From Acidimicrobiales bacterium (GTDB taxonomy: Bacteria > Actinomycetota > Acidimicrobiia > Acidimicrobiales > AC-9), in assembly GCA_036491125.1 (NCBI GenBank), contig DASXCO010000206.1, positions 1,363 to 65,362 on the forward strand: a stretch of DNA of 64,000 nt, written 5' to 3'. The notes beneath the pieces are model-generated. The model was not told where the DNA came from and searched no databases. It was given only the letters and a program-made list of their open reading frames with translations. The translations under genes and the position numbers were made by a program. Below, one piece after another: positions 1-64,000 of the stretch. Position 1 is the stretch's first letter. The number at the start of each line of letters is the position of its first letter.

Positions 1-135
1 AGCCTTCCGAGTGCGCCGGCACTTGCGGAGCTGAGTCTTCCGACGCCTCCCGGAGCGGCCCGAAGACGTGGGCTGTGACCAGCGAAAAAGAGCGGGCCCC
101 TCCGGCTTTCGATTTCGCCGGCACGTCCCGCTAGA

Positions 136-912
136 TTGCCCCGCGTGAACCGCGAGCTCCGCCGGGGTGGCCACGGCTCCCACTCGCGACGAGGTCTCTG
201 GGTCGCCATCGGCCTGGCCTTGGTCGCCGTCTCCGGCTCCGCATGCACCATCCCCGCGTTCGGCGGGTTCAAGGGCGCCACCGACCAGGGTCACGCCGCG
301 TTCCACATGTGGGAGTGGTCCCTCCTGGTGGCCATGGCCGTCGGGGTCATCGTGTGGATACTCATCTTCTGGTCGGTCATCCGCTACCGGAAGAAGAGCG
401 ACGAGCTCCCCAAGCAGATCCGCTACAGCACCCCCGTGGAGATCTTGTACACCGTGGTGCCGATCCTCATCGTGATCGGGCTCTTCTACTTCACGGTCAT
501 CGTCGAGGACCGGATCGACGCGGTGAGCCCGACCCCAGCGGTGACGGTGAGGGTCACCGGCTACCAGTGGGCCTGGCGCTTCGACTACCAGGGATCGGGC
601 GTCTCCGTCGTCGCCGAACCCAACCACCTCCCTCAGCTGGTCCTGCCCGTGGGCGTGACCACCCGCATCAACCTCGTCTCCAACGACGTGGTCCACGGCT
701 TCTACATTCCCGCGTTCAACTTCAGCCGCTACGCTCAGCCGGGGGTGACCAACACCTTCGACTTCAACCCGACCGAGAGCGGGACCTTCGTCGGTCGGTG
801 CGCGCAGTATTGCGGCCTTTACCATTCCCAAATGCTGTTCAGCGTCAAGACCGTGAGCCGGGGGGAGTTCAGGACCTGGCTGGCGGGCCAGAGCTCGGGA
901 GCGACGGCATGA
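136..912 (+). CDS. ctaC: cytochrome c oxidase subunit II (CuA subunit)
   Basis: 258-aa ORF with a lipoprotein-like N-terminus (LVAVSGSAC) and two hydrophobic helices. CuA ligand motif HGFYIPAF...[12 protein letters not shown] is present. The stop overlaps the next start (ATGA). The start is uncertain: TTG 136 or GTG 145. Confidence 0.93.
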
Positions 913-2588
913 CCATCATCGGCGAACGCCCGGCGACCATCGTTCACGAGCCCGAGCACGGGGCCGAGCCCTCGGGGATCTACAAGTGGCTCACGAGCAC
1001 CGACCACAAGGTCATCGGCAAGAGCTACCTGATCACCTCGTTCCTCTTCTTCCTACTTGCCGGCCTCCTGGCCATGGTCATGCGCACCCAGCTGACCGAG
1101 CCCAACAGCACGATCGTGAGCCAGCACGCCTACAACGAGCTGTTCACGATGCACGGCAGCCTGATGATGTACCTGTTCGCGGGGCCGTTCGCCTTCGGCG
1201 GCTTCGCCAATGTCATCGTGCCGCTCCAAGTCGGTGCCCCCGACATGGCGTTCCCCCGACTCAACGCCCTGTCGTACTGGCTGTACCTCAGCGGCGGGCT
1301 CATGATGGTCTCGGGGTTCTTCACCGCGAGCGGCGCCGCTGACTTCGGCTGGGTGGCCTACGCGCCGCTCTCCAACGTCACCAGCACGCCAGGGGCGGGC
1401 CCGGACCTGTGGATCATGGCCCTGATCCTGACCGGGTTCTCGGCCATCTTCACCGGCGTCAACATCATCACCACCACGTTCTACCTGCGGGCGCCGGGCA
1501 TGACGATGTTCCGCGTCCCGATCTTCACGTGGAACATGGTCGTCACCGGGATCCTGATCCTGATCGCGTTCCCCGTCCTCACCAGCGCCCTCGTACTCCT
1601 CATGGCCGACCGTCACCTGGGCACCCACGTCTTCACGGTCCAAGGCGGTGGTGTGCCCGTGCTCTGGCAGCACCTCTTCTGGTACTTCGGGCATCCGGAG
1701 GTGTACATCCTCGCCTTGCCCTACTTCGGCATCGTGACGGAGATATTGCCGGTCTTCTCCCGAAAACCAGTTTTCAGCTACAAGGGTTTCGTCTTCGCCA
1801 CCATGGCCATCGCGGGCCTCTCCACCGGCGTGTGGGCCCACCACATGTTCACCACGGGCGTCGTCCTCCTCCCATTCTTCAGCGGGTTGTCGTACCTGAT
1901 CGCAGTGCCTACCGGGATCAAGTTCTTCGGGTGGATCGGGACGATGTGGCGCGGCCAGCTCACCTTCGAGACGCCGATGCTGTTCTCCATCGGGTTCCTG
2001 GTGACGTTCCTGCTCGGCGGCCTGTCGGGCGTGCTCCTCGCCTCGCCGCCGGTCGACTTCTTCGTCCACGACACGTACTTCGTCGTGGCCCACTTCCACA
2101 ACGTGCTGTTCGGGACGGCCGTGTTCGCAGGCTTCGCCGGCATCTACTACTGGTATCCGAAGATCACCGGGCGCAAGCTCCACGAGCGCTGGGGCAAGTG
2201 GCACTTCTGGCTGACGCTGGTCGGGTTCAGCGTCACCTTCATGCCCCAGTACCTGCTCGGGCTCAAGGGGATGCCCCGCCGCATCGCCGTGTACTCGCCC
2301 GCCGACGGGTTCACCACGCTCAGCCGCATCTCGACTGCTGGCGCCTACATCCTCTTCCTGTCCGTGGTGTGCCTCCTCATCAACTTCTACATATCCTGGC
2401 GACGACCTATACGGGCCGGTCCCAACCCATGGGACGGACACACGCTGGAGTGGGCAGCCGACTCGCCGCCCGCCCACCACAATTTCGAGCGACTCCCGCT
2501 CATCCGCTCCGAGCGTCCCGTGTGGGACATGAACCACGGAGAGCCTGACGCACCGGGCATCGAGGGGCCCACCGGGGTCACCGTTTGA
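909..2588 (+). CDS. ctaD: cytochrome c oxidase subunit I
   Basis: Starts at the in-frame ATG at 909 inside ORF 243..2588 (MTIIGERP...). Subunit I motifs are present: [48 protein letters not shown]. The upstream part of the long ORF runs out of frame across ctaC. Confidence 0.95.
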
Positions 2589-3046
2589 TGAGCAGCGTCC
2601 CCCCCGAGGGCACCATCCCCGAGGACAAGGCGTTCACCAAGCACCGGCGCGCGTGGATCGTCGAGGCCCGCTTCCTCGTCGGCGTGGCCATCTTCTTCGC
2701 CGCCGTGTGCGCCATGTACTGGTTCGGGTCCTACGAGCGGGCCGGGAGCGTCCTGCTCATCTTCACCGCCTTCCTGGGACTGTTGCCGGGGGGCTACCTG
2801 CTGTGGTGGTCCCGACGCATGCGGCCCCGGGCGGAGGACCGCGACGACGCCGTTCTCGGCGAGGGCGCCGGCAACGTGGGTGCCTTTCCTGACGCCAGCA
2901 TCTGGCCCTTCGTCTTCGGCATCGGCGCCGGCGTCTCGGCATCGGCGTTCGTGTTCGGCGCCTGGCTCGGGGTCCTCGGCGGCAGCATGATCATCTCGGC
3001 CATCGTCGGCGTCGTGGTCGAGAGCCGCCGCGGCGGCACCGTCTGA
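2588..3046 (+). CDS. ctaF: cytochrome c oxidase subunit IV (actinobacterial CtaF-type)
   Basis: About 152 aa with four hydrophobic segments. ATG 2588 shares one nt with the ctaD stop; the ORF track opens at TTG 2585. The call rests on size, topology and position after ctaD, not on a sharp motif. Confidence 0.7.
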   Translation: MSSVPPEGTIPEDKAFTKHRRAWIVEARFLVGVAIFFAAVCAMYWFGSYERAGSVLLIFTAFLGLLPGGYLLWWSRRMRPRAEDRDDAVLGEGAGNVGAFPDASIWPFVFGIGAGVSASAFVFGAWLGVLGGSMIISAIVGVVVESRRGGTV

Positions 3047-3187
3047 GCGCTCCCGGCTCGGCCGGGCCCGAGGCTCCGAGACAGCTGAGCCGGCCGTTCC
3101 GCGACGGCGACGGCGTCGTGCGGGGGCAGTTGTCTGCTCTTCCAAGGGCGGGCTCCGAGATCCACCAGCCTTGGGAGGAGTCCCGCC

Positions 3188-3588
3188 ATGACATCTCTCG
3201 TGGACACCCTGCGGCGGCCTGTGGACGACGCCTGGCGCACCATCGTCCCCTTCCGGGATGATCGCCAGTCCGCTCCCCCCGCTCCTCCTCGGCTTGAACA
3301 TCGTGACCGGGCTCGTCGATGCCTTCAGCTACCTGGTGCTCGGACACGTCTTCGTCGCCAACATGACCGGCAACGTGGTCTTTCTCGCCTTCGCGCTCAC
3401 CGGGGCGAGCGGCTTCTCCCCTGCTGTCGGTCCTTGCAATGTTCCTGGGAGCGCTCGCTGGAAGCCTTCTGATGCTCGAGGTCAGCGACGCCTTGAGCAT
3501 CGGCGTGGCCCTGGTCATCCTCTGTCTGATCGGGATCGGCGCTGGAGCTCTCTCGCGCCTCAACCGGCAGTGGGTGCACGCCTCATAG
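3188..3588 (+). pseudogene. decayed DUF1275/YoaK-family membrane protein gene (frameshifts plus internal deletion)
   Basis: A strong SD (GGGAGGAG) lies 7 nt before ATG 3188 and opens one frame (MTSLVDTLRRPVDDAWRTIVPFRDD). The recognisable YoaK-type segments lie in two other frames. One covers 3258-3420 (PLPPLLLGLNIVTGLVDAFSYLVLGHVFVANMTGNVVFLAFALTG). The other covers 3421-3588 (LLSVLAMFLGALAGSLLMLEVSDALSIGVALVILCLIGIGAGALSR, stop about 3586-3588). Together they give about 130 aa against the roughly 220-240 aa I expect for this family. Confidence 0.5.
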
Positions 3589-3618
3589 TGCGACAGCACC
3601 CCCCGGTGCGCTCAGCGG

Positions 3619-5247
3619 CTAGCTGTTCCCGGCGGGGCGGTGCCAGGGGCGGAAGAAACCTCCGAAGCGGCGGGGCGGCGTGACGGCGGTGGCCTCCGTG
3701 CGGTCCACTCCGACGCCGACCTCCTCGCCGCCCTCGTCCGGCCGACGGCGGCGGTCGCCCATGGCGCCGCGGGGCACGGCCTCCTCGGGCAGCGACTCGG
3801 GCGGCGGCTCCCCTTCGAAGTCGCCCGGGCGGATGTTGGCCGGGACCGTGGTGTAGCCGCCTTCGGCAGACCGCACGACCACGTTCGAGCGCTTGCGCAG
3901 TCCCGCCCCGGGAGCACGCGAGAGCTCCTTGCAGATCTGGTACGTGGCCAGGCCCACCACGATCGGAATCGTCGGGGTCCCGATTCGGAACGTCCACAGC
4001 ACCCCGTTGAGCGACACCCTGAGCGTGTTGGCCAGGACGTCGGTCGAGCTGGCCAGGAACAGCATCACGTAGAACGACAGCACGCCGACCCCGAGCCCGG
4101 TACGGACGGGTCGATCGCGGGGCCGGTCGAGCAGGTGGTGCTCCATCCGGTTCTCCTTGGTGAACCGGGCCTCGATGAACGGCCACATGTACAGAGCCGT
4201 GAAGGTCAGCCCGGGCAGGACGACCGCCGGGTAGAAGGGAGCCGAGATCAGGTACCGACCGGCGAACTGGGTCTCCCAGGCGGGCATGATCCGTAAGGCG
4301 CCGTCGAGCCAGCCCATGTACCAGTCGGGCTGCACGGCGTAGCTGACCTTGAAGGGCTCGTAGGACCCGTACAGCCAGATGGGGTTGATCTGGAACAGGC
4401 CCCCGAGGAGAGCCAGGCCGGCGAAGATGATGAAGAAGTACCCGGTCGTCTTGGCGACGTAGGTGGGCCAGAAGGACGACCCCACAACGGTTCGGTTCGT
4501 TTTCTCCTTGCCCGGGAAGTCGGTGTGTTTCTGGTGCCACATGATCCCCAGGTGGGCGACGAGAAGGCCGGCGATGACGGCGGGGATGATGAGGATGTGC
4601 AGCGAGTAGAAGCGGGGGATGATGTCGCCGTTGCCCGGGAAGTTGCCGCCCCACAGCAGGAACGCCCCCCACGTCCCGATGATCGGGAGGGACAGGAAGA
4701 TCGAGAAGGCGATGCGCAGGCCGGCGCCCGAGATCTGGTCGTCCGGCAGCGAGTACCCGATGAACCCGTTGACGATGACCAGGATCAGCATCGTGAGCCC
4801 GATCATGTAGTTGAGCTCCCGGGGCCGGCGGAAGGCCCCGGTGAAGAAGATCCGGCACAGGTGCACGACGACCGCGGCAGCGAAGATGTCGGCCGCCCAG
4901 TGGTGCATCTGGCGCATCACCAGTCCGGCCCGCACGTTGAGGCTGATGTCCACCGTCGACTGGTAGGCCTCCGAGACCCGCTGCCCCCGCAACGGGAGGT
5001 AGCTGCCGTGGTAGATGACCTCATGGGTCGAGGGCACGAAGAACAGCGTGAGGAAGATCCCCGTGATGATGAGGATCACGAAGGTGTACATGGCGATCTC
5101 GCCGAGCAGGAAGGACCAGTGATCCGGGAAGATCTTGTTCAGCGCTGTCTTCCCGATCTTGGCCACCCCGAAGCGGTCGTCGGTCCAACGCGCCAGCTCG
5201 ACCGTGCGGTCCTCGAGCGAGGGGCGCGGCGCGTCGCGTGACTTCAT
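3619..5247 (-). CDS. qcrB: cytochrome bc1 complex cytochrome b subunit
   Basis: Cytochrome b-like polytopic protein (FPDHWSFLLGEIAMY, HHWAADIF, multiple TM helices) with a long charged C-terminal tail. Start taken at ATG 5247. An alternative GTG 5265 overlaps the qcrA stop. The rest of the 649-aa ORF is upstream read-through across qcrA. Confidence 0.92.
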   Translation of the reverse strand: MKSRDAPRPSLEDRTVELARWTDDRFGVAKIGKTALNKIFPDHWSFLLGEIAMYTFVILIITGIFLTLFFVPSTHEVIYHGSYLPLRGQRVSEAYQSTVDISLNVRAGLVMRQMHHWAADIFAAAVVVHLCRIFFTGAFRRPRELNYMIGLTMLILVIVNGFIGYSLPDDQISGAGLRIAFSIFLSLPIIGTWGAFLLWGGNFPGNGDIIPRFYSLHILIIPAVIAGLLVAHLGIMWHQKHTDFPGKEKTNRTVVGSSFWPTYVAKTTGYFFIIFAGLALLGGLFQINPIWLYGSYEPFKVSYAVQPDWYMGWLDGALRIMPAWETQFAGRYLISAPFYPAVVLPGLTFTALYMWPFIEARFTKENRMEHHLLDRPRDRPVRTGLGVGVLSFYVMLFLASSTDVLANTLRVSLNGVLWTFRIGTPTIPIVVGLATYQICKELSRAPGAGLRKRSNVVVRSAEGGYTTVPANIRPGDFEGEPPPESLPEEAVPRGAMGDRRRRPDEGGEEVGVGVDRTEATAVTPPRRFGGFFRPWHRPAGNS

Positions 5248-5261
5248 CGTCGGGCGCTTGA

Positions 5262-6308
5262 TCACTGTCCCGCCGCCGTCTTCGGAGGATTCAACGTCGT
5301 CGACGTGTTGCGCTCCCAGAAGCCAGGCCCCACCGGCTCCTGGAAGTCCGACTGGGCTCTCAGGAAGCCGTCCCCGTTGTCCATGATAGGGAGCTGAGGT
5401 AAGAGGCGCGGTGCTGGTCCGAAGATGGGTCGGGCGCCGTTGAGGAGCGTGAACACCGACTGATGGCAGGGGCAGAGCAGCTGCTGGACCTGCTGCTGGT
5501 ACAGGCTGACGGGGCATCCGGCGTGGGTGCACAGCTTGGAGTAGGCCAGGTAGCCGTGTGGTGACCACGTCTCCCGCCCCGGCAGGGTTGTGATGGGCAC
5601 GGACGACGCCCTGATGAGCAGGGTCTGGGAAACCGCGTCCCCCGCGTGACCCTCGGGGAACACGGTCAGCACCCCGCCCACGTCGACGTCGTCGGCCATG
5701 ACGGGACGGCCGTCGATGCGCACCAGTCTCGAGCCGCGACGAAAGAAGGTGAAGTCCAGCGCGTTCCCGGGCCGGGGGTTGTACAGGGAGCGGAGGAACG
5801 GGAAGATCCCGACGATCGAGAAGACGCCGATCGCCGCGCCCAGGAGCTTGCCGAGAAAGCCTCGTCGCTCGACGGCCACCGAGCCCCTCGAGAAGGCTGC
5901 GCCGAAGGCCCGCCGGTCCGACTCGGGCTTGGGCAGCTCGTGACGATCCTCGACGAAGGGGCCCTGGGGCATGAGGTACTTACCCCAGGCGGCGACGCCG
6001 ACCCCCATCCCTCCCAGACCGAGCCCCAGGAGCGCGCCTTCGGCCTGGACCTGGCCGCCGAGCGAGTAGGTGATGGCCAGGCCGATGGTGGCCAGCACGC
6101 TGACGACGAAGCACAGGGCGACGAAGTTCTCGGCCCGGCGCGGGCGCTGGACCGGGATCTCGAGGCGGATGTCCTCCACTGCGGTGGCCGTCGCCGCGCC
6201 CGAGCCGGTGCTGGTCGAGCCAGCGCCGCCAGGATTGTCCCCGCCGGGGTTCTCGCCGCCCGTGCTCATGTGGTCGCTCCCGATCTCATCCTCACCGCCT
6301 GGGCTCAC
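5262..6308 (-). CDS. qcrA: cytochrome bc1 complex Rieske iron-sulfur subunit
   Basis: Rieske boxes CTHAGCP and CPCHQSVF are present, with N-terminal TM helices. It lies between qcrC and qcrB. The start may be 6308 or the internal Met at about 6269. Confidence 0.92.
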   Translation of the reverse strand: MSPGGEDEIGSDHMSTGGENPGGDNPGGAGSTSTGSGAATATAVEDIRLEIPVQRPRRAENFVALCFVVSVLATIGLAITYSLGGQVQAEGALLGLGLGGMGVGVAAWGKYLMPQGPFVEDRHELPKPESDRRAFGAAFSRGSVAVERRGFLGKLLGAAIGVFSIVGIFPFLRSLYNPRPGNALDFTFFRRGSRLVRIDGRPVMADDVDVGGVLTVFPEGHAGDAVSQTLLIRASSVPITTLPGRETWSPHGYLAYSKLCTHAGCPVSLYQQQVQQLLCPCHQSVFTLLNGARPIFGPAPRLLPQLPIMDNGDGFLRAQSDFQEPVGPGFWERNTSTTLNPPKTAAGQ

Positions 6309-7248
6309 CAGCGCCCTCCAGGCGATCCCCCTCGTCGCCGGCCGGGTCTATGTGGTCGTCATCCAACGTGTGGCCGTCATCCGAGCCGGGCGGCGTGGTC
6401 GCTCCTGCCCTGATCCCGATCCAGTAGGCCGCGAGTATCAGCACACCGAGGCCCACCACGATGGCGATGAAGCCCTCCGTCACCGGCCCCACGTGACCCA
6501 GCCCCGCGCCTCCGGGGTTGGCGGGGTGCTGCAGGTAGGTCACGTAGCGGACGACGTCGTTCACCTCCTGGTCGCTCAGGGTGCCGGGCCCGAAGCGGGG
6601 CATGTTCCCCGGCCCCGTCCGGATGGCCTCGGCGATCTGGGTGGGCGACGCCTGGTAGAGGGAAGGGGCGAAGGCACTGTTGGCCAGGGCGTCGCCCACT
6701 CCGGTGATGACGTGGCACCCGGCGCAGTTCAGCCCGAACACGTCGTTGCCGTTGGCCTGGTCAGCCGCCTGTTGGTTGAGGGCGGGGATGCCGACTCCCC
6801 CGGCGCCGAGCGACGTGACGTAGGACACGATGCCGAGCTGCTGGGTCCGGCTGAACAACACCGGCTTGCGCACGGCCTGAGCGCCCGGGTACGCCAGCGG
6901 CATCCGTCCCGTCGACACCCAGAAGTCGACGGTGGCGGCGCCCACCCCGACCAGGTTGGGGCCCCGGTCGGTCCCCTCGGCGTTGAGCCCGTGACAGCTG
7001 GAGCAGTTGTCCACGAACAGCGGCTGTCCCACGGTCGACAGGGCGGACGGAACAGGAACCGTCGGCGACGTGGTCGATGGGGCGGCCGCCGGGGTGGTCG
7101 ACGCCGTCGAGGCCCCGCTCCCAGGCGTGGTGGGAGCGGTGGACGGCTGGGCGCGCGCCGGCGTCGGCCTGCCGCCGAACGACAGCAGGCCCAGGGCGAC
7201 CACGAAGGCCACCAGTGCAGCGGGGAGAAGGAGCCGGTTGCGCATCAC
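6292..7248 (-). CDS. qcrC: cytochrome bc1 complex diheme cytochrome c subunit
   Basis: Two CxxCH heme-binding motifs (CSSCHG, CAGCHV). N-terminal signal/TM and a C-terminal hydrophobic anchor (FIAIVVGLGVLILAAYWI). Confidence 0.92.
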   Translation of the reverse strand: MMRNRLLLPAALVAFVVALGLLSFGGRPTPARAQPSTAPTTPGSGASTASTTPAAAPSTTSPTVPVPSALSTVGQPLFVDNCSSCHGLNAEGTDRGPNLVGVGAATVDFWVSTGRMPLAYPGAQAVRKPVLFSRTQQLGIVSYVTSLGAGGVGIPALNQQAADQANGNDVFGLNCAGCHVITGVGDALANSAFAPSLYQASPTQIAEAIRTGPGNMPRFGPGTLSDQEVNDVVRYVTYLQHPANPGGAGLGHVGPVTEGFIAIVVGLGVLILAAYWIGIRAGATTPPGSDDGHTLDDDHIDPAGDEGDRLEGAGEPRR

Positions 7249-7251
7249 GAT

Positions 7252-7851
7252 CTAGTGGAGGAGGAACAGTGAGGCGTAAAGACCTACCCAGACGATGTCG
7301 ACGAAATGCCAGTAGTAGGCGACGGCCTGGAACGCGGGTATCTCGCCCGGGTCGCCGCGGGGGCCGATCATCCGACCCAGCAGGGCCACCATGGCCAGCA
7401 GGCCGAGGGTGACGTGCAGCGCGTGAAGGCCGGTCATCATGAAGAACATCGACCCGTAGGCGTTGGTCTTCGGGGTGAAGTCGACCGTCAGCCACTCGTA
7501 CAGCTGGTTGGCGACGAACGCCGCACCCAGCAGGAAGCTCATGATCGTCCAGAACCGGGCCGAGCTCCGGAGGACCTTCTCCTCCTGCCACACCGCGTGC
7601 TGCATGGTCACGCTGGACATGACCAGGATGAACGTGAAGATGCCCGCCCGGATGGGATCGACGTGGGTCGACGTAGGCGGCCAGGGGTTGCCGTCGTGGG
7701 CGCGGATGGTGAAGTAGGACGCGAACAGGCCACTGAAGAACATGAGCTCGGAGGCCAGCCAGATGATGGTCCCGACGCCCACCATGGACGGGCGCTTGGC
7801 GTGCGCGGGTCCGTAGCCCGGAGTCCCCTCGACCGGGATGGCCTGAGTCAC
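7252..7851 (-). CDS. ctaE: cytochrome c oxidase subunit III
   Basis: 199 aa with five hydrophobic helices and a subunit III-like C-terminus (HFVDIVWVGLYASLFLL). It sits immediately upstream of qcrCAB, as in other actinobacteria. Confidence 0.9.
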   Translation of the reverse strand: MTQAIPVEGTPGYGPAHAKRPSMVGVGTIIWLASELMFFSGLFASYFTIRAHDGNPWPPTSTHVDPIRAGIFTFILVMSSVTMQHAVWQEEKVLRSSARFWTIMSFLLGAAFVANQLYEWLTVDFTPKTNAYGSMFFMMTGLHALHVTLGLLAMVALLGRMIGPRGDPGEIPAFQAVAYYWHFVDIVWVGLYASLFLLH

Positions 7852-7862
7852 GGGTCCAGTTC

Positions 7863-10112
7863 TTAGTCGAAGGGGCCGCTACCAATCACATCGGCGCCGA
7901 CCGGCTCCGTTGAGCCTGGTGAGGGCGCCATGGCCGACGGCAGGGGACGCTCGTGCACGACAGTCAGGCGCCTGGTCGCACGGGTCAGGGCGACGTAGAG
8001 GGCCCGCAGGCCCTGGGGCTCCTCGTCGACGATCACGGCCGGCTCCACCACGACCACCGAGTCGAACTCGAGGCCCTTCACCACCTCGACCGGGACCACG
8101 GTGATGGCGAAATCGAGCCCGTCACGGCGGGCCTCGCCGAACGAGAGGCCGGCGCGGCGCAGACCGTCGGCCAGCGCTGGCGCCAACGAGCGGGGAGCGA
8201 CGATCCCCACCGTGCCACCGCGGACGCGCGCCGCCTCGCCGTCCGCATGCGCCACCACCTCGGCGACGAGGCGGCCGGAGTCGGCGGCGACCAGGGCCGG
8301 CTCCTCCCCCGTCACACGGGCCGAGCGAGGGGGACGGACCAACGGGGCCGCCGCCTCGAGGACGCGGCTCGACACCTTCATCACCTCGTCGGGCGTGCGG
8401 TAGTTGACGCTGAGCTCGACTGTCCGCGCCGATCGTCCGGGCGCCAGGTGGGCCACGACGTCCGCCCACGTCGTCGGCGCCACGGGGCCGGTCGCCTGGG
8501 CCAGGTCGCCGACGACGGTCATCGAGCCAGAGAGCGAGCGGCGCGACACCATCCGCAGCTGCATCGGCGACAGGTCCTGGGCCTCGTCAACCACGATGTG
8601 CCCGTACGAGCGAGGCTCGTCCTCGCCGCCGGAGCCGCCGGAGGACACCGGCCCCAGCAGCACCCGGGCCTCGTCGATGAGTGGGAGGTCGGCGACCGAC
8701 CAGGGGATCTCGTCCAGCGAGCTGCTCCGGCGCCGATGCAAGGCACGCAGCTCGGCGTCGTCCAGACCCGCCCGACGGCCGGCGAGGCGCAGGAGAGGCG
8801 GCGCACCATAGAGGTCGTGCAGCAGCTCCTCGGGCCGCAGGCGGGGCCACATGCGATCGAGGGCCTCGGCCAGGGCCGGCACCCGGCGCACCTCGCTGAT
8901 GAACTCATCGTCCTCCAGCTCGAGAGTGGTCACGCGCTCGCCGCCGACCCGCGCCAGCGACTGCCGGTACTGCGTCAGCAGACGGCGCCCCACGAGGGTC
9001 TCCAGCTGCCGCCGCCGGGAGTTGTGGGCGCCGGAACGGCGGCGGACGGAGCTCACCACCTCGGTCGAGTCCTGGACCGTGAAGCGGAGCACCGCCGATC
9101 CGAACGGTACCTCGACGTCGCGGGCCAGCGGTCGCTGCCGGTCCCGCACCGCCCGGCCGATCAGCGTGGCCATCGCGATCCGACCCTTCAGGGCGGCCGT
9201 GTCCGGGTCGTCCGATCCTCGGGCTTCGACGCCGGAGACGAGGCTCTCGGCCGTGCCCAGGACGACGCCGTTCTCACCGAGGGACGGCAGGACCTGCTCG
9301 ATGTAGCGGAGGAAGACCCGGTTGGGGCCCACGACGAGCAGGCCCTGGCGCTCGAGAGGAAATCGATGGGTGTACAGCAGGTAGGCGGCGCGGTGGAGGG
9401 CGACCGCGGTCTTCCCGGTGCCCGGCCCGCCCTGGACGACGACCACACCGGGCAGCGGGGCCCGTATGATCTCGTCCTGCTCCCGCTGGACCGTGGCCAC
9501 GATGTCGCGCATGTGGCCGGAACGGGACCGCTCGAGGGCCGCCAGCAGGGCTCCGGACCCGACGCGGCCCTCGGTGTCACCGTCGGCGAGCCCGTCCTCG
9601 CCGCTCGGCTCCCCCGATGGGAGCATGAGGAGTTCGTCCTCGATGCCGAGCAGCCGTCGACCGTCGGTCGAGAAGTGCCGGCGCCGGACGAGACCCATGG
9701 GGTGGCGGGCCGTGGCCCGGTAGAAGGGCTCGGCGATGGGCGCCCTCCAGTCCACCACCAGCGGCTCGTGATCGGCCCCGGATACGGCCAGGCGGCCGAT
9801 GTAGAACGTCTCGCGCGCGCTGGGGGCGGTGTCCCCAGGCGGGCCTCCCGGGCCGGCGTTGCCGGTCCCGTCGGAGGCCGCCCGGTCGATGCGGCCGAAG
9901 CACAAGGAGTGGCGACCGATCTCCAGCTGGTCGAGGCGCTGGAGGCTGGTGCGGACGATCACGTCCCGCTCCTGCCGGGCCTGGTGGGTGCCTCCCTTGC
10001 CCTGGTCGAGGACCGCCTCCAGCCGACGCTGGGCGGCATCACGCATGGCCGCCAGCCGCTCGTAGGCGTTGTCGATGTAGGCCTGCTCGCTCTGGAGATC
10101 GGGATGGGGCAC
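7863..10112 (-). CDS. helD: HelD / UvrD-like superfamily 1 helicase (RNA polymerase-associated HelD type)
   Basis: 749 aa with Walker A GGPGTGKTAVALHRAAYLLY and a VVDEAQD box. Has a C-terminal UvrD_C-like LYVALTRATRRL motif and the N-terminal extension typical of HelD. Confidence 0.85.
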   Translation of the reverse strand: MPHPDLQSEQAYIDNAYERLAAMRDAAQRRLEAVLDQGKGGTHQARQERDVIVRTSLQRLDQLEIGRHSLCFGRIDRAASDGTGNAGPGGPPGDTAPSARETFYIGRLAVSGADHEPLVVDWRAPIAEPFYRATARHPMGLVRRRHFSTDGRRLLGIEDELLMLPSGEPSGEDGLADGDTEGRVGSGALLAALERSRSGHMRDIVATVQREQDEIIRAPLPGVVVVQGGPGTGKTAVALHRAAYLLYTHRFPLERQGLLVVGPNRVFLRYIEQVLPSLGENGVVLGTAESLVSGVEARGSDDPDTAALKGRIAMATLIGRAVRDRQRPLARDVEVPFGSAVLRFTVQDSTEVVSSVRRRSGAHNSRRRQLETLVGRRLLTQYRQSLARVGGERVTTLELEDDEFISEVRRVPALAEALDRMWPRLRPEELLHDLYGAPPLLRLAGRRAGLDDAELRALHRRRSSSLDEIPWSVADLPLIDEARVLLGPVSSGGSGGEDEPRSYGHIVVDEAQDLSPMQLRMVSRRSLSGSMTVVGDLAQATGPVAPTTWADVVAHLAPGRSARTVELSVNYRTPDEVMKVSSRVLEAAAPLVRPPRSARVTGEEPALVAADSGRLVAEVVAHADGEAARVRGGTVGIVAPRSLAPALADGLRRAGLSFGEARRDGLDFAITVVPVEVVKGLEFDSVVVVEPAVIVDEEPQGLRALYVALTRATRRLTVVHERPLPSAMAPSPGSTEPVGADVIGSGPFD

Positions 10113-10227
10113 CGGCAGGTCCGGGGTTGGTCCACCGTGGGCGGGGAACAGGTAATCCTAATACCGTTCACCGCCGAGGCCGAACGCCCGGCGGCGACTC
10201 CGTCGTCGGCGCAGGTAACGTCGCCGC

Positions 10228-11262
10228 GTGCCGCTCGAGGAGTCCCCGTTCCTGCGGGCCTGTCGGTGCCGGCCCACCGATCGGGTGCCGGTCTGGTTCA
10301 TGCGCCAGGCCGGTCGATCCCTTCCCGAGTACCGCGCCATGCGCGGTGACGGCAGCGTCCTGGAGGCCATCGCCCGCCCCGAGGTGGCCGCCGAGCTGAC
10401 CCTTCAGCCGGTCAGACGCTACGGCGTCGACGCCGCCATCCTGTTCTCGGACATCGTGGTCCCGGTGGAGTCGATCGGTTTCGGCGTCGACGTGGTGCCG
10501 GGGGTGGGCCCGGTCGTGGACCGCCCCTTCTCGGGTCCGGAAGACCTTTCCCGCATCAGGCCCCTCGAACCGGAGAAGGACATCCCATACGTGCTGGACA
10601 CGGTGCGCCTCGTCGTGCAGGAGCTGGACGTACCCCTCATCGGCTTCGCCGGCGGCCCGTTCACCGTGGCCAGCTACCTGGTCGAAGGCGGGCCGTCCCG
10701 CAACTACGCGCGGACCAAGACCCTGATGCGGCGCGACCCGCGGACCTGGTGCCAGGTGACGGAGCTGCTCGCTGACCTCGCCCTGGCGTCACTGCGGGCC
10801 CAGGTGCTTGCCGGCGCCAGCGCCGTCCAGCTCTTCGACAGCTGGGTCGGCGTCCTGTCCCCTGACGACTATCGGGAGCTGGTGCTGCCGGCCACCCAGC
10901 GCATCTTCTCCGGGCTGGCCGACCTGGGCGTGCCCCGCATCCACTTCGGGGTCGGTACCGGGGAGCTGCTGTCGCTCATGGCTGCGGCCGGCGCCGACGT
11001 GGTCGGGGTGGACTGGCGGGTACCCCTGGACGCGGCCCGAGAGCGGGTGGGACCAGGGCGCGCAATCCAGGGCAACCTCGACCCGGCCAGCTGCCTGGCG
11101 CCGTGGGAGGTCGTGGCGCCCCAGGCGCGCAAGGTGCTGGCCGAGGGCGGCGGTCGCCCCGGTCACGTCTTCAACCTCGGCCACGGCGTGCTGCCCGAGA
11201 CCGACCCCGACGTCCTGCACCGGATCGTCGACCTGGTCCACGAGGAGGGCCGAACCGGATGA
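10228..11262 (+). CDS. hemE: uroporphyrinogen decarboxylase
   Basis: 344 aa with the N-terminal signature PVWFMRQAGRSLPEYR and a C-terminal FNLGHGV motif. The stop overlaps the hemY start (ATGA). Confidence 0.95.
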   Translation: MPLEESPFLRACRCRPTDRVPVWFMRQAGRSLPEYRAMRGDGSVLEAIARPEVAAELTLQPVRRYGVDAAILFSDIVVPVESIGFGVDVVPGVGPVVDRPFSGPEDLSRIRPLEPEKDIPYVLDTVRLVVQELDVPLIGFAGGPFTVASYLVEGGPSRNYARTKTLMRRDPRTWCQVTELLADLALASLRAQVLAGASAVQLFDSWVGVLSPDDYRELVLPATQRIFSGLADLGVPRIHFGVGTGELLSLMAAAGADVVGVDWRVPLDAARERVGPGRAIQGNLDPASCLAPWEVVAPQARKVLAEGGGRPGHVFNLGHGVLPETDPDVLHRIVDLVHEEGRTG

Positions 11263-12668
11263 CGGCCGGCCGCGAGGTGGTGGTCGTGGGCGGCGGCATC
11301 ACCGGTCTGGCGGCGGCGTGGGAGCTCTCGGGCCCAGCGGCCGGCGATCGTCCCGCCACGGTGACGGTCCTCGAGGCCGGGACCCGCCTCGGGGGCAAGA
11401 TCGGCAGTCAGGATCTGGGCGGTCAGCCGGTCGACTCGGGGCCCGACGCCTTCGTCGCCCGCGTGCCTGATGGCGTAGCTCTCTGTCACGAGCTCGGGCT
11501 GGGCGAGGAGCTGATCGCACCGGCGACCAACACCGCGCTCATCTGGACGCGGGGCCGTCTGCGCCACCTGCCCGACGACACCGTGCTGGGGGTGCCGACG
11601 CGGCTGCGGACGCTGGGGGCCTCGAAGATCGTCTCGCCCGCAGGGCTGGCGCGCGCCGGCCTCGACCTCGTCCTTCCCGCCGACGCCTCCGCCGACGACC
11701 GCTCCGTCGCCGCGTTCATCGACGCCCGCCTCGGTCGAGAGGTCCGCGAGCGCCTCGTCGACCCGCTCCTCGGCGGCATCCACGCCGGGTCGACCGAGCA
11801 CCTCAGCCTGGCTGCCACCGCGCCGCAGCTCGACGCGGCGAGATGCGAGCACCGGAGCCTGCTGCGCGGCCTGCGCCCGTCGCCACCCGAGCCCGGCGCC
11901 GCGCCCGCCCCCGTCTTCCTCACCCCGCGCCGCGGCCTCGGCCAGCTCGTCCAGGTGCTGGCCCACCAGCTGGCCGAACGAGGTGTCGAGCTGCGCACCG
12001 CGACACCGGTCGAGAAGCTCGAGCGAGCAGAGGGACGGTGGCAGGTGGGCAACCCCCACGGGCCCGTGGTGGCGGATCACGTGGTCCTGACCGTGCCGTC
12101 GTTCGTCGCCGCCGACCTGGTGGCGTCCCAACGACCCGACGCCGCTTCCGAGCTCGCCGCCGTCGAGCACGCCTCGGTGGTCCTCGTGACCCTGGCCTAT
12201 CCATCCAGCGCCGTCTCGCTGACGCCGGGAGTCAGCGGGTTTCTCGTTCCCCGGGTGGACGGGCGCCTCATGACTGCGTGCACGTGGCTGTCGGCGAAGT
12301 GGCCTCACGTGGGGCGCCCCGGCCAGACCCTGCTACGGGTCTCAGCCGGCCGCTGGGGAGACGACCGGGCCGTGCGAATGGCCGACGACGAGCTCCTGGG
12401 GCGGCTGCGGGCCGAGCTGCAGGAGGCCATGGGCATCACGGCCCGCCCCGACGCCGCCGCTGTCACTCGCTGGCCGTGCGCCTTTCCCCAGTACCAGGTC
12501 GGGCACCTGGAGCGGATGGCCCGCATCCAGGGCGCCCTTGCCCGCCAGCCGGCCCTGGCCGTCGCCGGCGCCTCCTACGGAGGGGTGGGTATCCCCGCCT
12601 GCATAGGCCAGGGCCGGCGGGCGGCCCGGGCCGTGCTCGACCAGCTGGCAACTGGCGCCCGGCGATGA
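11259..12668 (+). CDS. hemY: protoporphyrinogen/coproporphyrinogen III oxidase (HemY/CgoX family, FAD)
   Basis: In-frame ATG 11259 gives MTAGREVVVVGGGITGLAAAWEL, a Rossmann FAD-binding motif. About 469 aa and directly coupled to hemE. Confidence 0.9.
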   Translation: MTAGREVVVVGGGITGLAAAWELSGPAAGDRPATVTVLEAGTRLGGKIGSQDLGGQPVDSGPDAFVARVPDGVALCHELGLGEELIAPATNTALIWTRGRLRHLPDDTVLGVPTRLRTLGASKIVSPAGLARAGLDLVLPADASADDRSVAAFIDARLGREVRERLVDPLLGGIHAGSTEHLSLAATAPQLDAARCEHRSLLRGLRPSPPEPGAAPAPVFLTPRRGLGQLVQVLAHQLAERGVELRTATPVEKLERAEGRWQVGNPHGPVVADHVVLTVPSFVAADLVASQRPDAASELAAVEHASVVLVTLAYPSSAVSLTPGVSGFLVPRVDGRLMTACTWLSAKWPHVGRPGQTLLRVSAGRWGDDRAVRMADDELLGRLRAELQEAMGITARPDAAAVTRWPCAFPQYQVGHLERMARIQGALARQPALAVAGASYGGVGIPACIGQGRRAARAVLDQLATGARR

Positions 12669-12755
12669 GCCGTCGGCCGGCGCAGCGCCCGTGTGGGGTT
12701 TGCGGGGCGAATTTGGGAGAATCGCGAGAGCTGGGCCGGAGAGCGAGGTGACGAG

Positions 12756-13583
12756 ATGGCCAGGGCTATCTGGAGCGGGTCGATCAGCTTCGGGCTGGTC
12801 AACGTGCCCGTCAAGCTGTTCACGAGCGTGCGGAAGAAGGACGTGCGCTTCAACCAGCTCCACGCCACGGACAACGTGCGCATCCAGCAGAAGCGGGTCT
12901 GCCCCGCCGACGGCCAGGAGGTGTCCTGGGACGACCTGGTGAAGGGCTACGAGGTCAGCCCCGGCCAGTACGTCGTGGTCACCAACGAGGAGCTCGACGC
13001 GCTCGATCCGGAAGCCACCCACACCGTCGACATCGAGGACTTCGTGGCCCTCGAGGGCATCGACCCGCTCTACTTCGACTCGTCCTACTACCTGGTGCCC
13101 GATGCCACCGGCGTCAAGCCCTACCGTCTCCTGCTCGACGCCATGACCGAGAGCGGTCGGGTGGGCATCGGTCGGGTGGTGCTGCGCACCAAGCAGTACC
13201 TGTGCGCGGTGCGACCCCTCGGCGACGCCCTGGTCCTCACGACGATGAACTTCGCCGACGAGGTCTCGCCGGCCAGTGAGCTCGAGGGGCTGCCGGGCCC
13301 GGGGGCCGAGGCGTCGAGCCGCGAGATGAAGGTGGCCAAGCAGCTGATCGACTCGCTGACGGCCAAGTTCGAGCCCGACAAGTATCACGACACCTACCGC
13401 GAGGGGGTCCTCGAGCTCATCGAGGCCAAGGCCCAGGGGCAGGAGGTGGTCTCCGAGCCGCCGCCCGAGAAGGCCGCACCCGTGGTCGACCTGATGTCGG
13501 CGCTCGAGGCCAGCCTGGCCGCCGTCAAGGACAAGGGCGAGCCCGAGGACGCCGGGCCGGAGAAGCGACGCGCCACGTCCTGA
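12756..13583 (+). CDS. ku: Ku protein (non-homologous end joining)
   Basis: MARAIWSGSISFGLVNVPVKLFTSVRKKDVRFNQLH is the canonical bacterial Ku N-terminus. The C-terminal tail is basic. Start taken at the Met preceded by GAGCGAGGTG. Confidence 0.93.
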   Translation: MARAIWSGSISFGLVNVPVKLFTSVRKKDVRFNQLHATDNVRIQQKRVCPADGQEVSWDDLVKGYEVSPGQYVVVTNEELDALDPEATHTVDIEDFVALEGIDPLYFDSSYYLVPDATGVKPYRLLLDAMTESGRVGIGRVVLRTKQYLCAVRPLGDALVLTTMNFADEVSPASELEGLPGPGAEASSREMKVAKQLIDSLTAKFEPDKYHDTYREGVLELIEAKAQGQEVVSEPPPEKAAPVVDLMSALEASLAAVKDKGEPEDAGPEKRRATS

Positions 13584-13609
13584 GTAGCGCCGCGCAAAGA
13601 CTGGGGAAC

Positions 13610-15112
13610 ATGTCCGCCATCAGGGTGTCCGCCGTCGGGTTGGCGGCCGGGCTGATCACGGCGTTCTCGTTGCCGCCGTGGGGGTTCTGGATCCTGGCTC
13701 CTGTCGGCCTGGCCATCCTCTACCGGCTGCTCGAAGGCCGACGAGCGCCGACCCGGGCGCTGGCAGGCTTCACCGCGGGCATCGGGCTCTTCTCCCTCGG
13801 CCTGTTCTTCACGACTGCGTTCAACGCCGGCGGGTGGGCGGTGCTGGTGCTCTTCGAGTCGGCCTTCGTCGCCGTCGCCTGCGCCCTGGTGCCCCCGGCA
13901 AGAGGACGGAGCCTGGCCTTCCCGGCCGTCCTCGTGCTCGCCGAGGTGGTCCGCGGCTCGTGGCCCTTCGGCGGCCTGCCGATGGGCGGCATCCCCCTGG
14001 GCCTGGTAGGCAGTCCCGTCGGGCCCGCCGCCCGCCTGGGGGGACCGATGCTGCTGCTGGCGCTCGCCGCGCTCGGCGGTGTGGTCCTTGGTGAGGCGGC
14101 CCGCCTCGTCCCGCTGGGCCGGCGGACGGACCCGCGCCAGCGGACCCAGGCGCTCGCCACCACGGCGCTGGCCGCCGTGGCCATCGTCGGCCTGGCCGTC
14201 GCGGGCGACCTGGCTCCCGACGGCGGGGCGGCGGTGGGCAGCGATCGCGCCGCCCTGGTACAGGGCGGGGGGCGGCGCGGCTTCCGGGCCTCCCAGGTCG
14301 ACCCGGCGTCGGTGTTCGACGCCCAGCTCACGCCCAGCCTGGCCCTCCAACCCCCACTCACGCTCATCCTGTGGCCCGAGAACGTGCTGGACCTGAACCA
14401 ACCCCTCCGGGGCTCCGCCGAGGCCCAGCAGGTCGGCCAGCTGGCGGTCACCAAAGGAGCCACGGTCGTGGCCGGGGTGACCGAGCCGGTCGGGACGAAC
14501 CAGTTCCGCAACATCGCCGTGGCCTGGGCCCCGTCGGGGGCCGTCGTGGCCACCTACGACAAGGTCCACCGGGTCCCGTTCGGGGAGTGGATCCCGTGGC
14601 GGTCCTTCTTCGGCCTGCTGGCCGATCTGTCGGCCGTGCCCCGCGACGCCATCCCCGGTCACGGGCCGGGGATCCTCCACACCCCTGCCGGACCCCTCGG
14701 CGTGATGATCTCCTACGAGGTCTTCTACGAGGACGCCGGGAGGGCCGCGGTGCGGTCGGGCGCCCGGCTCCTCACCGTGCCGACCAACACCGCGTCGTAC
14801 TCGACCAGCCAGGTGCCGACCCAGGAGCTGGCCACGGCCAGGCTGCAAGCCGTCCAGGAGGGTCGCGATCTCATTCTGGCCTCCCCCACCGGCTTCTCCA
14901 CCATCATCGACCACCGGGGCCACGTCCTGGCCCGGTCGAACCTCGGCTCCCAGCAGGTCATCGAGGGGACGCCGGCGATGCGCACCGGGCTCACGCCCTA
15001 CGCCCGGACGGGGGACATGCCCGTGCTCGCCGCCAGCGGGCTGGCGGTGCTGTCCGCCTGGGCGCTGGAGGCGACAGCACGGCGCCGCCGGCGCGCGGAC
15101 CCAGACCGCTAG
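13610..15112 (+). CDS. lnt: apolipoprotein N-acyltransferase homologue (expected catalytic Cys replaced by Ser)
   Basis: 500 aa with an N-terminal polytopic domain and a C-terminal nitrilase-fold domain. LILWPEN (Glu) and YDKVHRVPFGEW (Lys) are present. The motif that is ICYE in E. coli Lnt reads ISYE here. Confidence 0.85.
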   Translation: MSAIRVSAVGLAAGLITAFSLPPWGFWILAPVGLAILYRLLEGRRAPTRALAGFTAGIGLFSLGLFFTTAFNAGGWAVLVLFESAFVAVACALVPPARGRSLAFPAVLVLAEVVRGSWPFGGLPMGGIPLGLVGSPVGPAARLGGPMLLLALAALGGVVLGEAARLVPLGRRTDPRQRTQALATTALAAVAIVGLAVAGDLAPDGGAAVGSDRAALVQGGGRRGFRASQVDPASVFDAQLTPSLALQPPLTLILWPENVLDLNQPLRGSAEAQQVGQLAVTKGATVVAGVTEPVGTNQFRNIAVAWAPSGAVVATYDKVHRVPFGEWIPWRSFFGLLADLSAVPRDAIPGHGPGILHTPAGPLGVMISYEVFYEDAGRAAVRSGARLLTVPTNTASYSTSQVPTQELATARLQAVQEGRDLILASPTGFSTIIDHRGHVLARSNLGSQQVIEGTPAMRTGLTPYARTGDMPVLAASGLAVLSAWALEATARRRRRADPDR

Positions 15113-15122
15113 CGCCGGCCGC

Positions 15123-16187
15123 TCACGGCTGCTTGTCGCTGACCCCCGCAGAGTCGAAGGTGGCCATCTCCCGCACGATCCGCGCTGCTCCCTGGAGCAC
15201 CGGAAGCGCCAGGCAGGCGCCGGTCCCCTCCCCCAGGCGGAGGTCCAGGTCGAGCAGGGGCGACAGACCGAGGTGATCGAGGCCGATCGACGCGCCGGGC
15301 TCGCTGGAGCGGTGCCCTGCGATGCAGAAGGCGGCGCATCCCGGCGCCACGGCCTCGGCGACCACGCCGGCGGCGACGGCGATCACGCCGTCGACGAGCA
15401 CCGGCACGCGGGCGGCCGCCCCGGCCACGATGAAGCCGGCCAGGGCAGCGATCTCGAGGCCACCGAGGGACGCCAGGACGGCCAGTGGGTCGTCGCCAGC
15501 GACCGCCTCGGTCCGGGCCAGTCCCCGCTCGACGACGCGAACCTTGCCGGCCCACTCGTCGTCGCCGATGCCGGTCCCCCTGCCCGTCACCGCCGACGCC
15601 GGGCGACCCGTGAAGGCGGCGATCAGGGCGGCCGACGGGGTCGTGTTGCCGATCCCCATGTCACCGGTGATCAGGCACCGGGCACCCTTCGTCACCAGGT
15701 CAGTCGCCACCGCCGCCCCGACGTCGAGAGCGGCGGTCGTCTCCTCGGTCGTCATGGCCGGCTCCTCGGCCAGGTTGGCCGTCCCGGCCCGCACCTTCGC
15801 CGCCACCAGCCCGTCGGCCGGTGCCAGATCCGCGGCGACCCCGACGTCGATCACCATCACGTCCGCCCGGGCGTGACGGGCGAGCACGTTGATGGCCGCC
15901 CCGCCGGCACAGAAGTTGGCGACCATCTGCGCCGTGACCTCGGCCGGCCACGGCGAGACGCCTTCGGCCAGCACGCCGTGGTCACCAGCGAAGACGGCGA
16001 CGACACCCGGTTCGGGGACCGGTGGAGGTGACTCCCCGGCGATGCCGGCCAACTGGACGGCGAGGGCTTCGAGGCGGCCGAGCGACCCTCGCGGCTTGGT
16101 CAGCCGGTCGAGGTGGGCAGCGGTCGAGCGTGCCGCGGCATCATCGGGGCGGCCGAGGCGAGCCAAGGTGTCGACAAAGGCCGACAT
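15123..16187 (-). CDS. cobT: nicotinate-nucleotide--dimethylbenzimidazole phosphoribosyltransferase
   Basis: 354 aa with the GDMGIGNTT motif and overall CobT-like sequence. Confidence 0.93.
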   Translation of the reverse strand: MSAFVDTLARLGRPDDAAARSTAAHLDRLTKPRGSLGRLEALAVQLAGIAGESPPPVPEPGVVAVFAGDHGVLAEGVSPWPAEVTAQMVANFCAGGAAINVLARHARADVMVIDVGVAADLAPADGLVAAKVRAGTANLAEEPAMTTEETTAALDVGAAVATDLVTKGARCLITGDMGIGNTTPSAALIAAFTGRPASAVTGRGTGIGDDEWAGKVRVVERGLARTEAVAGDDPLAVLASLGGLEIAALAGFIVAGAAARVPVLVDGVIAVAAGVVAEAVAPGCAAFCIAGHRSSEPGASIGLDHLGLSPLLDLDLRLGEGTGACLALPVLQGAARIVREMATFDSAGVSDKQP

Positions 16188-16199
16188 CGACGACCGCGC

Positions 16200-16760
16200 T
16201 CAGTCGTCCGGCGAGGCGGACTGATCGAGGAGGGCCTCGATCCGACCTTGGCGGTGCTGCTCGTGGTCGATGAACAGCAGGCGGTTGAAGATGACGAACT
16301 TGCCGACCCAGATCACTCCCCACGCGGCGAGGGCCGAGACGTTGACGATGATGGCCGTCGCAAAATGGGACGAGGTGATGTGCGGCGCCTCGGTCTCGGC
16401 GATGTCCACGGCCAGGACCGACAGGAGCAGACCGAGGAAGGCCAGGCCCCAGAAGGGCACGATCTCCTTCCAGAGGTGCGAGGGCCCGGTCTTGCCCCAC
16501 GCCCATCGCCGGTTGAGGTAGTAGGAGGGCACCGTGGCCACCGCGGTGGCGATGATGTTGCAGGGCACAGCGGACGCCAGCTGCAACACGCCGAAGGTCA
16601 GGAACAGCACGGCCTGGCTGACGGCCACCGACACCACCGAGACGAGCGAGTAACGAACGGCTTTCTTGCCCGACGGCGTGGACGCCCAAGCCCGAAGGTC
16701 ACTGGGAGCGAGGCTCACCCCCTTCATCATATCGTCACAATCCGCTCGTTCCCACGTCAC
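16200..16760 (-). CDS. GtrA-family membrane protein
   Basis: 186 aa with four hydrophobic helices. GtrA-like features: KKAVRYSLVSVVSVAVSQAVLFL and a NRRWAWG motif. The start may be an internal Met at about 16730. Confidence 0.8.
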   Translation of the reverse strand: MTWERADCDDMMKGVSLAPSDLRAWASTPSGKKAVRYSLVSVVSVAVSQAVLFLTFGVLQLASAVPCNIIATAVATVPSYYLNRRWAWGKTGPSHLWKEIVPFWGLAFLGLLLSVLAVDIAETEAPHITSSHFATAIIVNVSALAAWGVIWVGKFVIFNRLLFIDHEQHRQGRIEALLDQSASPDD

Positions 16761-16790
16761 CCTCGGGGGCGCCGGAGCCAGCCAGACGCC

Positions 16791-17969
16791 TCACGCCGGA
16801 TCGAGCGCGTTCGCCCTGGCCACCGAGCCGAGCCACGAGGCACTCGGCTTGGGGTGACGCTCGAAGGTGGTGCGGTCGACGGCGACCAACCCGAAGGTCG
16901 GGCGGTAGCCGAGGACCCACTCGAAGTTGTCGAGCAGGCTCCAGTACAAGTAGCCGCGCACGTCGATGCCGTCATCCAGGCACCGGCGCACCCCGGTCAG
17001 GGCGCGGCGGACGTAGGCGACCCGGCGGTCGTCGTCCTCGGTGGCGATGCCGTTCTCGGTGACCAGCAGGGGAACGCCGCCGGTCACCTCCCACGCCCGG
17101 CGGAGCGCCGCCTCCAGCACGTCGGGCCAGAACTCGTAGCCCATCTGGGTCGTCTCCACTCCCGGCTCGGGCCCGAGCGCCCCAGGGGGGCCGACCCGCA
17201 CGCGGGAGTAGCACTGCACGCCGAGGAAGTCGTCGCCCTGCGCCGCCTCGAGGTAGATGTCCTCCATCGACCTGCGGATGCGCTCCACGGTGGGCTCGCC
17301 GCCGTCGACCGCGTGATAGTCGGACATGGCCAGGGTGAGTCCGACCGGGGCCGTCCCCGGTCCCGAGCGGATGGCCGCGGTCGCCTTGCCGTGGGCGTCG
17401 ATCATCACCTGGTTCACGGTGCGGCGCAGGGCGGGATCGCGGCTCCCCGGAGGAAAGACCCCCGCCAGATAGCCCATGAGCGCCACGATGTTGGGCTCGT
17501 TGATCGTGCACGCCCACCCGATGAGGTCACCCAGGTGGGTGACGGCGCGCTCGCAGTAGCGGGCGAAGAGGTCCGACGCCCCGTAGTCGGCCCATCCGCC
17601 GGCCTGGGCCATCCAGCGCGGGCTGGTGAAGTGATGGAAGGTGACCATCGGCACGAGGCCGTGCTCGTGGCAGCAGGCGCAGACCCGCCGGTAGTGGTCG
17701 AGGGCTGCGAGCGACCATTCCCCCCGCTCGGGCTCGATGCGGCTCCACTCCAGCGAGAACCGGTAGGTGCCGAAGCCGAGACGGGCCAGCAGGGCGATGT
17801 CCTCGGGATAGCGATAGAGCTGGTCGCAGGCGTCCCCGCTCGGCTCGACGCAGCCCGAGCCCGGCTGATGCTCCCAGGCCCACCAGTCGTTGTTCCAGTT
17901 CCCACCCTCGACCTGGTGCGCAGCCGTGGCGGTGCCCCACAGGAAACCCTCTGGAAAACGCACCGCCAT
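16791..17969 (-). CDS. GH1 beta-glucosidase
   Basis: FPEGFLWGTATAAHQVEG N-terminus. Acid/base motif TINEPN and nucleophile motif VTENG are both present. Confidence 0.93.
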   Translation of the reverse strand: MAVRFPEGFLWGTATAAHQVEGGNWNNDWWAWEHQPGSGCVEPSGDACDQLYRYPEDIALLARLGFGTYRFSLEWSRIEPERGEWSLAALDHYRRVCACCHEHGLVPMVTFHHFTSPRWMAQAGGWADYGASDLFARYCERAVTHLGDLIGWACTINEPNIVALMGYLAGVFPPGSRDPALRRTVNQVMIDAHGKATAAIRSGPGTAPVGLTLAMSDYHAVDGGEPTVERIRRSMEDIYLEAAQGDDFLGVQCYSRVRVGPPGALGPEPGVETTQMGYEFWPDVLEAALRRAWEVTGGVPLLVTENGIATEDDDRRVAYVRRALTGVRRCLDDGIDVRGYLYWSLLDNFEWVLGYRPTFGLVAVDRTTFERHPKPSASWLGSVARANALDPA

Positions 17970-18042
17970 TCGTCCGACAGTAGCGGAACGGGGACGGCGC
18001 TACTCGGACTGAACGTCTACAAGGGAATGACAATATGACCGG

Positions 18043-18888
18043 ATGACAGCAGCGCTCGACGCCCTGGTCGCCCTCCTCGATCTCGAAGCGATCGAGGTCA
18101 ACATCTTCCGCGGCGTCAGCCCCGACGAGAAGCGACAACGCGTCTTCGGTGGCCAGGTCGCCGGTCAGGCGCTCGTCGCCGCGGGTCGGACCGTCGAGCG
18201 CGGCGACGTGCATTCACTGCACGCGTACTTCCTCCGCCCCGGCGATACGACCGTCCCCATCCTCTACGAGGTCGACCGCATCCACGATGGACGATCGTTC
18301 ACGACCAGACGCGTCGTCGCCATCCAGCACGGGCGGGCGATCTTCAACCTGTCCGCGTCGTTCCATGTCCGCGAGGACGGCGTGGACCACCAGGTGCCGA
18401 TGCCCGAGGCACCGGAACCCGAGTCGCTGCCGACCTACCAGGAGCGCCTGGCTCCGTACGCCGAGCGACTCGGAGACTTGCTGAACCGCCCTCAGCCGAT
18501 CGACCAGCGCTACGTCGACAACGGCGGAGGTCTGTTCCGGGCCGGCGTCAGCGATCCTCGCCAGAAGGTGTGGATCCGTGGGGACGGCCGCCTCGCGGAC
18601 GACCAGCTGCTGCACGCCTGCGTCGTGGCCTACGCCTCGGACATGTCATTGCTGGACTCGGTGATCCTGCCCCACCCCGTCAGCTGGGAGGACCCCCACC
18701 TCATGAGCGCCAGCCTGGACCACGCCATGTGGTTCCACCGACCCTTCCGGGCCGACGAGTGGATGCTCTACGACCAGGAGAGCCCGTCGGCCTCGGGGGG
18801 CCGCGGCCTGGCTCGGGGGAGCATCTTCACGAGAGACGGCCGGCTGGCGGTCTCGGTGGTCCAGGAGGGCCTGGTTCGCCTGGTCTGA
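18043..18888 (+). CDS. tesB: acyl-CoA thioesterase II
   Basis: 281 aa with a double hot-dog TesB-like sequence (LDLEAIEVNIFRG..., VHSLHAYFLRPGD, DHAMWFHRPFRADEW). Confidence 0.88.
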   Translation: MTAALDALVALLDLEAIEVNIFRGVSPDEKRQRVFGGQVAGQALVAAGRTVERGDVHSLHAYFLRPGDTTVPILYEVDRIHDGRSFTTRRVVAIQHGRAIFNLSASFHVREDGVDHQVPMPEAPEPESLPTYQERLAPYAERLGDLLNRPQPIDQRYVDNGGGLFRAGVSDPRQKVWIRGDGRLADDQLLHACVVAYASDMSLLDSVILPHPVSWEDPHLMSASLDHAMWFHRPFRADEWMLYDQESPSASGGRGLARGSIFTRDGRLAVSVVQEGLVRLV

Positions 18889-18893
18889 GTCCC

Positions 18894-20162
18894 TCAGCGC
18901 TGCTCGAGCGGCACGTAGTGGCGCTCGTCCTCGCCGCCGTAGAGCTGGCGGGGGCGGGCGATCTTGGAGTCCTGGTCGAGGAGCTCCGTCCAGTGGGCGA
19001 GCCAACCCGAGGTCCGCGGTATCGCGAACAGCACCGGGAACATGTCGATCGGAAAGCCCATCGCCTGGTAGATCAACCCCGAGTAGAAGTCGACGTTGGG
19101 ATAGAGACGACGAGAGGTGAAGTACTCGTCTGACAGGGCCCGCTCCTCGAGCTTGAGGGCGATGTCGAGCAGCGGGTTCTTACCGGTGACGTCGAAGACC
19201 TCGTCAGCGGTGCGCTTGATGATCCTGGCCCGCGGGTCGTAGTTCTTGTACACGCGGTGGCCGAAGCCCTGGAGGCGGCCCTCGCCGCGCTTGACGGCAG
19301 CGACGAAGTCGTCGACGTGGTCGATCGAGCCGATCTCGGTGAGCATGCGGATGACAGCCTCGTTGGCCCCGCCGTGGCGGGGACCGTAGAGGGCGGCGCA
19401 GGCGGCGGCGCAGGCGGAATACGGATCGGCGTGGGACGAGCCGACGACGCGCATGGCCGTGGTCGAGCAGTTCTGCTCGTGGTCGGCGTGGAGGATGAAC
19501 AGCACGTCGAGGGCGTGGGCGAGGGCCGGGTTGGCGTCGAAGCGGGGCTCAGCGATCTTCCACATCATGGACAGGAAGTTCGCCGCGAAACCCAGGGAGT
19601 TGTCCGGGTAGACAAACGGCATGCCGACGCTGAACCGGTGGGCGGCGGCTGCCAGCGTGGGCATCTTGGCGATGAGTCGGGTGATCTGCTTGTCACGGGA
19701 CTCGGGGTCGAAGATGTCCTTGGCGTCGAGATAGAACGTCGACAGGGCTGCCACCGCCGAGACGAGCATGCCCATGGGATGGGCGTCGTAGTGAAAGCCC
19801 TCGAGAAAGCGCTTGCGCACGTTCTCGTGGATGAAGGTGTGGTGGGTGATCTCACGGCGCCAGACCTCGAATTGGGCCGGCGTGGGCAGCTCGCCCTTCA
19901 GGAGCAGGTAGGCGACCTCCAGGTACGAGGACCGCTGGGCCAGCTCGTCGATCGGGTAGCCGCGGTACCTGAGGATGCCCGCCTCGCCGTCGAGGAACGT
20001 GATGCCGCTCTCGCACGCCGCCGTGGAGGTGAAGCCGGGATCGTAGAACCAGACGCCGGGCAGGAGCTTCGACCATGCCGTCGCCGAGATCCCGCCGTTC
20101 TCGATGGGGATCTCGACCGACTGGCCGTTGCGGTTGTCGGTGATGGTGACGCTCTCTGGCAC
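18894..20162 (-). CDS. gltA: citrate synthase (type II)
   Basis: 422 aa. Contains GPRHGGANE, GFGHRVYKNYDPRA and PNVDFYSG, the catalytic His/His/Asp motifs. Confidence 0.95.
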   Translation of the reverse strand: MPESVTITDNRNGQSVEIPIENGGISATAWSKLLPGVWFYDPGFTSTAACESGITFLDGEAGILRYRGYPIDELAQRSSYLEVAYLLLKGELPTPAQFEVWRREITHHTFIHENVRKRFLEGFHYDAHPMGMLVSAVAALSTFYLDAKDIFDPESRDKQITRLIAKMPTLAAAAHRFSVGMPFVYPDNSLGFAANFLSMMWKIAEPRFDANPALAHALDVLFILHADHEQNCSTTAMRVVGSSHADPYSACAAACAALYGPRHGGANEAVIRMLTEIGSIDHVDDFVAAVKRGEGRLQGFGHRVYKNYDPRARIIKRTADEVFDVTGKNPLLDIALKLEERALSDEYFTSRRLYPNVDFYSGLIYQAMGFPIDMFPVLFAIPRTSGWLAHWTELLDQDSKIARPRQLYGGEDERHYVPLEQR

Positions 20163-20226
20163 AAGTCGGCCCTCTTCCTCTCGCCACCCCCAGGGCCCAT
20201 AGTACGGCGGGTCCGAGGGCTCCTGA

Positions 20227-20661
20227 TCAGGAACGGTGCCGGTAGACGTTGGTGTCCCGGAGCTCGAACCCCAGGCGGCGATAGAGGCGGTTGGCGGCCT
20301 CCCGGGAGGGCCGGGAGGTGAGGTCGACGCTCCTGACGCCGGCCGCCGCCGCCCGCCGGATGGCCTCCTCGTTGAGGGCCTCGCCGACGCCCCGCCCCCG
20401 GGCGCCGTCGTCGACCACCACGTCCTCGATCCACGCCCGCATCCCTGTCGGGATGCGGAACATCACGAGGGTCAGCGTGCCGACGATCCCGCCCTCGGGC
20501 GGGCGGGCGACGAGCAGCGTGGTCGCCGGAGACGCGACGATCTCGGCCAGCTCGGCCGGGCCCGGAGGCGGCGAGGACGACGACAGCTGGGGCACCAGCC
20601 CGGTGATGGCCTCGACCAGCTCGGCGGAGACCTCGGTCGCCGCCTCGACCCGCACCTCCAC
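20227..20661 (-). CDS. GNAT family N-acetyltransferase
   Basis: 144 aa with an acetyl-CoA-binding motif (VVVDDGARGRGVGEAL) and ANRLYRRLGF. The GTG start directly abuts the TAA stop of the upstream CBS/citrate-synthase gene. Confidence 0.85.
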   Translation of the reverse strand: MEVRVEAATEVSAELVEAITGLVPQLSSSSPPPGPAELAEIVASPATTLLVARPPEGGIVGTLTLVMFRIPTGMRAWIEDVVVDDGARGRGVGEALNEEAIRRAAAAGVRSVDLTSRPSREAANRLYRRLGFELRDTNVYRHRS

Positions 20662-22212
20662 TTACTCGGGGTCGGGCACGGGCTGTGGAGGCGGTGGCCC
20701 CGTGTAGTGGGCGCTCGGGCGGATGAGGCGGTTGTCGCCGGCCTGCTCGAGGATGTGGGCGCACCAGCCGATCGTGCGGCTGCTGGAGAAGGTCGGGGTG
20801 AACAGTGCCCGGGGCAGCCCGCACTCGCTCATCACGACGCCGGCGTAGAACTCGACGTTGGTGTACAGCGATCGGCCCGGCTTGAGCTCGCTGAGCACAC
20901 CCACCACGGTCTGCTCGACCTGTCGGGCGAAGTCCGCCAGCGGCCCGCCGAGGCCGAGGGCCACATCCCGCAGCATGAGCGAGCGGGGGTCGTCGGTCTT
21001 GTAGACCCGATGGCCGAAGCCCATGATCCGCCCGCCCCGCTGGACCACGTCACGGATATAGGCGTCGGCGTTCTCGGGTCGACCGATGGCGTCGAGCATG
21101 TCGAGGGCCCGACTGGGAGCGCCGCCGTGGAGCGGACCGGAGAGCGCGCCGATGGCACCGACCACCGCGGCGCCGAGATCGGCGCCGGTCGAGGTGATGA
21201 CCCGGGCGGTGAACGTCGACGAGTTGAAGCCGTGGTCGATGGTGGAGATGAGGTACTTCTCGAGGGCCCGGGCCTTGGCCGGATCCGGCACCTCTCCGCT
21301 GAGCATGTAGAGGTAGTTGGCCGCGTAGTCGAGCTCCGGGTGCGGCTCGATCGGCTCGTGGCCCTCGCTGAGTCGGTAGAGCGCCATCACGAGCGTCGGG
21401 ACGAGCGCGCACATCCGCATGGCCTCGTCCTCCAGTTCCGAGGCGCCGAGGTCCAGGCTGGCCCGAAAGCCGAGCGAGCTGGCGCTCAGCGACACCGCCG
21501 ACCGCAGCGCGTCGAGCGCCACGAACCGGTCGCCCGCAGCGGCGATGGGGGGCAGCAGCGGACGCACCGAGTCCGGGATCGTGCGGTAGGCGCGCACCCG
21601 CCGGCGTAGCTCCTCACGCTGAGCGGCGGTGGGCAGCTCTCCGAAGAACACGAGGTGCCACACGTCCTCGAGCGAGCGCTTCTCGGCCAGCTCGACGGCG
21701 GAGTACTGGCGGTAGTGGTAAAAGCCCTCGAGGCCGCGAACGTCGCCGATGGTGGTCTCGGCGACGACGACACCCTCGAGGCCCTTGGGGACATCGGTGA
21801 CGGCCTGCTCGACCGGTCGGATCTGGGCGATGCGCATGAGGTCGCGCATCGAGACCACGCCGACCAGCTCGGTGTCCTCGACGACGGGGATGTGCCGGTA
21901 CCCGTGCTCGGCCAGGTTGCGCCACGCCTCGGCGACCTCGACGTGGGGCGACACCGTGTCGGGCCGCTCTGTCATCCACTCGGACACCTTGGTCACGGAC
22001 GCGTCCGCGCCCGAGGCGGCGAAGCGAACGAGGTCGCGCTCGGTCAGGATGCCGACCGGGCGTCGTTCCTCGACGACCACGACCGATCCCAGCCGGTGCT
22101 CGGACATCCGCCCAGCCGCCTCGGCCAGGCTCTCGCGGGGCGCGGCCGTGATGGCGGGGCTGCTCATGACGTCGGCGACGGTACGGGTGCGGGGTCCGGT
22201 GGCGTCGGTCAT
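20662..22212 (-). CDS. CBS-pair domain fused to a citrate synthase-family domain
   Basis: 516 aa. The N-terminal ~130 aa hold two CBS repeats (VADVMSSPAITAAP...GILTERDLVRF and ...GVVSMRDLMRI). The C-terminal ~380 aa are citrate-synthase-like, with GPLHGGAPS and GFGHRVYKTDDPRS. The third catalytic motif reads NVEFYAG rather than NVDFY. Confidence 0.88.
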   Translation of the reverse strand: MTDATGPRTRTVADVMSSPAITAAPRESLAEAAGRMSEHRLGSVVVVEERRPVGILTERDLVRFAASGADASVTKVSEWMTERPDTVSPHVEVAEAWRNLAEHGYRHIPVVEDTELVGVVSMRDLMRIAQIRPVEQAVTDVPKGLEGVVVAETTIGDVRGLEGFYHYRQYSAVELAEKRSLEDVWHLVFFGELPTAAQREELRRRVRAYRTIPDSVRPLLPPIAAAGDRFVALDALRSAVSLSASSLGFRASLDLGASELEDEAMRMCALVPTLVMALYRLSEGHEPIEPHPELDYAANYLYMLSGEVPDPAKARALEKYLISTIDHGFNSSTFTARVITSTGADLGAAVVGAIGALSGPLHGGAPSRALDMLDAIGRPENADAYIRDVVQRGGRIMGFGHRVYKTDDPRSLMLRDVALGLGGPLADFARQVEQTVVGVLSELKPGRSLYTNVEFYAGVVMSECGLPRALFTPTFSSSRTIGWCAHILEQAGDNRLIRPSAHYTGPPPPQPVPDPE

Positions 22213-22295
22213 GAGCCTCCTCTGCGTGGGTCTGGGTCGAGTGTACGGGACCCGCGCCGACGGGTCTTCGGCGCCGTGGGCGCTACCGTGGAGCG

Positions 22296-23141
22296 ATGGA
22301 CGCGTTGCGATGGAGCGACCGGCCCACGCTCCGCCGGCCGGTCCTGGTGGCGGCGTTCGAGGGCTGGAACGACGCCGCCGACGCCGCCACCACTGCGGCC
22401 CGCTACCTGGCCCGATCGTGGTCGGCGCGCCCGTTCGCCGAGCTGGACCCGGAGGAGTTCTTCGACTTCACCGCGACCCGACCGCAGGTCCGCCTCGACG
22501 AAGAGACCACCCGGCACATCGAGTGGCCGGCGAACACCTTCACCTCCGCCGCCCTCCCCGGCCGGGCGCGCGACGTCGTCTTCCTGCACGGCACCGAGCC
22601 CCAGCTGCGCTGGCGGACGTTCAGCGAGGTGCTCGCCCACACGGCCAGCGAGCTCGGCGTCGAGCTCGTCGTCACCCTCGGGGCCCTGCTGGCCGAGGTG
22701 GCCCACAGCCGGCCGGTGCGGGTGACGGGCACGGCGGCCGATCCTCAGCTGGTGGCCCGTCTCGGACTGCGGCGCTCGCGCTACGAGGGCCCCACCGGGA
22801 TCGTCGGCGTCCTGCAAGACAGCTTCTCCCGGTCCGGCGTCCCCTCGGCTTCGCTGTGGGCGACCGTCCCCCACTACGTGGGCCAGACACCCTCGCCCAA
22901 GGCCACGCTGGCGCTGGTCGAGCGCACCGCCGCGCTGCTGGGCGCCGGCATCGAGGCCGTCGACCTCCAGATCGCGTCCTCCGCCTACGAGCGTCAGGTC
23001 ACCGAGCTGGTCGACGCCGACGACGAGGCGTCGGCCTACGTGGCCCAGCTGGAGCAGGACGACGACGAGGGTGACGAGATGCCTTCGGGCGATTCCCTGG
23101 CGGCCGAGGTGGAGCGCTTCCTGCGCGATCACGACGACTGA
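22296..23141 (+). CDS. PAC2 (proteasome assembly chaperone 2-like) family protein
   Basis: 281 aa with LVAAFEGWNDAADAA near the N-terminus and an acidic C-terminus. Matches my memory of actinobacterial PAC2-family proteins. Confidence 0.8.
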   Translation: MDALRWSDRPTLRRPVLVAAFEGWNDAADAATTAARYLARSWSARPFAELDPEEFFDFTATRPQVRLDEETTRHIEWPANTFTSAALPGRARDVVFLHGTEPQLRWRTFSEVLAHTASELGVELVVTLGALLAEVAHSRPVRVTGTAADPQLVARLGLRRSRYEGPTGIVGVLQDSFSRSGVPSASLWATVPHYVGQTPSPKATLALVERTAALLGAGIEAVDLQIASSAYERQVTELVDADDEASAYVAQLEQDDDEGDEMPSGDSLAAEVERFLRDHDD

Positions 23142-23166
23142 CACGGGGGCGTCTCGTTTCCGGCGC

Positions 23167-24585
23167 TCAGGCCGAGCGCGTGAAGGGCCTGGGCGCCACC
23201 TGGGGCCAGGGGCGGACCTGCTCGTAGATGCGCGCCAGGCGCAGGACCATGGCGTCGGCGTGGCGACGCCCCATGACCTGGAGGCCGACGGGCAGCCCCG
23301 CCTCGGTGGGTCCGGCCGGCACCGACACGGCGGGGTTCCAGCACAGGTTCCCGACCATGGTGAAGGGCACCACCATGGCGGGGTGGACCTTCTGGCCGGC
23401 GATCTCGCTCGGCATCGGACCGCTGGCGGCGAACGCGGGCACGGCCGTGGCCGGGGTGAGCACCACGTCGACGTCACCGAAGACGGCGGCGACCTCCTGC
23501 TCCAACTGGGCTCGGCGGCGCACGATGCGCGCGTACCTGGGCATGGCGAGGTCGACCGTGGCGTCGAGGGCCAGGCGGCTGAGCGGGTCCATGTCGTCGG
23601 CCTGCTCGGGGTACATGCCCTCCTCGAGGTCCATCCACAGGTCGCCGGCGCCGGACGTGAGCCAGGTCCGCACCGGATCGGTCAGCGTGATCGGACGGTC
23701 GACGAGCTCGAGCCCGGCCGCCTCGGCGAGCGCGAGGGCGGCGGACTCGGTGAGCTCGGAGACCTCCGGATCGACGACGGCGAAGCCGAGGTCCGGCGAC
23801 CACGCCGCCCGCAGGCCAGCCACGTCCAGCTCCTCGATGGCCCGCTCGAAGACGACGCCGGCGGGCGGGAGCGAGGCCCGGTCCCGGTCGTCAGGCCCGG
23901 CGGCCACGTCGAGGTGGCGGGCGGCGTCGGCGACGGACGTCGTCAGTGCGCCGAGACAGCTCGTCTGGGAGGGCGCCGCATCGGGGTGGGGGATGCGGCC
24001 GTAGCTGGCCTTGAAGCCGACCAGCCCGCTGAAGGCGGCGGGGATGCGGGTCGAGCCGCCGCCGTCGCTGGCGGTGCAGAAGGGAACGAGCCCGGCGGCG
24101 ACGGCGGCCGCCGAGCCCCCGCTCGACCCGCCCGGCGTCCGGTCGAGATCCCACGGGTTCGCCGTCGTCCCCCAAGCCCGGGTGCTGGTGAAGCACACGG
24201 TGCCGAACTCCGGTGTCGCCGTCTTGCCGACAGGCACGGCGCCGGCCGCGCGCAGGCGGCGAACGTGGACGGAGTCCTCGGTCACCGGGGGCCTGCCCTT
24301 GAACAGCAGCGAGCCGTACGAGGTGGGCATGCCCGCGCAGTCCTCGAGGTCCTTCACGCCGAAGGGCACGCCGGCGAGGGGACCGGGGTCCTCGCCCCGC
24401 GCCCGGCGGGCGTCGACCTCTTCGGCCGCCTGGCGGGCCAGGTCCAGGTCGAGGTGGACGAAGGCGTTGAGCTTGTCGTCAGCGGCGCCGATGGCGGCGG
24501 CGTGCTGGTCGAGGACCTCGGTGGCCTTTCGCTCACCCTTGCGGACGGCCTCGGCCAGATTCACGACGGTGTCCATGGCGCGCAC
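23167..24585 (-). CDS. amidase (amidase-signature family)
   Basis: 472 aa with the AS-family motif GGSSGGSAAAVAAG and a conserved upstream Lys/Ser context. GTG start. Confidence 0.9.
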   Translation of the reverse strand: MRAMDTVVNLAEAVRKGERKATEVLDQHAAAIGAADDKLNAFVHLDLDLARQAAEEVDARRARGEDPGPLAGVPFGVKDLEDCAGMPTSYGSLLFKGRPPVTEDSVHVRRLRAAGAVPVGKTATPEFGTVCFTSTRAWGTTANPWDLDRTPGGSSGGSAAAVAAGLVPFCTASDGGGSTRIPAAFSGLVGFKASYGRIPHPDAAPSQTSCLGALTTSVADAARHLDVAAGPDDRDRASLPPAGVVFERAIEELDVAGLRAAWSPDLGFAVVDPEVSELTESAALALAEAAGLELVDRPITLTDPVRTWLTSGAGDLWMDLEEGMYPEQADDMDPLSRLALDATVDLAMPRYARIVRRRAQLEQEVAAVFGDVDVVLTPATAVPAFAASGPMPSEIAGQKVHPAMVVPFTMVGNLCWNPAVSVPAGPTEAGLPVGLQVMGRRHADAMVLRLARIYEQVRPWPQVAPRPFTRSA

Positions 24586-24591
24586 GCTAGT

Positions 24592-24697
24592 GGCCGGCCC
24601 GGGAGGCCGGCCGCGGGAGTCAGCCGCTGGCGCTTCAACGCCGAGGCCGGCCCGGGAGGCCGGCCGCGGGAGTCAGCCGCTGGCGCTTCAGTGCCGA
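24592..24697. repeat. 53-bp tandem duplication (2 copies, 2 mismatches) in a divergent intergenic region
   Basis: GGCCGGCCCGGGAGGCCGGCCGCGGGAGTCAGCCGCTGGCGCTTCAACGCCGA at about 24592-24644 repeats at 24645-24697, with CAACG changed to CAGTG. Each copy begins with GGCCGGCC-CGGGA-GGCCGGCC, an 8-bp self-complementary stem. Confidence 0.9.
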
Positions 24698-24718
24698 GGC
24701 GGGCCGTAGGGTGGAGGG

Positions 24719-25192
24719 ATGGCGCCGCTGGCTGCCACGTGCGTGTGGGACGTCACGCCGGAGCTGGTGATCGCCCTCGACGACCGCTTCGGCGAGTCGA
24801 CCGACGCCTACGTGAACGGGTCACAGGTGTGGCTGCGTGACGACGGTCCCCGGGGGGTGACCCTGGAGTGGCGACTGCACCCGGTCGCCGGCTACCAGCG
24901 CCCGCCCGGGGTCGACACCTACTCGGTCTTCTCGTCCGTGGCCCTGGCGCTGGCAACGGGCGCGCCGCCGCCCGCGCCGCCCGAGTCGCTCTGGGACGGG
25001 CTGGAGGCGTTCGCCGCCTACGGCGACGAGCTGGAGCCCGCACCACTCGGCCACGCCGCGACCGAGTCGATCGGGATCACGCCCCGTGCTGTCGGCCTCG
25101 TCGACCACGGCGCCGTGGGCGACGCGTGGGAGCGGAGCCGAGGTCGGCTGTCGGCCGTGGCCCTGCTCCTCGAGCAGCTGGAGACCAGGTAG
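24719..25192 (+). CDS. hypothetical protein
   Basis: 157-aa ORF in a high-GC3 frame. I recognise no family. Confidence 0.6.
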   Translation: MAPLAATCVWDVTPELVIALDDRFGESTDAYVNGSQVWLRDDGPRGVTLEWRLHPVAGYQRPPGVDTYSVFSSVALALATGAPPPAPPESLWDGLEAFAAYGDELEPAPLGHAATESIGITPRAVGLVDHGAVGDAWERSRGRLSAVALLLEQLETR

Positions 25193-25198
25193 GTCCGG

Positions 25199-25888
25199 TT
25201 ACTCGGCGCCCCGCCACGTGGGCTGGCGGGGCTGATCGAACAGCACCTCGAGGGGCTCGCCCCGTATGGCGGCGAAGACGTGGTTCGACCAGAGCTGGGC
25301 CCCGGCGATGGGCTGGGGCAGGTGCTCCTCCGCGAACCACCCCACGTCGGCGCACTCGAGGGGGTGGGCGCGGAGCTCACCTCCGAGGACCCGACAGTGG
25401 AAGATCAGCGAGTACAGCGGCACACGGGTGAAGCCCAGCCGCAGGCCGTCGAGCACGGCGATGAGGCGCACGGGCTCGACCTCCATCCCCGTCTCCTCGT
25501 ACACCTCCTTGACCACGACCTCCGACGCCGAGTAGCCGACGTCCGCCCAGCCGGTCGGGTAGAGCCACACCCCAGAGTCGGCCCGCTTCACCAGCAACAC
25601 CTCGCCCCGGTCGTTGCCGACGATGGCGCCAACGGCGACCTTCGGCGTGACATAGCCGGGGACGCCCTCGCCCACCGAGTCGAGCCACTCCTCGACCGCG
25701 GTGCCGGCGGCGTCCTCGCCCTCGGCGCGGGCGACAACCCGGATGTCGGCCGCCACCTTCAGCACCTCCTCGAAGCGCTCCCGCTCGTAGAGATTGTCAC
25801 TGAAGCCGAGGCCGGTCCGGGCGATGGCGGAAAGGCTCTCGCTCCAGCGGATCAGATCGCGAGGTGAGAGCCGTTCAGCCACTCCCAC
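25199..25888 (-). CDS. NUDIX hydrolase with N-terminal NUDIX-associated domain
   Basis: 229 aa with a Nudix box region (GWADVGYSASEVVVKEVYEETGMEV). The N-terminal ~90 aa resemble the helical domain often found in front of such hydrolases. Confidence 0.85.
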   Translation of the reverse strand: MGVAERLSPRDLIRWSESLSAIARTGLGFSDNLYERERFEEVLKVAADIRVVARAEGEDAAGTAVEEWLDSVGEGVPGYVTPKVAVGAIVGNDRGEVLLVKRADSGVWLYPTGWADVGYSASEVVVKEVYEETGMEVEPVRLIAVLDGLRLGFTRVPLYSLIFHCRVLGGELRAHPLECADVGWFAEEHLPQPIAGAQLWSNHVFAAIRGEPLEVLFDQPRQPTWRGAE

Positions 25889-25907
25889 GAAGCTAGTACC
25901 GGCCCGA

Positions 25908-26369
25908 TCAGGAACCGCCCGCGTGGCGGCGCCGGTGTGCCATGGCCTTGGCCGCGCCCCAGGCCAGTCCCAGCTCGACGAGGTCGGGGTCGACGTCGGC
26001 CAGGGACGCCGGCGCCAGGTCGTAGTCGTCGTCGGGGAAGCTGGACTCGGCGAACCCGTCCCGCCGCACCGGCGGCACCCCCGCAGCGCGTAGCACCTCG
26101 GTCGGGTACCGCACGGCGTGGCGCAGCACGCTGAGCGGCGTGGTCGCCTGGGCGTCGATATCTGTCTCGAGCAGCGTCCTCAGGACGGCCGCCACCTCGG
26201 TCTGCGCCCGCCGGCCGGCGCCCGCCGCCGCCGACATCACCTCATCGTCTGCGGCGCCGTGGTAGTCGAGGAGCCGGCGCTCGACGCAGCGCTCGACCCA
26301 ACCCGGCACGGCGGCCTCGATGCCGTCGAAGAGGGCCTGGGCGTGCTCCTCCATCAGCTCATGTTGCAT
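25908..26369 (-). CDS. hypothetical protein
   Basis: 153-aa ORF with coherent high-GC3 codon usage. No motif recognised. Confidence 0.65.
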   Translation of the reverse strand: MQHELMEEHAQALFDGIEAAVPGWVERCVERRLLDYHGAADDEVMSAAAGAGRRAQTEVAAVLRTLLETDIDAQATTPLSVLRHAVRYPTEVLRAAGVPPVRRDGFAESSFPDDDYDLAPASLADVDPDLVELGLAWGAAKAMAHRRRHAGGS

Positions 26370-26449
26370 GCTGGCTGCGTGCGGCCCAAGCCGGTCACCC
26401 CGGGCCCTGATCAGGAGTCGTTCAAGGGAGAGCCCGGATCGATGGGCTG

Positions 26450-26731
26450 GTGAGGATAACGGCCCTGTCCGTCTTCGAGGGCGTCGTCTACCACTGCCAC
26501 GCCGTCGACCTCGCCAACCCGTGCCGGCCGACGCTCGAGGTCGACGCTGTCACCCGGCCCGGCGATCTCGATGCCGGCCCGCTCCTCGTCACCTGGGCCG
26601 AGTACGTCCGCATGGTCGGCGCCGACGCGGCCCGTCGTTGTGCACCCCGGCTCCGGAGCCAGGGTCGTGTGGTCGAGCACCTCGGGGTGAACCACCTCGC
26701 CTTCCCCACCTGGACGGTGTGCGAGCCCTAG
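26450..26731 (+). CDS. hypothetical small protein
   Basis: 93-aa ORF with a GTG start. Reading the codons by hand, third positions are almost all G/C. The overlapping minus-strand ORF 26411..26803 has its third positions on the first positions of this frame. Confidence 0.45.
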   Translation: MRITALSVFEGVVYHCHAVDLANPCRPTLEVDAVTRPGDLDAGPLLVTWAEYVRMVGADAARRCAPRLRSQGRVVEHLGVNHLAFPTWTVCEP

Positions 26732-26777
26732 GGACCCCCACTGGCTTGACCAGCCCGCCGGACGGCTCTCGGCTCGC

Positions 26778-27614
26778 TCACGGGCGCGCACTCTGCAGCG
26801 CACCGGCGGCCCGGGAGGCCGCCCCGAGGGAACGGTTGAGGTTGCCGGACCGGAAGCCTTCGAGATCGAGCGTCACATACGTGTACCCGGCCTCGCGGAC
26901 CGCGGCGACGATCGCCTCCCGGCACTCGATCGCCCGGGCCAGCTCGGCGCCGTCGAGCTCGATGCGGGCGAGCTCTCCGTAATGGCGGACCCGCAGCTGA
27001 CCGAAGCCGAGCAGGCGGAGGGCCGACTCCGCCCGTGCCACCGACTCGAGGACACCGATGGTGACGGGCGTGCCGTACGGGACCCTCGACGCCAGGCACG
27101 CCGCTGCCGGTTTGTCCCAGGTGCGCAGGCCGAGGAGCTTGGACGCAGCGCGCACGTCCGCCTTGGTGAACCCGGCCTCGACGAGCGGGAACACGGCCCC
27201 GCCCTCCTGCGCCGCCTGCTGTCCGGGGCGATGGTCGCCCAGGTCGTCGACGTTGACACCGAGGGCGACGACAGCGTTCTCGGCGGCGGCGATCGGGCCC
27301 AGGGCCGCCATGAGCTCGGCCTTGCAGTGGTAGCAGCGGGTCCCGTCGTTGGCCGAGTAGTCGGGGTTCGCCAGCTCGTCGGTCGCCACCGAGGTCCAGC
27401 GCAGTCCCCACTCGGCGACCAGGGCCTCGCAGTCGGCGAGCTCTTCGGGCGCCAGCGACGGCGAGACCGCGGTGGCGCAGAGGACCCGATCGGGGCCCAG
27501 CGCGTCGGTGGCGATCCGGGCCAGGAAGGCGGAGTCGGCGCCCCCGCTGAACGCGACCACCATGTGACCGTGTCGGCGAAGCTCGTGACGCAGACCGTCG
27601 AGGTCGGGAGCCAT
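26778..27614 (-). CDS. LarE-like PP-loop ATP pyrophosphatase (TIGR00268-type, three conserved Cys)
   Basis: 278 aa from ATG 27614; the rest of the 496-aa ORF is read-through. PP-loop motif VVAFSGGADSAF is present. Cysteines occur in RCYHCK and AAACLASRVPYG. The start overlaps the hemQ stop (ATGA). Confidence 0.85.
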   Translation of the reverse strand: MAPDLDGLRHELRRHGHMVVAFSGGADSAFLARIATDALGPDRVLCATAVSPSLAPEELADCEALVAEWGLRWTSVATDELANPDYSANDGTRCYHCKAELMAALGPIAAAENAVVALGVNVDDLGDHRPGQQAAQEGGAVFPLVEAGFTKADVRAASKLLGLRTWDKPAAACLASRVPYGTPVTIGVLESVARAESALRLLGFGQLRVRHYGELARIELDGAELARAIECREAIVAAVREAGYTYVTLDLEGFRSGNLNRSLGAASRAAGALQSARP

Positions 27615-28297
27615 CACGGGCGGGCGATCTGCTCGAGCACCTCTTCCGTGCCACCGATCAGCCCGGTGTAGAAGGGTCCGAACTCGGCGTACTGGGCCGA
27701 CACCTCGTCGAAGCGCATCGTGTAGACGACATCCTTGAGGTCGTCGGGACGGACCGCGAACAGCGTGACCCCCCACTCGAAGTCGTCGATGCCGGTCGAG
27801 CCGGTGATCAGCTGCAGCACCCGGCCGGCGAAGGTGCGGCCGGTGGCTCCATGGCTTCGCATCAGCGCGTCGCGCTCCTGGTATGGGAGGGCATACCAGT
27901 TCTGGCCCTCGTTGCGGCGCTTGGACATCGGGTAGAAGCAGATGGCCCGCTTGCCCTCGGGCGGCAGCTGCGGGTACAGCCGGGGCCGCTTCATCTCGTC
28001 GGGCATGCCCTGGGCGTACTCCGAGACCTCGGTGAGCGAGACGTAGGAGTCGGTCACCTCGATCCCCGCCGCCTGCAGAGCGGACTGGAAGGCCCGCAGT
28101 CGCCACAGGTCGGGCCCCAGGGCGAGGAAGCCGAGGTCGGCCTTGTGCCCGAGGACGGCGAACGTGACGACCTGCTGGTCGTCGGCCTGGGCCGACTTCA
28201 CGATATTGATCACCGCCTCGCGGCTGACATCGGGACCGCACCTGCCGAACAGATGGAGGACACCCCATCCGGTCGACGGTACGAGGGGCTCCGGCAC
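27614..28297 (-). CDS. hemQ: coproheme decarboxylase (HemQ/ChdC)
   Basis: 227 aa of the chlorite-dismutase family. Motifs: FYPMSKRRNEGQNWY, FEWGVTLF, MRFDEVSAQYAEFGPFYTG. Confidence 0.93.
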   Translation of the reverse strand: MPEPLVPSTGWGVLHLFGRCGPDVSREAVINIVKSAQADDQQVVTFAVLGHKADLGFLALGPDLWRLRAFQSALQAAGIEVTDSYVSLTEVSEYAQGMPDEMKRPRLYPQLPPEGKRAICFYPMSKRRNEGQNWYALPYQERDALMRSHGATGRTFAGRVLQLITGSTGIDDFEWGVTLFAVRPDDLKDVVYTMRFDEVSAQYAEFGPFYTGLIGGTEEVLEQIARP

Positions 28298-28318
28298 GCT
28301 CTCAGTCTACGAGGACGA

Positions 28319-28346
28319 CCGAGGGGCGCCTTGCGGCGCCCCTCGG
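28319..28346 (-). terminator. stem-loop downstream of groEL (putative intrinsic terminator)
   Basis: Perfect 12-bp GC-rich inverted repeat CCGAGGGGCGCC-TTGC-GGCGCCCCTCGG, about 40 nt after the groEL stop. No clear U-tract follows. Confidence 0.6.
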
Positions 28347-28385
28347 TGTCACTCACTCCAGTTGTCCAGCTCGTGGTCGGCGAGG

Positions 28386-30063
<1,678 letters not shown>

Positions 30064-30209
30064 CAGCAAACCACGCACGGGCCCGTTCTGCAACCGGGCC
30101 CCGACGGCCCTGGTGGGTGGTCCGGGCAACGATGCCGGCGGCCCGGGCGAGGCGGGAGAATCCCGCTGTTCCACCACGATCGGCGGACCGATGATTTGGA
30201 GCTCGCTCG

Positions 30210-30485
30210 TCAGCCTCCAGCGACGGCAGGGATGATCGACAGCGTCTGTCCCTCGGGCACCGGGGTATCCAGACCCTGCAGGAAGCGGACGTCCTCGTCG
30301 GCGAGGAACACGTTGACGAACCGGCGCAGCGTCCCGGCGTCGTCGAAGAGCCGCCCGGCGAACCCAGGATGGGAGGCGTCGAGCGCCTTGAGGACCTCAC
30401 CGACGGTGGACCCCTCGACGGCGACCTCGCCGGCGCCGTTGGTCAGAGTGCGGAGCTGGGTCGGCACCCGGACGGTCACGCTCAT
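30210..30485 (-). CDS. MoaD/ThiS/CysO-like sulfur-carrier protein (ends in Gly-Gly)
   Basis: 91 aa (MSVTVRVPTQLRTL...TLSIIPAVAGG-stop). The C-terminal GG has no extension. ATG 30485 overlaps the stop of the ThrC-like gene (ATGA). The 412-aa ORF-track entry is out-of-frame read-through. Confidence 0.85.
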   Translation of the reverse strand: MSVTVRVPTQLRTLTNGAGEVAVEGSTVGEVLKALDASHPGFAGRLFDDAGTLRRFVNVFLADEDVRFLQGLDTPVPEGQTLSIIPAVAGG

Positions 30486-31732
30486 GGCCGGTCGATCTGC
30501 TCGAGCTCGGCCAGCGCCTCGGCGAAGGCGTCCATCGACGGGGCGATGGTGGCGCTGGGGCCCGCGTGGGGCGTCACCGCGTCGACCGTCTTCAACCCGT
30601 GACCAGTGACGTAGGCGACCACCCGCTCGTCGGAGCGGACGACGCCCGCCGCCGCCAGCTTGGCCAGCGTCGCGACCGTCACGCCCCCCGCCGTCTCGGC
30701 GAAGATGCCCTCGGTGCGGGCCAGCAACCCAATGCCCTCGACGATCTCCTCGTCGGTGACGGCGTCCAGGGCGCCGCCCGTCGAGCGCACGGTGTCCAGG
30801 GCGTACCAACCGTCCGCCGGGTCGCCGATGGCCAGCGACTTGGCGATCGTCGAGGGCCGGACCGGGCGGATGTGGTCGACGCCGTCGGCGAAGGCGGTGG
30901 CCACCGGCGCGCACCCGGTGGCCTGAGCCCCGGAGATGCGCACCTCGGGAGCCTCGGGCAGCAGGCCCACCTGGCCCAGCTCCTGAAAACCCTTGTGGAT
31001 CTTGGTCAACTGGCTGCCGGATCCGACGGGTACGACCACGTGGTCGGGGGCCTCCCATCCCAGCTGCTCGGCCACCTCGAAGGCGAGGGTCTTCGACCCC
31101 TCGGCGTAGTAGGTGCGCACGTTCACGTTGACGAACGCCCACGACGGGTGCTCCGCCGTCAGCTCCGCGCACAGCCGGTTCACGTCGTCGTAGTTGCCCT
31201 CGACGGCGATGAGGCGGCCGCCGTAGACGGCGGTGGTCACGATCTTTGCCAGCTCGAGGTCGTGCGGGATGAACACGAAAGACTCCATGCCCGCCCGGGC
31301 GGCGTGGGCGGCCACGGCGTTCGCCAGGTTGCCGGTCGAGGCGCACGCCGCCACCTTGAACCCCAGCTGGCGGGCCTTGGTGAGGGCCACCGACACGACC
31401 CTGTCCTTGAACGACCCCGTCGGGTTCACGGTGTCGTTCTTGACCCACAGCTCCCCGAGCCCGAGCTCGGAGGCCAGGCGGTCGGCCCGGACCAGCGGCG
31501 TGAAGCCGGCCCCGAGGTCGACAGGGGCCTCGGCCTCGACCGGCAGCAGGTCGGCGTAGCGCCAGATGGTGTCGGGCCCGGCGGCGATGGTGCCGGCGCT
31601 CACGTGGTCGGCGATGGCCTCGTAGTCGTAGGTGACCTCGAGGGGCCCGAAACAGTAGTCACAGACGTGCAGGGCCTCGGCCGGGTACACGCGCGCGCAT
31701 TCCCGGCAGCGAAGGCCTTCTATGAACGCCAC
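30482..31732 (-). CDS. threonine synthase-family PLP enzyme with N-terminal zinc ribbon (candidate homocysteine synthase)
   Basis: 416 aa with N-terminal CRECARVY...CDYCFGPL. PLP-lysine motif NPTGSFKDR is present and the fold is ThrC-like. GTG start preceded by GAGGAGG. An S-box-like RNA lies immediately upstream. Confidence 0.9.
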   Translation of the reverse strand: MAFIEGLRCRECARVYPAEALHVCDYCFGPLEVTYDYEAIADHVSAGTIAAGPDTIWRYADLLPVEAEAPVDLGAGFTPLVRADRLASELGLGELWVKNDTVNPTGSFKDRVVSVALTKARQLGFKVAACASTGNLANAVAAHAARAGMESFVFIPHDLELAKIVTTAVYGGRLIAVEGNYDDVNRLCAELTAEHPSWAFVNVNVRTYYAEGSKTLAFEVAEQLGWEAPDHVVVPVGSGSQLTKIHKGFQELGQVGLLPEAPEVRISGAQATGCAPVATAFADGVDHIRPVRPSTIAKSLAIGDPADGWYALDTVRSTGGALDAVTDEEIVEGIGLLARTEGIFAETAGGVTVATLAKLAAAGVVRSDERVVAYVTGHGLKTVDAVTPHAGPSATIAPSMDAFAEALAELEQIDRP

Positions 31733-31741
31733 AGCTCCTCC

Positions 31742-31842
31742 TCATCGCTCGGGCATTGGCACCTGGCGCCCCCGCTTCTCAGCGGGTCTGGCGCTGGTTG
31801 TCGCGGCGTCGTTGGGCCCGGTCCCTCGACCGCTCTGGATGA
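31742..31842 (-). promoter_or_regulatory. S-box (SAM-I / SAM-IV clan) riboswitch aptamer
   Basis: The minus strand reads UUCAUCCAGAGCGGUCGAGGGACCGGGCCCAACGACGCCGCGACAACCAGCGCC...CCCGCUGAGAAGCGGG...GGCGCCAGGUGCCAAUGCCCGAGCGAUGAGGAGG. It has P1 UCAUC/GAUGA and the conserved CAGAG, GAGGGA, GGCCC, CAACC and GGUGCCAAU blocks in the right order. P4 is minimal. The call is by eye; no covariance model was run. Confidence 0.8.
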
Positions 31843-32844
31843 ATGGCTGCATCAAGTGTGATCGACCGGGGCCGGCCCGTCAAAGCGGATACCTGGGGAG
31901 ATGGAGCGGAAGCACTGGTTGTGGTGGATGATGGCGCCATGGTCCCCGGCCGGTCACGGGCCTTTCACCACCGCGATTTTCCCCTCGAATCCCTCGCCGC
32001 GGCCAAGCGGGGCCGGCGGGTGTCGGTCTGCCTCCCGGCGCGTGACGAGTCAGCGACCATCGGCCCGATCCTGCGGGCGCTGCTGGGCGGTCGGGTCGCG
32101 GTGTCCGGTCTCGTCGACGAGGTCCTCGTCGTCGACGACGGCTCGACCGACGATACCGCCGAGGTCGCCCGATCGGAGGGGGCCCGGGTGGTGCGGGCGG
32201 CCGACGTGCTCGGCCAGCACGGCGGGGAGCCGGGCAAGGGCCAGGCGCTGTGGAGCGCGGTGTTCGCCAGCGAGGGGGACGTCGTCGCCTTTCTCGACGC
32301 CGATGTGACCAACTTTCAGCCCTCGTTCGTCGCCGGGCTGCTGGGTCCCGTGCTCACGAACGACGACGTGGCCCTGGTCAAGGCGTTCTACGACCGCCCG
32401 CTCGACGGGCAGGCGACAGGTGGAGGGCGGGTGACCGAGCTGGTTGCCAGGCCTCTCATCGCCGTGCTGCTCCCGCACCTGTCCGGCATCGTCCAGCCGC
32501 TCGCTGGTGAGTGCGCGGCACCGCGGGAGGTGCTCGAGCGGCTGCCGTTCGCGTACGGGTATGGGGTGGAGCTGGGGCTGCTGGCCGACGTCGCCGCCCG
32601 TTTCGGCCTGGACTCGATCGCCGAGGTCGACCTGGGCGTGCGGGCTCATCGGAACCGACCGGTGTCCGAGCTGGCACCCCAGGCCGTCGCGATCGTCCAG
32701 GTCGCCCTCGATCGCGCCGGGGTGCCAGCTCGGGCGCAGACGTCGGCGACGCTCGTCGTTCCTGGCGCCGCGCCGATGACGGTGTCGTCCGGGGATCTCC
32801 CGCCCCTGCTCGAGGTCCCTGCCTACACCCGCCGCAGCGCCTGA
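31843..32844 (+). CDS. gpgS: glucosyl-3-phosphoglycerate synthase (GT81)
   Basis: Motifs: RVSVCLPARDESATIGPILRAL, VLVVDDGSTDDT, GKGQALW, FLDADV (DxD). The true start is probably downstream (GTG 31921/31924 or ATG 31939). The 31843 start would abut the riboswitch on the other strand and leave no promoter space. Confidence 0.85.
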   Translation: MAASSVIDRGRPVKADTWGDGAEALVVVDDGAMVPGRSRAFHHRDFPLESLAAAKRGRRVSVCLPARDESATIGPILRALLGGRVAVSGLVDEVLVVDDGSTDDTAEVARSEGARVVRAADVLGQHGGEPGKGQALWSAVFASEGDVVAFLDADVTNFQPSFVAGLLGPVLTNDDVALVKAFYDRPLDGQATGGGRVTELVARPLIAVLLPHLSGIVQPLAGECAAPREVLERLPFAYGYGVELGLLADVAARFGLDSIAEVDLGVRAHRNRPVSELAPQAVAIVQVALDRAGVPARAQTSATLVVPGAAPMTVSSGDLPPLLEVPAYTRRSA

Positions 32845-33905
32845 AGCGCCTGCAGGTAGCCAGTCACCTCTTCCTCGATGCACTCGAGTGGGTGACCGGT
32901 CGCCCGCTCCCGCCCGTGGCGCTCGACGAGCGAGATGACGGCGAGGTCGTGCTGGCTGTCGTGGGCCTGGTGGCTGTCGTCGCTGTCATGGCTGTCGTCG
33001 CTGTCATGGCTGTCGCCGCCGAGCTCCTTCAGGTCGTCGACCACCTCGCCCACCACGGCGAGGACGGGGACGTTCGCCCGGGCCGACAGCTCGGCCACCT
33101 CGCCGACCACCTTCCCCCGGAACGACTGCTCGTCGAGGAATCCCTCACCCGTGACGACGAGCTCCGCCCGATCGATCTCCTCCGCCAGGCCCACGGCCTC
33201 GGCCACCAGGTCGAAACCCGGAACGAGGCTGGCGCCGAGGGCAGCGAGGCCGCCGGCGAGCCCGCCGGCGGCCCCGCTGCCGGGCAAGTGCCGGACGTCG
33301 ACGCCGTAGTCATCGTCGTACAGCTGGGCGAGGCGCTCGAGCCGGCGCCGCAGCAACGCCACCTGAGCCGGGCTGGCCCCCTTCTGTGGGGCGAAGTGCT
33401 CGGCGGCATCGACGAACGTCGTTGTCACGTCGCACGCCACGATGAGCTCGACCTGGGCCAGTCGAGGGTGCGGCTCCAAGGCCCGCAGGGCCCCGAGCCC
33501 GCCGTCGGTCGTCGCCGATCCCCCCACGCCGACGATCACCCGGCGGGCGCCGGCCGCCACGGCGGCGGCGATCAGCTGACCGGTCCCGGTCGTGGACGCG
33601 GCCACCGGGTCGTTGCCGCGGGGCCCGCCGGCGAGCTCCAGGCCCGAGGCGCGGGCCATCTCGACCACCGCCGTCCTGTCGTCGAGCCGCCACTCGGCCG
33701 TCACTGGTTCACCGAGTGGGCCCTGCACCGACGTCCGCCGGACCCTCCCGCCCAGGACGTCGAGGATCCCCTCGCCCCCGTCGGCCATCGGCACCTCGGT
33801 GCAGCTCCAGCCCAGCGACGCGCCGGCCCGGGCAACAGCGGCCGCCACTTCGCTGGCGGCGGCTGTTCCCCTGAACTTGTCGGGCGCGGCCACGAGGTGG
33901 GGCAC
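32823..33905 (-). CDS. glycerate kinase
   Basis: From GTG 33905: VPHLVAAPDKFRGTAAASEVAAAV..., PMADGGEGILDVLGG, VVTGEGFLDEQSFRGK. A His/Asp-rich insertion lies near the C-terminus. The 3' end overlaps the gpgS 3' end by 22 nt (convergent). Confidence 0.88.
   Translation of the reverse strand: MPHLVAAPDKFRGTAAASEVAAAVARAGASLGWSCTEVPMADGGEGILDVLGGRVRRTSVQGPLGEPVTAEWRLDDRTAVVEMARASGLELAGGPRGNDPVAASTTGTGQLIAAAVAAGARRVIVGVGGSATTDGGLGALRALEPHPRLAQVELIVACDVTTTFVDAAEHFAPQKGASPAQVALLRRRLERLAQLYDDDYGVDVRHLPGSGAAGGLAGGLAALGASLVPGFDLVAEAVGLAEEIDRAELVVTGEGFLDEQSFRGKVVGEVAELSARANVPVLAVVGEVVDDLKELGGDSHDSDDSHDSDDSHQAHDSQHDLAVISLVERHGRERATGHPLECIEEEVTGYLQALQALRRV
32972..33012. repeat. 18-bp in-frame tandem repeat inside glycerate kinase
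   Basis: GGCTGTCGTCGCTGTCAT occurs twice, followed by a partial third copy. On the minus strand it encodes DSHDSDDSHDSDDSH. Confidence 0.85.
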
Positions 33906-34008
33906 CCGGCCATCGTGCCCGACGAGTCGACCAGTGGGCGACCAACCCCGGCCCCGCCCGTCGTGAGATCCGCCGGCGGTCGTCGACGGCGGCGGTAGGG
34001 TCCGGGGC

Positions 34009-35385
34009 ATGGGCGGACCGGAGCTTGTCATCGTCTCCAACCGGGGTCCGCTGTCGTTCTCCCTGGACGATGACCACCAGCTCGTGGCCCGACGCGGCGC
34101 CGGCGGGCTGGTGTCCAGCCTGAGCCCGATGATCGCGGGGACCGACACCATCTGGATCGCCGCCGCGATGAACGAGCACGACCGGACGGCGGCCGAACGC
34201 GGCCTGATGGAGGTGGAGGGCTTTCGCCTCCGGTCGCTGGCCCTGGATCCCGGCTCCTACCGCATGGCGTACGACGTGGTGTCGAACGCCACCCTGTGGT
34301 TCCTTCATCACGGGCTCTTCGATCTCGCCCGCCGGCCCCGTCTCGACCGGCGGTGGCGCCAGGCGTGGGGCGCCTACCGGGAGGTGAACCAGGCCTTCGC
34401 CGAAGCGGTCGTCGAGACCGCCCCCGAGGGGGCCACCGTGCTGGTCCAGGACTACCACCTGGCGTTGGTCGGAGCAGGGCTGGCCCAGCGTCGCCCCGAC
34501 CTGCGGGCCGTCCACTTCACCCACACCCCGTTCTGCGATCCCAGCAGCATTCGGATCCTGCCGTCGGACGTGGCCGAGGAGCTGCTCGCCGGGATGGGAG
34601 CCCACGTGTCGTGTGGGTTCCACTCTCCCCGTTGGGCGCAGGCCTTCGAAGCATGCAGCGCGGAGGTGCTGGGGCGGGTTCCGCCGACGTTCGTTGCGCC
34701 ACTGGGACCCGACGCCGAGGACCTCGAGAGGGTCGTCAACTCGGACGAGAGCGCGAGATGGGACCGCTGGCTGTCGTCCCTGCTGGGTGATCGCCAGCTG
34801 GTCCTGCGCGTGGACCGGGTCGAGCTGTCGAAGAACCTCCTCAGGGGATTCCTCGCCTTCGATGAGCTGCTCGAGGTCCATCCCGCCCTGCGGGAGCGCG
34901 TGATCTTCGTGGCCCTGGTGTACGCGTCCCGCCAGGGGCTGCCCGAGTATCTCGCCTACCGGACCGAGGTGGAGCACCTGGCGGCGCAGCTCAACCACAA
35001 GTGGGCGACGCCAAGTTGGACGCCGGTGGTGCTCGACATCTCCGACAACTTCCCGCGTTCTGTGGCGGCTCTGCGTCGCTACGACGTGCTTCTGGTCAAC
35101 CCGCTGCGTGATGGGCTCAACCTCGTGGCGAAGGAAGGCCCCGTCATCAACACCAACCACGGCCTGCTGGCCCTCTCCCGTGAAGCCGGGGCGTGGGCCG
35201 AGCTGCGCGAGGCGGCGCTGGAAGTGAACCCGTTCGACATCGCCGGCACGGCCGAGGTGCTGGCGAGGGCACTGACCATGGGGCAGACCGAGCGTGCCGA
35301 GCGATCGGCCGCCATCCGAGTGGTCGCGGCCCGACGGACCCCGCGGGACTGGCTCGACGACCAGCTGGTGGCGGCCGAGGCCTGA
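34009..35385 (+). CDS. otsA: trehalose-6-phosphate synthase (GT20)
   Basis: 458 aa. Motifs: LVIVSNRGPLSF, GGLVSSL, VLVQDYHLALV, LVNPLRDGLNLVAKE. Confidence 0.88.
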   Translation: MGGPELVIVSNRGPLSFSLDDDHQLVARRGAGGLVSSLSPMIAGTDTIWIAAAMNEHDRTAAERGLMEVEGFRLRSLALDPGSYRMAYDVVSNATLWFLHHGLFDLARRPRLDRRWRQAWGAYREVNQAFAEAVVETAPEGATVLVQDYHLALVGAGLAQRRPDLRAVHFTHTPFCDPSSIRILPSDVAEELLAGMGAHVSCGFHSPRWAQAFEACSAEVLGRVPPTFVAPLGPDAEDLERVVNSDESARWDRWLSSLLGDRQLVLRVDRVELSKNLLRGFLAFDELLEVHPALRERVIFVALVYASRQGLPEYLAYRTEVEHLAAQLNHKWATPSWTPVVLDISDNFPRSVAALRRYDVLLVNPLRDGLNLVAKEGPVINTNHGLLALSREAGAWAELREAALEVNPFDIAGTAEVLARALTMGQTERAERSAAIRVVAARRTPRDWLDDQLVAAEA

Positions 35386-35404
35386 CAGGCGCGCCGTGCG
35401 GCGC

Positions 35405-36208
35405 CTACCCCGCCGCCAACCACTCCAGCAGGGCCGCCACACCCTCGGGGCCGTCGACGACCAGGTCGGCGGCCGTCGCCAGCTCTGTCGGGACCTCGGC
35501 GCTGGCGACGGCCACCTTGCAGGTGACGATGCCCTGGGTCGCGAGGTGATCGAGGGCACCGAACGCGGCCAGGTCCCCCCGGTCATCGCCGACGAAGCAG
35601 GCGGCACCGAGGTCCCGACAGAGCTCGGACACCACCGTCCCCTTGTCCGCCGGCAGCGGCGGCCGGAGCTCGATGTTCATCTTGCCGGGATGGAGCTCGA
35701 GGCTGCTCTCGCGGGCCGCCTTCTCGGCGAACGACCGGGCCCACCCGGCCTGGGCAGTCGCCGTACGCCAATGGAAGGCCACGGTGAGGCCCTTGTGCTC
35801 GACGAGCATCCCGGGTGGAGCGGCCGCCCGGGCCGCCCGCTCAACCCGGTCGACGACGTCTCGCCACGCCTCTGCTTCTGGGCGGGTGTGTACCACACCC
35901 CCGCCGCCGGCCCACTCCAGCCCGTAGAGGCCCGACGCGATGACGCTCGGGCCATGGCCGGTGGCGCCCCGCCCGAGGCCCAGCTGCTCGACGAGGAACC
36001 CGGCCGGGCGACCCGAGACCACGGCCACGCGGCGGTACCGTGCGGCGAGCCGGGGAAGGAGGTCGACGACCGCGGGAAGAGGTCTGGCCTCGGCCGGATC
36101 GTCGACGATCGGCGCCAGCGTGCCGTCGAAATCGACCAGCACGCCGCTCCGGTCACGACGGCCGCGCAGCTCCGCGAGGGGCGTCGCAGCGAAGTCGGGC
36201 GCCGACAC
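35405..36208 (-). CDS. otsB: trehalose-phosphatase (HAD)
   Basis: 267 aa. Motifs: VLVDFDGTLAPIVDDP, GKMNIELRP, FVGDDRGDLAAF. Confidence 0.88.
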   Translation of the reverse strand: MSAPDFAATPLAELRGRRDRSGVLVDFDGTLAPIVDDPAEARPLPAVVDLLPRLAARYRRVAVVSGRPAGFLVEQLGLGRGATGHGPSVIASGLYGLEWAGGGGVVHTRPEAEAWRDVVDRVERAARAAAPPGMLVEHKGLTVAFHWRTATAQAGWARSFAEKAARESSLELHPGKMNIELRPPLPADKGTVVSELCRDLGAACFVGDDRGDLAAFGALDHLATQGIVTCKVAVASAEVPTELATAADLVVDGPEGVAALLEWLAAG

Positions 36209-36238
36209 CTGGAGTCGTGGGGCCAGACCGGTCGGCGC

Positions 36239-36850
36239 TCAGCGGACCGTCGAGCTGGTGTGGGAAGTGGTCGAGGTGTGCGAGGTCGTGGACGTGGTCG
36301 GCGCGGCGGGCGCCAACGAGCCCTGTCCGGCCAGATCGGGGCCGATGACGACCACCACGTTCGCGGCCAGGAGGTTGGCGACGGGCGACGGCGTGGGAAC
36401 AGGCATGACGGTGGTCGGCGCCAGGCCGAGAGCCGTGGCCACGGCTCCCGCCTCGCTGGAGAAGCCAGGGAGGAACAGGACGGCCGAAGAGGCCGCAGTG
36501 CTGGTGGTGTTGGTCGGCGCCAGCACGTCGTAGCCCGCCTTGCGCAGGGTGTCTGACGCCTTGGCGCCGGCCCCGCTCGTCTTGGTCCCGTTGGCCACCA
36601 AGGTCTTGACCTGGGCCGGTGGGCGTGGAGGTGCGGTCGTCGTGGAAGCCGGAGGCGCCGTGGTGCTGGTCGCAGCGCCAGGCGTGGCCGCCACCGAGGC
36701 GACGGACCCTGCCGGACTTCGGCCGACCGAATGGAACAGGACGACGCCGAGGACGACGCCGACGACGACCAGGGCGACCCCCCGGATGACCCGGACCGGC
36801 GGAACATCGTGGTGCGACTCTCCCCCACCCGGGTCGCCGCCGCTGCTCAT
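36239..36850 (-). CDS. LytR C-terminal domain-containing membrane protein
   Basis: 203 aa with an N-terminal TM and a Pro/Thr/Ala linker. LytR_C-like core: VKTLVANGTKTSGAGAKASDTLRKAGYDV...VVVVIGPDL. Ser/Thr/His-rich tail. The start overlaps the upstream stop (ATGA). Confidence 0.8.
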   Translation of the reverse strand: MSSGGDPGGGESHHDVPPVRVIRGVALVVVGVVLGVVLFHSVGRSPAGSVASVAATPGAATSTTAPPASTTTAPPRPPAQVKTLVANGTKTSGAGAKASDTLRKAGYDVLAPTNTTSTAASSAVLFLPGFSSEAGAVATALGLAPTTVMPVPTPSPVANLLAANVVVVIGPDLAGQGSLAPAAPTTSTTSHTSTTSHTSSTVR

Positions 36851-37107
36851 GGCGAAGGCGGCTCGCCCGCCGAGGACCCCTCGTAGCGGGCCCGCCGGCG
36901 CCGGTCACGTCGTCGTCGGAGGCGGAGGACGACGAGCGGGTCGTAGGCCGCTGCCTCGCTGGACGCGAGCAGCTGGCCGAGGAGCTGGTAGTAGCGGCCC
37001 GAGGACATCCGGAACCGCCGCTCGATCGCCGTGCGCTTGGTCCCCGGCTCGGTCCACCAGCTCCGCTCGAAGTCGAGGATCGCCCGGTCCCGATCGGAGA
37101 GCGCCAT
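36847..37107 (-). CDS. DUF3263 domain-containing protein
   Basis: MALSDRDRAILDFERSWWTEPGTKRTAIERRFRMSSGRYYQLL matches my memory of DUF3263. The C-terminus is basic. Start taken at the internal Met (37107). Confidence 0.8.
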   Translation of the reverse strand: MALSDRDRAILDFERSWWTEPGTKRTAIERRFRMSSGRYYQLLGQLLASSEAAAYDPLVVLRLRRRRDRRRRARYEGSSAGEPPSP

Positions 37108-37196
37108 CTGTTTCAGCCTGCCAATCCTCCGGGCGAGAATCAAGCACCTCGCCCCGGGTCCTGGCAGAGGGCCGCCGGTACGCTGGCCTCCCCGAC

Positions 37197-37269
37197 GCCG
37201 GTGTGGCGCAGTTGGTAGCGCAGGCGACTTGTAATCGCCAGGTCGTGGGTTCGAATCCCACCGCCGGCT
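37197..37269 (+). tRNA. tRNA-Thr (anticodon UGU)
   Basis: A 73-nt cloverleaf folded by hand. Acceptor GCCGGUG/CGCCGGC, D-arm GCGC-AGUUGGUA-GCGC, anticodon arm GGCGA-CUUGUAA-UCGCC. T-arm GUGGG-UUCGAAU-CCCAC, discriminator U, no encoded CCA. Confidence 0.93.
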
Positions 37270-37314
37270 CTAAGAACGACCAGGTAGATGGGATCAGGAA
37301 GGGAGCGACTTCTG

Positions 37315-38364
37315 ATGCCGACACGCACTGAGCCCCTACTTGCCGCATATGCCAGCCGCCCTGTCCTCGTCACTGGCGGCGCATCGTTCATCGGCAGCCA
37401 TCTGGTCGAGGAGCTCGTTCGGCACGGCGCCCGGGTGAGGGTGGCGGACGACCTGAGTAGTGGGCGCCGGGAGTCCTTGCAGGATGTGAGTGCGGACTGC
37501 GAGCTCATGGAGGGCGACCTGCGCGAGCCCGACTTCGCAGCGCGCGCCGCCGCTGGCCGGGATGTGATCTTCCACTTGGCTGCCTCTCACGGGGGTAGGG
37601 GCTACATCGATACCCATCCCGTCGAGTGCTGCAACAACATGCTGCTCGACCACGTCGTTCTGTCCAGTGCAGCCGCTGCCGGCGCGTCACGAGTCGTATT
37701 CGCCAGCTCTGCTTGCGTGTACCCAGTCGGCCTGCAGACCGACCCATCTGCCCGGGAACTGCTGAGAGAAGACCAGTGCAACTTCGACGAGCCGGGGCGG
37801 ACCTTCCCTGACGGCGAGTACGGATGGGCCAAGCTCATGGGCGAGCTGCAGCTCCGGGCGTTCCACAAGCAGTTCGGAATCGACGCCATATCCTGTCGCC
37901 TCTTTACGGCCTATGGCGAGCGCGAGAACGAGAGCCATGCCGTCGTTGCCCTCGTTGCCAAGGCCATCATCGGGATGGACCCGTTCCCCGTCTGGGGCGA
38001 CGGTACTCAGACCCGCAATTTCACCTATGTCGGTGACACCGTGCACGGGATGGCGTTGGCTGGAGTGGCTCTGGAAGGATTCGACACGATCAACGTTGGT
38101 AGCCCGCTCCACATCACCATCAACGAGCTCGTAGAGGAGATCTTCGAGGCGACGGGCTTCCGGCCAGCGGAGATCGAGCGGCAGGTCGACAAGCCCGTTG
38201 GTGTTCGGGCCCGAGCGGCCGACTGCACAAAGGTGGGAGAGGGACTCGGCTGGTACCCACGTACCACTCTCGAGGAAGGGGTGCACCGGACCGTCGACTG
38301 GTACCGAGGTAGTGCTACCCCCGAGCGTCTGGCGCGCCTCGACGAGCTGCTCATGACCCGATGA
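37315..38364 (+). CDS. NAD-dependent nucleotide-sugar epimerase/dehydratase (extended SDR, UDP-glucuronate decarboxylase-like)
   Basis: VLVTGGASFIGSHLVEEL Rossmann motif and catalytic YGWAK (YxxxK). Start taken at ATG 37315, after GGAAGGGAG. GC is about 60% by hand count. Confidence 0.88.
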   Translation: MPTRTEPLLAAYASRPVLVTGGASFIGSHLVEELVRHGARVRVADDLSSGRRESLQDVSADCELMEGDLREPDFAARAAAGRDVIFHLAASHGGRGYIDTHPVECCNNMLLDHVVLSSAAAAGASRVVFASSACVYPVGLQTDPSARELLREDQCNFDEPGRTFPDGEYGWAKLMGELQLRAFHKQFGIDAISCRLFTAYGERENESHAVVALVAKAIIGMDPFPVWGDGTQTRNFTYVGDTVHGMALAGVALEGFDTINVGSPLHITINELVEEIFEATGFRPAEIERQVDKPVGVRARAADCTKVGEGLGWYPRTTLEEGVHRTVDWYRGSATPERLARLDELLMTR

Positions 38365-39092
38365 CGCGTGAAGTACTCAGTCGAGTGGAGATGGTCTTGC
38401 CGGCTCACAACGAGGCAGAGAGTATCGGCGAGACCATTCGCGAGTTTCACCAGGTGGCCGCGGCTGACGGGTTGCAGGTGTCTTTCCTCGTCTGTGAAGA
38501 CGGGTCCACCGATGGAACACCTGATGTCATCCGGGCGCTGGCGGAAGAGCTCCCCGTCGTGCTCGACTCGACCCCAGACCGGAGGGGATACTCGCGGGCG
38601 GTGGTCGACGGGATGCGGTCCACCACGGGGGACGTCGTTGGCTTCATCGACGGCGATGGTCAGTGCGATCCGCATGATCTCGCGCGGTTGGCTTCAGCGC
38701 TCAACGATGCGGACATGGCCGTCGGGTATCGGGACCCGCGAGCAGATTCCACCGCCCGGCGGTGGATGTCGGGCGCCTTCGGCCTCGTGTTTCGGTCGGT
38801 GTTTCCCGTCAAGTGCCGTGATCCGTCCTGCCCGTACGTACTGATTCGGCGCGCCGCTCTCGAGAGAGTCCTCAAGGGACGTCCCGGCATACTGCCCCAG
38901 GGTTTCTGGTGGGAGTTCAACGCCCGCGCCATGGCAGCCGGGCTCTCGATTGGGGAGGTGCCCGTGCACCATAGAGTGCGGGCGTCGGGCCAGACCCAGG
39001 TGTACCGTCCCTCCAAGCTCCCAAGGATCGTGGGCGAGCACCTGGTCGGCCTCTGGCATCTGCGCCGTGACATCGCAGCCAGCCATTCCTGA
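38361..39092 (+). CDS. GT2 glycosyltransferase (polyprenyl-phosphate sugar synthase-like, DPM1/ArnC type)
   Basis: 243 aa. Motifs: VLPAHNEAESIGETI, LVCEDGSTDGT, FIDGDGQCDP (DxD). The start overlaps the upstream stop. Confidence 0.88.
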   Translation: MTREVLSRVEMVLPAHNEAESIGETIREFHQVAAADGLQVSFLVCEDGSTDGTPDVIRALAEELPVVLDSTPDRRGYSRAVVDGMRSTTGDVVGFIDGDGQCDPHDLARLASALNDADMAVGYRDPRADSTARRWMSGAFGLVFRSVFPVKCRDPSCPYVLIRRAALERVLKGRPGILPQGFWWEFNARAMAAGLSIGEVPVHHRVRASGQTQVYRPSKLPRIVGEHLVGLWHLRRDIAASHS

Positions 39093-39097
39093 TCGTT

Positions 39098-41254
39098 GTG
39101 ACTGAGTGGCGAGTACCGTCGCAATCACATCAGCGAGCGTCAGACGGCACCCTGGGTCGCACCCCCGCTGCTCTCTCCGGCCCTGTGGCGTCACCCGAGC
39201 TGGACCAGCCGGAACCGGCCCCGGAGATGGCGACCTCGTTCGGGTCGCGCCTGGAGCTACTGCGACGGCTGCTCCCACTGCCAGTGTTCACTGTCGTCGC
39301 CGCCATCCTTTCCTACGCCGGCTACTTCGCTATGTACAGCCGATTTGTGAGCTACGACGACGAGGGCTACTGGCTCATTGCCCTCCGTTCGTACCATCTG
39401 CACGGCAGCCTCTACCACAACACGTATAGCCAGGCCGGACCTTTCAACTACGAGTTGTGGTCAAGGTTGTTCACTGTCCTAGGCGTCCCTTTCGACACTG
39501 ACGGCGGGCGGGCGATGACGCTCGCCGTCTGGGTGGCCACCAGTCTGTGCATCGCAGTCGTGGTCTGGCTGTTGACCCGGCGCCTCCTCCTGGGCGTCCT
39601 TGCCCAGGTCACGGCTTTCCTTCTGCTTCGAAGCCTCATAGGTGAGCCGATGGACCCTGGAGGCCTGGCTTGCCTGCTCGTCAGTGTGTCCCTGCTCGGG
39701 GTCGCGCTGACCGTCCGCCGCCATGAGCGCATCGGCATGTTGGTCATAGGTGCGGCTACTGCGGCGCTGCTGCTCACGAAGGTAAATGTCGGTGTGTTCG
39801 TTGCCGCCGCTGTCTGCTACACGTTCTTCGTCTGCTGGCCGACAGATCGTTGGCGTGTCACCCGTCAGCTCATCGGTGGTGTGGTGCTTCTGGCCATTCC
39901 CTTCAGTCTCATGAGCGCTCTGATCGGCACCGCATGGGTCGACCGGTACATAGGCCTGGTGGTTCTGTCGGTTCTCGGTCTCATTGCTGGCATCGGGGGT
40001 GTAAGCGCAGGTCAGCGGCGCTTCACGTTCAGCCCGCGGGCGGGCGCTTGGTGTGTCGCGGGGGCTATCGGTCTGGCGCTGATTGCCAGCGCTGGCGTGC
40101 TCCTCAACGGCACCAGCCCTTCGCAGTTGGTACAGGGTGCCTTCCTCGCCCAGCGGAACCTGGCTCTGGTGACGACCGGCGCGCTCGTCGTGTCCGATGG
40201 ACAGCTGATATGGGCTGGCGTCTGGCTAGCCGTGGCGGTGGGATACCTTGCGTATCGGCACCGGTCGCCAGCCCCCTCCAACAGACTCTCGCTGCTGACC
40301 GGCATGCTCAGGGTAGCCATAGGGGTGTGGATCTGCGCAGCGGTTGTTGGCGGGGTTTTCTTTTCTCGGTACGTGAATCTGACGACGACCGGCAGCTTCC
40401 TCCTCGTTGCTCCGATGGCATGGTTCTCGCTCCTGGAGCCGCGCCGAGATGGGGCGCGCCCGTCGCTGTCCTTCTCGCGCACTTTGATCGCCAGCATGGC
40501 GGTGCTTCTGACTCTCGAGGGCTTCCCCGTGGCCGGCAGCCAGCTTGCTTGGGCAAGCCTCGGCCTGATCGTGGTCGGCGCACTCATCATCGGCGACGGC
40601 TTGGAGACGCTTCTCGTTCGCGCTCCGCTATCTCAACAGCTCACGCCTACTCTTGTCACCGCCCAGCTGGCACGCTGGGGCGCTACAGCCTCCGTCCTCG
40701 CCTTGACCGTGCTCCTCCTGGCCGGCAACGTCCGTCAGTCTCTGGCCTCCGACCGCGCGCTATTTCATGCTCATGCCTCACTCGGCCTCCCTGGGGCGCA
40801 GGACGTGCACCTCGACGCCAGTGATGTCGCCAACCTCCAACAGGTGTCGCGTCTTCTGCGCTCGCAGTGCTCGACCTTCCAGAGCCTGCCCGGCCTGAAC
40901 AGCTTCTACATCTTCACGGGCCAGGCTCCGCCGACGGGCTTGAATACCACCCAGTGGATGTATCTCCTCGACAACCCCATGCAGCAACGGATCGTCGATC
41001 GTCTCGGCCAGATCCCTCGCTTATGCGTCCTCGAGGATGCCGACATGGCGCTCCACTGGCGCGTGGGAGCCGGTAAACCGCTCCCGAAGGACTCTCCGCT
41101 GTTGCGCTACATCCGGGATAATTTCGCGCCATACAAGCAGGTCGGACCCTACGTCGTACTGATGAAGGAGTCTCTGTCGCCGGGCACGCCGAGCTCGGCT
41201 GGGCCCGTGCCGTTGTGCGATGGCGGACCGGATTCAATACCGCCTTGCCGGTGA
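39098..41254 (+). CDS. large polytopic membrane protein (possible GT-C type glycosyltransferase)
   Basis: 718 aa with more than 12 hydrophobic segments and a C-terminal soluble domain. An acidic motif SYDDEGYWLIALRSYHLHG follows the first helix. I recognise no family, so the function is inferred from context only. Confidence 0.75.
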   Translation: MTEWRVPSQSHQRASDGTLGRTPAALSGPVASPELDQPEPAPEMATSFGSRLELLRRLLPLPVFTVVAAILSYAGYFAMYSRFVSYDDEGYWLIALRSYHLHGSLYHNTYSQAGPFNYELWSRLFTVLGVPFDTDGGRAMTLAVWVATSLCIAVVVWLLTRRLLLGVLAQVTAFLLLRSLIGEPMDPGGLACLLVSVSLLGVALTVRRHERIGMLVIGAATAALLLTKVNVGVFVAAAVCYTFFVCWPTDRWRVTRQLIGGVVLLAIPFSLMSALIGTAWVDRYIGLVVLSVLGLIAGIGGVSAGQRRFTFSPRAGAWCVAGAIGLALIASAGVLLNGTSPSQLVQGAFLAQRNLALVTTGALVVSDGQLIWAGVWLAVAVGYLAYRHRSPAPSNRLSLLTGMLRVAIGVWICAAVVGGVFFSRYVNLTTTGSFLLVAPMAWFSLLEPRRDGARPSLSFSRTLIASMAVLLTLEGFPVAGSQLAWASLGLIVVGALIIGDGLETLLVRAPLSQQLTPTLVTAQLARWGATASVLALTVLLLAGNVRQSLASDRALFHAHASLGLPGAQDVHLDASDVANLQQVSRLLRSQCSTFQSLPGLNSFYIFTGQAPPTGLNTTQWMYLLDNPMQQRIVDRLGQIPRLCVLEDADMALHWRVGAGKPLPKDSPLLRYIRDNFAPYKQVGPYVVLMKESLSPGTPSSAGPVPLCDGGPDSIPPCR

Positions 41255-41380
41255 GATCGAAGAGACGACCCCCAGCCACAGGTGAGAGATCAACGTGTCG
41301 TCGACGTGAAGCGCGGGCGACAAATCGGGATCGCTCGACGGCAGGCCCGCCGGTGGCTATCGCGTGCTGGACCGCCGTCG

Positions 41381-42265
41381 TCAGGAGATCGGCGCGACGG
41401 TCCGGCTGGCGACGAACTCCGGACGTGGAGCCGGCGCGGCGAACGGATCGGTCAACGCGTTGGCCACGCTGTTGTAGACCACGAAAAGGTTGGTCCGCGA
41501 GTACGGGGTGATGTTGTTCGACGAACCGTGCATGGCGTTGCTGTCGAACAGGACGGCCGAGCCTGGTTCCCCGGTGACGACGGCTACGCCTCCCCCGTCC
41601 TTTACGAGCGCGGCCAGGCTGGCGTCGTCGGGGACGCCGACCTCCTGGCTCCGAAGCGAGCTGCGGTAGTGGTCCGGTGGCGTCGTGCCGACTGTCGGCA
41701 CGAAGGTCCGGTGGGAACCGGGGATGATCATGAGGCTCCCGTTGTGCACGTAGTTCGGCGTGAGGGCGATTGCAATGCTTACCGCTCTCGGTGCGGGCAT
41801 GCCGTCCTCGGCGTGCCACGTCTCGAAGTCCGAGTGCCAGGCGAAACCCTGGCCGATGAAGCCCGGCTTCCGGTTCACGCGGCTTTGGTGCACGTACACC
41901 GCCGAGCCGAGGAGTTGGCTCGCCGCGTCGACCAATCGCTTGTCGGTAACCACCTGGCCCATCAGAGCGCTCAGACGGTGCACCTCGAACAGGGAGCGAA
42001 CCACGTCACCGCCCGGCTCGCGTATAACCCGGTCCGAACACGCCAGCTCCGGATCGCCTACAAGACGCTCGACCTCATGCCGCAAGGCGTCGACAGTCGC
42101 GTCATCGAGGAGCTGTTGCTGAACGAGAAAACCATCATGTTGGAAGCGCCTGAGCTCGTCCGGACGCAGCGGTCCACCCTCCATGGAGTAGACGACTGGG
42201 TCCCGGCGCGGAAAAGCTCGAACCGGCGGGCCGGTACGGGTCGGATAGCGGTCAGCGACCGCCAT
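41381..42265 (-). CDS. ectD: ectoine hydroxylase
   Basis: EctD signature FAWHSDFETWHAEDGMP is present. Start taken at MAVADRYPTRTG (42265), 5 nt after the ectC stop. The longer ORF-track start would overlap ectC by 76 nt. Confidence 0.92.
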   Translation of the reverse strand: MAVADRYPTRTGPPVRAFPRRDPVVYSMEGGPLRPDELRRFQHDGFLVQQQLLDDATVDALRHEVERLVGDPELACSDRVIREPGGDVVRSLFEVHRLSALMGQVVTDKRLVDAASQLLGSAVYVHQSRVNRKPGFIGQGFAWHSDFETWHAEDGMPAPRAVSIAIALTPNYVHNGSLMIIPGSHRTFVPTVGTTPPDHYRSSLRSQEVGVPDDASLAALVKDGGGVAVVTGEPGSAVLFDSNAMHGSSNNITPYSRTNLFVVYNSVANALTDPFAAPAPRPEFVASRTVAPIS

Positions 42266-42270
42266 CGTGG

Positions 42271-42675
42271 TCACGCTCGTCCATCGCTGTGTGTCGTAAG
42301 CAACGGGTACGCTCCATCCTCGTCGTGTGTCTCCCGGCCAGTACAAGGTGGCGAGAACACGCAGACCATTCGTAGGTCAGAGACGGCAGCCACCCGGTGG
42401 CGCTCGTGCCCGTCCAACAGATACACGGTACCGGGGTCGAGCGCGTAGCTGCGACCAGAGGTGAGGTCGTCGAGCCGCCCGTGACCATCGATGCAGTACA
42501 CCGCCTCCACGTGGTGGCGGTACCACATCGTCGTCTCGGTGCCGGCGTGGAGGACCGTGTCGTGGAGCGAGAAGGCCGCACCGTCGCCGGCCAGCAGCAG
42601 GCGCCGACTACGCCACGTCGGCGTGGTGACATCACGATCGGAGTCCTCGACGTCCGTGAGAGTTCGCACGATCAC
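42271..42675 (-). CDS. ectC: L-ectoine synthase
   Basis: 134 aa, beginning MIVRTLTDVEDSDRDV, with WYRHHVEAVYCIDGHG (cupin). The start overlaps the ectB stop. Confidence 0.93.
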   Translation of the reverse strand: MIVRTLTDVEDSDRDVTTPTWRSRRLLLAGDGAAFSLHDTVLHAGTETTMWYRHHVEAVYCIDGHGRLDDLTSGRSYALDPGTVYLLDGHERHRVAAVSDLRMVCVFSPPCTGRETHDEDGAYPLLTTHSDGRA

Positions 42676-44141
42676 AGTCTGACCACCGTGCGAATTGCTT
42701 CGGCCAGGATCTCCAGCCCCGGCATAAGCTCGTCATCCACTGAGACGGTGAGCGGCGGCATCAATTTCACGACGTCTTGGTTCGGGCCAGAGGTCTCGAC
42801 CAGGACGCCGCGGTCGAACGCGGCGCGCGCTGCCTTCGTTGCGATGTCGTCCCCGGGGAGCGCCAGCCCCCACACCAGGCCCTTCCCGCGCAAGTCGACC
42901 TCGAGATCGGGACGCTCGCTGCGGAGCTCATCGGCGATGGTCACCAGCGCCTGCTCGACGATTCGCCCCCGAGCCCTGACCATCCCCTCGATACCGCCTT
43001 CAGCGGGGGCATGTCCGTCCTGGTTGACCTCCGCGACTCGGCCCTCCGGACATCCACCCTCCTGCCACATCGACAGCGCAGCAGTCGCTGTCACAAAGGC
43101 AGGGTTGTTCCCGCGGAATGTCCCGTTGTGCTCGCCCGGCTCCCAGACGTCAAGCTCCGGGCGGATCAGCGTCAAGGCGAGCGGCAGACCGATGCCGCTC
43201 AACGATTTCGACAGGACCACGATGTCAGGAACGATGCCAGCATCCTCGAAACTGAAGAACGGCCCGGTGCGCCCGCATCCCATCTGGACGTCGTCCACGA
43301 TGAGAAGGATCTCGCGCGCCGCGCACAACCCGGCCAGGCGCTGCAGCCACGGAACGCTGGCGACGTTCACGCCGCCCTCACCCTGGACGGTCTCGACGAT
43401 CACAGCGGCCGGAAGATCCAGCCCGCTCCCGCTGTCCTCGATCAGCGCCTCCAGAATATGGATCGAATCGAAATCGTCGTCGAGGAAGCTGCAGTAGGGG
43501 AGGTGGGTGCTGTCGTTCAGTGACACACCTGCGCCGCTCCGCTTCATGGAGTTTGCCGTGACCGACAGCGAGCCGAGCGTCATTCCGTGGAACGCGTTAG
43601 TGAAGCTCACGATCTGTTTGCGGCCGGTGACCTTCCGAGCGAGCTTCAACGCGGCCTCTACAGCATTTGTGCCGGTGGGCCCGGGGAACTGCACCCGGTA
43701 GCTGAGTCCACGCGGTTCGAAGACCACTTCGCGTAGTCGCTCGAGGAGCTCCGCCTTCGCCACAGTGTTCATATCGAGGCTGTGAATCACCCGGTCCTCA
43801 GCCAGGTAGTCGAGGAGCGCGCGCTTGAGCACCGGATGGTTGTGCCCGTAGTTGAGGGCGCCGGCCCCGCTGAAGAAGTCGATGTACGTATTGCCATCGG
43901 TGTCCTGTAGTCGGGCGCCTCGAGCCCAGTCGAAGATCACCGGCCATGCGCGGCTGTAACTTCGGACCTCTGATTCGAGCTGCTCGAACACGCCGTGCGT
44001 GGAAGCGACGCCGCTGGCGACTCCGCTGTCGGCAGCACCGCCAGCCACAAGGCTCTCCGTCGTCGTGCTCACGGTTTGTAGGTTCTTCACGCGTCGGGCC
44101 TCCTGGGCAGGCATTATGTGCGTCGATCGCGCCCGCGACAT
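42672..44141 (-). CDS. ectB: diaminobutyrate--2-oxoglutarate transaminase
   Basis: Class III aminotransferase (FEQLESEVRSYSRAWPVIF, YIDFFSGAGALNYGHNHP, LIVDDVQMGCGRTGPFFSFE). The start may be 44141 or 44114. Confidence 0.92.
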   Translation of the reverse strand: MSRARSTHIMPAQEARRVKNLQTVSTTTESLVAGGAADSGVASGVASTHGVFEQLESEVRSYSRAWPVIFDWARGARLQDTDGNTYIDFFSGAGALNYGHNHPVLKRALLDYLAEDRVIHSLDMNTVAKAELLERLREVVFEPRGLSYRVQFPGPTGTNAVEAALKLARKVTGRKQIVSFTNAFHGMTLGSLSVTANSMKRSGAGVSLNDSTHLPYCSFLDDDFDSIHILEALIEDSGSGLDLPAAVIVETVQGEGGVNVASVPWLQRLAGLCAAREILLIVDDVQMGCGRTGPFFSFEDAGIVPDIVVLSKSLSGIGLPLALTLIRPELDVWEPGEHNGTFRGNNPAFVTATAALSMWQEGGCPEGRVAEVNQDGHAPAEGGIEGMVRARGRIVEQALVTIADELRSERPDLEVDLRGKGLVWGLALPGDDIATKAARAAFDRGVLVETSGPNQDVVKLMPPLTVSVDDELMPGLEILAEAIRTVVRL

Positions 44142-44174
44142 GCGCCACGCACGGGCGACGGCCGAATTTTATGA

Positions 44175-44717
44175 TCAAGCCGGCGTGGCCCGCGCCAGGT
44201 GTGCACGAGCCCCGGGCGTACTCTCGCTGTCTCGAAACGGGCCGACCCGCATCAGGAGCTCGGCGTCGTGCGGACATTCCGCTGGGAACACGAAGCCGTC
44301 GAAGAGCTTTCCTGACGCGAGCTCCACCTCTGACGATGCCGCCAGTGACCGGAAGAGGCCCGCGGAGGCCTCGTTCGACGAGGTCACCGATGCCTCGACG
44401 AAGCGCAGCGTGGGCGCCAGCCGGTCGCGTAGGTGCTCGAGCATGGCGATCGCCAGACCCTGTCGCCGCCACGCCTTGCCGACGGCCACCTGTGACACGA
44501 ACAAGGTGGCGGGCTCAGCAGGGCGACGGTAACCGGTGACAAAGCCGACGGTGCCCTGGTCCACCTGGGCGATCACCGAGGTGTCGGCGAAGTCATGGCA
44601 CCACAGGAGGTACAGGTACGGAGAATTGAGGTCGAGACCACAAGACCTGGCCAGGCGCCAGAGGTCGGCCCCGTCGTCGGTGGTCGGCGCGCGCAGCAAA
44701 ACCGAATCCCCGCTCAC
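44175..44717 (-). CDS. ectA: L-2,4-diaminobutyrate acetyltransferase
   Basis: 180-aa GNAT (LRAPTTDDGADLWRLARSCGLDLNSPYLYLLWCHDF). First gene of the ectABCD order. GTG start. Confidence 0.9.
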   Translation of the reverse strand: MSGDSVLLRAPTTDDGADLWRLARSCGLDLNSPYLYLLWCHDFADTSVIAQVDQGTVGFVTGYRRPAEPATLFVSQVAVGKAWRRQGLAIAMLEHLRDRLAPTLRFVEASVTSSNEASAGLFRSLAASSEVELASGKLFDGFVFPAECPHDAELLMRVGPFRDSESTPGARAHLARATPA

Positions 44718-45024
44718 GGCCCGTGCTGATACCCGGATCTAGATAGGACAAACCTGGACCGTTCGCACATCCCTCAGCCCCAGCGGTCCACCTCATCCGG
44801 TCGACCGGCTCGATAACGTCTCTGACCAGCCAGAACGGGACACTGCGGGAAGATCAGAGGTGCCGTTTCGTCGATGGTCGCCCTCGCCTCATCACCCAGT
44901 CCCCCGCTACCGGCTGAGCTGCCGCCCCGGGCGCCGAGGGCGCTCGCTTTCCTGGCAGATCGGGTGGCGCCGGACGAGGTGGGAGCTGCGTTCCGGACTG
45001 CAGCCGTGTCCTCGTGATCTCCCG

Positions 45025-45471
45025 TCAGCGCGCCTTCTGCAAGTAGACATCCAGGTGGCGGATCTTGCCGTCCTCGTCGAATCCGAAGACGGTCATCGAG
45101 TTGACCACGTTGACGGTGCCACCTAGGAAGTGCCTCTCTTCGATCTCGTAATACACGAGACCGTGTAACTCGGAGATTCGTCGGACCGTGGTCTCGAACG
45201 AGTCCGTTGCCGAAGCCCACCGGGTCAGCATCGCGGTGTACTCCTGCCAATTCTGCACCTCGAGAAAGGTGCCAACCCTCTCGAACTCGTCCACTGCAAC
45301 GAACCTTGCCAGCGGGGCCCAGTCAGCTCGGGCCCTCGGCGCCGGCACCAGGCGTTTCAACGTTTGATCGTATTCGAGGACCTTGCGGGTCAGCGGGCCG
45401 GCGTTCTCGACGTTCCGACCGGTGTTGACCATCGAGCTGTGCGCTTCGCCCATAACGTTTCGCTCCGTCAA
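45025..45471 (-). CDS. NTF2/SnoaL-like fold protein (hypothetical)
   Basis: 148-aa ORF that overlaps the upstream gene by 4 nt. Its size and alternating pattern suggest an NTF2-like fold, but no firm motif was found. Confidence 0.65.
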   Translation of the reverse strand: MTERNVMGEAHSSMVNTGRNVENAGPLTRKVLEYDQTLKRLVPAPRARADWAPLARFVAVDEFERVGTFLEVQNWQEYTAMLTRWASATDSFETTVRRISELHGLVYYEIEERHFLGGTVNVVNSMTVFGFDEDGKIRHLDVYLQKAR

Positions 45472-46568
45472 TCGTGAACGGCGGGGCGGGGGCCGCGGGG
45501 GAGGATGTGGGGCAGGTCCTCAGCCGTGAGGATGCCAGGGCGCGCCGCGCACACATAGGGGATGGCGTTGACCGGTCCATTGGCGTTGTACGCGGGCACG
45601 AACGATGCGAGGTCATCGACCGGCACGGGGAAGGGCATGCTCAGGTCGAACGGGGCGTCACCGTGGATTCGGATCCGCCAACCCGTGGGCCGCAAGTCCC
45701 AATCGGGCTGCACGTCGATGGCGACGAAGCCGTACTGGGTGAACCGGATGCGGTCGACACCGCCACTGCGACCGTTGATGATGATCCGCTGCGCGGCGGC
45801 AGTGCCGGCTTCGATCCCACCGGCGACGATCGTCATATCCTGCTTTGCCGCCGCCACGCCGCCCTCAGCGGTCCATTCGTCGATCTCGAAGCCTCCGATG
45901 TCCGACAACACGCTGAGCGCTGGCTGGTATTCGCCGAACAAATGGTTCTTCCGCCGGTCCGGATCGAACTCCGACAACGGCTTCCCGAATCGCATCTGCT
46001 CCATCACCATGTGCGCCGAAGGGCGGTGAGAGAGATCGCCGAACTCCTCGATCTCGATCAGATCGACGCACCGCTGCACAGACAGCAACGCCAGAGGAAG
46101 GGTCTCGGTGATGAAGCCCGGGTCACTGCCGCTCGCCCAGACCGACGCATTGCCTTTCTCGCAGGCCTCTCGCACGCGGGCACGGTTCGGGCCGCTCAGC
46201 CGCACCCCTCTTGCAAACAGATCGGTGCAGGTGGTGACGATGTTCGTGCCCGATCCGAGCAGCGCCACGACGTCGTCGACGAGCTCGTCTTCCGTTAGGC
46301 CGGCACGGGTCTGGTCTCTCCCAGACGCACGCGGCATGTAGATGCAGCAGTCCGCCTCGAGTTTCAGAACCGCGTCACGGTCCGTCGTGGCCAGAACGCC
46401 GATCGGGCCCTCACCGCACAGCTCGCCCGCATCGACACCCTCCTTCGCCCGGTCGTACACCACCACGGCGACGAGGTCGAGCGACCGATGGCGGATCACT
46501 TGCCGCAGCGCACGCTGACCCGTGTTCCCCGTCGCCCACTGGATCACTCGGTGCCGCGACGAGTCCAT
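45468..46568 (-). CDS. DapB-N-domain NAD(P) oxidoreductase (amine dehydrogenase / 2,4-diaminopentanoate dehydrogenase-like family)
   Basis: 366 aa with N-terminal RVIQWATGNTGQRALRQVIRHRSLDLVAVVVYD. The family call is from memory of this N-terminal pattern. Confidence 0.75.
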   Translation of the reverse strand: MDSSRHRVIQWATGNTGQRALRQVIRHRSLDLVAVVVYDRAKEGVDAGELCGEGPIGVLATTDRDAVLKLEADCCIYMPRASGRDQTRAGLTEDELVDDVVALLGSGTNIVTTCTDLFARGVRLSGPNRARVREACEKGNASVWASGSDPGFITETLPLALLSVQRCVDLIEIEEFGDLSHRPSAHMVMEQMRFGKPLSEFDPDRRKNHLFGEYQPALSVLSDIGGFEIDEWTAEGGVAAAKQDMTIVAGGIEAGTAAAQRIIINGRSGGVDRIRFTQYGFVAIDVQPDWDLRPTGWRIRIHGDAPFDLSMPFPVPVDDLASFVPAYNANGPVNAIPYVCAARPGILTAEDLPHILPRGPRPAVHD

Positions 46569-46603
46569 GAATCCCCCTGGTTCGATCGAGCAGCAAGCGC
46601 AAA

Positions 46604-46619
46604 GTAGCCGATCGGCTAC
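46604..46619. promoter_or_regulatory. perfect 16-bp palindrome GTAGCCGATCGGCTAC (candidate operator)
   Basis: Self-complementary sequence seen directly. It lies 36-51 nt upstream of the start at 46568 and contains the coxL-like stop codon. Its 14-bp core recurs at 50315-50328. Confidence 0.55.
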
Positions 46620-48958
46620 CCAGGCGGCAAACCGGTGGGAGTTGCGATCAGGGAGAGGATCTCGCTGGGGCTGAGGGGCTGGCGGCGGATTGTCACGCCG
46701 AGCGGCGCCAGCGCATCGGCCACTGCGTTGACCACCGCCGGAGGCGAGGCGATAGCGCCGCCTTCCCCCATGCCCTTGTGGCCTCCTGGATTCGTCGGGG
46801 ACGGTGTCTCGATGTGGCCGTACTCGATCACCGGCACCTCGGCTGCCGTCGGGAGGAGGTAATCGACGAACGTGGTCGTGAGCGGGTTGCCCTCGTCGTC
46901 GTACTTCATGTGCTCGTAGAGTGCCCCGCCAATGCCTTGCACTACGCCACCAGCGATCTGGCCCTCCACGACGCTCGGATTGATCATTACGCCGCAGTCC
47001 TCGCTGACGACATAGCGCAGGATGGTGACAGCTCCAGTGGCCGGATCGACCTCACACGTGCACATGTGGCAGGCGTTGGACCAGGTGAACTTGTCCTGTG
47101 GGGCAAACCGGTACTGCGCCTCGAGCCCAGGCCCTTGGTCCGGCGGCAGGGCGGCCAGGTCCAGATAGGCGAGGCGAGCAACGTCGGCGACGGTCGAGGA
47201 CCGAGTCGGCGTGCCGGCGACGTGGATACGCCCCTCCTCCAAGACAAGGTCCTCGACCGCGGCCTCGAGCTGATGGGCCGCGATGTTCAGCACCTTGGCC
47301 CGGACCTCCTGCGCCGCCCCGCGGGCCGCGCCCGCCACGACGACGGCGCTGCGGCTGCCGCCGGTACCAGGACCAAACGGCGTGACTGCAGTGTCGCCCT
47401 GGATCACACGGACGTCGTCGACGTCCACGCCGAGCTCATCGGCCACGACCTGGGCGATCGTTGTCTCGAGGCTCTGGCCGTGGCTCGCCGAGCTGGTGAG
47501 GACGTCGACGCTGCCGTGCAGACCGATACGAACGATCGCCGCGTCGGTGGAGAACCAGCCGAAGGCGACCGCTGATGGTTCGGCGAGGAGGCTGATGCCG
47601 ATGCCTATCAGCCGGCCCTCAGCGCGCATATCGGCCTGCCGGGCCAAGAACTCGTCATAGCCGATCAGCTGGGCCGCCTGCTCGAGCGTTGCCGCCGCCG
47701 TCATCTGATCGTACACGAACCCGGTGGCCATGGTGTAGGGAAGGTCGGCCTCGCCGATGACATTGCGGCGGCGAATCTCGAGACGCTCGATGCCGAGGGC
47801 CCGGGCCACATGGTCGATCATCAGCTCCCGAGCGACCGTCTCGATCATCCACGGGCCTCGATACGACCCTCGTCCTGCGGTGTTGGTGTAGACGGTCTTG
47901 CCCGACCCGGCGGCGGCACCGATGCGGTAGGGACCGGGGAAGATCGACGTCGTCAGCAGCAGGGCACTGCCGCCCGCCACGGGGAAGGCGCCGACCGATT
48001 CGAGGAAGTCGGCCTTGGCCCCCAGGATGGCGCCGTCGTCGTCGACGGCGAGGGAGATGGTGGCCTGGTCCTCGCGGGCGTGCTCGCCGCAGAGCAGGTT
48101 CTCACGCCGGTCCTCGATCCACTTCACCGGCTGGCCGAGCCGGCGGGTGGCGAAGGCGACGGCGAGCTCCTCGGGGTGGGGGAACATCTTCTGGCCGAAG
48201 GCGCCGCCGACGTCGGGCATGATCACCCGGATCTGGGCCTCGGGGAGACCGAGGACGCGTGCGAACAGCCCCTGCGCGGCGAACTGGCCCTGTGTGGAGA
48301 GCCAGACCGTGAGCTGTCTGACGGCGGAGTCCCAACTGGCGAGGATCCCCCGCGTCTCCATGGGAACACAGGCGTAGCGGTGCTGGCGGAAAGTCTCGGT
48401 GAACGCGTGCGGCGCCGAGGCGAACACGGACTCGACGGCGGGATTATCGACCGCCGGGAGCTCGAGGACCACGTTCGATCCGGCCTCGGGGTGGACCAGC
48501 GGCGCGCCCTCGTCAGCGGCGTGTTCGGGGTCCACGACCGGCGTCTCCGGTTCGATGTCGATCTCGACCAGCTCGACGGCGTCCTCGGCGACGTAGCGGG
48601 AGGCGGCGACCACCATTGCCACAGGTTCGCCCACGAAGCGAACGTCGCCGTCGGCGAACAGCCGGAACTGCCGGGACTGCCCGTTCGGGCCCTCGAAGTC
48701 GGTCCACCATTCGCGCACGAGGTGGTTGAGGTCGGCCGCGGTCAGCACCGCGATCACGCCTGGCACCTCGGCCGCCGCCGAGGTGTCGACTCCCGTCAGC
48801 CTCCCCCGCGCCATATGGCTCCGGGCGAACGCGACGTGCAGCGTTCCAGGTAGGACGATGTCGTCCACGTAATGCCCGGTGCCGGTGACGAAGCGGGCGT
48901 CTTCGTGGCGCGGGACCCGTTGGCCGACGAAGCGCCCGCCGGCAGCGGGGCCCGTCAC
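46616..48958 (-). CDS. xanthine dehydrogenase-family molybdopterin-binding large subunit (CoxL-like)
   Basis: About 780 aa from GTG 48958, which overlaps the small-subunit stop. N-terminus FVGQRVPRHEDARFVTGTGHYVDD; also DVGGAFGQK. No AYxCSFR form-I CO-dehydrogenase motif is seen; the corresponding region reads GRGSYRGPW. Confidence 0.9.
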   Translation of the reverse strand: MTGPAAGGRFVGQRVPRHEDARFVTGTGHYVDDIVLPGTLHVAFARSHMARGRLTGVDTSAAAEVPGVIAVLTAADLNHLVREWWTDFEGPNGQSRQFRLFADGDVRFVGEPVAMVVAASRYVAEDAVELVEIDIEPETPVVDPEHAADEGAPLVHPEAGSNVVLELPAVDNPAVESVFASAPHAFTETFRQHRYACVPMETRGILASWDSAVRQLTVWLSTQGQFAAQGLFARVLGLPEAQIRVIMPDVGGAFGQKMFPHPEELAVAFATRRLGQPVKWIEDRRENLLCGEHAREDQATISLAVDDDGAILGAKADFLESVGAFPVAGGSALLLTTSIFPGPYRIGAAAGSGKTVYTNTAGRGSYRGPWMIETVARELMIDHVARALGIERLEIRRRNVIGEADLPYTMATGFVYDQMTAAATLEQAAQLIGYDEFLARQADMRAEGRLIGIGISLLAEPSAVAFGWFSTDAAIVRIGLHGSVDVLTSSASHGQSLETTIAQVVADELGVDVDDVRVIQGDTAVTPFGPGTGGSRSAVVVAGAARGAAQEVRAKVLNIAAHQLEAAVEDLVLEEGRIHVAGTPTRSSTVADVARLAYLDLAALPPDQGPGLEAQYRFAPQDKFTWSNACHMCTCEVDPATGAVTILRYVVSEDCGVMINPSVVEGQIAGGVVQGIGGALYEHMKYDDEGNPLTTTFVDYLLPTAAEVPVIEYGHIETPSPTNPGGHKGMGEGGAIASPPAVVNAVADALAPLGVTIRRQPLSPSEILSLIATPTGLPPG

Positions 48959-49434
48959 AAGTCTCGCCCCGCGTCGGCGGCAAGACGGGCCGCTTCGAGG
49001 ATCCCCTGGTAGCCCGTGCAGCGACACAAGTTCCCCGACAGCGCACCGCGGAGGTCGTCGTCGGTCGGGTGAGGGTGGTCGCGCAGGTATGACGTCAGCG
49101 AGACGACGAACCCCGGCGTACAGAAGCCGCACTGCAGGCCGTGGGCGTCCCGAAACGCCTGCTGCACCACGCTCAGCTCACCGTCGGGGCCCGCCAGCGC
49201 CTCGACGGTGGTCACCTCGCGCCCATCGGCCTGGACGGCGAGCATCAGGCAGGATCTGACCGCAGCACCGTCGACGAGAACCGTGCACGCGCCGCACACG
49301 CCGTGCTCGCACCCGAGGTGGGTCCCCGTGAGGCCACACCGCTCCCGGATGAAGTCGGCCAATGTCAAGCGGGGTTCGACCATCGCCTGGCGCCGCTGGG
49401 CGTTGACGTCCATGGCGACCGCGACCTCACGCAT
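48955..49434 (-). CDS. (2Fe-2S)-binding small subunit (CoxS-like)
   Basis: 159 aa. Motifs: GCEHGVCGACTV, CGFCTPG, LCRCTGY. Confidence 0.92.
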   Translation of the reverse strand: MREVAVAMDVNAQRRQAMVEPRLTLADFIRERCGLTGTHLGCEHGVCGACTVLVDGAAVRSCLMLAVQADGREVTTVEALAGPDGELSVVQQAFRDAHGLQCGFCTPGFVVSLTSYLRDHPHPTDDDLRGALSGNLCRCTGYQGILEAARLAADAGRDL

Positions 49435-50302
49435 TCGTCGCCTCCGTCATCGCGTCCACCCACGCCCTCGCCACCATCGCAGCGCCGACCTGTCGCCGGT
49501 ACTGCGCCGAGCCGTGGAGGTCGGAAGGGATGTCGTCGAGGCCGGCCACCGCCATGGCCCCGACATCGCCGGCGGCGACCGGTGCTGTCTCCCCCTCCAC
49601 CACCGCCGCCTCGGCTCCGGTTGCCCGGATGGGCGCCGATCCCATGCCGATAAGCGAGATGCTGCACCGCTCGACCCGGCCGTCGGACGCGAGCCTGACG
49701 GCGACAGCAGCGCCGGCGACGGCGAAGTCGCCGTGGCGGCGAGCGAACTCGCGGACGGCGAACCCGCACCGCCCGGTCCACATCGGGAACCGGACGTTCA
49801 CGAGCATCTCGTCGGGATCAAGCGCCGTGCTCCAGAAGCCGGTGAAGAAGTCGGCGGCCGCTAGCCACCTCCGACCACGAGGCGACAGCGCCTCCATCTC
49901 GGCGGCGAGGGCCAGGGCAACGGCGGGGTACTCCGCGGCCGGATCGGCATGGGCGAGGGAGCCGCCGAGGGTGCCCCGATTGCGGATCTGGAAATGACCG
50001 ATCAGCGGCGTGGCCCGCGAGAGCAGGGGCACCGCGGCGGTCAGCTCCGGGCTCGCCTCGATCCTCGACTGGGTCGTGCCGGCACCCACCGTCACCACAT
50101 CCCCTGCGACATGGATGCCGGCGAGCTCGCCGATCCGGCCGATGTCCACCAGGTGATCGAAGACCGCCAGCCGTAGCGACAACATGGGAATGAGGCTCTG
50201 CCCGCCGGCGAGGACCTTCGCCCCGTCCCCGAGCTCGGCGAGGAGCGCAACAGCTTCGTCCGCACCGGAGGGGGCGTGGTACTCGAAGGCCGACGGCTTC
50301 AC
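49427..50302 (-). CDS. FAD-binding medium subunit (CoxM-like)
   Basis: 291 aa starting at GTG. Begins MKPSAFEYHAP and contains LAGGQSLIPML and GTLGGSLAHADPAAE. Confidence 0.9.
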   Translation of the reverse strand: MKPSAFEYHAPSGADEAVALLAELGDGAKVLAGGQSLIPMLSLRLAVFDHLVDIGRIGELAGIHVAGDVVTVGAGTTQSRIEASPELTAAVPLLSRATPLIGHFQIRNRGTLGGSLAHADPAAEYPAVALALAAEMEALSPRGRRWLAAADFFTGFWSTALDPDEMLVNVRFPMWTGRCGFAVREFARRHGDFAVAGAAVAVRLASDGRVERCSISLIGMGSAPIRATGAEAAVVEGETAPVAAGDVGAMAVAGLDDIPSDLHGSAQYRRQVGAAMVARAWVDAMTEATNA

Positions 50303-50314
50303 GGCCCGCCAAGA

Positions 50315-50328
50315 TAGCCGATCGGCTA
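50315..50328. promoter_or_regulatory. perfect 14-bp palindrome TAGCCGATCGGCTA (candidate operator)
   Basis: Lies in the 65-bp divergent gap between the coxM-like start (50302) and the SDR start (50368). Identical core to 46605-46618. Confidence 0.55.
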
Positions 50329-50367
50329 GCTTGCTCGGGCAAAGGACACCTCGGGAGGATCAACCTG

Positions 50368-51111
50368 ATGGAGCTGAACGGCAAGGTCGCGGTCATCACC
50401 GGCGCGGGGTCGGGGATGGCGAGGGCGTCGACAAGGGTCTTCGTGCGCGAGGGAGCACGCGTGCTCGCCGCCGACATCAGCGGACGCGAGGAGGAGACGG
50501 CCAAGGAGCTCGGAGACGCCGTCGTGCCCTTTCGATGCGACGTCACCAGAGAGGACCAGGTCGAGGCGATGTTCGCCGCCGCGCTCGACGAGTTCGGACG
50601 TGTCGACGCGGTCCTCAACGTTGCTGGTATCGGCAGCGCCGGTCCGCTCGCCGAAGTGTCCATGGAGGAGTACGACCGGATCATGGACGTCGACCTGCGG
50701 GGCGTCCTGCTCGGCACCAAGCACGGCATCACTGCGATGCTCCCGACGGGAGGCGGCGTGATCGTCAACTGGTCGTCGACCGGCGGAATCAACGCTACGG
50801 CGTTCCCTGTGAGCGTGTACTCGACGGCCAAGGCCGGCGTCATCGCGCTCAGCAAGTCAGCCGCCGTCGAGTACGGCACCCAGGGCATTCGGGCCATCGC
50901 CATCTGCCCGGGCTTCATCGAGACCGAGATGTCCGGAGGACCGGGCGCAGCGGCGCGGTTCCCCCAGCTCGTGCAGGGCACCGCGTTGAAGCGCGGCGGT
51001 CAGCCCGAGGAGGTGGCCGAGCTGGCGGCGTTCCTCTGCTCTGATCGAGCGACCTACATCACCGGCGCCGTGATCCCCGTCGACGGCGGGATGACCGCCA
51101 CCCTGGCATGA
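50368..51111 (+). CDS. SDR family oxidoreductase
   Basis: 247 aa. Motifs: TGAGSGMARA (TGxxxGxG), NVAG, YSTAKAG (YxxxK). Confidence 0.9.
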   Translation: MELNGKVAVITGAGSGMARASTRVFVREGARVLAADISGREEETAKELGDAVVPFRCDVTREDQVEAMFAAALDEFGRVDAVLNVAGIGSAGPLAEVSMEEYDRIMDVDLRGVLLGTKHGITAMLPTGGGVIVNWSSTGGINATAFPVSVYSTAKAGVIALSKSAAVEYGTQGIRAIAICPGFIETEMSGGPGAAARFPQLVQGTALKRGGQPEEVAELAAFLCSDRATYITGAVIPVDGGMTATLA

Positions 51112-51154
51112 CGTTCCGCACCGGTACGTCACCGTCGATGGCGCCGGGATGCCT

Positions 51155-51793
51155 CTACGGCGCGGCTCGTTGCCGCGATGGCCGAGCAGGCTTGGTCGTG
51201 TCTGTTCGCCCCGTGCTCGGCGGCTGGTAACGGAGTCCGTCGAGCGCCATCGCCAGGACCCGCTCGATCTGGTCGGGCTCGGCGAACCGGATCATGGTGA
51301 TCCCGCTGATGAGGCGGACCACGTCGTCGAAGCTCGTGTCGGGGCGGGCCGCGCCTGCTTCCTGAGCCCGCTGGAGCAACGGCTCGCCGGCGGCGTAGAC
51401 CTCACTCCGGCAGCTGAGGATCAGCTTCGAGTCGTGGTTGAGCGTCTCGGCGAGCGCCCGCTTGGTCGCCGCGTAGAGGACGAACCGGTGAAGCCAGGCG
51501 ACAAGGGCGTCCCACGCCGACAGATCGGTCGGCAGCTCGTCGGCCGCTCGACAGAGGGCTTCGACCTCGTCGACGTAGACGCTTTCGAAGACATCCTGGC
51601 GGGTCGGGAAGTGGCGGTACAGGGTGCCGATACCCACCCCGGCGCGTCGAGCGATGTCCTCCAGCGACGCCGACGTACCGTCCTCGGCGAAGGCGTCGCG
51701 CGCCGCTGAGATCAGCTTCTCGTAGTTGCGGCGGGCGTCAGCTCGTTGAGGACGCGACCTCAGGACCCCGGGGGCCTGCTCCTTGGTCGCCAT
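51155..51793 (-). CDS. TetR family transcriptional regulator
   Basis: 212 aa with an N-terminal HTH (SLEDIARRAGVGIGTLYRHFPTRQDV). Divergent from the MFS gene. Confidence 0.9.
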   Translation of the reverse strand: MATKEQAPGVLRSRPQRADARRNYEKLISAARDAFAEDGTSASLEDIARRAGVGIGTLYRHFPTRQDVFESVYVDEVEALCRAADELPTDLSAWDALVAWLHRFVLYAATKRALAETLNHDSKLILSCRSEVYAAGEPLLQRAQEAGAARPDTSFDDVVRLISGITMIRFAEPDQIERVLAMALDGLRYQPPSTGRTDTTKPARPSRQRAAP

Positions 51794-51831
51794 GACGCCT
51801 GTCTCCTCTGGTCCGAAAACCCTCTTGCTAA

Positions 51832-51871
51832 CGGAGGCTACCCTCCGCTACAGTACCGGAGGGACACCTCC
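51832..51871. promoter_or_regulatory. array of alternating CGGAGG / CCTCCG half-sites in the TetR-MFS divergent region (candidate operators)
   Basis: The sequence reads CGGAGG-ctac-CCTCCG-ctacagtac-CGGAGG-gaca-CCTCC. The centre forms a 23-bp imperfect palindrome CCCTCCGCTACAGTACCGGAGGG with 10 of 11 pairs. Confidence 0.5.
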
Positions 51872-51902
51872 ACTATAGCGTCCACCGGCCCTTCCCCGAA
51901 AG

Positions 51903-53417
51903 GTGTATCTGCGAATGCCGTCTTCCCTGACCGCGCGCGCCCCGGTGCGCTCTTCGCCCTCACGGGTGGTCTTGGCCCTCATCCTCGCCGCCCAGCTGAT
52001 GGCTGTCGTCGACGTCTCGATCGTCATCACCGCCCTGCCCAAGATCCACGCCGCCCTCAATTTCTCGTCCACCGGCCTGTCGTGGGTGCAGAACGCCTAC
52101 ACGCTGACCTTCGGCGGTCTGTTGCTGCTCGGCGCCCGTGTAGGCGACCTCCTCGGCCGGAGGCGGGTGTTCATGGCGGGCGTCGCCGTGTTCACGCTGG
52201 CGTCGCTGCTGGGGGGATTGGCCCAGTCCCCGGAGTGGCTGCTCGCGGCCCGAGCGGTCCAGGGCGCCGCGGCTGCCATCGCCGTCCCCTCGACCCTCGC
52301 TCTGCTGATGATGAGCTTCCCCGAAGGTACCGAGCGCACGCGGGCGGTCGCCTTGTACAGCGCCGTCACCGGGGCCGGCGCCAGCGTCGGGCTGGTGCTC
52401 GGAGGCCTGCTGACGGACTGGATCTCGTGGCGCTGGGGGCTGTTCGTCAATGTCCCGGTCGGCGCAATGGTGCTCCTGCTGGCCCCCCGGTACCTGGCCG
52501 AGACAGAACGGCGCGCCGGGCGCTTCGACCTTGCCGGTGCGGCGAGCTCGACCCTGGGCATGACAGCCCTGGTGTACGGGTTCGTGCGGGCCGCGGCCGA
52601 CGGATGGAGCACTCCGGAGACCATCGCGTCATTCGTCGTCGGCGTGGCGATGCTCGCAGCCTTCGTCCAAATCGAGAGGCGAGCTCCACAGCCGATCATG
52701 CCCCTCCGGCTGTTTGCCAGCCTGGAGCGTTCGGGTGCATACGTCGGCCGCTTGCTGATCGTGGGCGGCATGTTCGCCTTCTTCTTCTACCTCACCCAGT
52801 ACCTGCAGGAGGTCCGCGACTACAGCCCGCTCAAGGCCGGGCTCGCCTTCGTGCCGATGACCGCGGTGTTGTTTGCGATGGTTCAGGTCGTTCCCAAGCT
52901 GGTGCCACGGATAGGGACGGCGCGCCTGCTGGCCGCTGGGGTCCTCGTTGCCCTCGTCGCCATGGCCTGGCTGAGCCGCATCTCACCCGGCACCCAGTAC
53001 TTCCCACAGATCGCCCTGCCCCTGGTGCTCCTCGGCATCGGCATGGGGATCGCGTTCATCCCTCTGACCAGCCGCGGCATCGCCGGTGTGGAGGCGGCCG
53101 ACTCCGGCGCCGCCTCCGGCCTGGTCAACGTCTCGCATCAGGTCGGCGGTTCGTTGGGCCTCGCCATCCTCGTGACCGTCTTTGCCACCGCCAGCCGAGG
53201 CGCTGCCCATCACACGCTGGCGGGGGCATCCGCCGGGAGCCAGGCCAGTCAGGTCCTGGCCCACGGCGTGGCCGCCGCGCTCACCGGATCAACGGTATTC
53301 CTCGCCCTGGCCCTCGTCGTGGTCATCGCCATGGTGCCCCGCCGCACCCGGGCGACTGCCGCTTCCGAGGCTGAGCGTCAGCCCGAGGCCGATCCCGAAG
53401 CCCAGGCCGCGGCCTGA
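51903..53417 (+). CDS. MFS transporter (14-TMS DHA2/EmrB-like)
   Basis: 504 aa. Motifs: LMAVVDVSIVITALPKI and GARVGDLLGRRRVF (motif A-like). About 14 hydrophobic segments. Confidence 0.9.
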   Translation: MYLRMPSSLTARAPVRSSPSRVVLALILAAQLMAVVDVSIVITALPKIHAALNFSSTGLSWVQNAYTLTFGGLLLLGARVGDLLGRRRVFMAGVAVFTLASLLGGLAQSPEWLLAARAVQGAAAAIAVPSTLALLMMSFPEGTERTRAVALYSAVTGAGASVGLVLGGLLTDWISWRWGLFVNVPVGAMVLLLAPRYLAETERRAGRFDLAGAASSTLGMTALVYGFVRAAADGWSTPETIASFVVGVAMLAAFVQIERRAPQPIMPLRLFASLERSGAYVGRLLIVGGMFAFFFYLTQYLQEVRDYSPLKAGLAFVPMTAVLFAMVQVVPKLVPRIGTARLLAAGVLVALVAMAWLSRISPGTQYFPQIALPLVLLGIGMGIAFIPLTSRGIAGVEAADSGAASGLVNVSHQVGGSLGLAILVTVFATASRGAAHHTLAGASAGSQASQVLAHGVAAALTGSTVFLALALVVVIAMVPRRTRATAASEAERQPEADPEAQAAA

Positions 53418-53422
53418 TGCCC

Positions 53423-55345
53423 CTATGGTGCAGAGGCACCCACGCGCTGCTCCGGTCCCGCCTCCGGCCTGGGCCTACGGCGCGATCGGGCGCGGTCCGC
53501 CTTCGGCAGGGCGATCTTGCGCACGCGCACGGCGGAGGGGGTCACTTCGACACACTCGTCGTCGGCAATGAGCTCGAGGGCCTGTTCGAGTGTGAGCCGC
53601 CGCGGGGGGGTGAGCCGCACCAACTCCTCGGCGGTCGAGGAGCGCACGTTGGTGAGCTTTCGCTCCCGAGTCGGATTGACATCGATGTCCTCGGCGCGTG
53701 AGCACTCGCCCACGACCATTCCCTCGTAGACCGCTTCCCCGGGACCGATGAAGAGGGTGCCCCGATCTTCGAGCGAGAACAGCGCGTACGCCGCAGCCAC
53801 CCCTCTCCGGTCCGCAACCAGGCTGCCGCGGGCACGTGACCGGATGTCCCCGGTCCACGGCTCGAAGCGCTCGAACGCGTGGTGGATCTGAGCGGTGCCG
53901 CGCGTCTGGGTCAAGAGGTCCGTACGGACGCCGATCAGCCCCCGAGCGGGGATGGAGAAGACCATTCGCAGCCATCCCAAGCCGTGGTTGACCACCTCGA
54001 CGAGTTGTCCCCGCCTGGAAGCAAGTGCCTGAGTCACAGCGCCGAAGTACTCCTCGGGCAGGTCGAGGTCAAGGCGCTCGATCGGCTCGCACAGCTGTCC
54101 ATCTATCGTCCGGCCGACTACCTGGGGCTTGCCCACTGTCAGCTCGAAACCCTCCCGGCGCATCAGCTCGACGAGGATCGCCAGGGCCAGCTCGCCTCGA
54201 CCCTGGATCTCCCATGCATCGGGGCGCTCGGTGGGCAGTACCCGAATGGACACGTTGCCGACCACCTCTGCTTGCAGCCGGCCTTCGAGCAGGCGAGCGG
54301 TCAGCTTGGTCCCCGCCTCGCCCCCCGTGGGGCCGCCGCCTCCGCCTGCCAACGGTGAGGTGTTGATCCCGACGGTGACCGACAAACTGGGCTCGTCGAC
54401 CCGGAGGACCGGGAGGGGCCGTGGATCATCGATGTCGGCGAGGGTCTCGCCGATGGTGATCTGGGGGATGCCGGCGACAGCCACGATCTCTCCGGGCCCC
54501 GCCTCGGTGACATCCACCCGGTCGAGGGCTTCGGTGACGAAGAGCTCGGCGATGCGCGCCCGGTCGATCGACCCGTCTTGGCGACACCACGCCACGACCT
54601 GGCCCCGGCGGAGTCGTCCCTGCATGACGCGGCAGATGGCGAGACGGCCGAGATACGGCGAGGCGTCCAGGTTGGTGACAAGGGCTTGTAGCGGGTGGCC
54701 ATCGAGGTAGCTGGGGGCGGGTACGCGGGCGAGCACCAGGTCGAGCAGGGGCCGTAGGCCGGCGGCCCGGACATCAGATGAAGGCTCCATGGACCCTGTG
54801 GGGACACTCGGCGACAACTCGGAGGCCCAGCCGTCGCGGGCGCTCGCGTAGATCACGGGAAACTCGATCTGGCTCTCATCGGCACCCAGATCGATGAACA
54901 GCTCGTAGACGGAATCCAGGACCTGCGCTGGCCGGGCGTCAGCCCGATCGACCTTGTTGAGGACCACCAGGATCGGGAGTCGCGACTCCAGCGCCTTGCG
55001 GAGGACGAACCGGGTCTGCGGACGTGGTCCCTCCGCCGCGTCCACCAGCAGCAGCGCGCCGTCGACCATGGCCAGGCCCCGCTCCACCTCGCCACCGAAG
55101 TCCGCATGGCCGGGGGTGTCCACGATGTTGATGGTGACCCCGTCATGGTGGACAGCGGTCTGCTTGGCCAGGATGGTGATGCCCTTCTCCCGCTCGAGGT
55201 CCATCGAGTCGAGGACCCGATCGACGACCTGCTGGTGAGCCCGGAAGGCGCCGGTCTGTCGGAGCATCCCGTCGACGAGGGTGGTCTTGCCGTGGTCGAC
55301 GTGCGAGATGATGGCGATGTTGCGGAGATCGTGGCGTGTAGGCAT
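53423..55345 (-). CDS. typA: translational GTPase TypA/BipA
   Basis: Starts at the internal Met (55345): [25 protein letters not shown]. Also [14 protein letters not shown] and NKVDR. Confidence 0.95.
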
Positions 55346-55416
55346 GCGGGGGCCTTCTGGAAGAGAGGGAGACGCCTCGCGAAGCGCGCTGCGGCCCAAT
55401 TATCTTACCCGAGGTC

Positions 55417-56313
55417 GTGGAATCCTCGTGTTCCCTGCTGATCCTCCTGGCTCGGGGGTCCCAGCGGCCGTGGCGACCCTCGACGAGCGATGTTGACTGT
55501 GGTGTCATCACGGGCGTGAGGGCAGCCCGTGCCAAGGATCCACGGCCCGCCACCGAGCCCCGGCTCGGCCTCGTCGGGGACATCGTCGACGAGCTTCGGT
55601 GGACAGCCACCAGCCGCAAGGGCTGGCTGATCGGCCTGTCGCTCAACTTCGCCGTCGCCGTCGTCTACGTGGGATTCACGCACTACGACCCCCACCGTCC
55701 CGGCGACATCCGGATCGCCCACGTCGGCACCGCCGTCGCCATCTGGGTCCTGTCCAACACGCTCAACACCAACCAGCTCGGAGCCGACAGCGATCGAGCG
55801 CTCGCTTCCCTCCGGCGGGGAGACACGGTGCCGAGGATCCTGGCGATCAAGAACCTGTCGCTCGCCGTGTTTCTCGTCCCGCTCGCGCTCGTCATCTCGG
55901 TGGTGGTCCGGATCCTGGTCGATCGGTGGCGCCTCCTGCCGCACGCCGCCATGGCTGACATCGGGGCGGTCTTCCTCTGGCTGGGGCTGGGCAGCGTGAT
56001 ATCGGTGCTCCTCCCCTATCGGCCCATAGCCCTTCGCGAGCGCTGGAAGGCGCGCCGCACCTGGTTGCGGTGGGGCATCTGCCTGGCCGTGCCCGATCTC
56101 AGCTACTTCGTCGTCATGCCCGTGCTGCACCTGCCCTACATCGCCGTGTTGGGCCTGAAGGTCTTCGGCCCCTACGAGCCTCACTTCCTGGCGTACTCGT
56201 TCTTCTATCTGGCCATGGGGCTCGCCTACTGGGCGCTGGGCCTCTGGCTCGCGTCCCTGTACGCCCGGCGCCGCTCCTCACGGTTCACCGCCAACCTCGC
56301 TCGCAGGAGCTGA
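55417..56313 (+). CDS. hypothetical integral membrane protein
   Basis: About six hydrophobic segments (WLIGLSLNFAVAVVYVGF ...). I recognise no family. The true start is probably downstream of 55417. Confidence 0.6.
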   Translation: MESSCSLLILLARGSQRPWRPSTSDVDCGVITGVRAARAKDPRPATEPRLGLVGDIVDELRWTATSRKGWLIGLSLNFAVAVVYVGFTHYDPHRPGDIRIAHVGTAVAIWVLSNTLNTNQLGADSDRALASLRRGDTVPRILAIKNLSLAVFLVPLALVISVVVRILVDRWRLLPHAAMADIGAVFLWLGLGSVISVLLPYRPIALRERWKARRTWLRWGICLAVPDLSYFVVMPVLHLPYIAVLGLKVFGPYEPHFLAYSFFYLAMGLAYWALGLWLASLYARRRSSRFTANLARRS

Positions 56314-56377
56314 CCCGCGACGCCACGCGGACGCTCCAGTCGGCGCAGGGCTCTGCCGCTGCGAGCCCGTCGGCGAC

Positions 56378-57661
56378 CTAGCAGAGGTTGACCCGCTTCG
56401 CGGACAGGACGTGGCCCGCGGCATCATCGAGTCGCGACAGCGGAAGCGTTCCGTCACCGACCGCAGCGGTCAGCTGGTTCACCACGTCGGGCCCAGACGA
56501 CGCAGACAGGTCGTACAGCACCATGTCGGCCCCAGCCGTCACCGCCTGTACTGCAGCGTGAGGAACGTCCAATCCGATGGACCTGATGGAACCGGCCGAC
56601 AGCGAATCGGTCAGCACGAGGCCACCGAAGCCGAGCTGGCGCGAGAGGAGGCCCCCGATGGCCGTCGAGGACAGACTGGCAGGGCCGCTGGTGAGCCCGG
56701 GGATGGTGTCGTTTCCCATCATGACTGCTGGTAGCCGAGCGCGAACGGCGTTACTGAAGGGCACCAGGTCCGAGCCCTCCAGCTCTGACAGGGCCGGCGT
56801 CGAGGCTGGCGCGTCGTCGGAGTTGGCCGTGGCCTGGCCTTCGCCGGGAAAGTGCTTGACCACTGGCATGACGCCGGCGGCCAGCAGCCCCTGGGCGAAA
56901 CCGAGCCCGTAGCTGGCGGCGATTCCCGGATCAGGGCTGAACGAGCGGGGACCGTCGGTGTGCTGCAGATCGGGCCCAGGCCCACTCGCCAGATCGAGCA
57001 CCGGGGCCAGATCGACGTCTACGCCGTTGGCCATCAGCTGGTGCCCGGTGGCCTCGCCCAGCTGACGAACGCCCTCCGGGCTCAGACTCGCGGTCATGGC
57101 CCTGGGGGAGGCCAGTGGCCCGACCAGATTGGGCATCCGTTGCACCGGCCCGCCTTCTTCGTCGGTCATGATCAGCGGGGCGACACCACCAGGCGCTTGT
57201 GCCTTGAGGCCCGCCAGCTGCTGCCCGAGGTCCGTCGGTGCCGATGATCCGAACAAGATGACTCCGCCGGCGCCCTGGCGGACGGCCGACACCGCGGTCG
57301 TCACGGCTGTCTCCTTCGCCGGCACGACGACCAGCTGCGCCGCACGGCGAGCTACCGGCCAGGTCGCCAGGACGCTGGCATTGCTGCAAGTGGTCGTGGT
57401 CGTGGCAGCCGGTGCTGACCTCGGTACGGGGGCCGCGTCATGCCGAACAGCGCCCAGCTGGGCGTGCGATCCACTCGTGGCACAGGACGCCGATGACGCT
57501 ACCAGCGCCGAGACCGCCAGGGCCCGTCCCAGAATCAGGGAGCGCCGAGAGCGCGACAGATGGTGGAGACCAGGCGTTGGGCCCACTGAACAAGAACCTG
57601 CTTGCAAAGATCCGTTTGATCTCACGCCGACCGCCCGGCAGGTCGCTCCAGCTCTTCGCAT
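56378..57661 (-). CDS. GH3 family glycoside hydrolase (NagZ-like), probable lipoprotein
   Basis: Motifs: LIMTDEEGGPVQR, KHFPGEGQATANSDD, GLVLTDSL. A signal peptide ends in a lipobox-like ASSASC. The start codon is uncertain. Confidence 0.88.
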   Translation of the reverse strand: MRRAGATCRAVGVRSNGSLQAGSCSVGPTPGLHHLSRSRRSLILGRALAVSALVASSASCATSGSHAQLGAVRHDAAPVPRSAPAATTTTTCSNASVLATWPVARRAAQLVVVPAKETAVTTAVSAVRQGAGGVILFGSSAPTDLGQQLAGLKAQAPGGVAPLIMTDEEGGPVQRMPNLVGPLASPRAMTASLSPEGVRQLGEATGHQLMANGVDVDLAPVLDLASGPGPDLQHTDGPRSFSPDPGIAASYGLGFAQGLLAAGVMPVVKHFPGEGQATANSDDAPASTPALSELEGSDLVPFSNAVRARLPAVMMGNDTIPGLTSGPASLSSTAIGGLLSRQLGFGGLVLTDSLSAGSIRSIGLDVPHAAVQAVTAGADMVLYDLSASSGPDVVNQLTAAVGDGTLPLSRLDDAAGHVLSAKRVNLC

Positions 57662-57731
57662 CCAGGCTACCGGCTAGAAGGACACACCAACACCTGGTGA
57701 GGCACACCTACCGCCCGGAGCCGACGAAGAA

Positions 57732-59063
57732 TCATCCACAGGGTGTGGCCTGCTGTCCGCTGTGCGGGTCCGCTCTCTCGATCAGCCAGGAGCCAGACTC
57801 GTTACGCATCGTGTAGTCGAGAGTCCACAGGTCACATGACTCGCCGTGTGGGCCAAGTTGCGGGCTCTGAAGGCTGGAGAACGTCGCATACACCGTCGCC
57901 GTACCGGGACTCTGTGGGGTGAGGGAATGGAGTGAGATGTTGAAGTCATATGTTGTCCTGAGGCCGCTGGCAAGCTGGTCCGGCGAGACCTGCGCACGCT
58001 GTGCAGCAGTGAGCTGGTTCCAGGCCGTGGCGTAGTCAGCAGCATCAATGGCTCGAAAATATGTCAGCAGCGTCTGCCCAATTGCGGTGGCGTCGGCTCC
58101 CGTGAGCTCCGAGTGTGGACTTGCATCCGCAGAAGGACCGGTTGGGCTCCCACACCCTGACTGGCTCGCCACGGTCTGAGGGCTCGCTTGCCAGCTGGCC
58201 AGGAGCGGCTGCGCCACCCTGCCGCTGACGGCGAAGGAGATGCCCTGCGCATCTGCCGCGCCCGCGTCGATGACGCCGACAACCTTGCCGTCCGGATCGA
58301 GCAGCGGTCCACCGCTGTTGCCGGGGTTCACGGAAGCATCCGTCTGAATCAACCCCGTGCGCGTCTGACCCTCGACGGGGATCGTCCGGTCGAGGCCACT
58401 GATGGAACCCTGAGTGAAGGTGAGAGGCAACCCTTCGGGGAAACCCATCGCGGCTACAGGAGTCCCAACGACCGGCGGAGTCTGTTGAACGGCGAAGACG
58501 TGCCCCGGCAGCGGCTGGTCAAGCCGGATCAGCGACACGTCACTGCCGCTGTCAATGCCCACGACGCTCCCGACCCTGGTGTCGCTGCCGGCCGTCACAC
58601 CTATGACGGCTGCTCCATCGACCACGTGCGCTGCCGTAGCAACCAGGTTAGGAGCGACGAGGAATCCAGTTCCGATGGCTGAACCGCTGCAGGACGTCCC
58701 GTCCAGGCGCACGACACCCGAGCTGTCCTGCGCGAAAAGCTGCGAAAACGGCGGAGGCGTGGGCGAGCCCGGCGCGGCGGTGCTGGCCGGTGACCTCCCT
58801 TGCGCCCCCTGAGGACCCGCTTGGACGCTTCGGTTCGGGCCTCCGTTCTGACCGAGGCGCAGAACTGCGACGGGCACGCCCACGAGCGCGGCGACAATCA
58901 GCACAGTGAGCGTCACGACCACTGCGGGCCGGCGATACCACACCCGCTGCTTGGCTGCGGGCGGCTCGACCTCCACAGGATGGAACCGGGAAGCCATCTC
59001 GCCACAGGCCGGGCAGAACGGCTTCCCCTCTACTTGCCGAGCCCCGCAGTTGGCGCAGAACAT
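57732..59063 (-). CDS. membrane-anchored trypsin-like (S1) serine protease with N-terminal zinc ribbon
   Basis: N-terminal MFCANCGARQVEGKPFCPACG followed by one TM. Catalytic triad context: TAAHVV, DVSLIRL, GNSGGPLLD. There is an extra ~130-aa C-terminal domain. Confidence 0.88.
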   Translation of the reverse strand: MFCANCGARQVEGKPFCPACGEMASRFHPVEVEPPAAKQRVWYRRPAVVVTLTVLIVAALVGVPVAVLRLGQNGGPNRSVQAGPQGAQGRSPASTAAPGSPTPPPFSQLFAQDSSGVVRLDGTSCSGSAIGTGFLVAPNLVATAAHVVDGAAVIGVTAGSDTRVGSVVGIDSGSDVSLIRLDQPLPGHVFAVQQTPPVVGTPVAAMGFPEGLPLTFTQGSISGLDRTIPVEGQTRTGLIQTDASVNPGNSGGPLLDPDGKVVGVIDAGAADAQGISFAVSGRVAQPLLASWQASPQTVASQSGCGSPTGPSADASPHSELTGADATAIGQTLLTYFRAIDAADYATAWNQLTAAQRAQVSPDQLASGLRTTYDFNISLHSLTPQSPGTATVYATFSSLQSPQLGPHGESCDLWTLDYTMRNESGSWLIERADPHSGQQATPCG

Positions 59064-59170
59064 CTCAGACTCCCCCTCCCGGAGCCCATGGTACGGACCG
59101 ATCTTGACGGGAGGCTGACGGAAGCCTGACCGTTCCCTGATTTGCCGAGCCTTGCCCGCCGGCGACCCCG

Positions 59171-59752
59171 CTATGGGTGGATTCGCTCCCCCGCCTCGAG
59201 CATGGCGACGAACTTCGCCAGGCGTTGGGCCCGTGTCTCGGGCTTCCTGGCGTCCTGGAGTCGGTAGAGGATGGCGTAGCGGTTCTGGCTGCTGAGCTCG
59301 GCGAAGAACGCACTGGCCTCAGGGCGGGCGTCGAGCTCGCGCCGGAGGTCGTCGGGAACGGCGATCCTCCGCTGCCCCTCATAGGCCGCGTCCCACCGGC
59401 CGTCGGCCTGGGCCCGCTGGACCTCGCCGAGCCCGGCCGGACGCATCCGGCCGTCGGCGATCAGTCGCTCGGCCTTGTCGCGGTTGATCCGCGACCATCG
59501 GCTTCGGGGTCGTCTCGGGGTGAACCGCTGGAGGAAGCAGCGCTCGTCGAGGGCCTCGCGGCGTCCGTCGATCCATCCGAAGCAGAGGGCGCAGTCCAGC
59601 ACCTCCGGGTAGCGCACGCTGTCGATGCCCGCGTCCCGCTTGGCCATCCTGATCCACAGGCCGTCCGAGGCGGCGTGGTTGCGCTCGAGCCACTCCTCCC
59701 AGTCGGCGGCGGAGGCGAAGGCGTGCTGCGGAAGGTCGTCGTCGGCGCCCAC
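59171..59752 (-). CDS. YdeI/OmpD-associated family protein
   Basis: 193 aa. Motifs: WEEWLERNHAASDGLWIRMAKR, CFGWIDGRR, NRYAILYRLQDAKKPETR-like C-terminus. Confidence 0.8.
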   Translation of the reverse strand: MGADDDLPQHAFASAADWEEWLERNHAASDGLWIRMAKRDAGIDSVRYPEVLDCALCFGWIDGRREALDERCFLQRFTPRRPRSRWSRINRDKAERLIADGRMRPAGLGEVQRAQADGRWDAAYEGQRRIAVPDDLRRELDARPEASAFFAELSSQNRYAILYRLQDARKPETRAQRLAKFVAMLEAGERIHP

Positions 59753-59827
59753 GCCGTCTCAGGCTAGCGCCCGGTCAGCGCGCCCCGGCGCCGTCGCCGG
59801 AGGGCGCGCGACAACCCGGCACAGACA

Positions 59828-61501
59828 TCAGCGAGCAGCGGATGGCGGGCTGTACACGGCGATGAACGGGCCACATCGTGACTGGCGTCCGTGGAGGACA
59901 CCCAGGATGTCAGGCGCCAGTGCAGCAGGACCGGGCTGGAGACCCTCAATGGGCACGACCGAGGCGTCCTGGGTCTCGAACAACACCAGGTAGTCGCCCT
60001 GCTGGTCGAGGGCGCGTGCGGCGCTGAGGATCTGGGCGTCGGATCCCCCGATCTCGTCGATCCACAGCCAGTCGAGGGGTAAGGGGTCGTGAAGGTGCAG
60101 CACCGGGTACATGGCGGCGTTGTTGGGCAGCATTGCCACCCGTCTGGCGGGCATCTCTCTGATGCAGGTCTTCATGTCCGTGAGATAGGCGCCCGTCTCG
60201 GGATTGGTACGGATGGATCCGAAGTCCGGCGCGATTCGGGAGAGCGGGAAGGTCAGCTGGCTCGCCGGGCGATCGCGGTAGATGTCGGTCCGGCGTGTGT
60301 GGACGAAGACGGCCGCGGTGGCAGCGAAGACGGCGACCGCCACCAGCGCGCTGACCAGCGCGCCCGGCTGCGTCGCGATCGTGTGTCCATCCCAGATGCG
60401 GATCACCGCCAGGAGCACCAGGCCTCCGGCAATGAGGTTCGGGACGGCGTAGCCCCAGGACAGGCTGACCATCCACCCCGTGCCCACCAGGGCGATACCC
60501 GGCCAGTCGACGCGCCGGCGGCGCCACATGTGCCACAGCACCACGACGCCCGCGATCTCCTCGAGCTGGTCCGCCCACGTGCCATAGAGCTGGAGGTGCT
60601 GCTGGAGCGCGGTCCCGACCACCACGGCCGTGAGCGCGACGCGCAGCCCGGTCCCGATCCAGCCACGCGGCCGGGCATCCGTGGCGACCACCGCGATCAG
60701 GAGAGCCACCACCACGGCCAAGCGGGCGAGGTCGCCGCCTGTGAGCATCTCGTTGATGAGGTCGCGCCCGTAGATGGGCCGGGCCCCGGTGATCTGGCGC
60801 ACGAAGGACGGAAAGGCACCAAAGGCGGAGATCACGATCACATAGAGCGCGCCGGGAACGGCCGCCAACAGGATTGAGCGGAGCGCGGTGGCGAACCGCG
60901 CCGCGGGAGCCGTGCGAGCGGTCACCATGGCGACGCCGAGGAGGGGGGCCAGGAAGAAGCTCTGCTTGACGACGAGCGCAGCCCCGAGCGCGATGAACCC
61001 GGCCACGGTCGTGCGCGGGTACTGCACGAGGACATAGCCGAGCGCGACGAGCAGAAGGCCGTCGATCGTGTGCCAGTCCATCAACGGGAACCCGTGGATG
61101 GAGATCAGGGCGCTCGCCGCGACCGCGACACCCTCCCACGCTCGCCATCGCGCCGGCGACCGGCCGATGACGAACCAGCCGACGAGGACCGCAGTACCCA
61201 CCAGCTCGGCCGTGGTGACGAGCCGGGAAGCGACGATGAGTGGCAGCGGCAGCGCGAAGTCGAGCAGGTGGATGATGGGCGATCCGACCGGACGGGGTGA
61301 GATGAAGTCGAGGTGGGGAACTTGACCCTGCAGGATGCGATAGCTCTGGGCCAGGATGTAGCCGTCATCGGTCGGGTTGAAGCCCAGACGAGCGGCGACG
61401 GCAAACACACCCGCGGTGAGCGCCAGAGCCCCCGCAACCACCCCTCCAGCGCGAACACGCCCCTCCCGACGATCCCGCGTCTCGCGGACCATCGTCGCCA
61501 T
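59828..61501 (-). CDS. large polytopic membrane protein, paralogue of 39098..41254 (possible GT-C type glycosyltransferase)
   Basis: 557 aa with more than 10 hydrophobic segments and a C-terminal soluble domain. After helix 1 it carries NPTDDGYILAQSYRILQG, which resembles SYDDEGYWLIALRSYHLHG in the other protein. Confidence 0.75.
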   Translation of the reverse strand: MATMVRETRDRREGRVRAGGVVAGALALTAGVFAVAARLGFNPTDDGYILAQSYRILQGQVPHLDFISPRPVGSPIIHLLDFALPLPLIVASRLVTTAELVGTAVLVGWFVIGRSPARWRAWEGVAVAASALISIHGFPLMDWHTIDGLLLVALGYVLVQYPRTTVAGFIALGAALVVKQSFFLAPLLGVAMVTARTAPAARFATALRSILLAAVPGALYVIVISAFGAFPSFVRQITGARPIYGRDLINEMLTGGDLARLAVVVALLIAVVATDARPRGWIGTGLRVALTAVVVGTALQQHLQLYGTWADQLEEIAGVVVLWHMWRRRRVDWPGIALVGTGWMVSLSWGYAVPNLIAGGLVLLAVIRIWDGHTIATQPGALVSALVAVAVFAATAAVFVHTRRTDIYRDRPASQLTFPLSRIAPDFGSIRTNPETGAYLTDMKTCIREMPARRVAMLPNNAAMYPVLHLHDPLPLDWLWIDEIGGSDAQILSAARALDQQGDYLVLFETQDASVVPIEGLQPGPAALAPDILGVLHGRQSRCGPFIAVYSPPSAAR

Positions 61502-61529
61502 GCGCGGCGATAGTAACCGAGGCGCCCCG

Positions 61530-63938
61530 CTAGCCCTCGGGCAGCGGCTGACGACGCTGCCACCAGCCGGCGACCCGCCAGCCGATCTCGAGGGCGACGT
61601 CGGCGAGCACCGAGAGCACGGCGGCCACGGTGATCGCCCACCACGACGGCAGCTGAAAATCGAAGAAGGTGTCGAGGCCCGGAATGGCGAGGGCGCCGGC
61701 GAACACCACGACCATCCCGACGACCAGGGCCAGGCGGCCCCGGTTGAACGGCCGGATCAGGATGACCAATACCCACAATCCCACGGCGAACAGGACGATG
61801 ACCGCTGTCGTGCGCGCTTCGGTCAGGGTGAGGCTGGGCTCGTCGCGAGCCACTGCGTACGCCGTGAACGTGGCCGCGGCCGCCACCACTCCGGACGGAA
61901 TGGCGAACCGAAGGACCCGGTCGACGAACCCGGGCCGCCAGCGCTGGGAATTGGGGCCGAGAGCGAGAAAGAACGCCGGCACCCCGATGGTCAACCCGCT
62001 CACGACCGTCAGGTGCCGGGGCAGAAACGGGAACGGCAGGGTCGCCAGGCCGATCGCAACAGCCAGGAGCACCGCGTACACGGTCTTCGTGACGAACAGG
62101 TTGGCCACGCGCTCGACATTGGCGATGACCCGCCGTCCCTCCCCGACCACTCCCGGCACGACGCCGAACGCGTTGTCGAGCAGCACCAGCTGGGCGACAG
62201 CGCGTGAGGCGCTGCTCCCCGAACCCATGGCCATACCGATGTCGGCGTCCTTGAGGGCGAGGACGTCGTTGACCCCGTCGCCGGTCATGGCTACCACGTG
62301 GCCGCGAGACTGCAGTGACGACACCATGGCCCGCTTCTGGTGCGGATTGACCCGGCCGAAGACCGAGTGGTCCTCGACCGCCTGGGCCAGCTCGTCCGGC
62401 TCGGACGGCAGGCCCCGCCCGTCGACCGGCTCCTCGGATCCCGGTACGCCCACGCGCCGGGCGATCGCCCCGACGGTCGTCGGGTTGTCGCCGGAGATGA
62501 TCTTCACCGTGACACCCTGGCGGCCGAAGTAGGCGACGGTGTCGGCGGCGTCTTCCCTGACCCGCTCGTCCAGCACCACCAGGGCGGCGGGCGTGATCGA
62601 GGCCGGAAGCGACGACGGATCCGCTGCGCCATCGCCGCGAGCGAGCAGGAGCACCCGCCTCCCCTCCCGAGCATGCGAATCGGCCTGTCCCAGGGCGCCC
62701 GTATCCGGCGCGCCGGCCAGGATGATCTCGGGCGCTCCCAGCAGCCAGGTCCCGTGCCCGTCGAACGTGGTCGCTCCCCACTTGCGCGCCGACGAGAACG
62801 GGGCGCGGGAGCTCACGGCCCAGCCCACCGAGTCGCCCGCCCACTCGCCGACGGCCTTGAGGCTGGCGTTGGGCTGCGGATCGGATGCCGCCAAGGCGCC
62901 GAGCGCGTCGCCGACCGGGAGCTCCGGCGCCAGGATCTCGACGTCGCGCACCTCCGTCACGCCCTCGGTGAGCGTCCCCGTCTTGTCCAGACAGGCCACG
63001 TCGACCCGCGCCAGCCCCTCGACGGCGGCGAGCTCCTGGACGAGGACCCGGCGGCGACCGAGGCGGACCACGGCCAGGGCAAAGGCGAGGCTGGTCAGCA
63101 GAACCAGGCCCTCGGGCACCATGCTGCCCACCCCTGCTACCGACCCACGCACCGAGTCCTTGAGATCGGCGGACTGGAGCTGGCTGAAGATCAGCAGCGC
63201 CGCCGCCGGTGGGATGACGAACGTCACCAGGCGCAATATCCGGTTGATGCCTTCCCGCAACTCGGACCGCACGAGCGTGAACCGACGGGCCTCGTCGGCG
63301 AGCTCGCGGGCGTAGGCCGAGCGACCGACGCGGGTTGCCTGATACCGGCCGGTCCCGGCCGTGACGAAGCTGCCGGACAGCACCTCGTCGCCCTCACTCT
63401 TCGGCATCGGGTCCGCCTCGCCGCTCAGGAGCGACTCGTCCAGCTCGAGCTCACCCACGAGCACCACACCGTCGACGAGCACCTGATCGCCCGTGGCCAG
63501 CTCGAGCACGTCGTCGAGCACGATCTGCTCGACTCCGAGCCGACGGACCCGGCCCTCGCGTACCGCCGCCGCCTGGGGCGCGCTGAGCACCGCCAGCTGA
63601 TCGAGGGTCTGCTTGGCCCGCAGCTCCTGGATGATCCCGATGGCCGCGTTGGCAACCAGCACCACGCCGAACACCGCGTCCTGGAGCGGTCCGACGATGA
63701 GGATGATGACGAGGAGAGCGCCGAGTATCGCGTTGAACCGGGTGAAGATGTTGGCCCGGAGGATCTGCCCGACCGTGCGCGACGGTGGGGCGGCGACCTC
63801 GTTGACGTCTCCCCGGGCGACACGAGCCCTGACCGCCGCATCGTCCAGGCCGACGAGCTGATCGACCGCCGGCCGTGGCTCTACCGTCCTGGTCACGGCA
63901 GCGACCGTCCGGCCGTCTGCGGGAGGTGGGGCACCCAA
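61530..63938 (-). CDS. cation-translocating P-type ATPase (P2-type, no N-terminal metal-binding domain)
   Basis: 802 aa. Motifs: CLDKTGTLTEG (phosphorylation site), VPEGLV in TM4, MTGDGVNDVLALKDADIGMAMGSG. Confidence 0.93.
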   Translation of the reverse strand: MGAPPPADGRTVAAVTRTVEPRPAVDQLVGLDDAAVRARVARGDVNEVAAPPSRTVGQILRANIFTRFNAILGALLVIILIVGPLQDAVFGVVLVANAAIGIIQELRAKQTLDQLAVLSAPQAAAVREGRVRRLGVEQIVLDDVLELATGDQVLVDGVVLVGELELDESLLSGEADPMPKSEGDEVLSGSFVTAGTGRYQATRVGRSAYARELADEARRFTLVRSELREGINRILRLVTFVIPPAAALLIFSQLQSADLKDSVRGSVAGVGSMVPEGLVLLTSLAFALAVVRLGRRRVLVQELAAVEGLARVDVACLDKTGTLTEGVTEVRDVEILAPELPVGDALGALAASDPQPNASLKAVGEWAGDSVGWAVSSRAPFSSARKWGATTFDGHGTWLLGAPEIILAGAPDTGALGQADSHAREGRRVLLLARGDGAADPSSLPASITPAALVVLDERVREDAADTVAYFGRQGVTVKIISGDNPTTVGAIARRVGVPGSEEPVDGRGLPSEPDELAQAVEDHSVFGRVNPHQKRAMVSSLQSRGHVVAMTGDGVNDVLALKDADIGMAMGSGSSASRAVAQLVLLDNAFGVVPGVVGEGRRVIANVERVANLFVTKTVYAVLLAVAIGLATLPFPFLPRHLTVVSGLTIGVPAFFLALGPNSQRWRPGFVDRVLRFAIPSGVVAAAATFTAYAVARDEPSLTLTEARTTAVIVLFAVGLWVLVILIRPFNRGRLALVVGMVVVFAGALAIPGLDTFFDFQLPSWWAITVAAVLSVLADVALEIGWRVAGWWQRRQPLPEG

Positions 63939-64000
63939 TGGCTCGTCTACCCTTCAGCCTGGCGAAATGGCCCGTGCTGCCGGGGCAACCACGACGTCAT

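Follow-up and report, generated by a model that had tools for sequence, protein, structure and literature searches.

A SAM-I riboswitch without P4 upstream of a predicted MetM/MetO-type methionine operon in an uncultured Acidimicrobiales bacterium

The MetM/MetO pathway, in which O-phosphohomoserine and a carrier protein thiocarboxylate give rise to homocysteine, was described in Streptomyces albulus by Hasebe, Adachi, Maruyama and Hamano (2024, Appl Environ Microbiol 90:e01247-24), work that is referred to here as it is summarised in PMC12172450 and in a GapMind 2026 preprint. According to these summaries, a SAM riboswitch is located upstream of metM in S. albulus (PMC12172450; GapMind 2026 preprint), and the system comprises MetM/MetO together with Mec and MoeZ, with Mec being responsible for the maturation of MetO (GapMind 2026 preprint). 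The names MetM and MetO and their role in Streptomyces, which the earlier note on this DNA had given, agree with what both sources cite from Hasebe et al. 2024. Genes of the MetM type are routinely mis-annotated as threonine synthase (PMC12172450; GapMind 2026 preprint). A Microcystis homologue, 51.6% identical to MetM according to its authors and encoded by a gene that they describe as having no riboswitch, is reported to moonlight as a threonine deaminase and, in an assay performed without MetO thiocarboxylate, did not clearly form homocysteine with Na2S (PMC12172450).

The locus described here lies on the minus strand of the window (the whole 64-kb stretch of DNA that was analysed) and is assigned to this known MetM/MetO system, with neither its chemistry nor its RNA class being new. 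Very probably, its two genes form a MetM/MetO-type operon of the methionine branch that SAM switches off at the initiation of translation. The reading of the earlier note, in which O-phosphohomoserine and the carrier thiocarboxylate give homocysteine, is supported: the three checks that it had named as able to refute it, concerning a SAM-clan match, the grouping of the enzyme and the fold of the carrier, all came out for that reading. Shared with the system of S. albulus are a ThrC-homologous predicted homocysteine synthase, an adjoining carrier of the MoaD/ThiS type, an upstream SAM riboswitch and, as predicted here, O-phospho-L-homoserine as substrate. The differences lie in the host, here an uncultured Acidimicrobiales bacterium, in the carrier, which ends in GG-stop, so that the Mec maturation step should be dispensable, and in the aptamer, which possesses no P4 and would act through a ribosome-binding site inside P1. 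A protein thiocarboxylate is also said to deliver the sulfur of homocysteine in the HcyS/HcyF/HcyD/MetY system of Wolinella succinogenes, reportedly described by Krishnamoorthy and Begley in 2011. That system reportedly employs O-acetylhomoserine and the fold-type I enzyme MetY, whereas the pair identified here contains a ThrC-like enzyme predicted to act on O-phosphohomoserine. With the CysM/CysO/Mec/MoeZ system of M. tuberculosis (PDB 3dwg), the locus has in common the donation of sulfur from a carrier thiocarboxylate to a fold-type II PLP enzyme acting on a phosphorylated amino acid; however, the PLP enzyme of the window is derived from ThrC rather than being a CysM, is under SAM riboswitch control and has O-phosphohomoserine as predicted substrate and homocysteine as predicted product.

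Examination of the whole 64-kb window with cmscan identified a single riboswitch match, to RF00162 (SAM-I) at 31739-31845 on the minus strand, and a rerun on 401 nt returned the identical match. Its score of 50.4 bits (E = 1.3e-8) is only 6 bits over the gathering score of 44.4, and the outermost part of P1 as defined by Rfam contains two mismatches. As cmscan lists a single, top-scoring family per clan, SAM-I outscores SAM-IV and SAM-I/IV for this RNA. The latter two classes were also dropped on anatomy, since the ribosome-binding site and start codon follow directly after P1 and leave no room for their downstream P4. The S-box core blocks and perfect P3 hairpin claimed in the earlier note were all located in the sequence, namely P1 UUCAUC/GAUGAG (31838-31843 pairing with 31741-31746), CAGAG, GAGGGA, CCGGGCCC, CAACC and GGUGCCAAU, with the P3 tip reading CCCGCU-GAGA-AGCGGG. 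A pseudoknot is formed by CGGG at 31817-31820 and CCCG at 31750-31753.

P4, which had been read as nearly absent with the class left undecided, was found to be deleted in the Rfam alignment (17 model positions skipped) and is gone in all 12 aligned aptamers, that of the window among them. Actinomycetota aptamers with a very short P4 or none have been described as natural variation, and the loss of P4 reportedly reduces SAM affinity (PMC12714719). The missing P4 is thus compatible with membership of SAM-I, the class to which the element was resolved, and the idea of a new P4-less variant was dropped, as such aptamers are already described for Actinomycetota (PMC12714719). The RNA shares P1, P2 with its K-turn, P3, the pseudoknot and the conserved core with the P4-less actinobacterial subgroup of SAM-I (RF00162) that employs direct sequestration of the ribosome-binding site, from which it differs in nothing essential, making it one further natural example of this subgroup. 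It is a member of the SAM-I class and is predicted to bind SAM and to repress the downstream gene.

The same riboswitch was found immediately 5’ of the orthologue in at least 13 loci of metagenome-assembled genomes other than that of the window and in Nonomuraea, giving at least 14 related loci, so that a SAM-clan match above the gathering threshold is accompanied by retention of the element in orthologous loci. Minimum-free-energy folding of the leader gave no signal (z = -0.19) and is uninformative in such a GC-rich RNA, for which reason the structure was judged by covariation. Among the 12 aligned P4-less sequences, P1, P2 (with its K-turn), P3 and the pseudoknot between the P2 loop and J3-4 were found to be kept by compensatory changes, with 96% of cells paired and 11 pairs changed on both sides, two of these in the pseudoknot. 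None of 500 shuffles was as good, and all slid controls were much lower.

The 3’ strand of P1 leads straight into the Shine-Dalgarno sequence and the GUG start codon, as had been claimed previously. The ribosome-binding site GAGGAGGAG (31735..31743, minus strand) shares three bases with the 3’ strand of P1 (GAUGAG), its first three being the final three of that strand, and the GTG start (31730-31732, minus strand) is situated 8 nt past that strand. The arrangement of GAUGAGGAG followed by 4-11 nt and then the start codon is kept in the P4-less loci, and SAM-I expression platforms in which the 3’ half of P1 contains the ribosome-binding site have been described (PMC2258182). Aptamer and gene lie too close together to accommodate a terminator, and a terminator scan returned one terminator-like site only, on the opposite strand within the metM coding region. 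Upstream of the aptamer, a putative promoter can be read from the sequence by comparison with the aligned loci, with a -35 hexamer TTGACG (31878..31883, minus strand) and, 17 nt past it, a candidate -10 hexamer CACACT (31855..31860, minus strand). The pattern TTGACN, a spacer of 17-18 nt and nAnnnT, ending 7-12 nt before P1, occurs in nine of the 12 loci that lack P4, that of the window among them. A scan for the strict sigma-70 consensus gave no promoter. This putative promoter probably sets the start of transcription a few bases 5’ of the aptamer.

From this anatomy and the known behaviour of the class, it may be proposed that at high levels of SAM the aptamer is occupied by its ligand and P1 is locked. 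Because the 3’ strand of P1 overlaps the ribosome-binding site, the 30S subunit would then be unable to load, and neither metM nor the translationally coupled metO would be translated.

The second gene of the operon, the metO-like gene (30210..30485, minus strand), encodes a 91-amino-acid sulfur carrier of the ThiS/MoaD family (PF02597 at 1.3e-14) ending in AVAGG-stop. Its start overlaps the stop of metM in an ATGA at 30482-30485, which implies co-translation of the two genes as far as can be judged from the sequence. Both the reading frame with its terminus and the ATGA overlap had been noted earlier and were confirmed, and the beta-grasp fold expected of the protein is borne out by its match to M. 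tuberculosis CysO (3dwg_C), the closest solved relative, over the full length at E = 4e-21 and by a structural model that aligns with the CysO structures 4n6e_B and 3dwg_C at a TM of 0.83 (45-48% identical in the structural alignment). The carrier was also matched by the model of the archaeal SAMP1 ubiquitin-like modifier (NCBIfam NF041918), with a score of 62 lying just over the cut-off of 60. Considering the bacterial host, the CysO structures as closest solved relatives and the coupling to a PLP enzyme, the match is most likely misleading for annotation.

The similarity of the carrier to CysO, the partner of CysM in the complex 3dwg, raises the question of a cysteine route of the CysM/CysO kind, in which O-phosphoserine and the carrier thiocarboxylate would yield cysteine and SAM, as a general sulfur signal, would repress the route. 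The enzyme encoded beside the carrier is however of the ThrC family and not a CysK/CysM (it scores 49.6 bits with TIGR01136, for which 344 is required), the related loci L014 and L016 hold a separate PALP enzyme besides their MetM-like gene, and the ask-hom-thrB context seen in relatives is that of O-phosphohomoserine synthesis, which together make a cysteine route extremely unlikely and leave the methionine branch as the preferred assignment.

The first gene (metM-like, 30482..31732, minus strand) encodes a 416-amino-acid PLP enzyme of fold-type II and of the ThrC family, predicted to be an O-phosphohomoserine-dependent homocysteine synthase on the grounds of its PALP domain (1.2e-73), its clade and its signature residues. 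The earlier note had reported such a reading frame with the SFKDR lysine and an N-terminal Cys4 ribbon, and both were verified: the Schiff-base lysine is Lys109 within GSFKDR, in a conserved SFKDR motif, and the ribbon consists of Cys9/12/24/27, all four of which are invariant in close homologues. The gene product passes the NCBIfam cut-offs for threonine synthase (TIGR00260, 305 bits against 167; NF006050, 308.2 against 303), and passing that of TIGR00260 explains the routine annotation as threonine synthase. Its best solved relatives are ThrCs, and every homologue retrieved carries the name threonine synthase, the mislabelling that had been foreseen. Taken at face value, these matches would describe an ordinary threonine synthase that by chance lies behind a SAM riboswitch, with the small protein being an unrelated MoaD/ThiS carrier.

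The phylogeny places the enzyme elsewhere. Neighbour joining of 87 sequences groups it with those of the related loci L001-L021 in a monophyletic clade separate from the solved ThrCs of B. subtilis and Aquifex, and so outside the bona fide threonine synthases, a check that had been proposed beforehand. Identity was 59% to a Microcystis paralogue listed as 'thrC (metM)' and 53.5% to the Nonomuraea orthologue, compared with 37-39% to canonical ThrCs (37% for that of Microcystis). The link to the characterized MetM of S. albulus is indirect and passes through the Microcystis homologue; tblastn against plasmids with the window and Nonomuraea queries gave no match in Streptomyces, and a large protein search for it seeded with the Nonomuraea sequence returned only Streptosporangiales. 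With canonical ThrCs (PDB 2zsj, 6cgq, 1uim, 2d1f) the enzyme has in common the fold, the PLP lysine motif and, as predicted here, the substrate O-phosphohomoserine, but it differs from them by its low identity, an extra N-terminal Cys4 ribbon, the linkage to a carrier gene and a SAM riboswitch, and the replacement of approximately ten ThrC-invariant positions.

Sites with no or almost no variation among 58 ThrCs were found to be replaced in all 22 clade members at T->L136, S->A137, F->Y181, S->N204, N->R206, R->Y209, Q->S213, A->S299 and R/K->A301, with D->T382 found in 95% of the clade. Residues 136, 137, 204, 206, 209 and 213 correspond to the T and S of STGNTS, the S, N and R of NSVNPxR and the Q of EGQKT of canonical ThrC. 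The ten-position signature also separates the paralogue pairs of Nonomuraea and of Microcystis. We take the signature positions to surround the phosphate and water site of ThrC, with the STGNTS threonine and the NPYR arginine presumably being those that bind the substrate phosphate in the T. thermophilus ThrC structures; a literature search on the roles of ThrC Thr88/Arg160 returned nothing usable. It is tentatively suggested, as a reading that is less likely than not, that these roughly ten substitutions represent the switch from a threonine synthase to a homocysteine synthase dependent on a carrier thiocarboxylate, and that this has not already been so stated in the literature. The clade was seen in Actinomycetota, Chloroflexota, Nitrospirota, Thermodesulfobacteriota, Dormibacterota, Cyanobacteria, Nitrososphaerota and Thermoproteota. 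Should the suggestion be true, methionine synthesis by way of O-phosphohomoserine would be widespread and almost wholly mis-annotated, and not a peculiarity of Streptomyces.

Under low SAM, by analogy with CysO and the MetO of S. albulus, a MoeZ/ThiF-type E1 encoded elsewhere would adenylate MetO, leading to a thiocarboxylate at its C-terminus, the Gly-Gly end of the carrier indicating that it is already mature. MetM, as an enzyme descended from threonine synthase, would eliminate phosphate from O-phospho-L-homoserine, and homology with the S. albulus system suggests that the MetO thiocarboxylate would attack C-gamma, in place of water at C-beta, giving homocysteine. As MetM would draw on O-phosphohomoserine, it would compete for it with threonine synthase, and SAM would set the share going to methionine. 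In the proposed logic, SAM controls the split of O-phosphohomoserine between threonine and methionine. A parallel exists in plants, where threonine synthase and cystathionine gamma-synthase meet at a branch point. Both genes are mis-named by current pipelines, the enzyme as threonine synthase and the carrier as something near archaeal SAMP1, and metabolic reconstructions of Acidimicrobiia and of many uncultured lineages would consequently show a false methionine gap and an additional thrC that is spurious. For re-annotation, a simple rule can be built from the riboswitch, the linkage to a carrier gene and the residue signature.

The gene neighbourhoods of relatives were drawn from a contig scan that represents a sample and not a census, with counts applying among the matches listed. 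Among these, a carrier gene was present within about 1.3 kb downstream of the enzyme gene in 19 of the 21 clade loci (immediately downstream in most), compared with none of 59 loci of canonical thrC. At least four relatives keep a canonical thrC, on the same chromosome in Nonomuraea and in the same locus in L013 (ask-hom-thrC-thrB-metM-metO), L015 and L021 (both metM-metO-thrC-HomK-like-ask). Within the 64-kb window, no MoeZ/ThiF, Mec, thrB or canonical thrC was found. This retention of thrC, the strict linkage of the carrier gene to the clade among the matches listed and the co-translation implied by the ATGA overlap, added to the separate clade and to the replacement of ThrC-invariant residues such as the threonine of STGNTS and the arginine of NPYR, make it very unlikely that the enzyme is an ordinary threonine synthase.

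The exceptions to the linkage are L010 and L017, in which the enzyme gene has no adjacent carrier gene. Together with the threonine deaminase activity reported for the 59%-identical Microcystis protein and the lack of clear homocysteine from Na2S (PMC12172450), they would fit a clade enzyme with another role, acting with free sulfide or another nucleophile or deaminating threonine or O-phosphohomoserine, with MetO serving another pathway or being regulatory. Against this, control by a SAM riboswitch, which the Microcystis gene does not have (PMC12172450), points to the methionine branch, the Microcystis assay contained no carrier thiocarboxylate, and the carrier linkage among the matches listed is joined by translational coupling in the window. 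Such a role is considered unlikely, with carrier-dependent homocysteine synthesis remaining the preferred function. The arrangement of the window, a riboswitch followed by metM and an adjacent metO, is repeated in Nonomuraea. In L014 and L016, ThiF, further ThiS/MoaD genes and the second PALP enzyme were located beside metM, along with a sulfite-reductase-like gene in L016. In the more distant relatives L009 and L017, the aptamer was found to possess P4 and to be followed by a platform consisting of a hairpin plus a U-run.

Scanning of the 64-kb window with Rfam covariance models returned a single riboswitch match, a SAM-I aptamer (RF00162) at 31739-31845 (-) that scored 50.4 bits (E = 1.3e-8 for the whole window; gathering score 44.4 bits) and spanned the full length of the model (positions 1-108) with P4 deleted. 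All of the S-box core blocks listed in the earlier note were present, and the P4 helix it had described as nearly absent is missing, with 17 model positions skipped in the alignment. P1 is formed by UUCAUC (31838-31843) and GAUGAG (31741-31746) on the minus strand, and its 3' strand, as had been proposed, leads directly into the purine run GAGGAGGAG (31735-31743 (-)) and the GTG start codon of the metM-like gene (31730-31732 (-)). The aptamer is predicted to bind SAM, and the ribosome-binding site of the metM-like gene would be occluded. Both unusual features of the aptamer are already in the literature, one being the placement of a ribosome-binding site in the 3' side of P1, known as a SAM-I expression platform (PMC2258182), and the other the very short or absent P4, described for an Actinomycetota SAM-I group that is still functional with lower affinity (PMC12714719).

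RF00162 matches were also identified directly 5' of the orthologous gene at 13 loci of other genomes (L001-L009, L011, L012, L017 and L019), as well as in the cultured actinomycete Nonomuraea gerenzanensis (68.7 bits, with P4). Alignment of the 12 P4-less sequences, window included, showed an invariant P1 and compensatory changes both in the helices P2 and P3 and in the pseudoknot that joins the P2 loop to J3/4, with 96% of cells paired and 11 pairs changed on both sides; none of 500 shuffles matched this result, and slid controls were 33-47% paired. At the P4-less loci the start codon lies within about 15 nt of the aptamer, leaving no space for a terminator, and the more distant L009 and L017 have P4 as well as a hairpin with a trailing U-run. 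A promoter-like motif common to related loci (TTGACN, 17-18 nt, nAnnnT) occurs at nine of the 12 P4-less loci, including the window (putative -35 at 31878-31883 (-), putative -10 at 31855-31860 (-)). As the motif ends 7-12 nt 5' of P1, the metM-like mRNA probably starts at the aptamer. The longest ORF of a divergent GT2 glycosyltransferase (31843-32844 (+)) would, if started at 31843, extend over both the aptamer and the putative metM promoter; its Pfam domain starts only at residue 61, so that the true start is probably a downstream GTG or ATG within 31921-32020.

The metM-like ORF (30482-31732 (-), 416 aa) encodes the claimed ThrC-family PLP enzyme, with the lysine motif GSFKDR and Cys9/12/24/27. 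Only a PALP domain was identified with Pfam, and the protein passes the NCBIfam threonine-synthase models. Its best solved relatives are ThrCs, to which it aligns only from about residue 52, making the Cys4 ribbon an additional N-terminal element. A homologue scan with one genome per species gave at least 80 loci, and among the matches listed L001-L021 were 49-85% identical over the full length, with all others at 42% or below; homologues in Acidimicrobiales MAGs were 97% identical. Neighbour-joining placed the window protein together with L001-L021 in one clade apart from true ThrC; the B. subtilis and Aquifex ThrCs of solved structure branch elsewhere, as do the second paralogues of L013, L015 and L021. 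Among the matches listed, positions (near-)invariant in 58 ThrCs carry another residue throughout this clade: T to L136, S to A137, F to Y181, S to N204, N to R206, R to Y209, Q to S213, A to S299 and R/K to A301 (numbering of the window protein) in all 22 members, and D to T382 in 95%. The same pattern tells apart the two paralogues in Nonomuraea, and likewise those in Microcystis. In the T. thermophilus ThrC structures, several of the ThrC residues replaced here presumably bind the phosphate of the substrate, which helps water to add, and their loss would fit an altered second half-reaction.

The stop codon of the metM-like gene overlaps the start of the 91-aa metO-like ORF (30210-30485 (-)) as ATGA (30482-30485), and the latter ends AVAGG-stop, both as noted earlier. 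Its assignment as a MoaD/ThiS/CysO-type carrier held: it matches PF02597, its closest solved relatives are the CysO proteins of M. tuberculosis (3dwg_C, E = 4e-21, full length) and A. orientalis (4n6e), and its single-sequence AlphaFold model (pLDDT 72) adopts the beta-grasp fold, with a TM of 0.83 on these structures. Among the matches listed, a carrier homologue lies immediately or shortly 3' of the enzyme gene at 19 of the 21 clade loci, compared to 0 of the 59 others. These carriers mostly end GG-stop, with a few extended (GGADSVT, GGAFIM, GGV), for which a Mec-type peptidase would be needed. With 62 bits, the window carrier also passes the 60-bit cut-off of NF041918, the NCBIfam equivalog model of the archaeal modifier SAMP1, so that the NCBI pipeline, which uses these models, could label it 'ubiquitin-like small modifier protein 1'.

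Downstream, groEL (28386-30008 (-)) is preceded by a near-perfect CIRCE operator, TTAGCAGTC-N9-GAGTGCTAA (30037-30063 (-)), about 30 nt 5' of its start, indicating its own HrcA-type control and agreeing with an operon of two genes. Within the 64-kb window no MoeZ/ThiF, Mec, thrB, hom, metX/metY or second thrC was found, and the carrier thiocarboxylate would be formed by an E1 encoded elsewhere.

The Streptomyces precedent named in the earlier note is described in PMC12172450 and a GapMind 2026 preprint, both citing Hasebe et al. 2024: MetM, a ThrC homologue, converts O-phospho-L-homoserine to homocysteine by means of the sulfur carrier MetO, which is activated by MoeZ and matured by Mec. Both also place a SAM riboswitch upstream of S. 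albulus metM and report frequent mis-annotation of MetM as threonine synthase. An identity of 33% between B. subtilis ThrC and MetM is given in a 2026 preprint. The window shares with S. albulus a ThrC-homologous enzyme, a carrier and an upstream SAM riboswitch. The earlier interpretation is supported: the locus is probably a homocysteine synthase operon of the MetM/MetO type, controlled at translation by a P4-less SAM-I riboswitch, and the MetM-like enzyme would act on O-phosphohomoserine by gamma-replacement. A Microcystis protein, labelled "thrC (metM)" by its authors and reported as 51.6% identical to S. albulus MetM, provides the chief caveat, since PMC12172450 reports it as a threonine deaminase in assays without carrier thiocarboxylate; the window protein is 59% identical to it. 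As the MetM/MetO system is already known, the locus would be a further member, in an uncultured Acidimicrobiales bacterium, and its practical value lies in annotation correction.

The order riboswitch-metM-metO-groEL recurs in Nonomuraea (L081), where a canonical thrC, whose product shares 56.5% identity with B. subtilis ThrC, adjoins thrB 9 Mb from the metM-like gene. The Nonomuraea record (NZ_LT559118.1 in PLSDB; L081, L082; 11.85 Mb, 10 features annotated) is filed as 'plasmid I', yet carries groEL, thrC and thrB and is evidently the chromosome. At more distant loci the metM-metO pair lies inside aspartate-pathway or sulfur-carrier clusters. In the Chloroflexi MAG locus L013 (ask-hom-thrC-thrB-metM-metO), a T-box leader (7116-7542 (+), 104 bits) is situated directly 3' of the cluster and the locus has no SAM riboswitch, so that metM-metO regulation differs between phyla. 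The Nitrospirota-type L015 (3265-4503) and L021 (2756-3997) carry metM-metO-thrC-phosphoglycerate-mutase-like (HomK-type)-ask, with a canonical thrC, so that a single cluster holds the whole O-phosphohomoserine branch point; the HomK/ThrB2 type is discussed as an alternative homoserine kinase in the GapMind 2026 preprint. L016 of a Thermodesulfobacteriota MAG (1778-5263) has a metM-like gene with genes behind it for a small ferredoxin protein resembling sulfite/nitrite reductase, ThiS fused to NIL, ThiF and another PALP enzyme, and looks like a self-contained carrier-based sulfur-assimilation module; L014 holds metM, MoaD, a PALP enzyme, MoaD, ThiF and ThiS.

Elsewhere in the window, tRNA-Thr(UGU) (37197-37270 (+)) is followed by about 10 kb (37.3-47 kb) at 63-66% G+C, compared to about 70%, with a weak GC3 signal, encoding an NAD-epimerase, a GT2 glycosyltransferase, a class-III aminotransferase, a GNAT protein and three large ORFs lacking a Pfam match (718, 388 and 366 aa); this region is possibly a cell-surface sugar island gained by horizontal transfer. 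Two neighbouring citrate-synthase genes (18894-20162 (-) and 20662-22212 (-)) have just one small gene between them, for a GNAT acetyltransferase (20227-20661); the second citrate-synthase gene possesses an N-terminal CBS-domain pair, an unusual fusion suggesting a paralogue controlled by an adenosyl ligand. An actinobacterial-type respiratory block (ctaC, ctaF, qcrCAB, ctaE) and coproporphyrin-dependent haem genes (hemE, protoporphyrinogen/coproporphyrinogen oxidase and chlorite-dismutase-like HemQ), which together occupy 136-7851, 10228-12668 and 27614-28297, are consistent with an aerobic Actinomycetota host.
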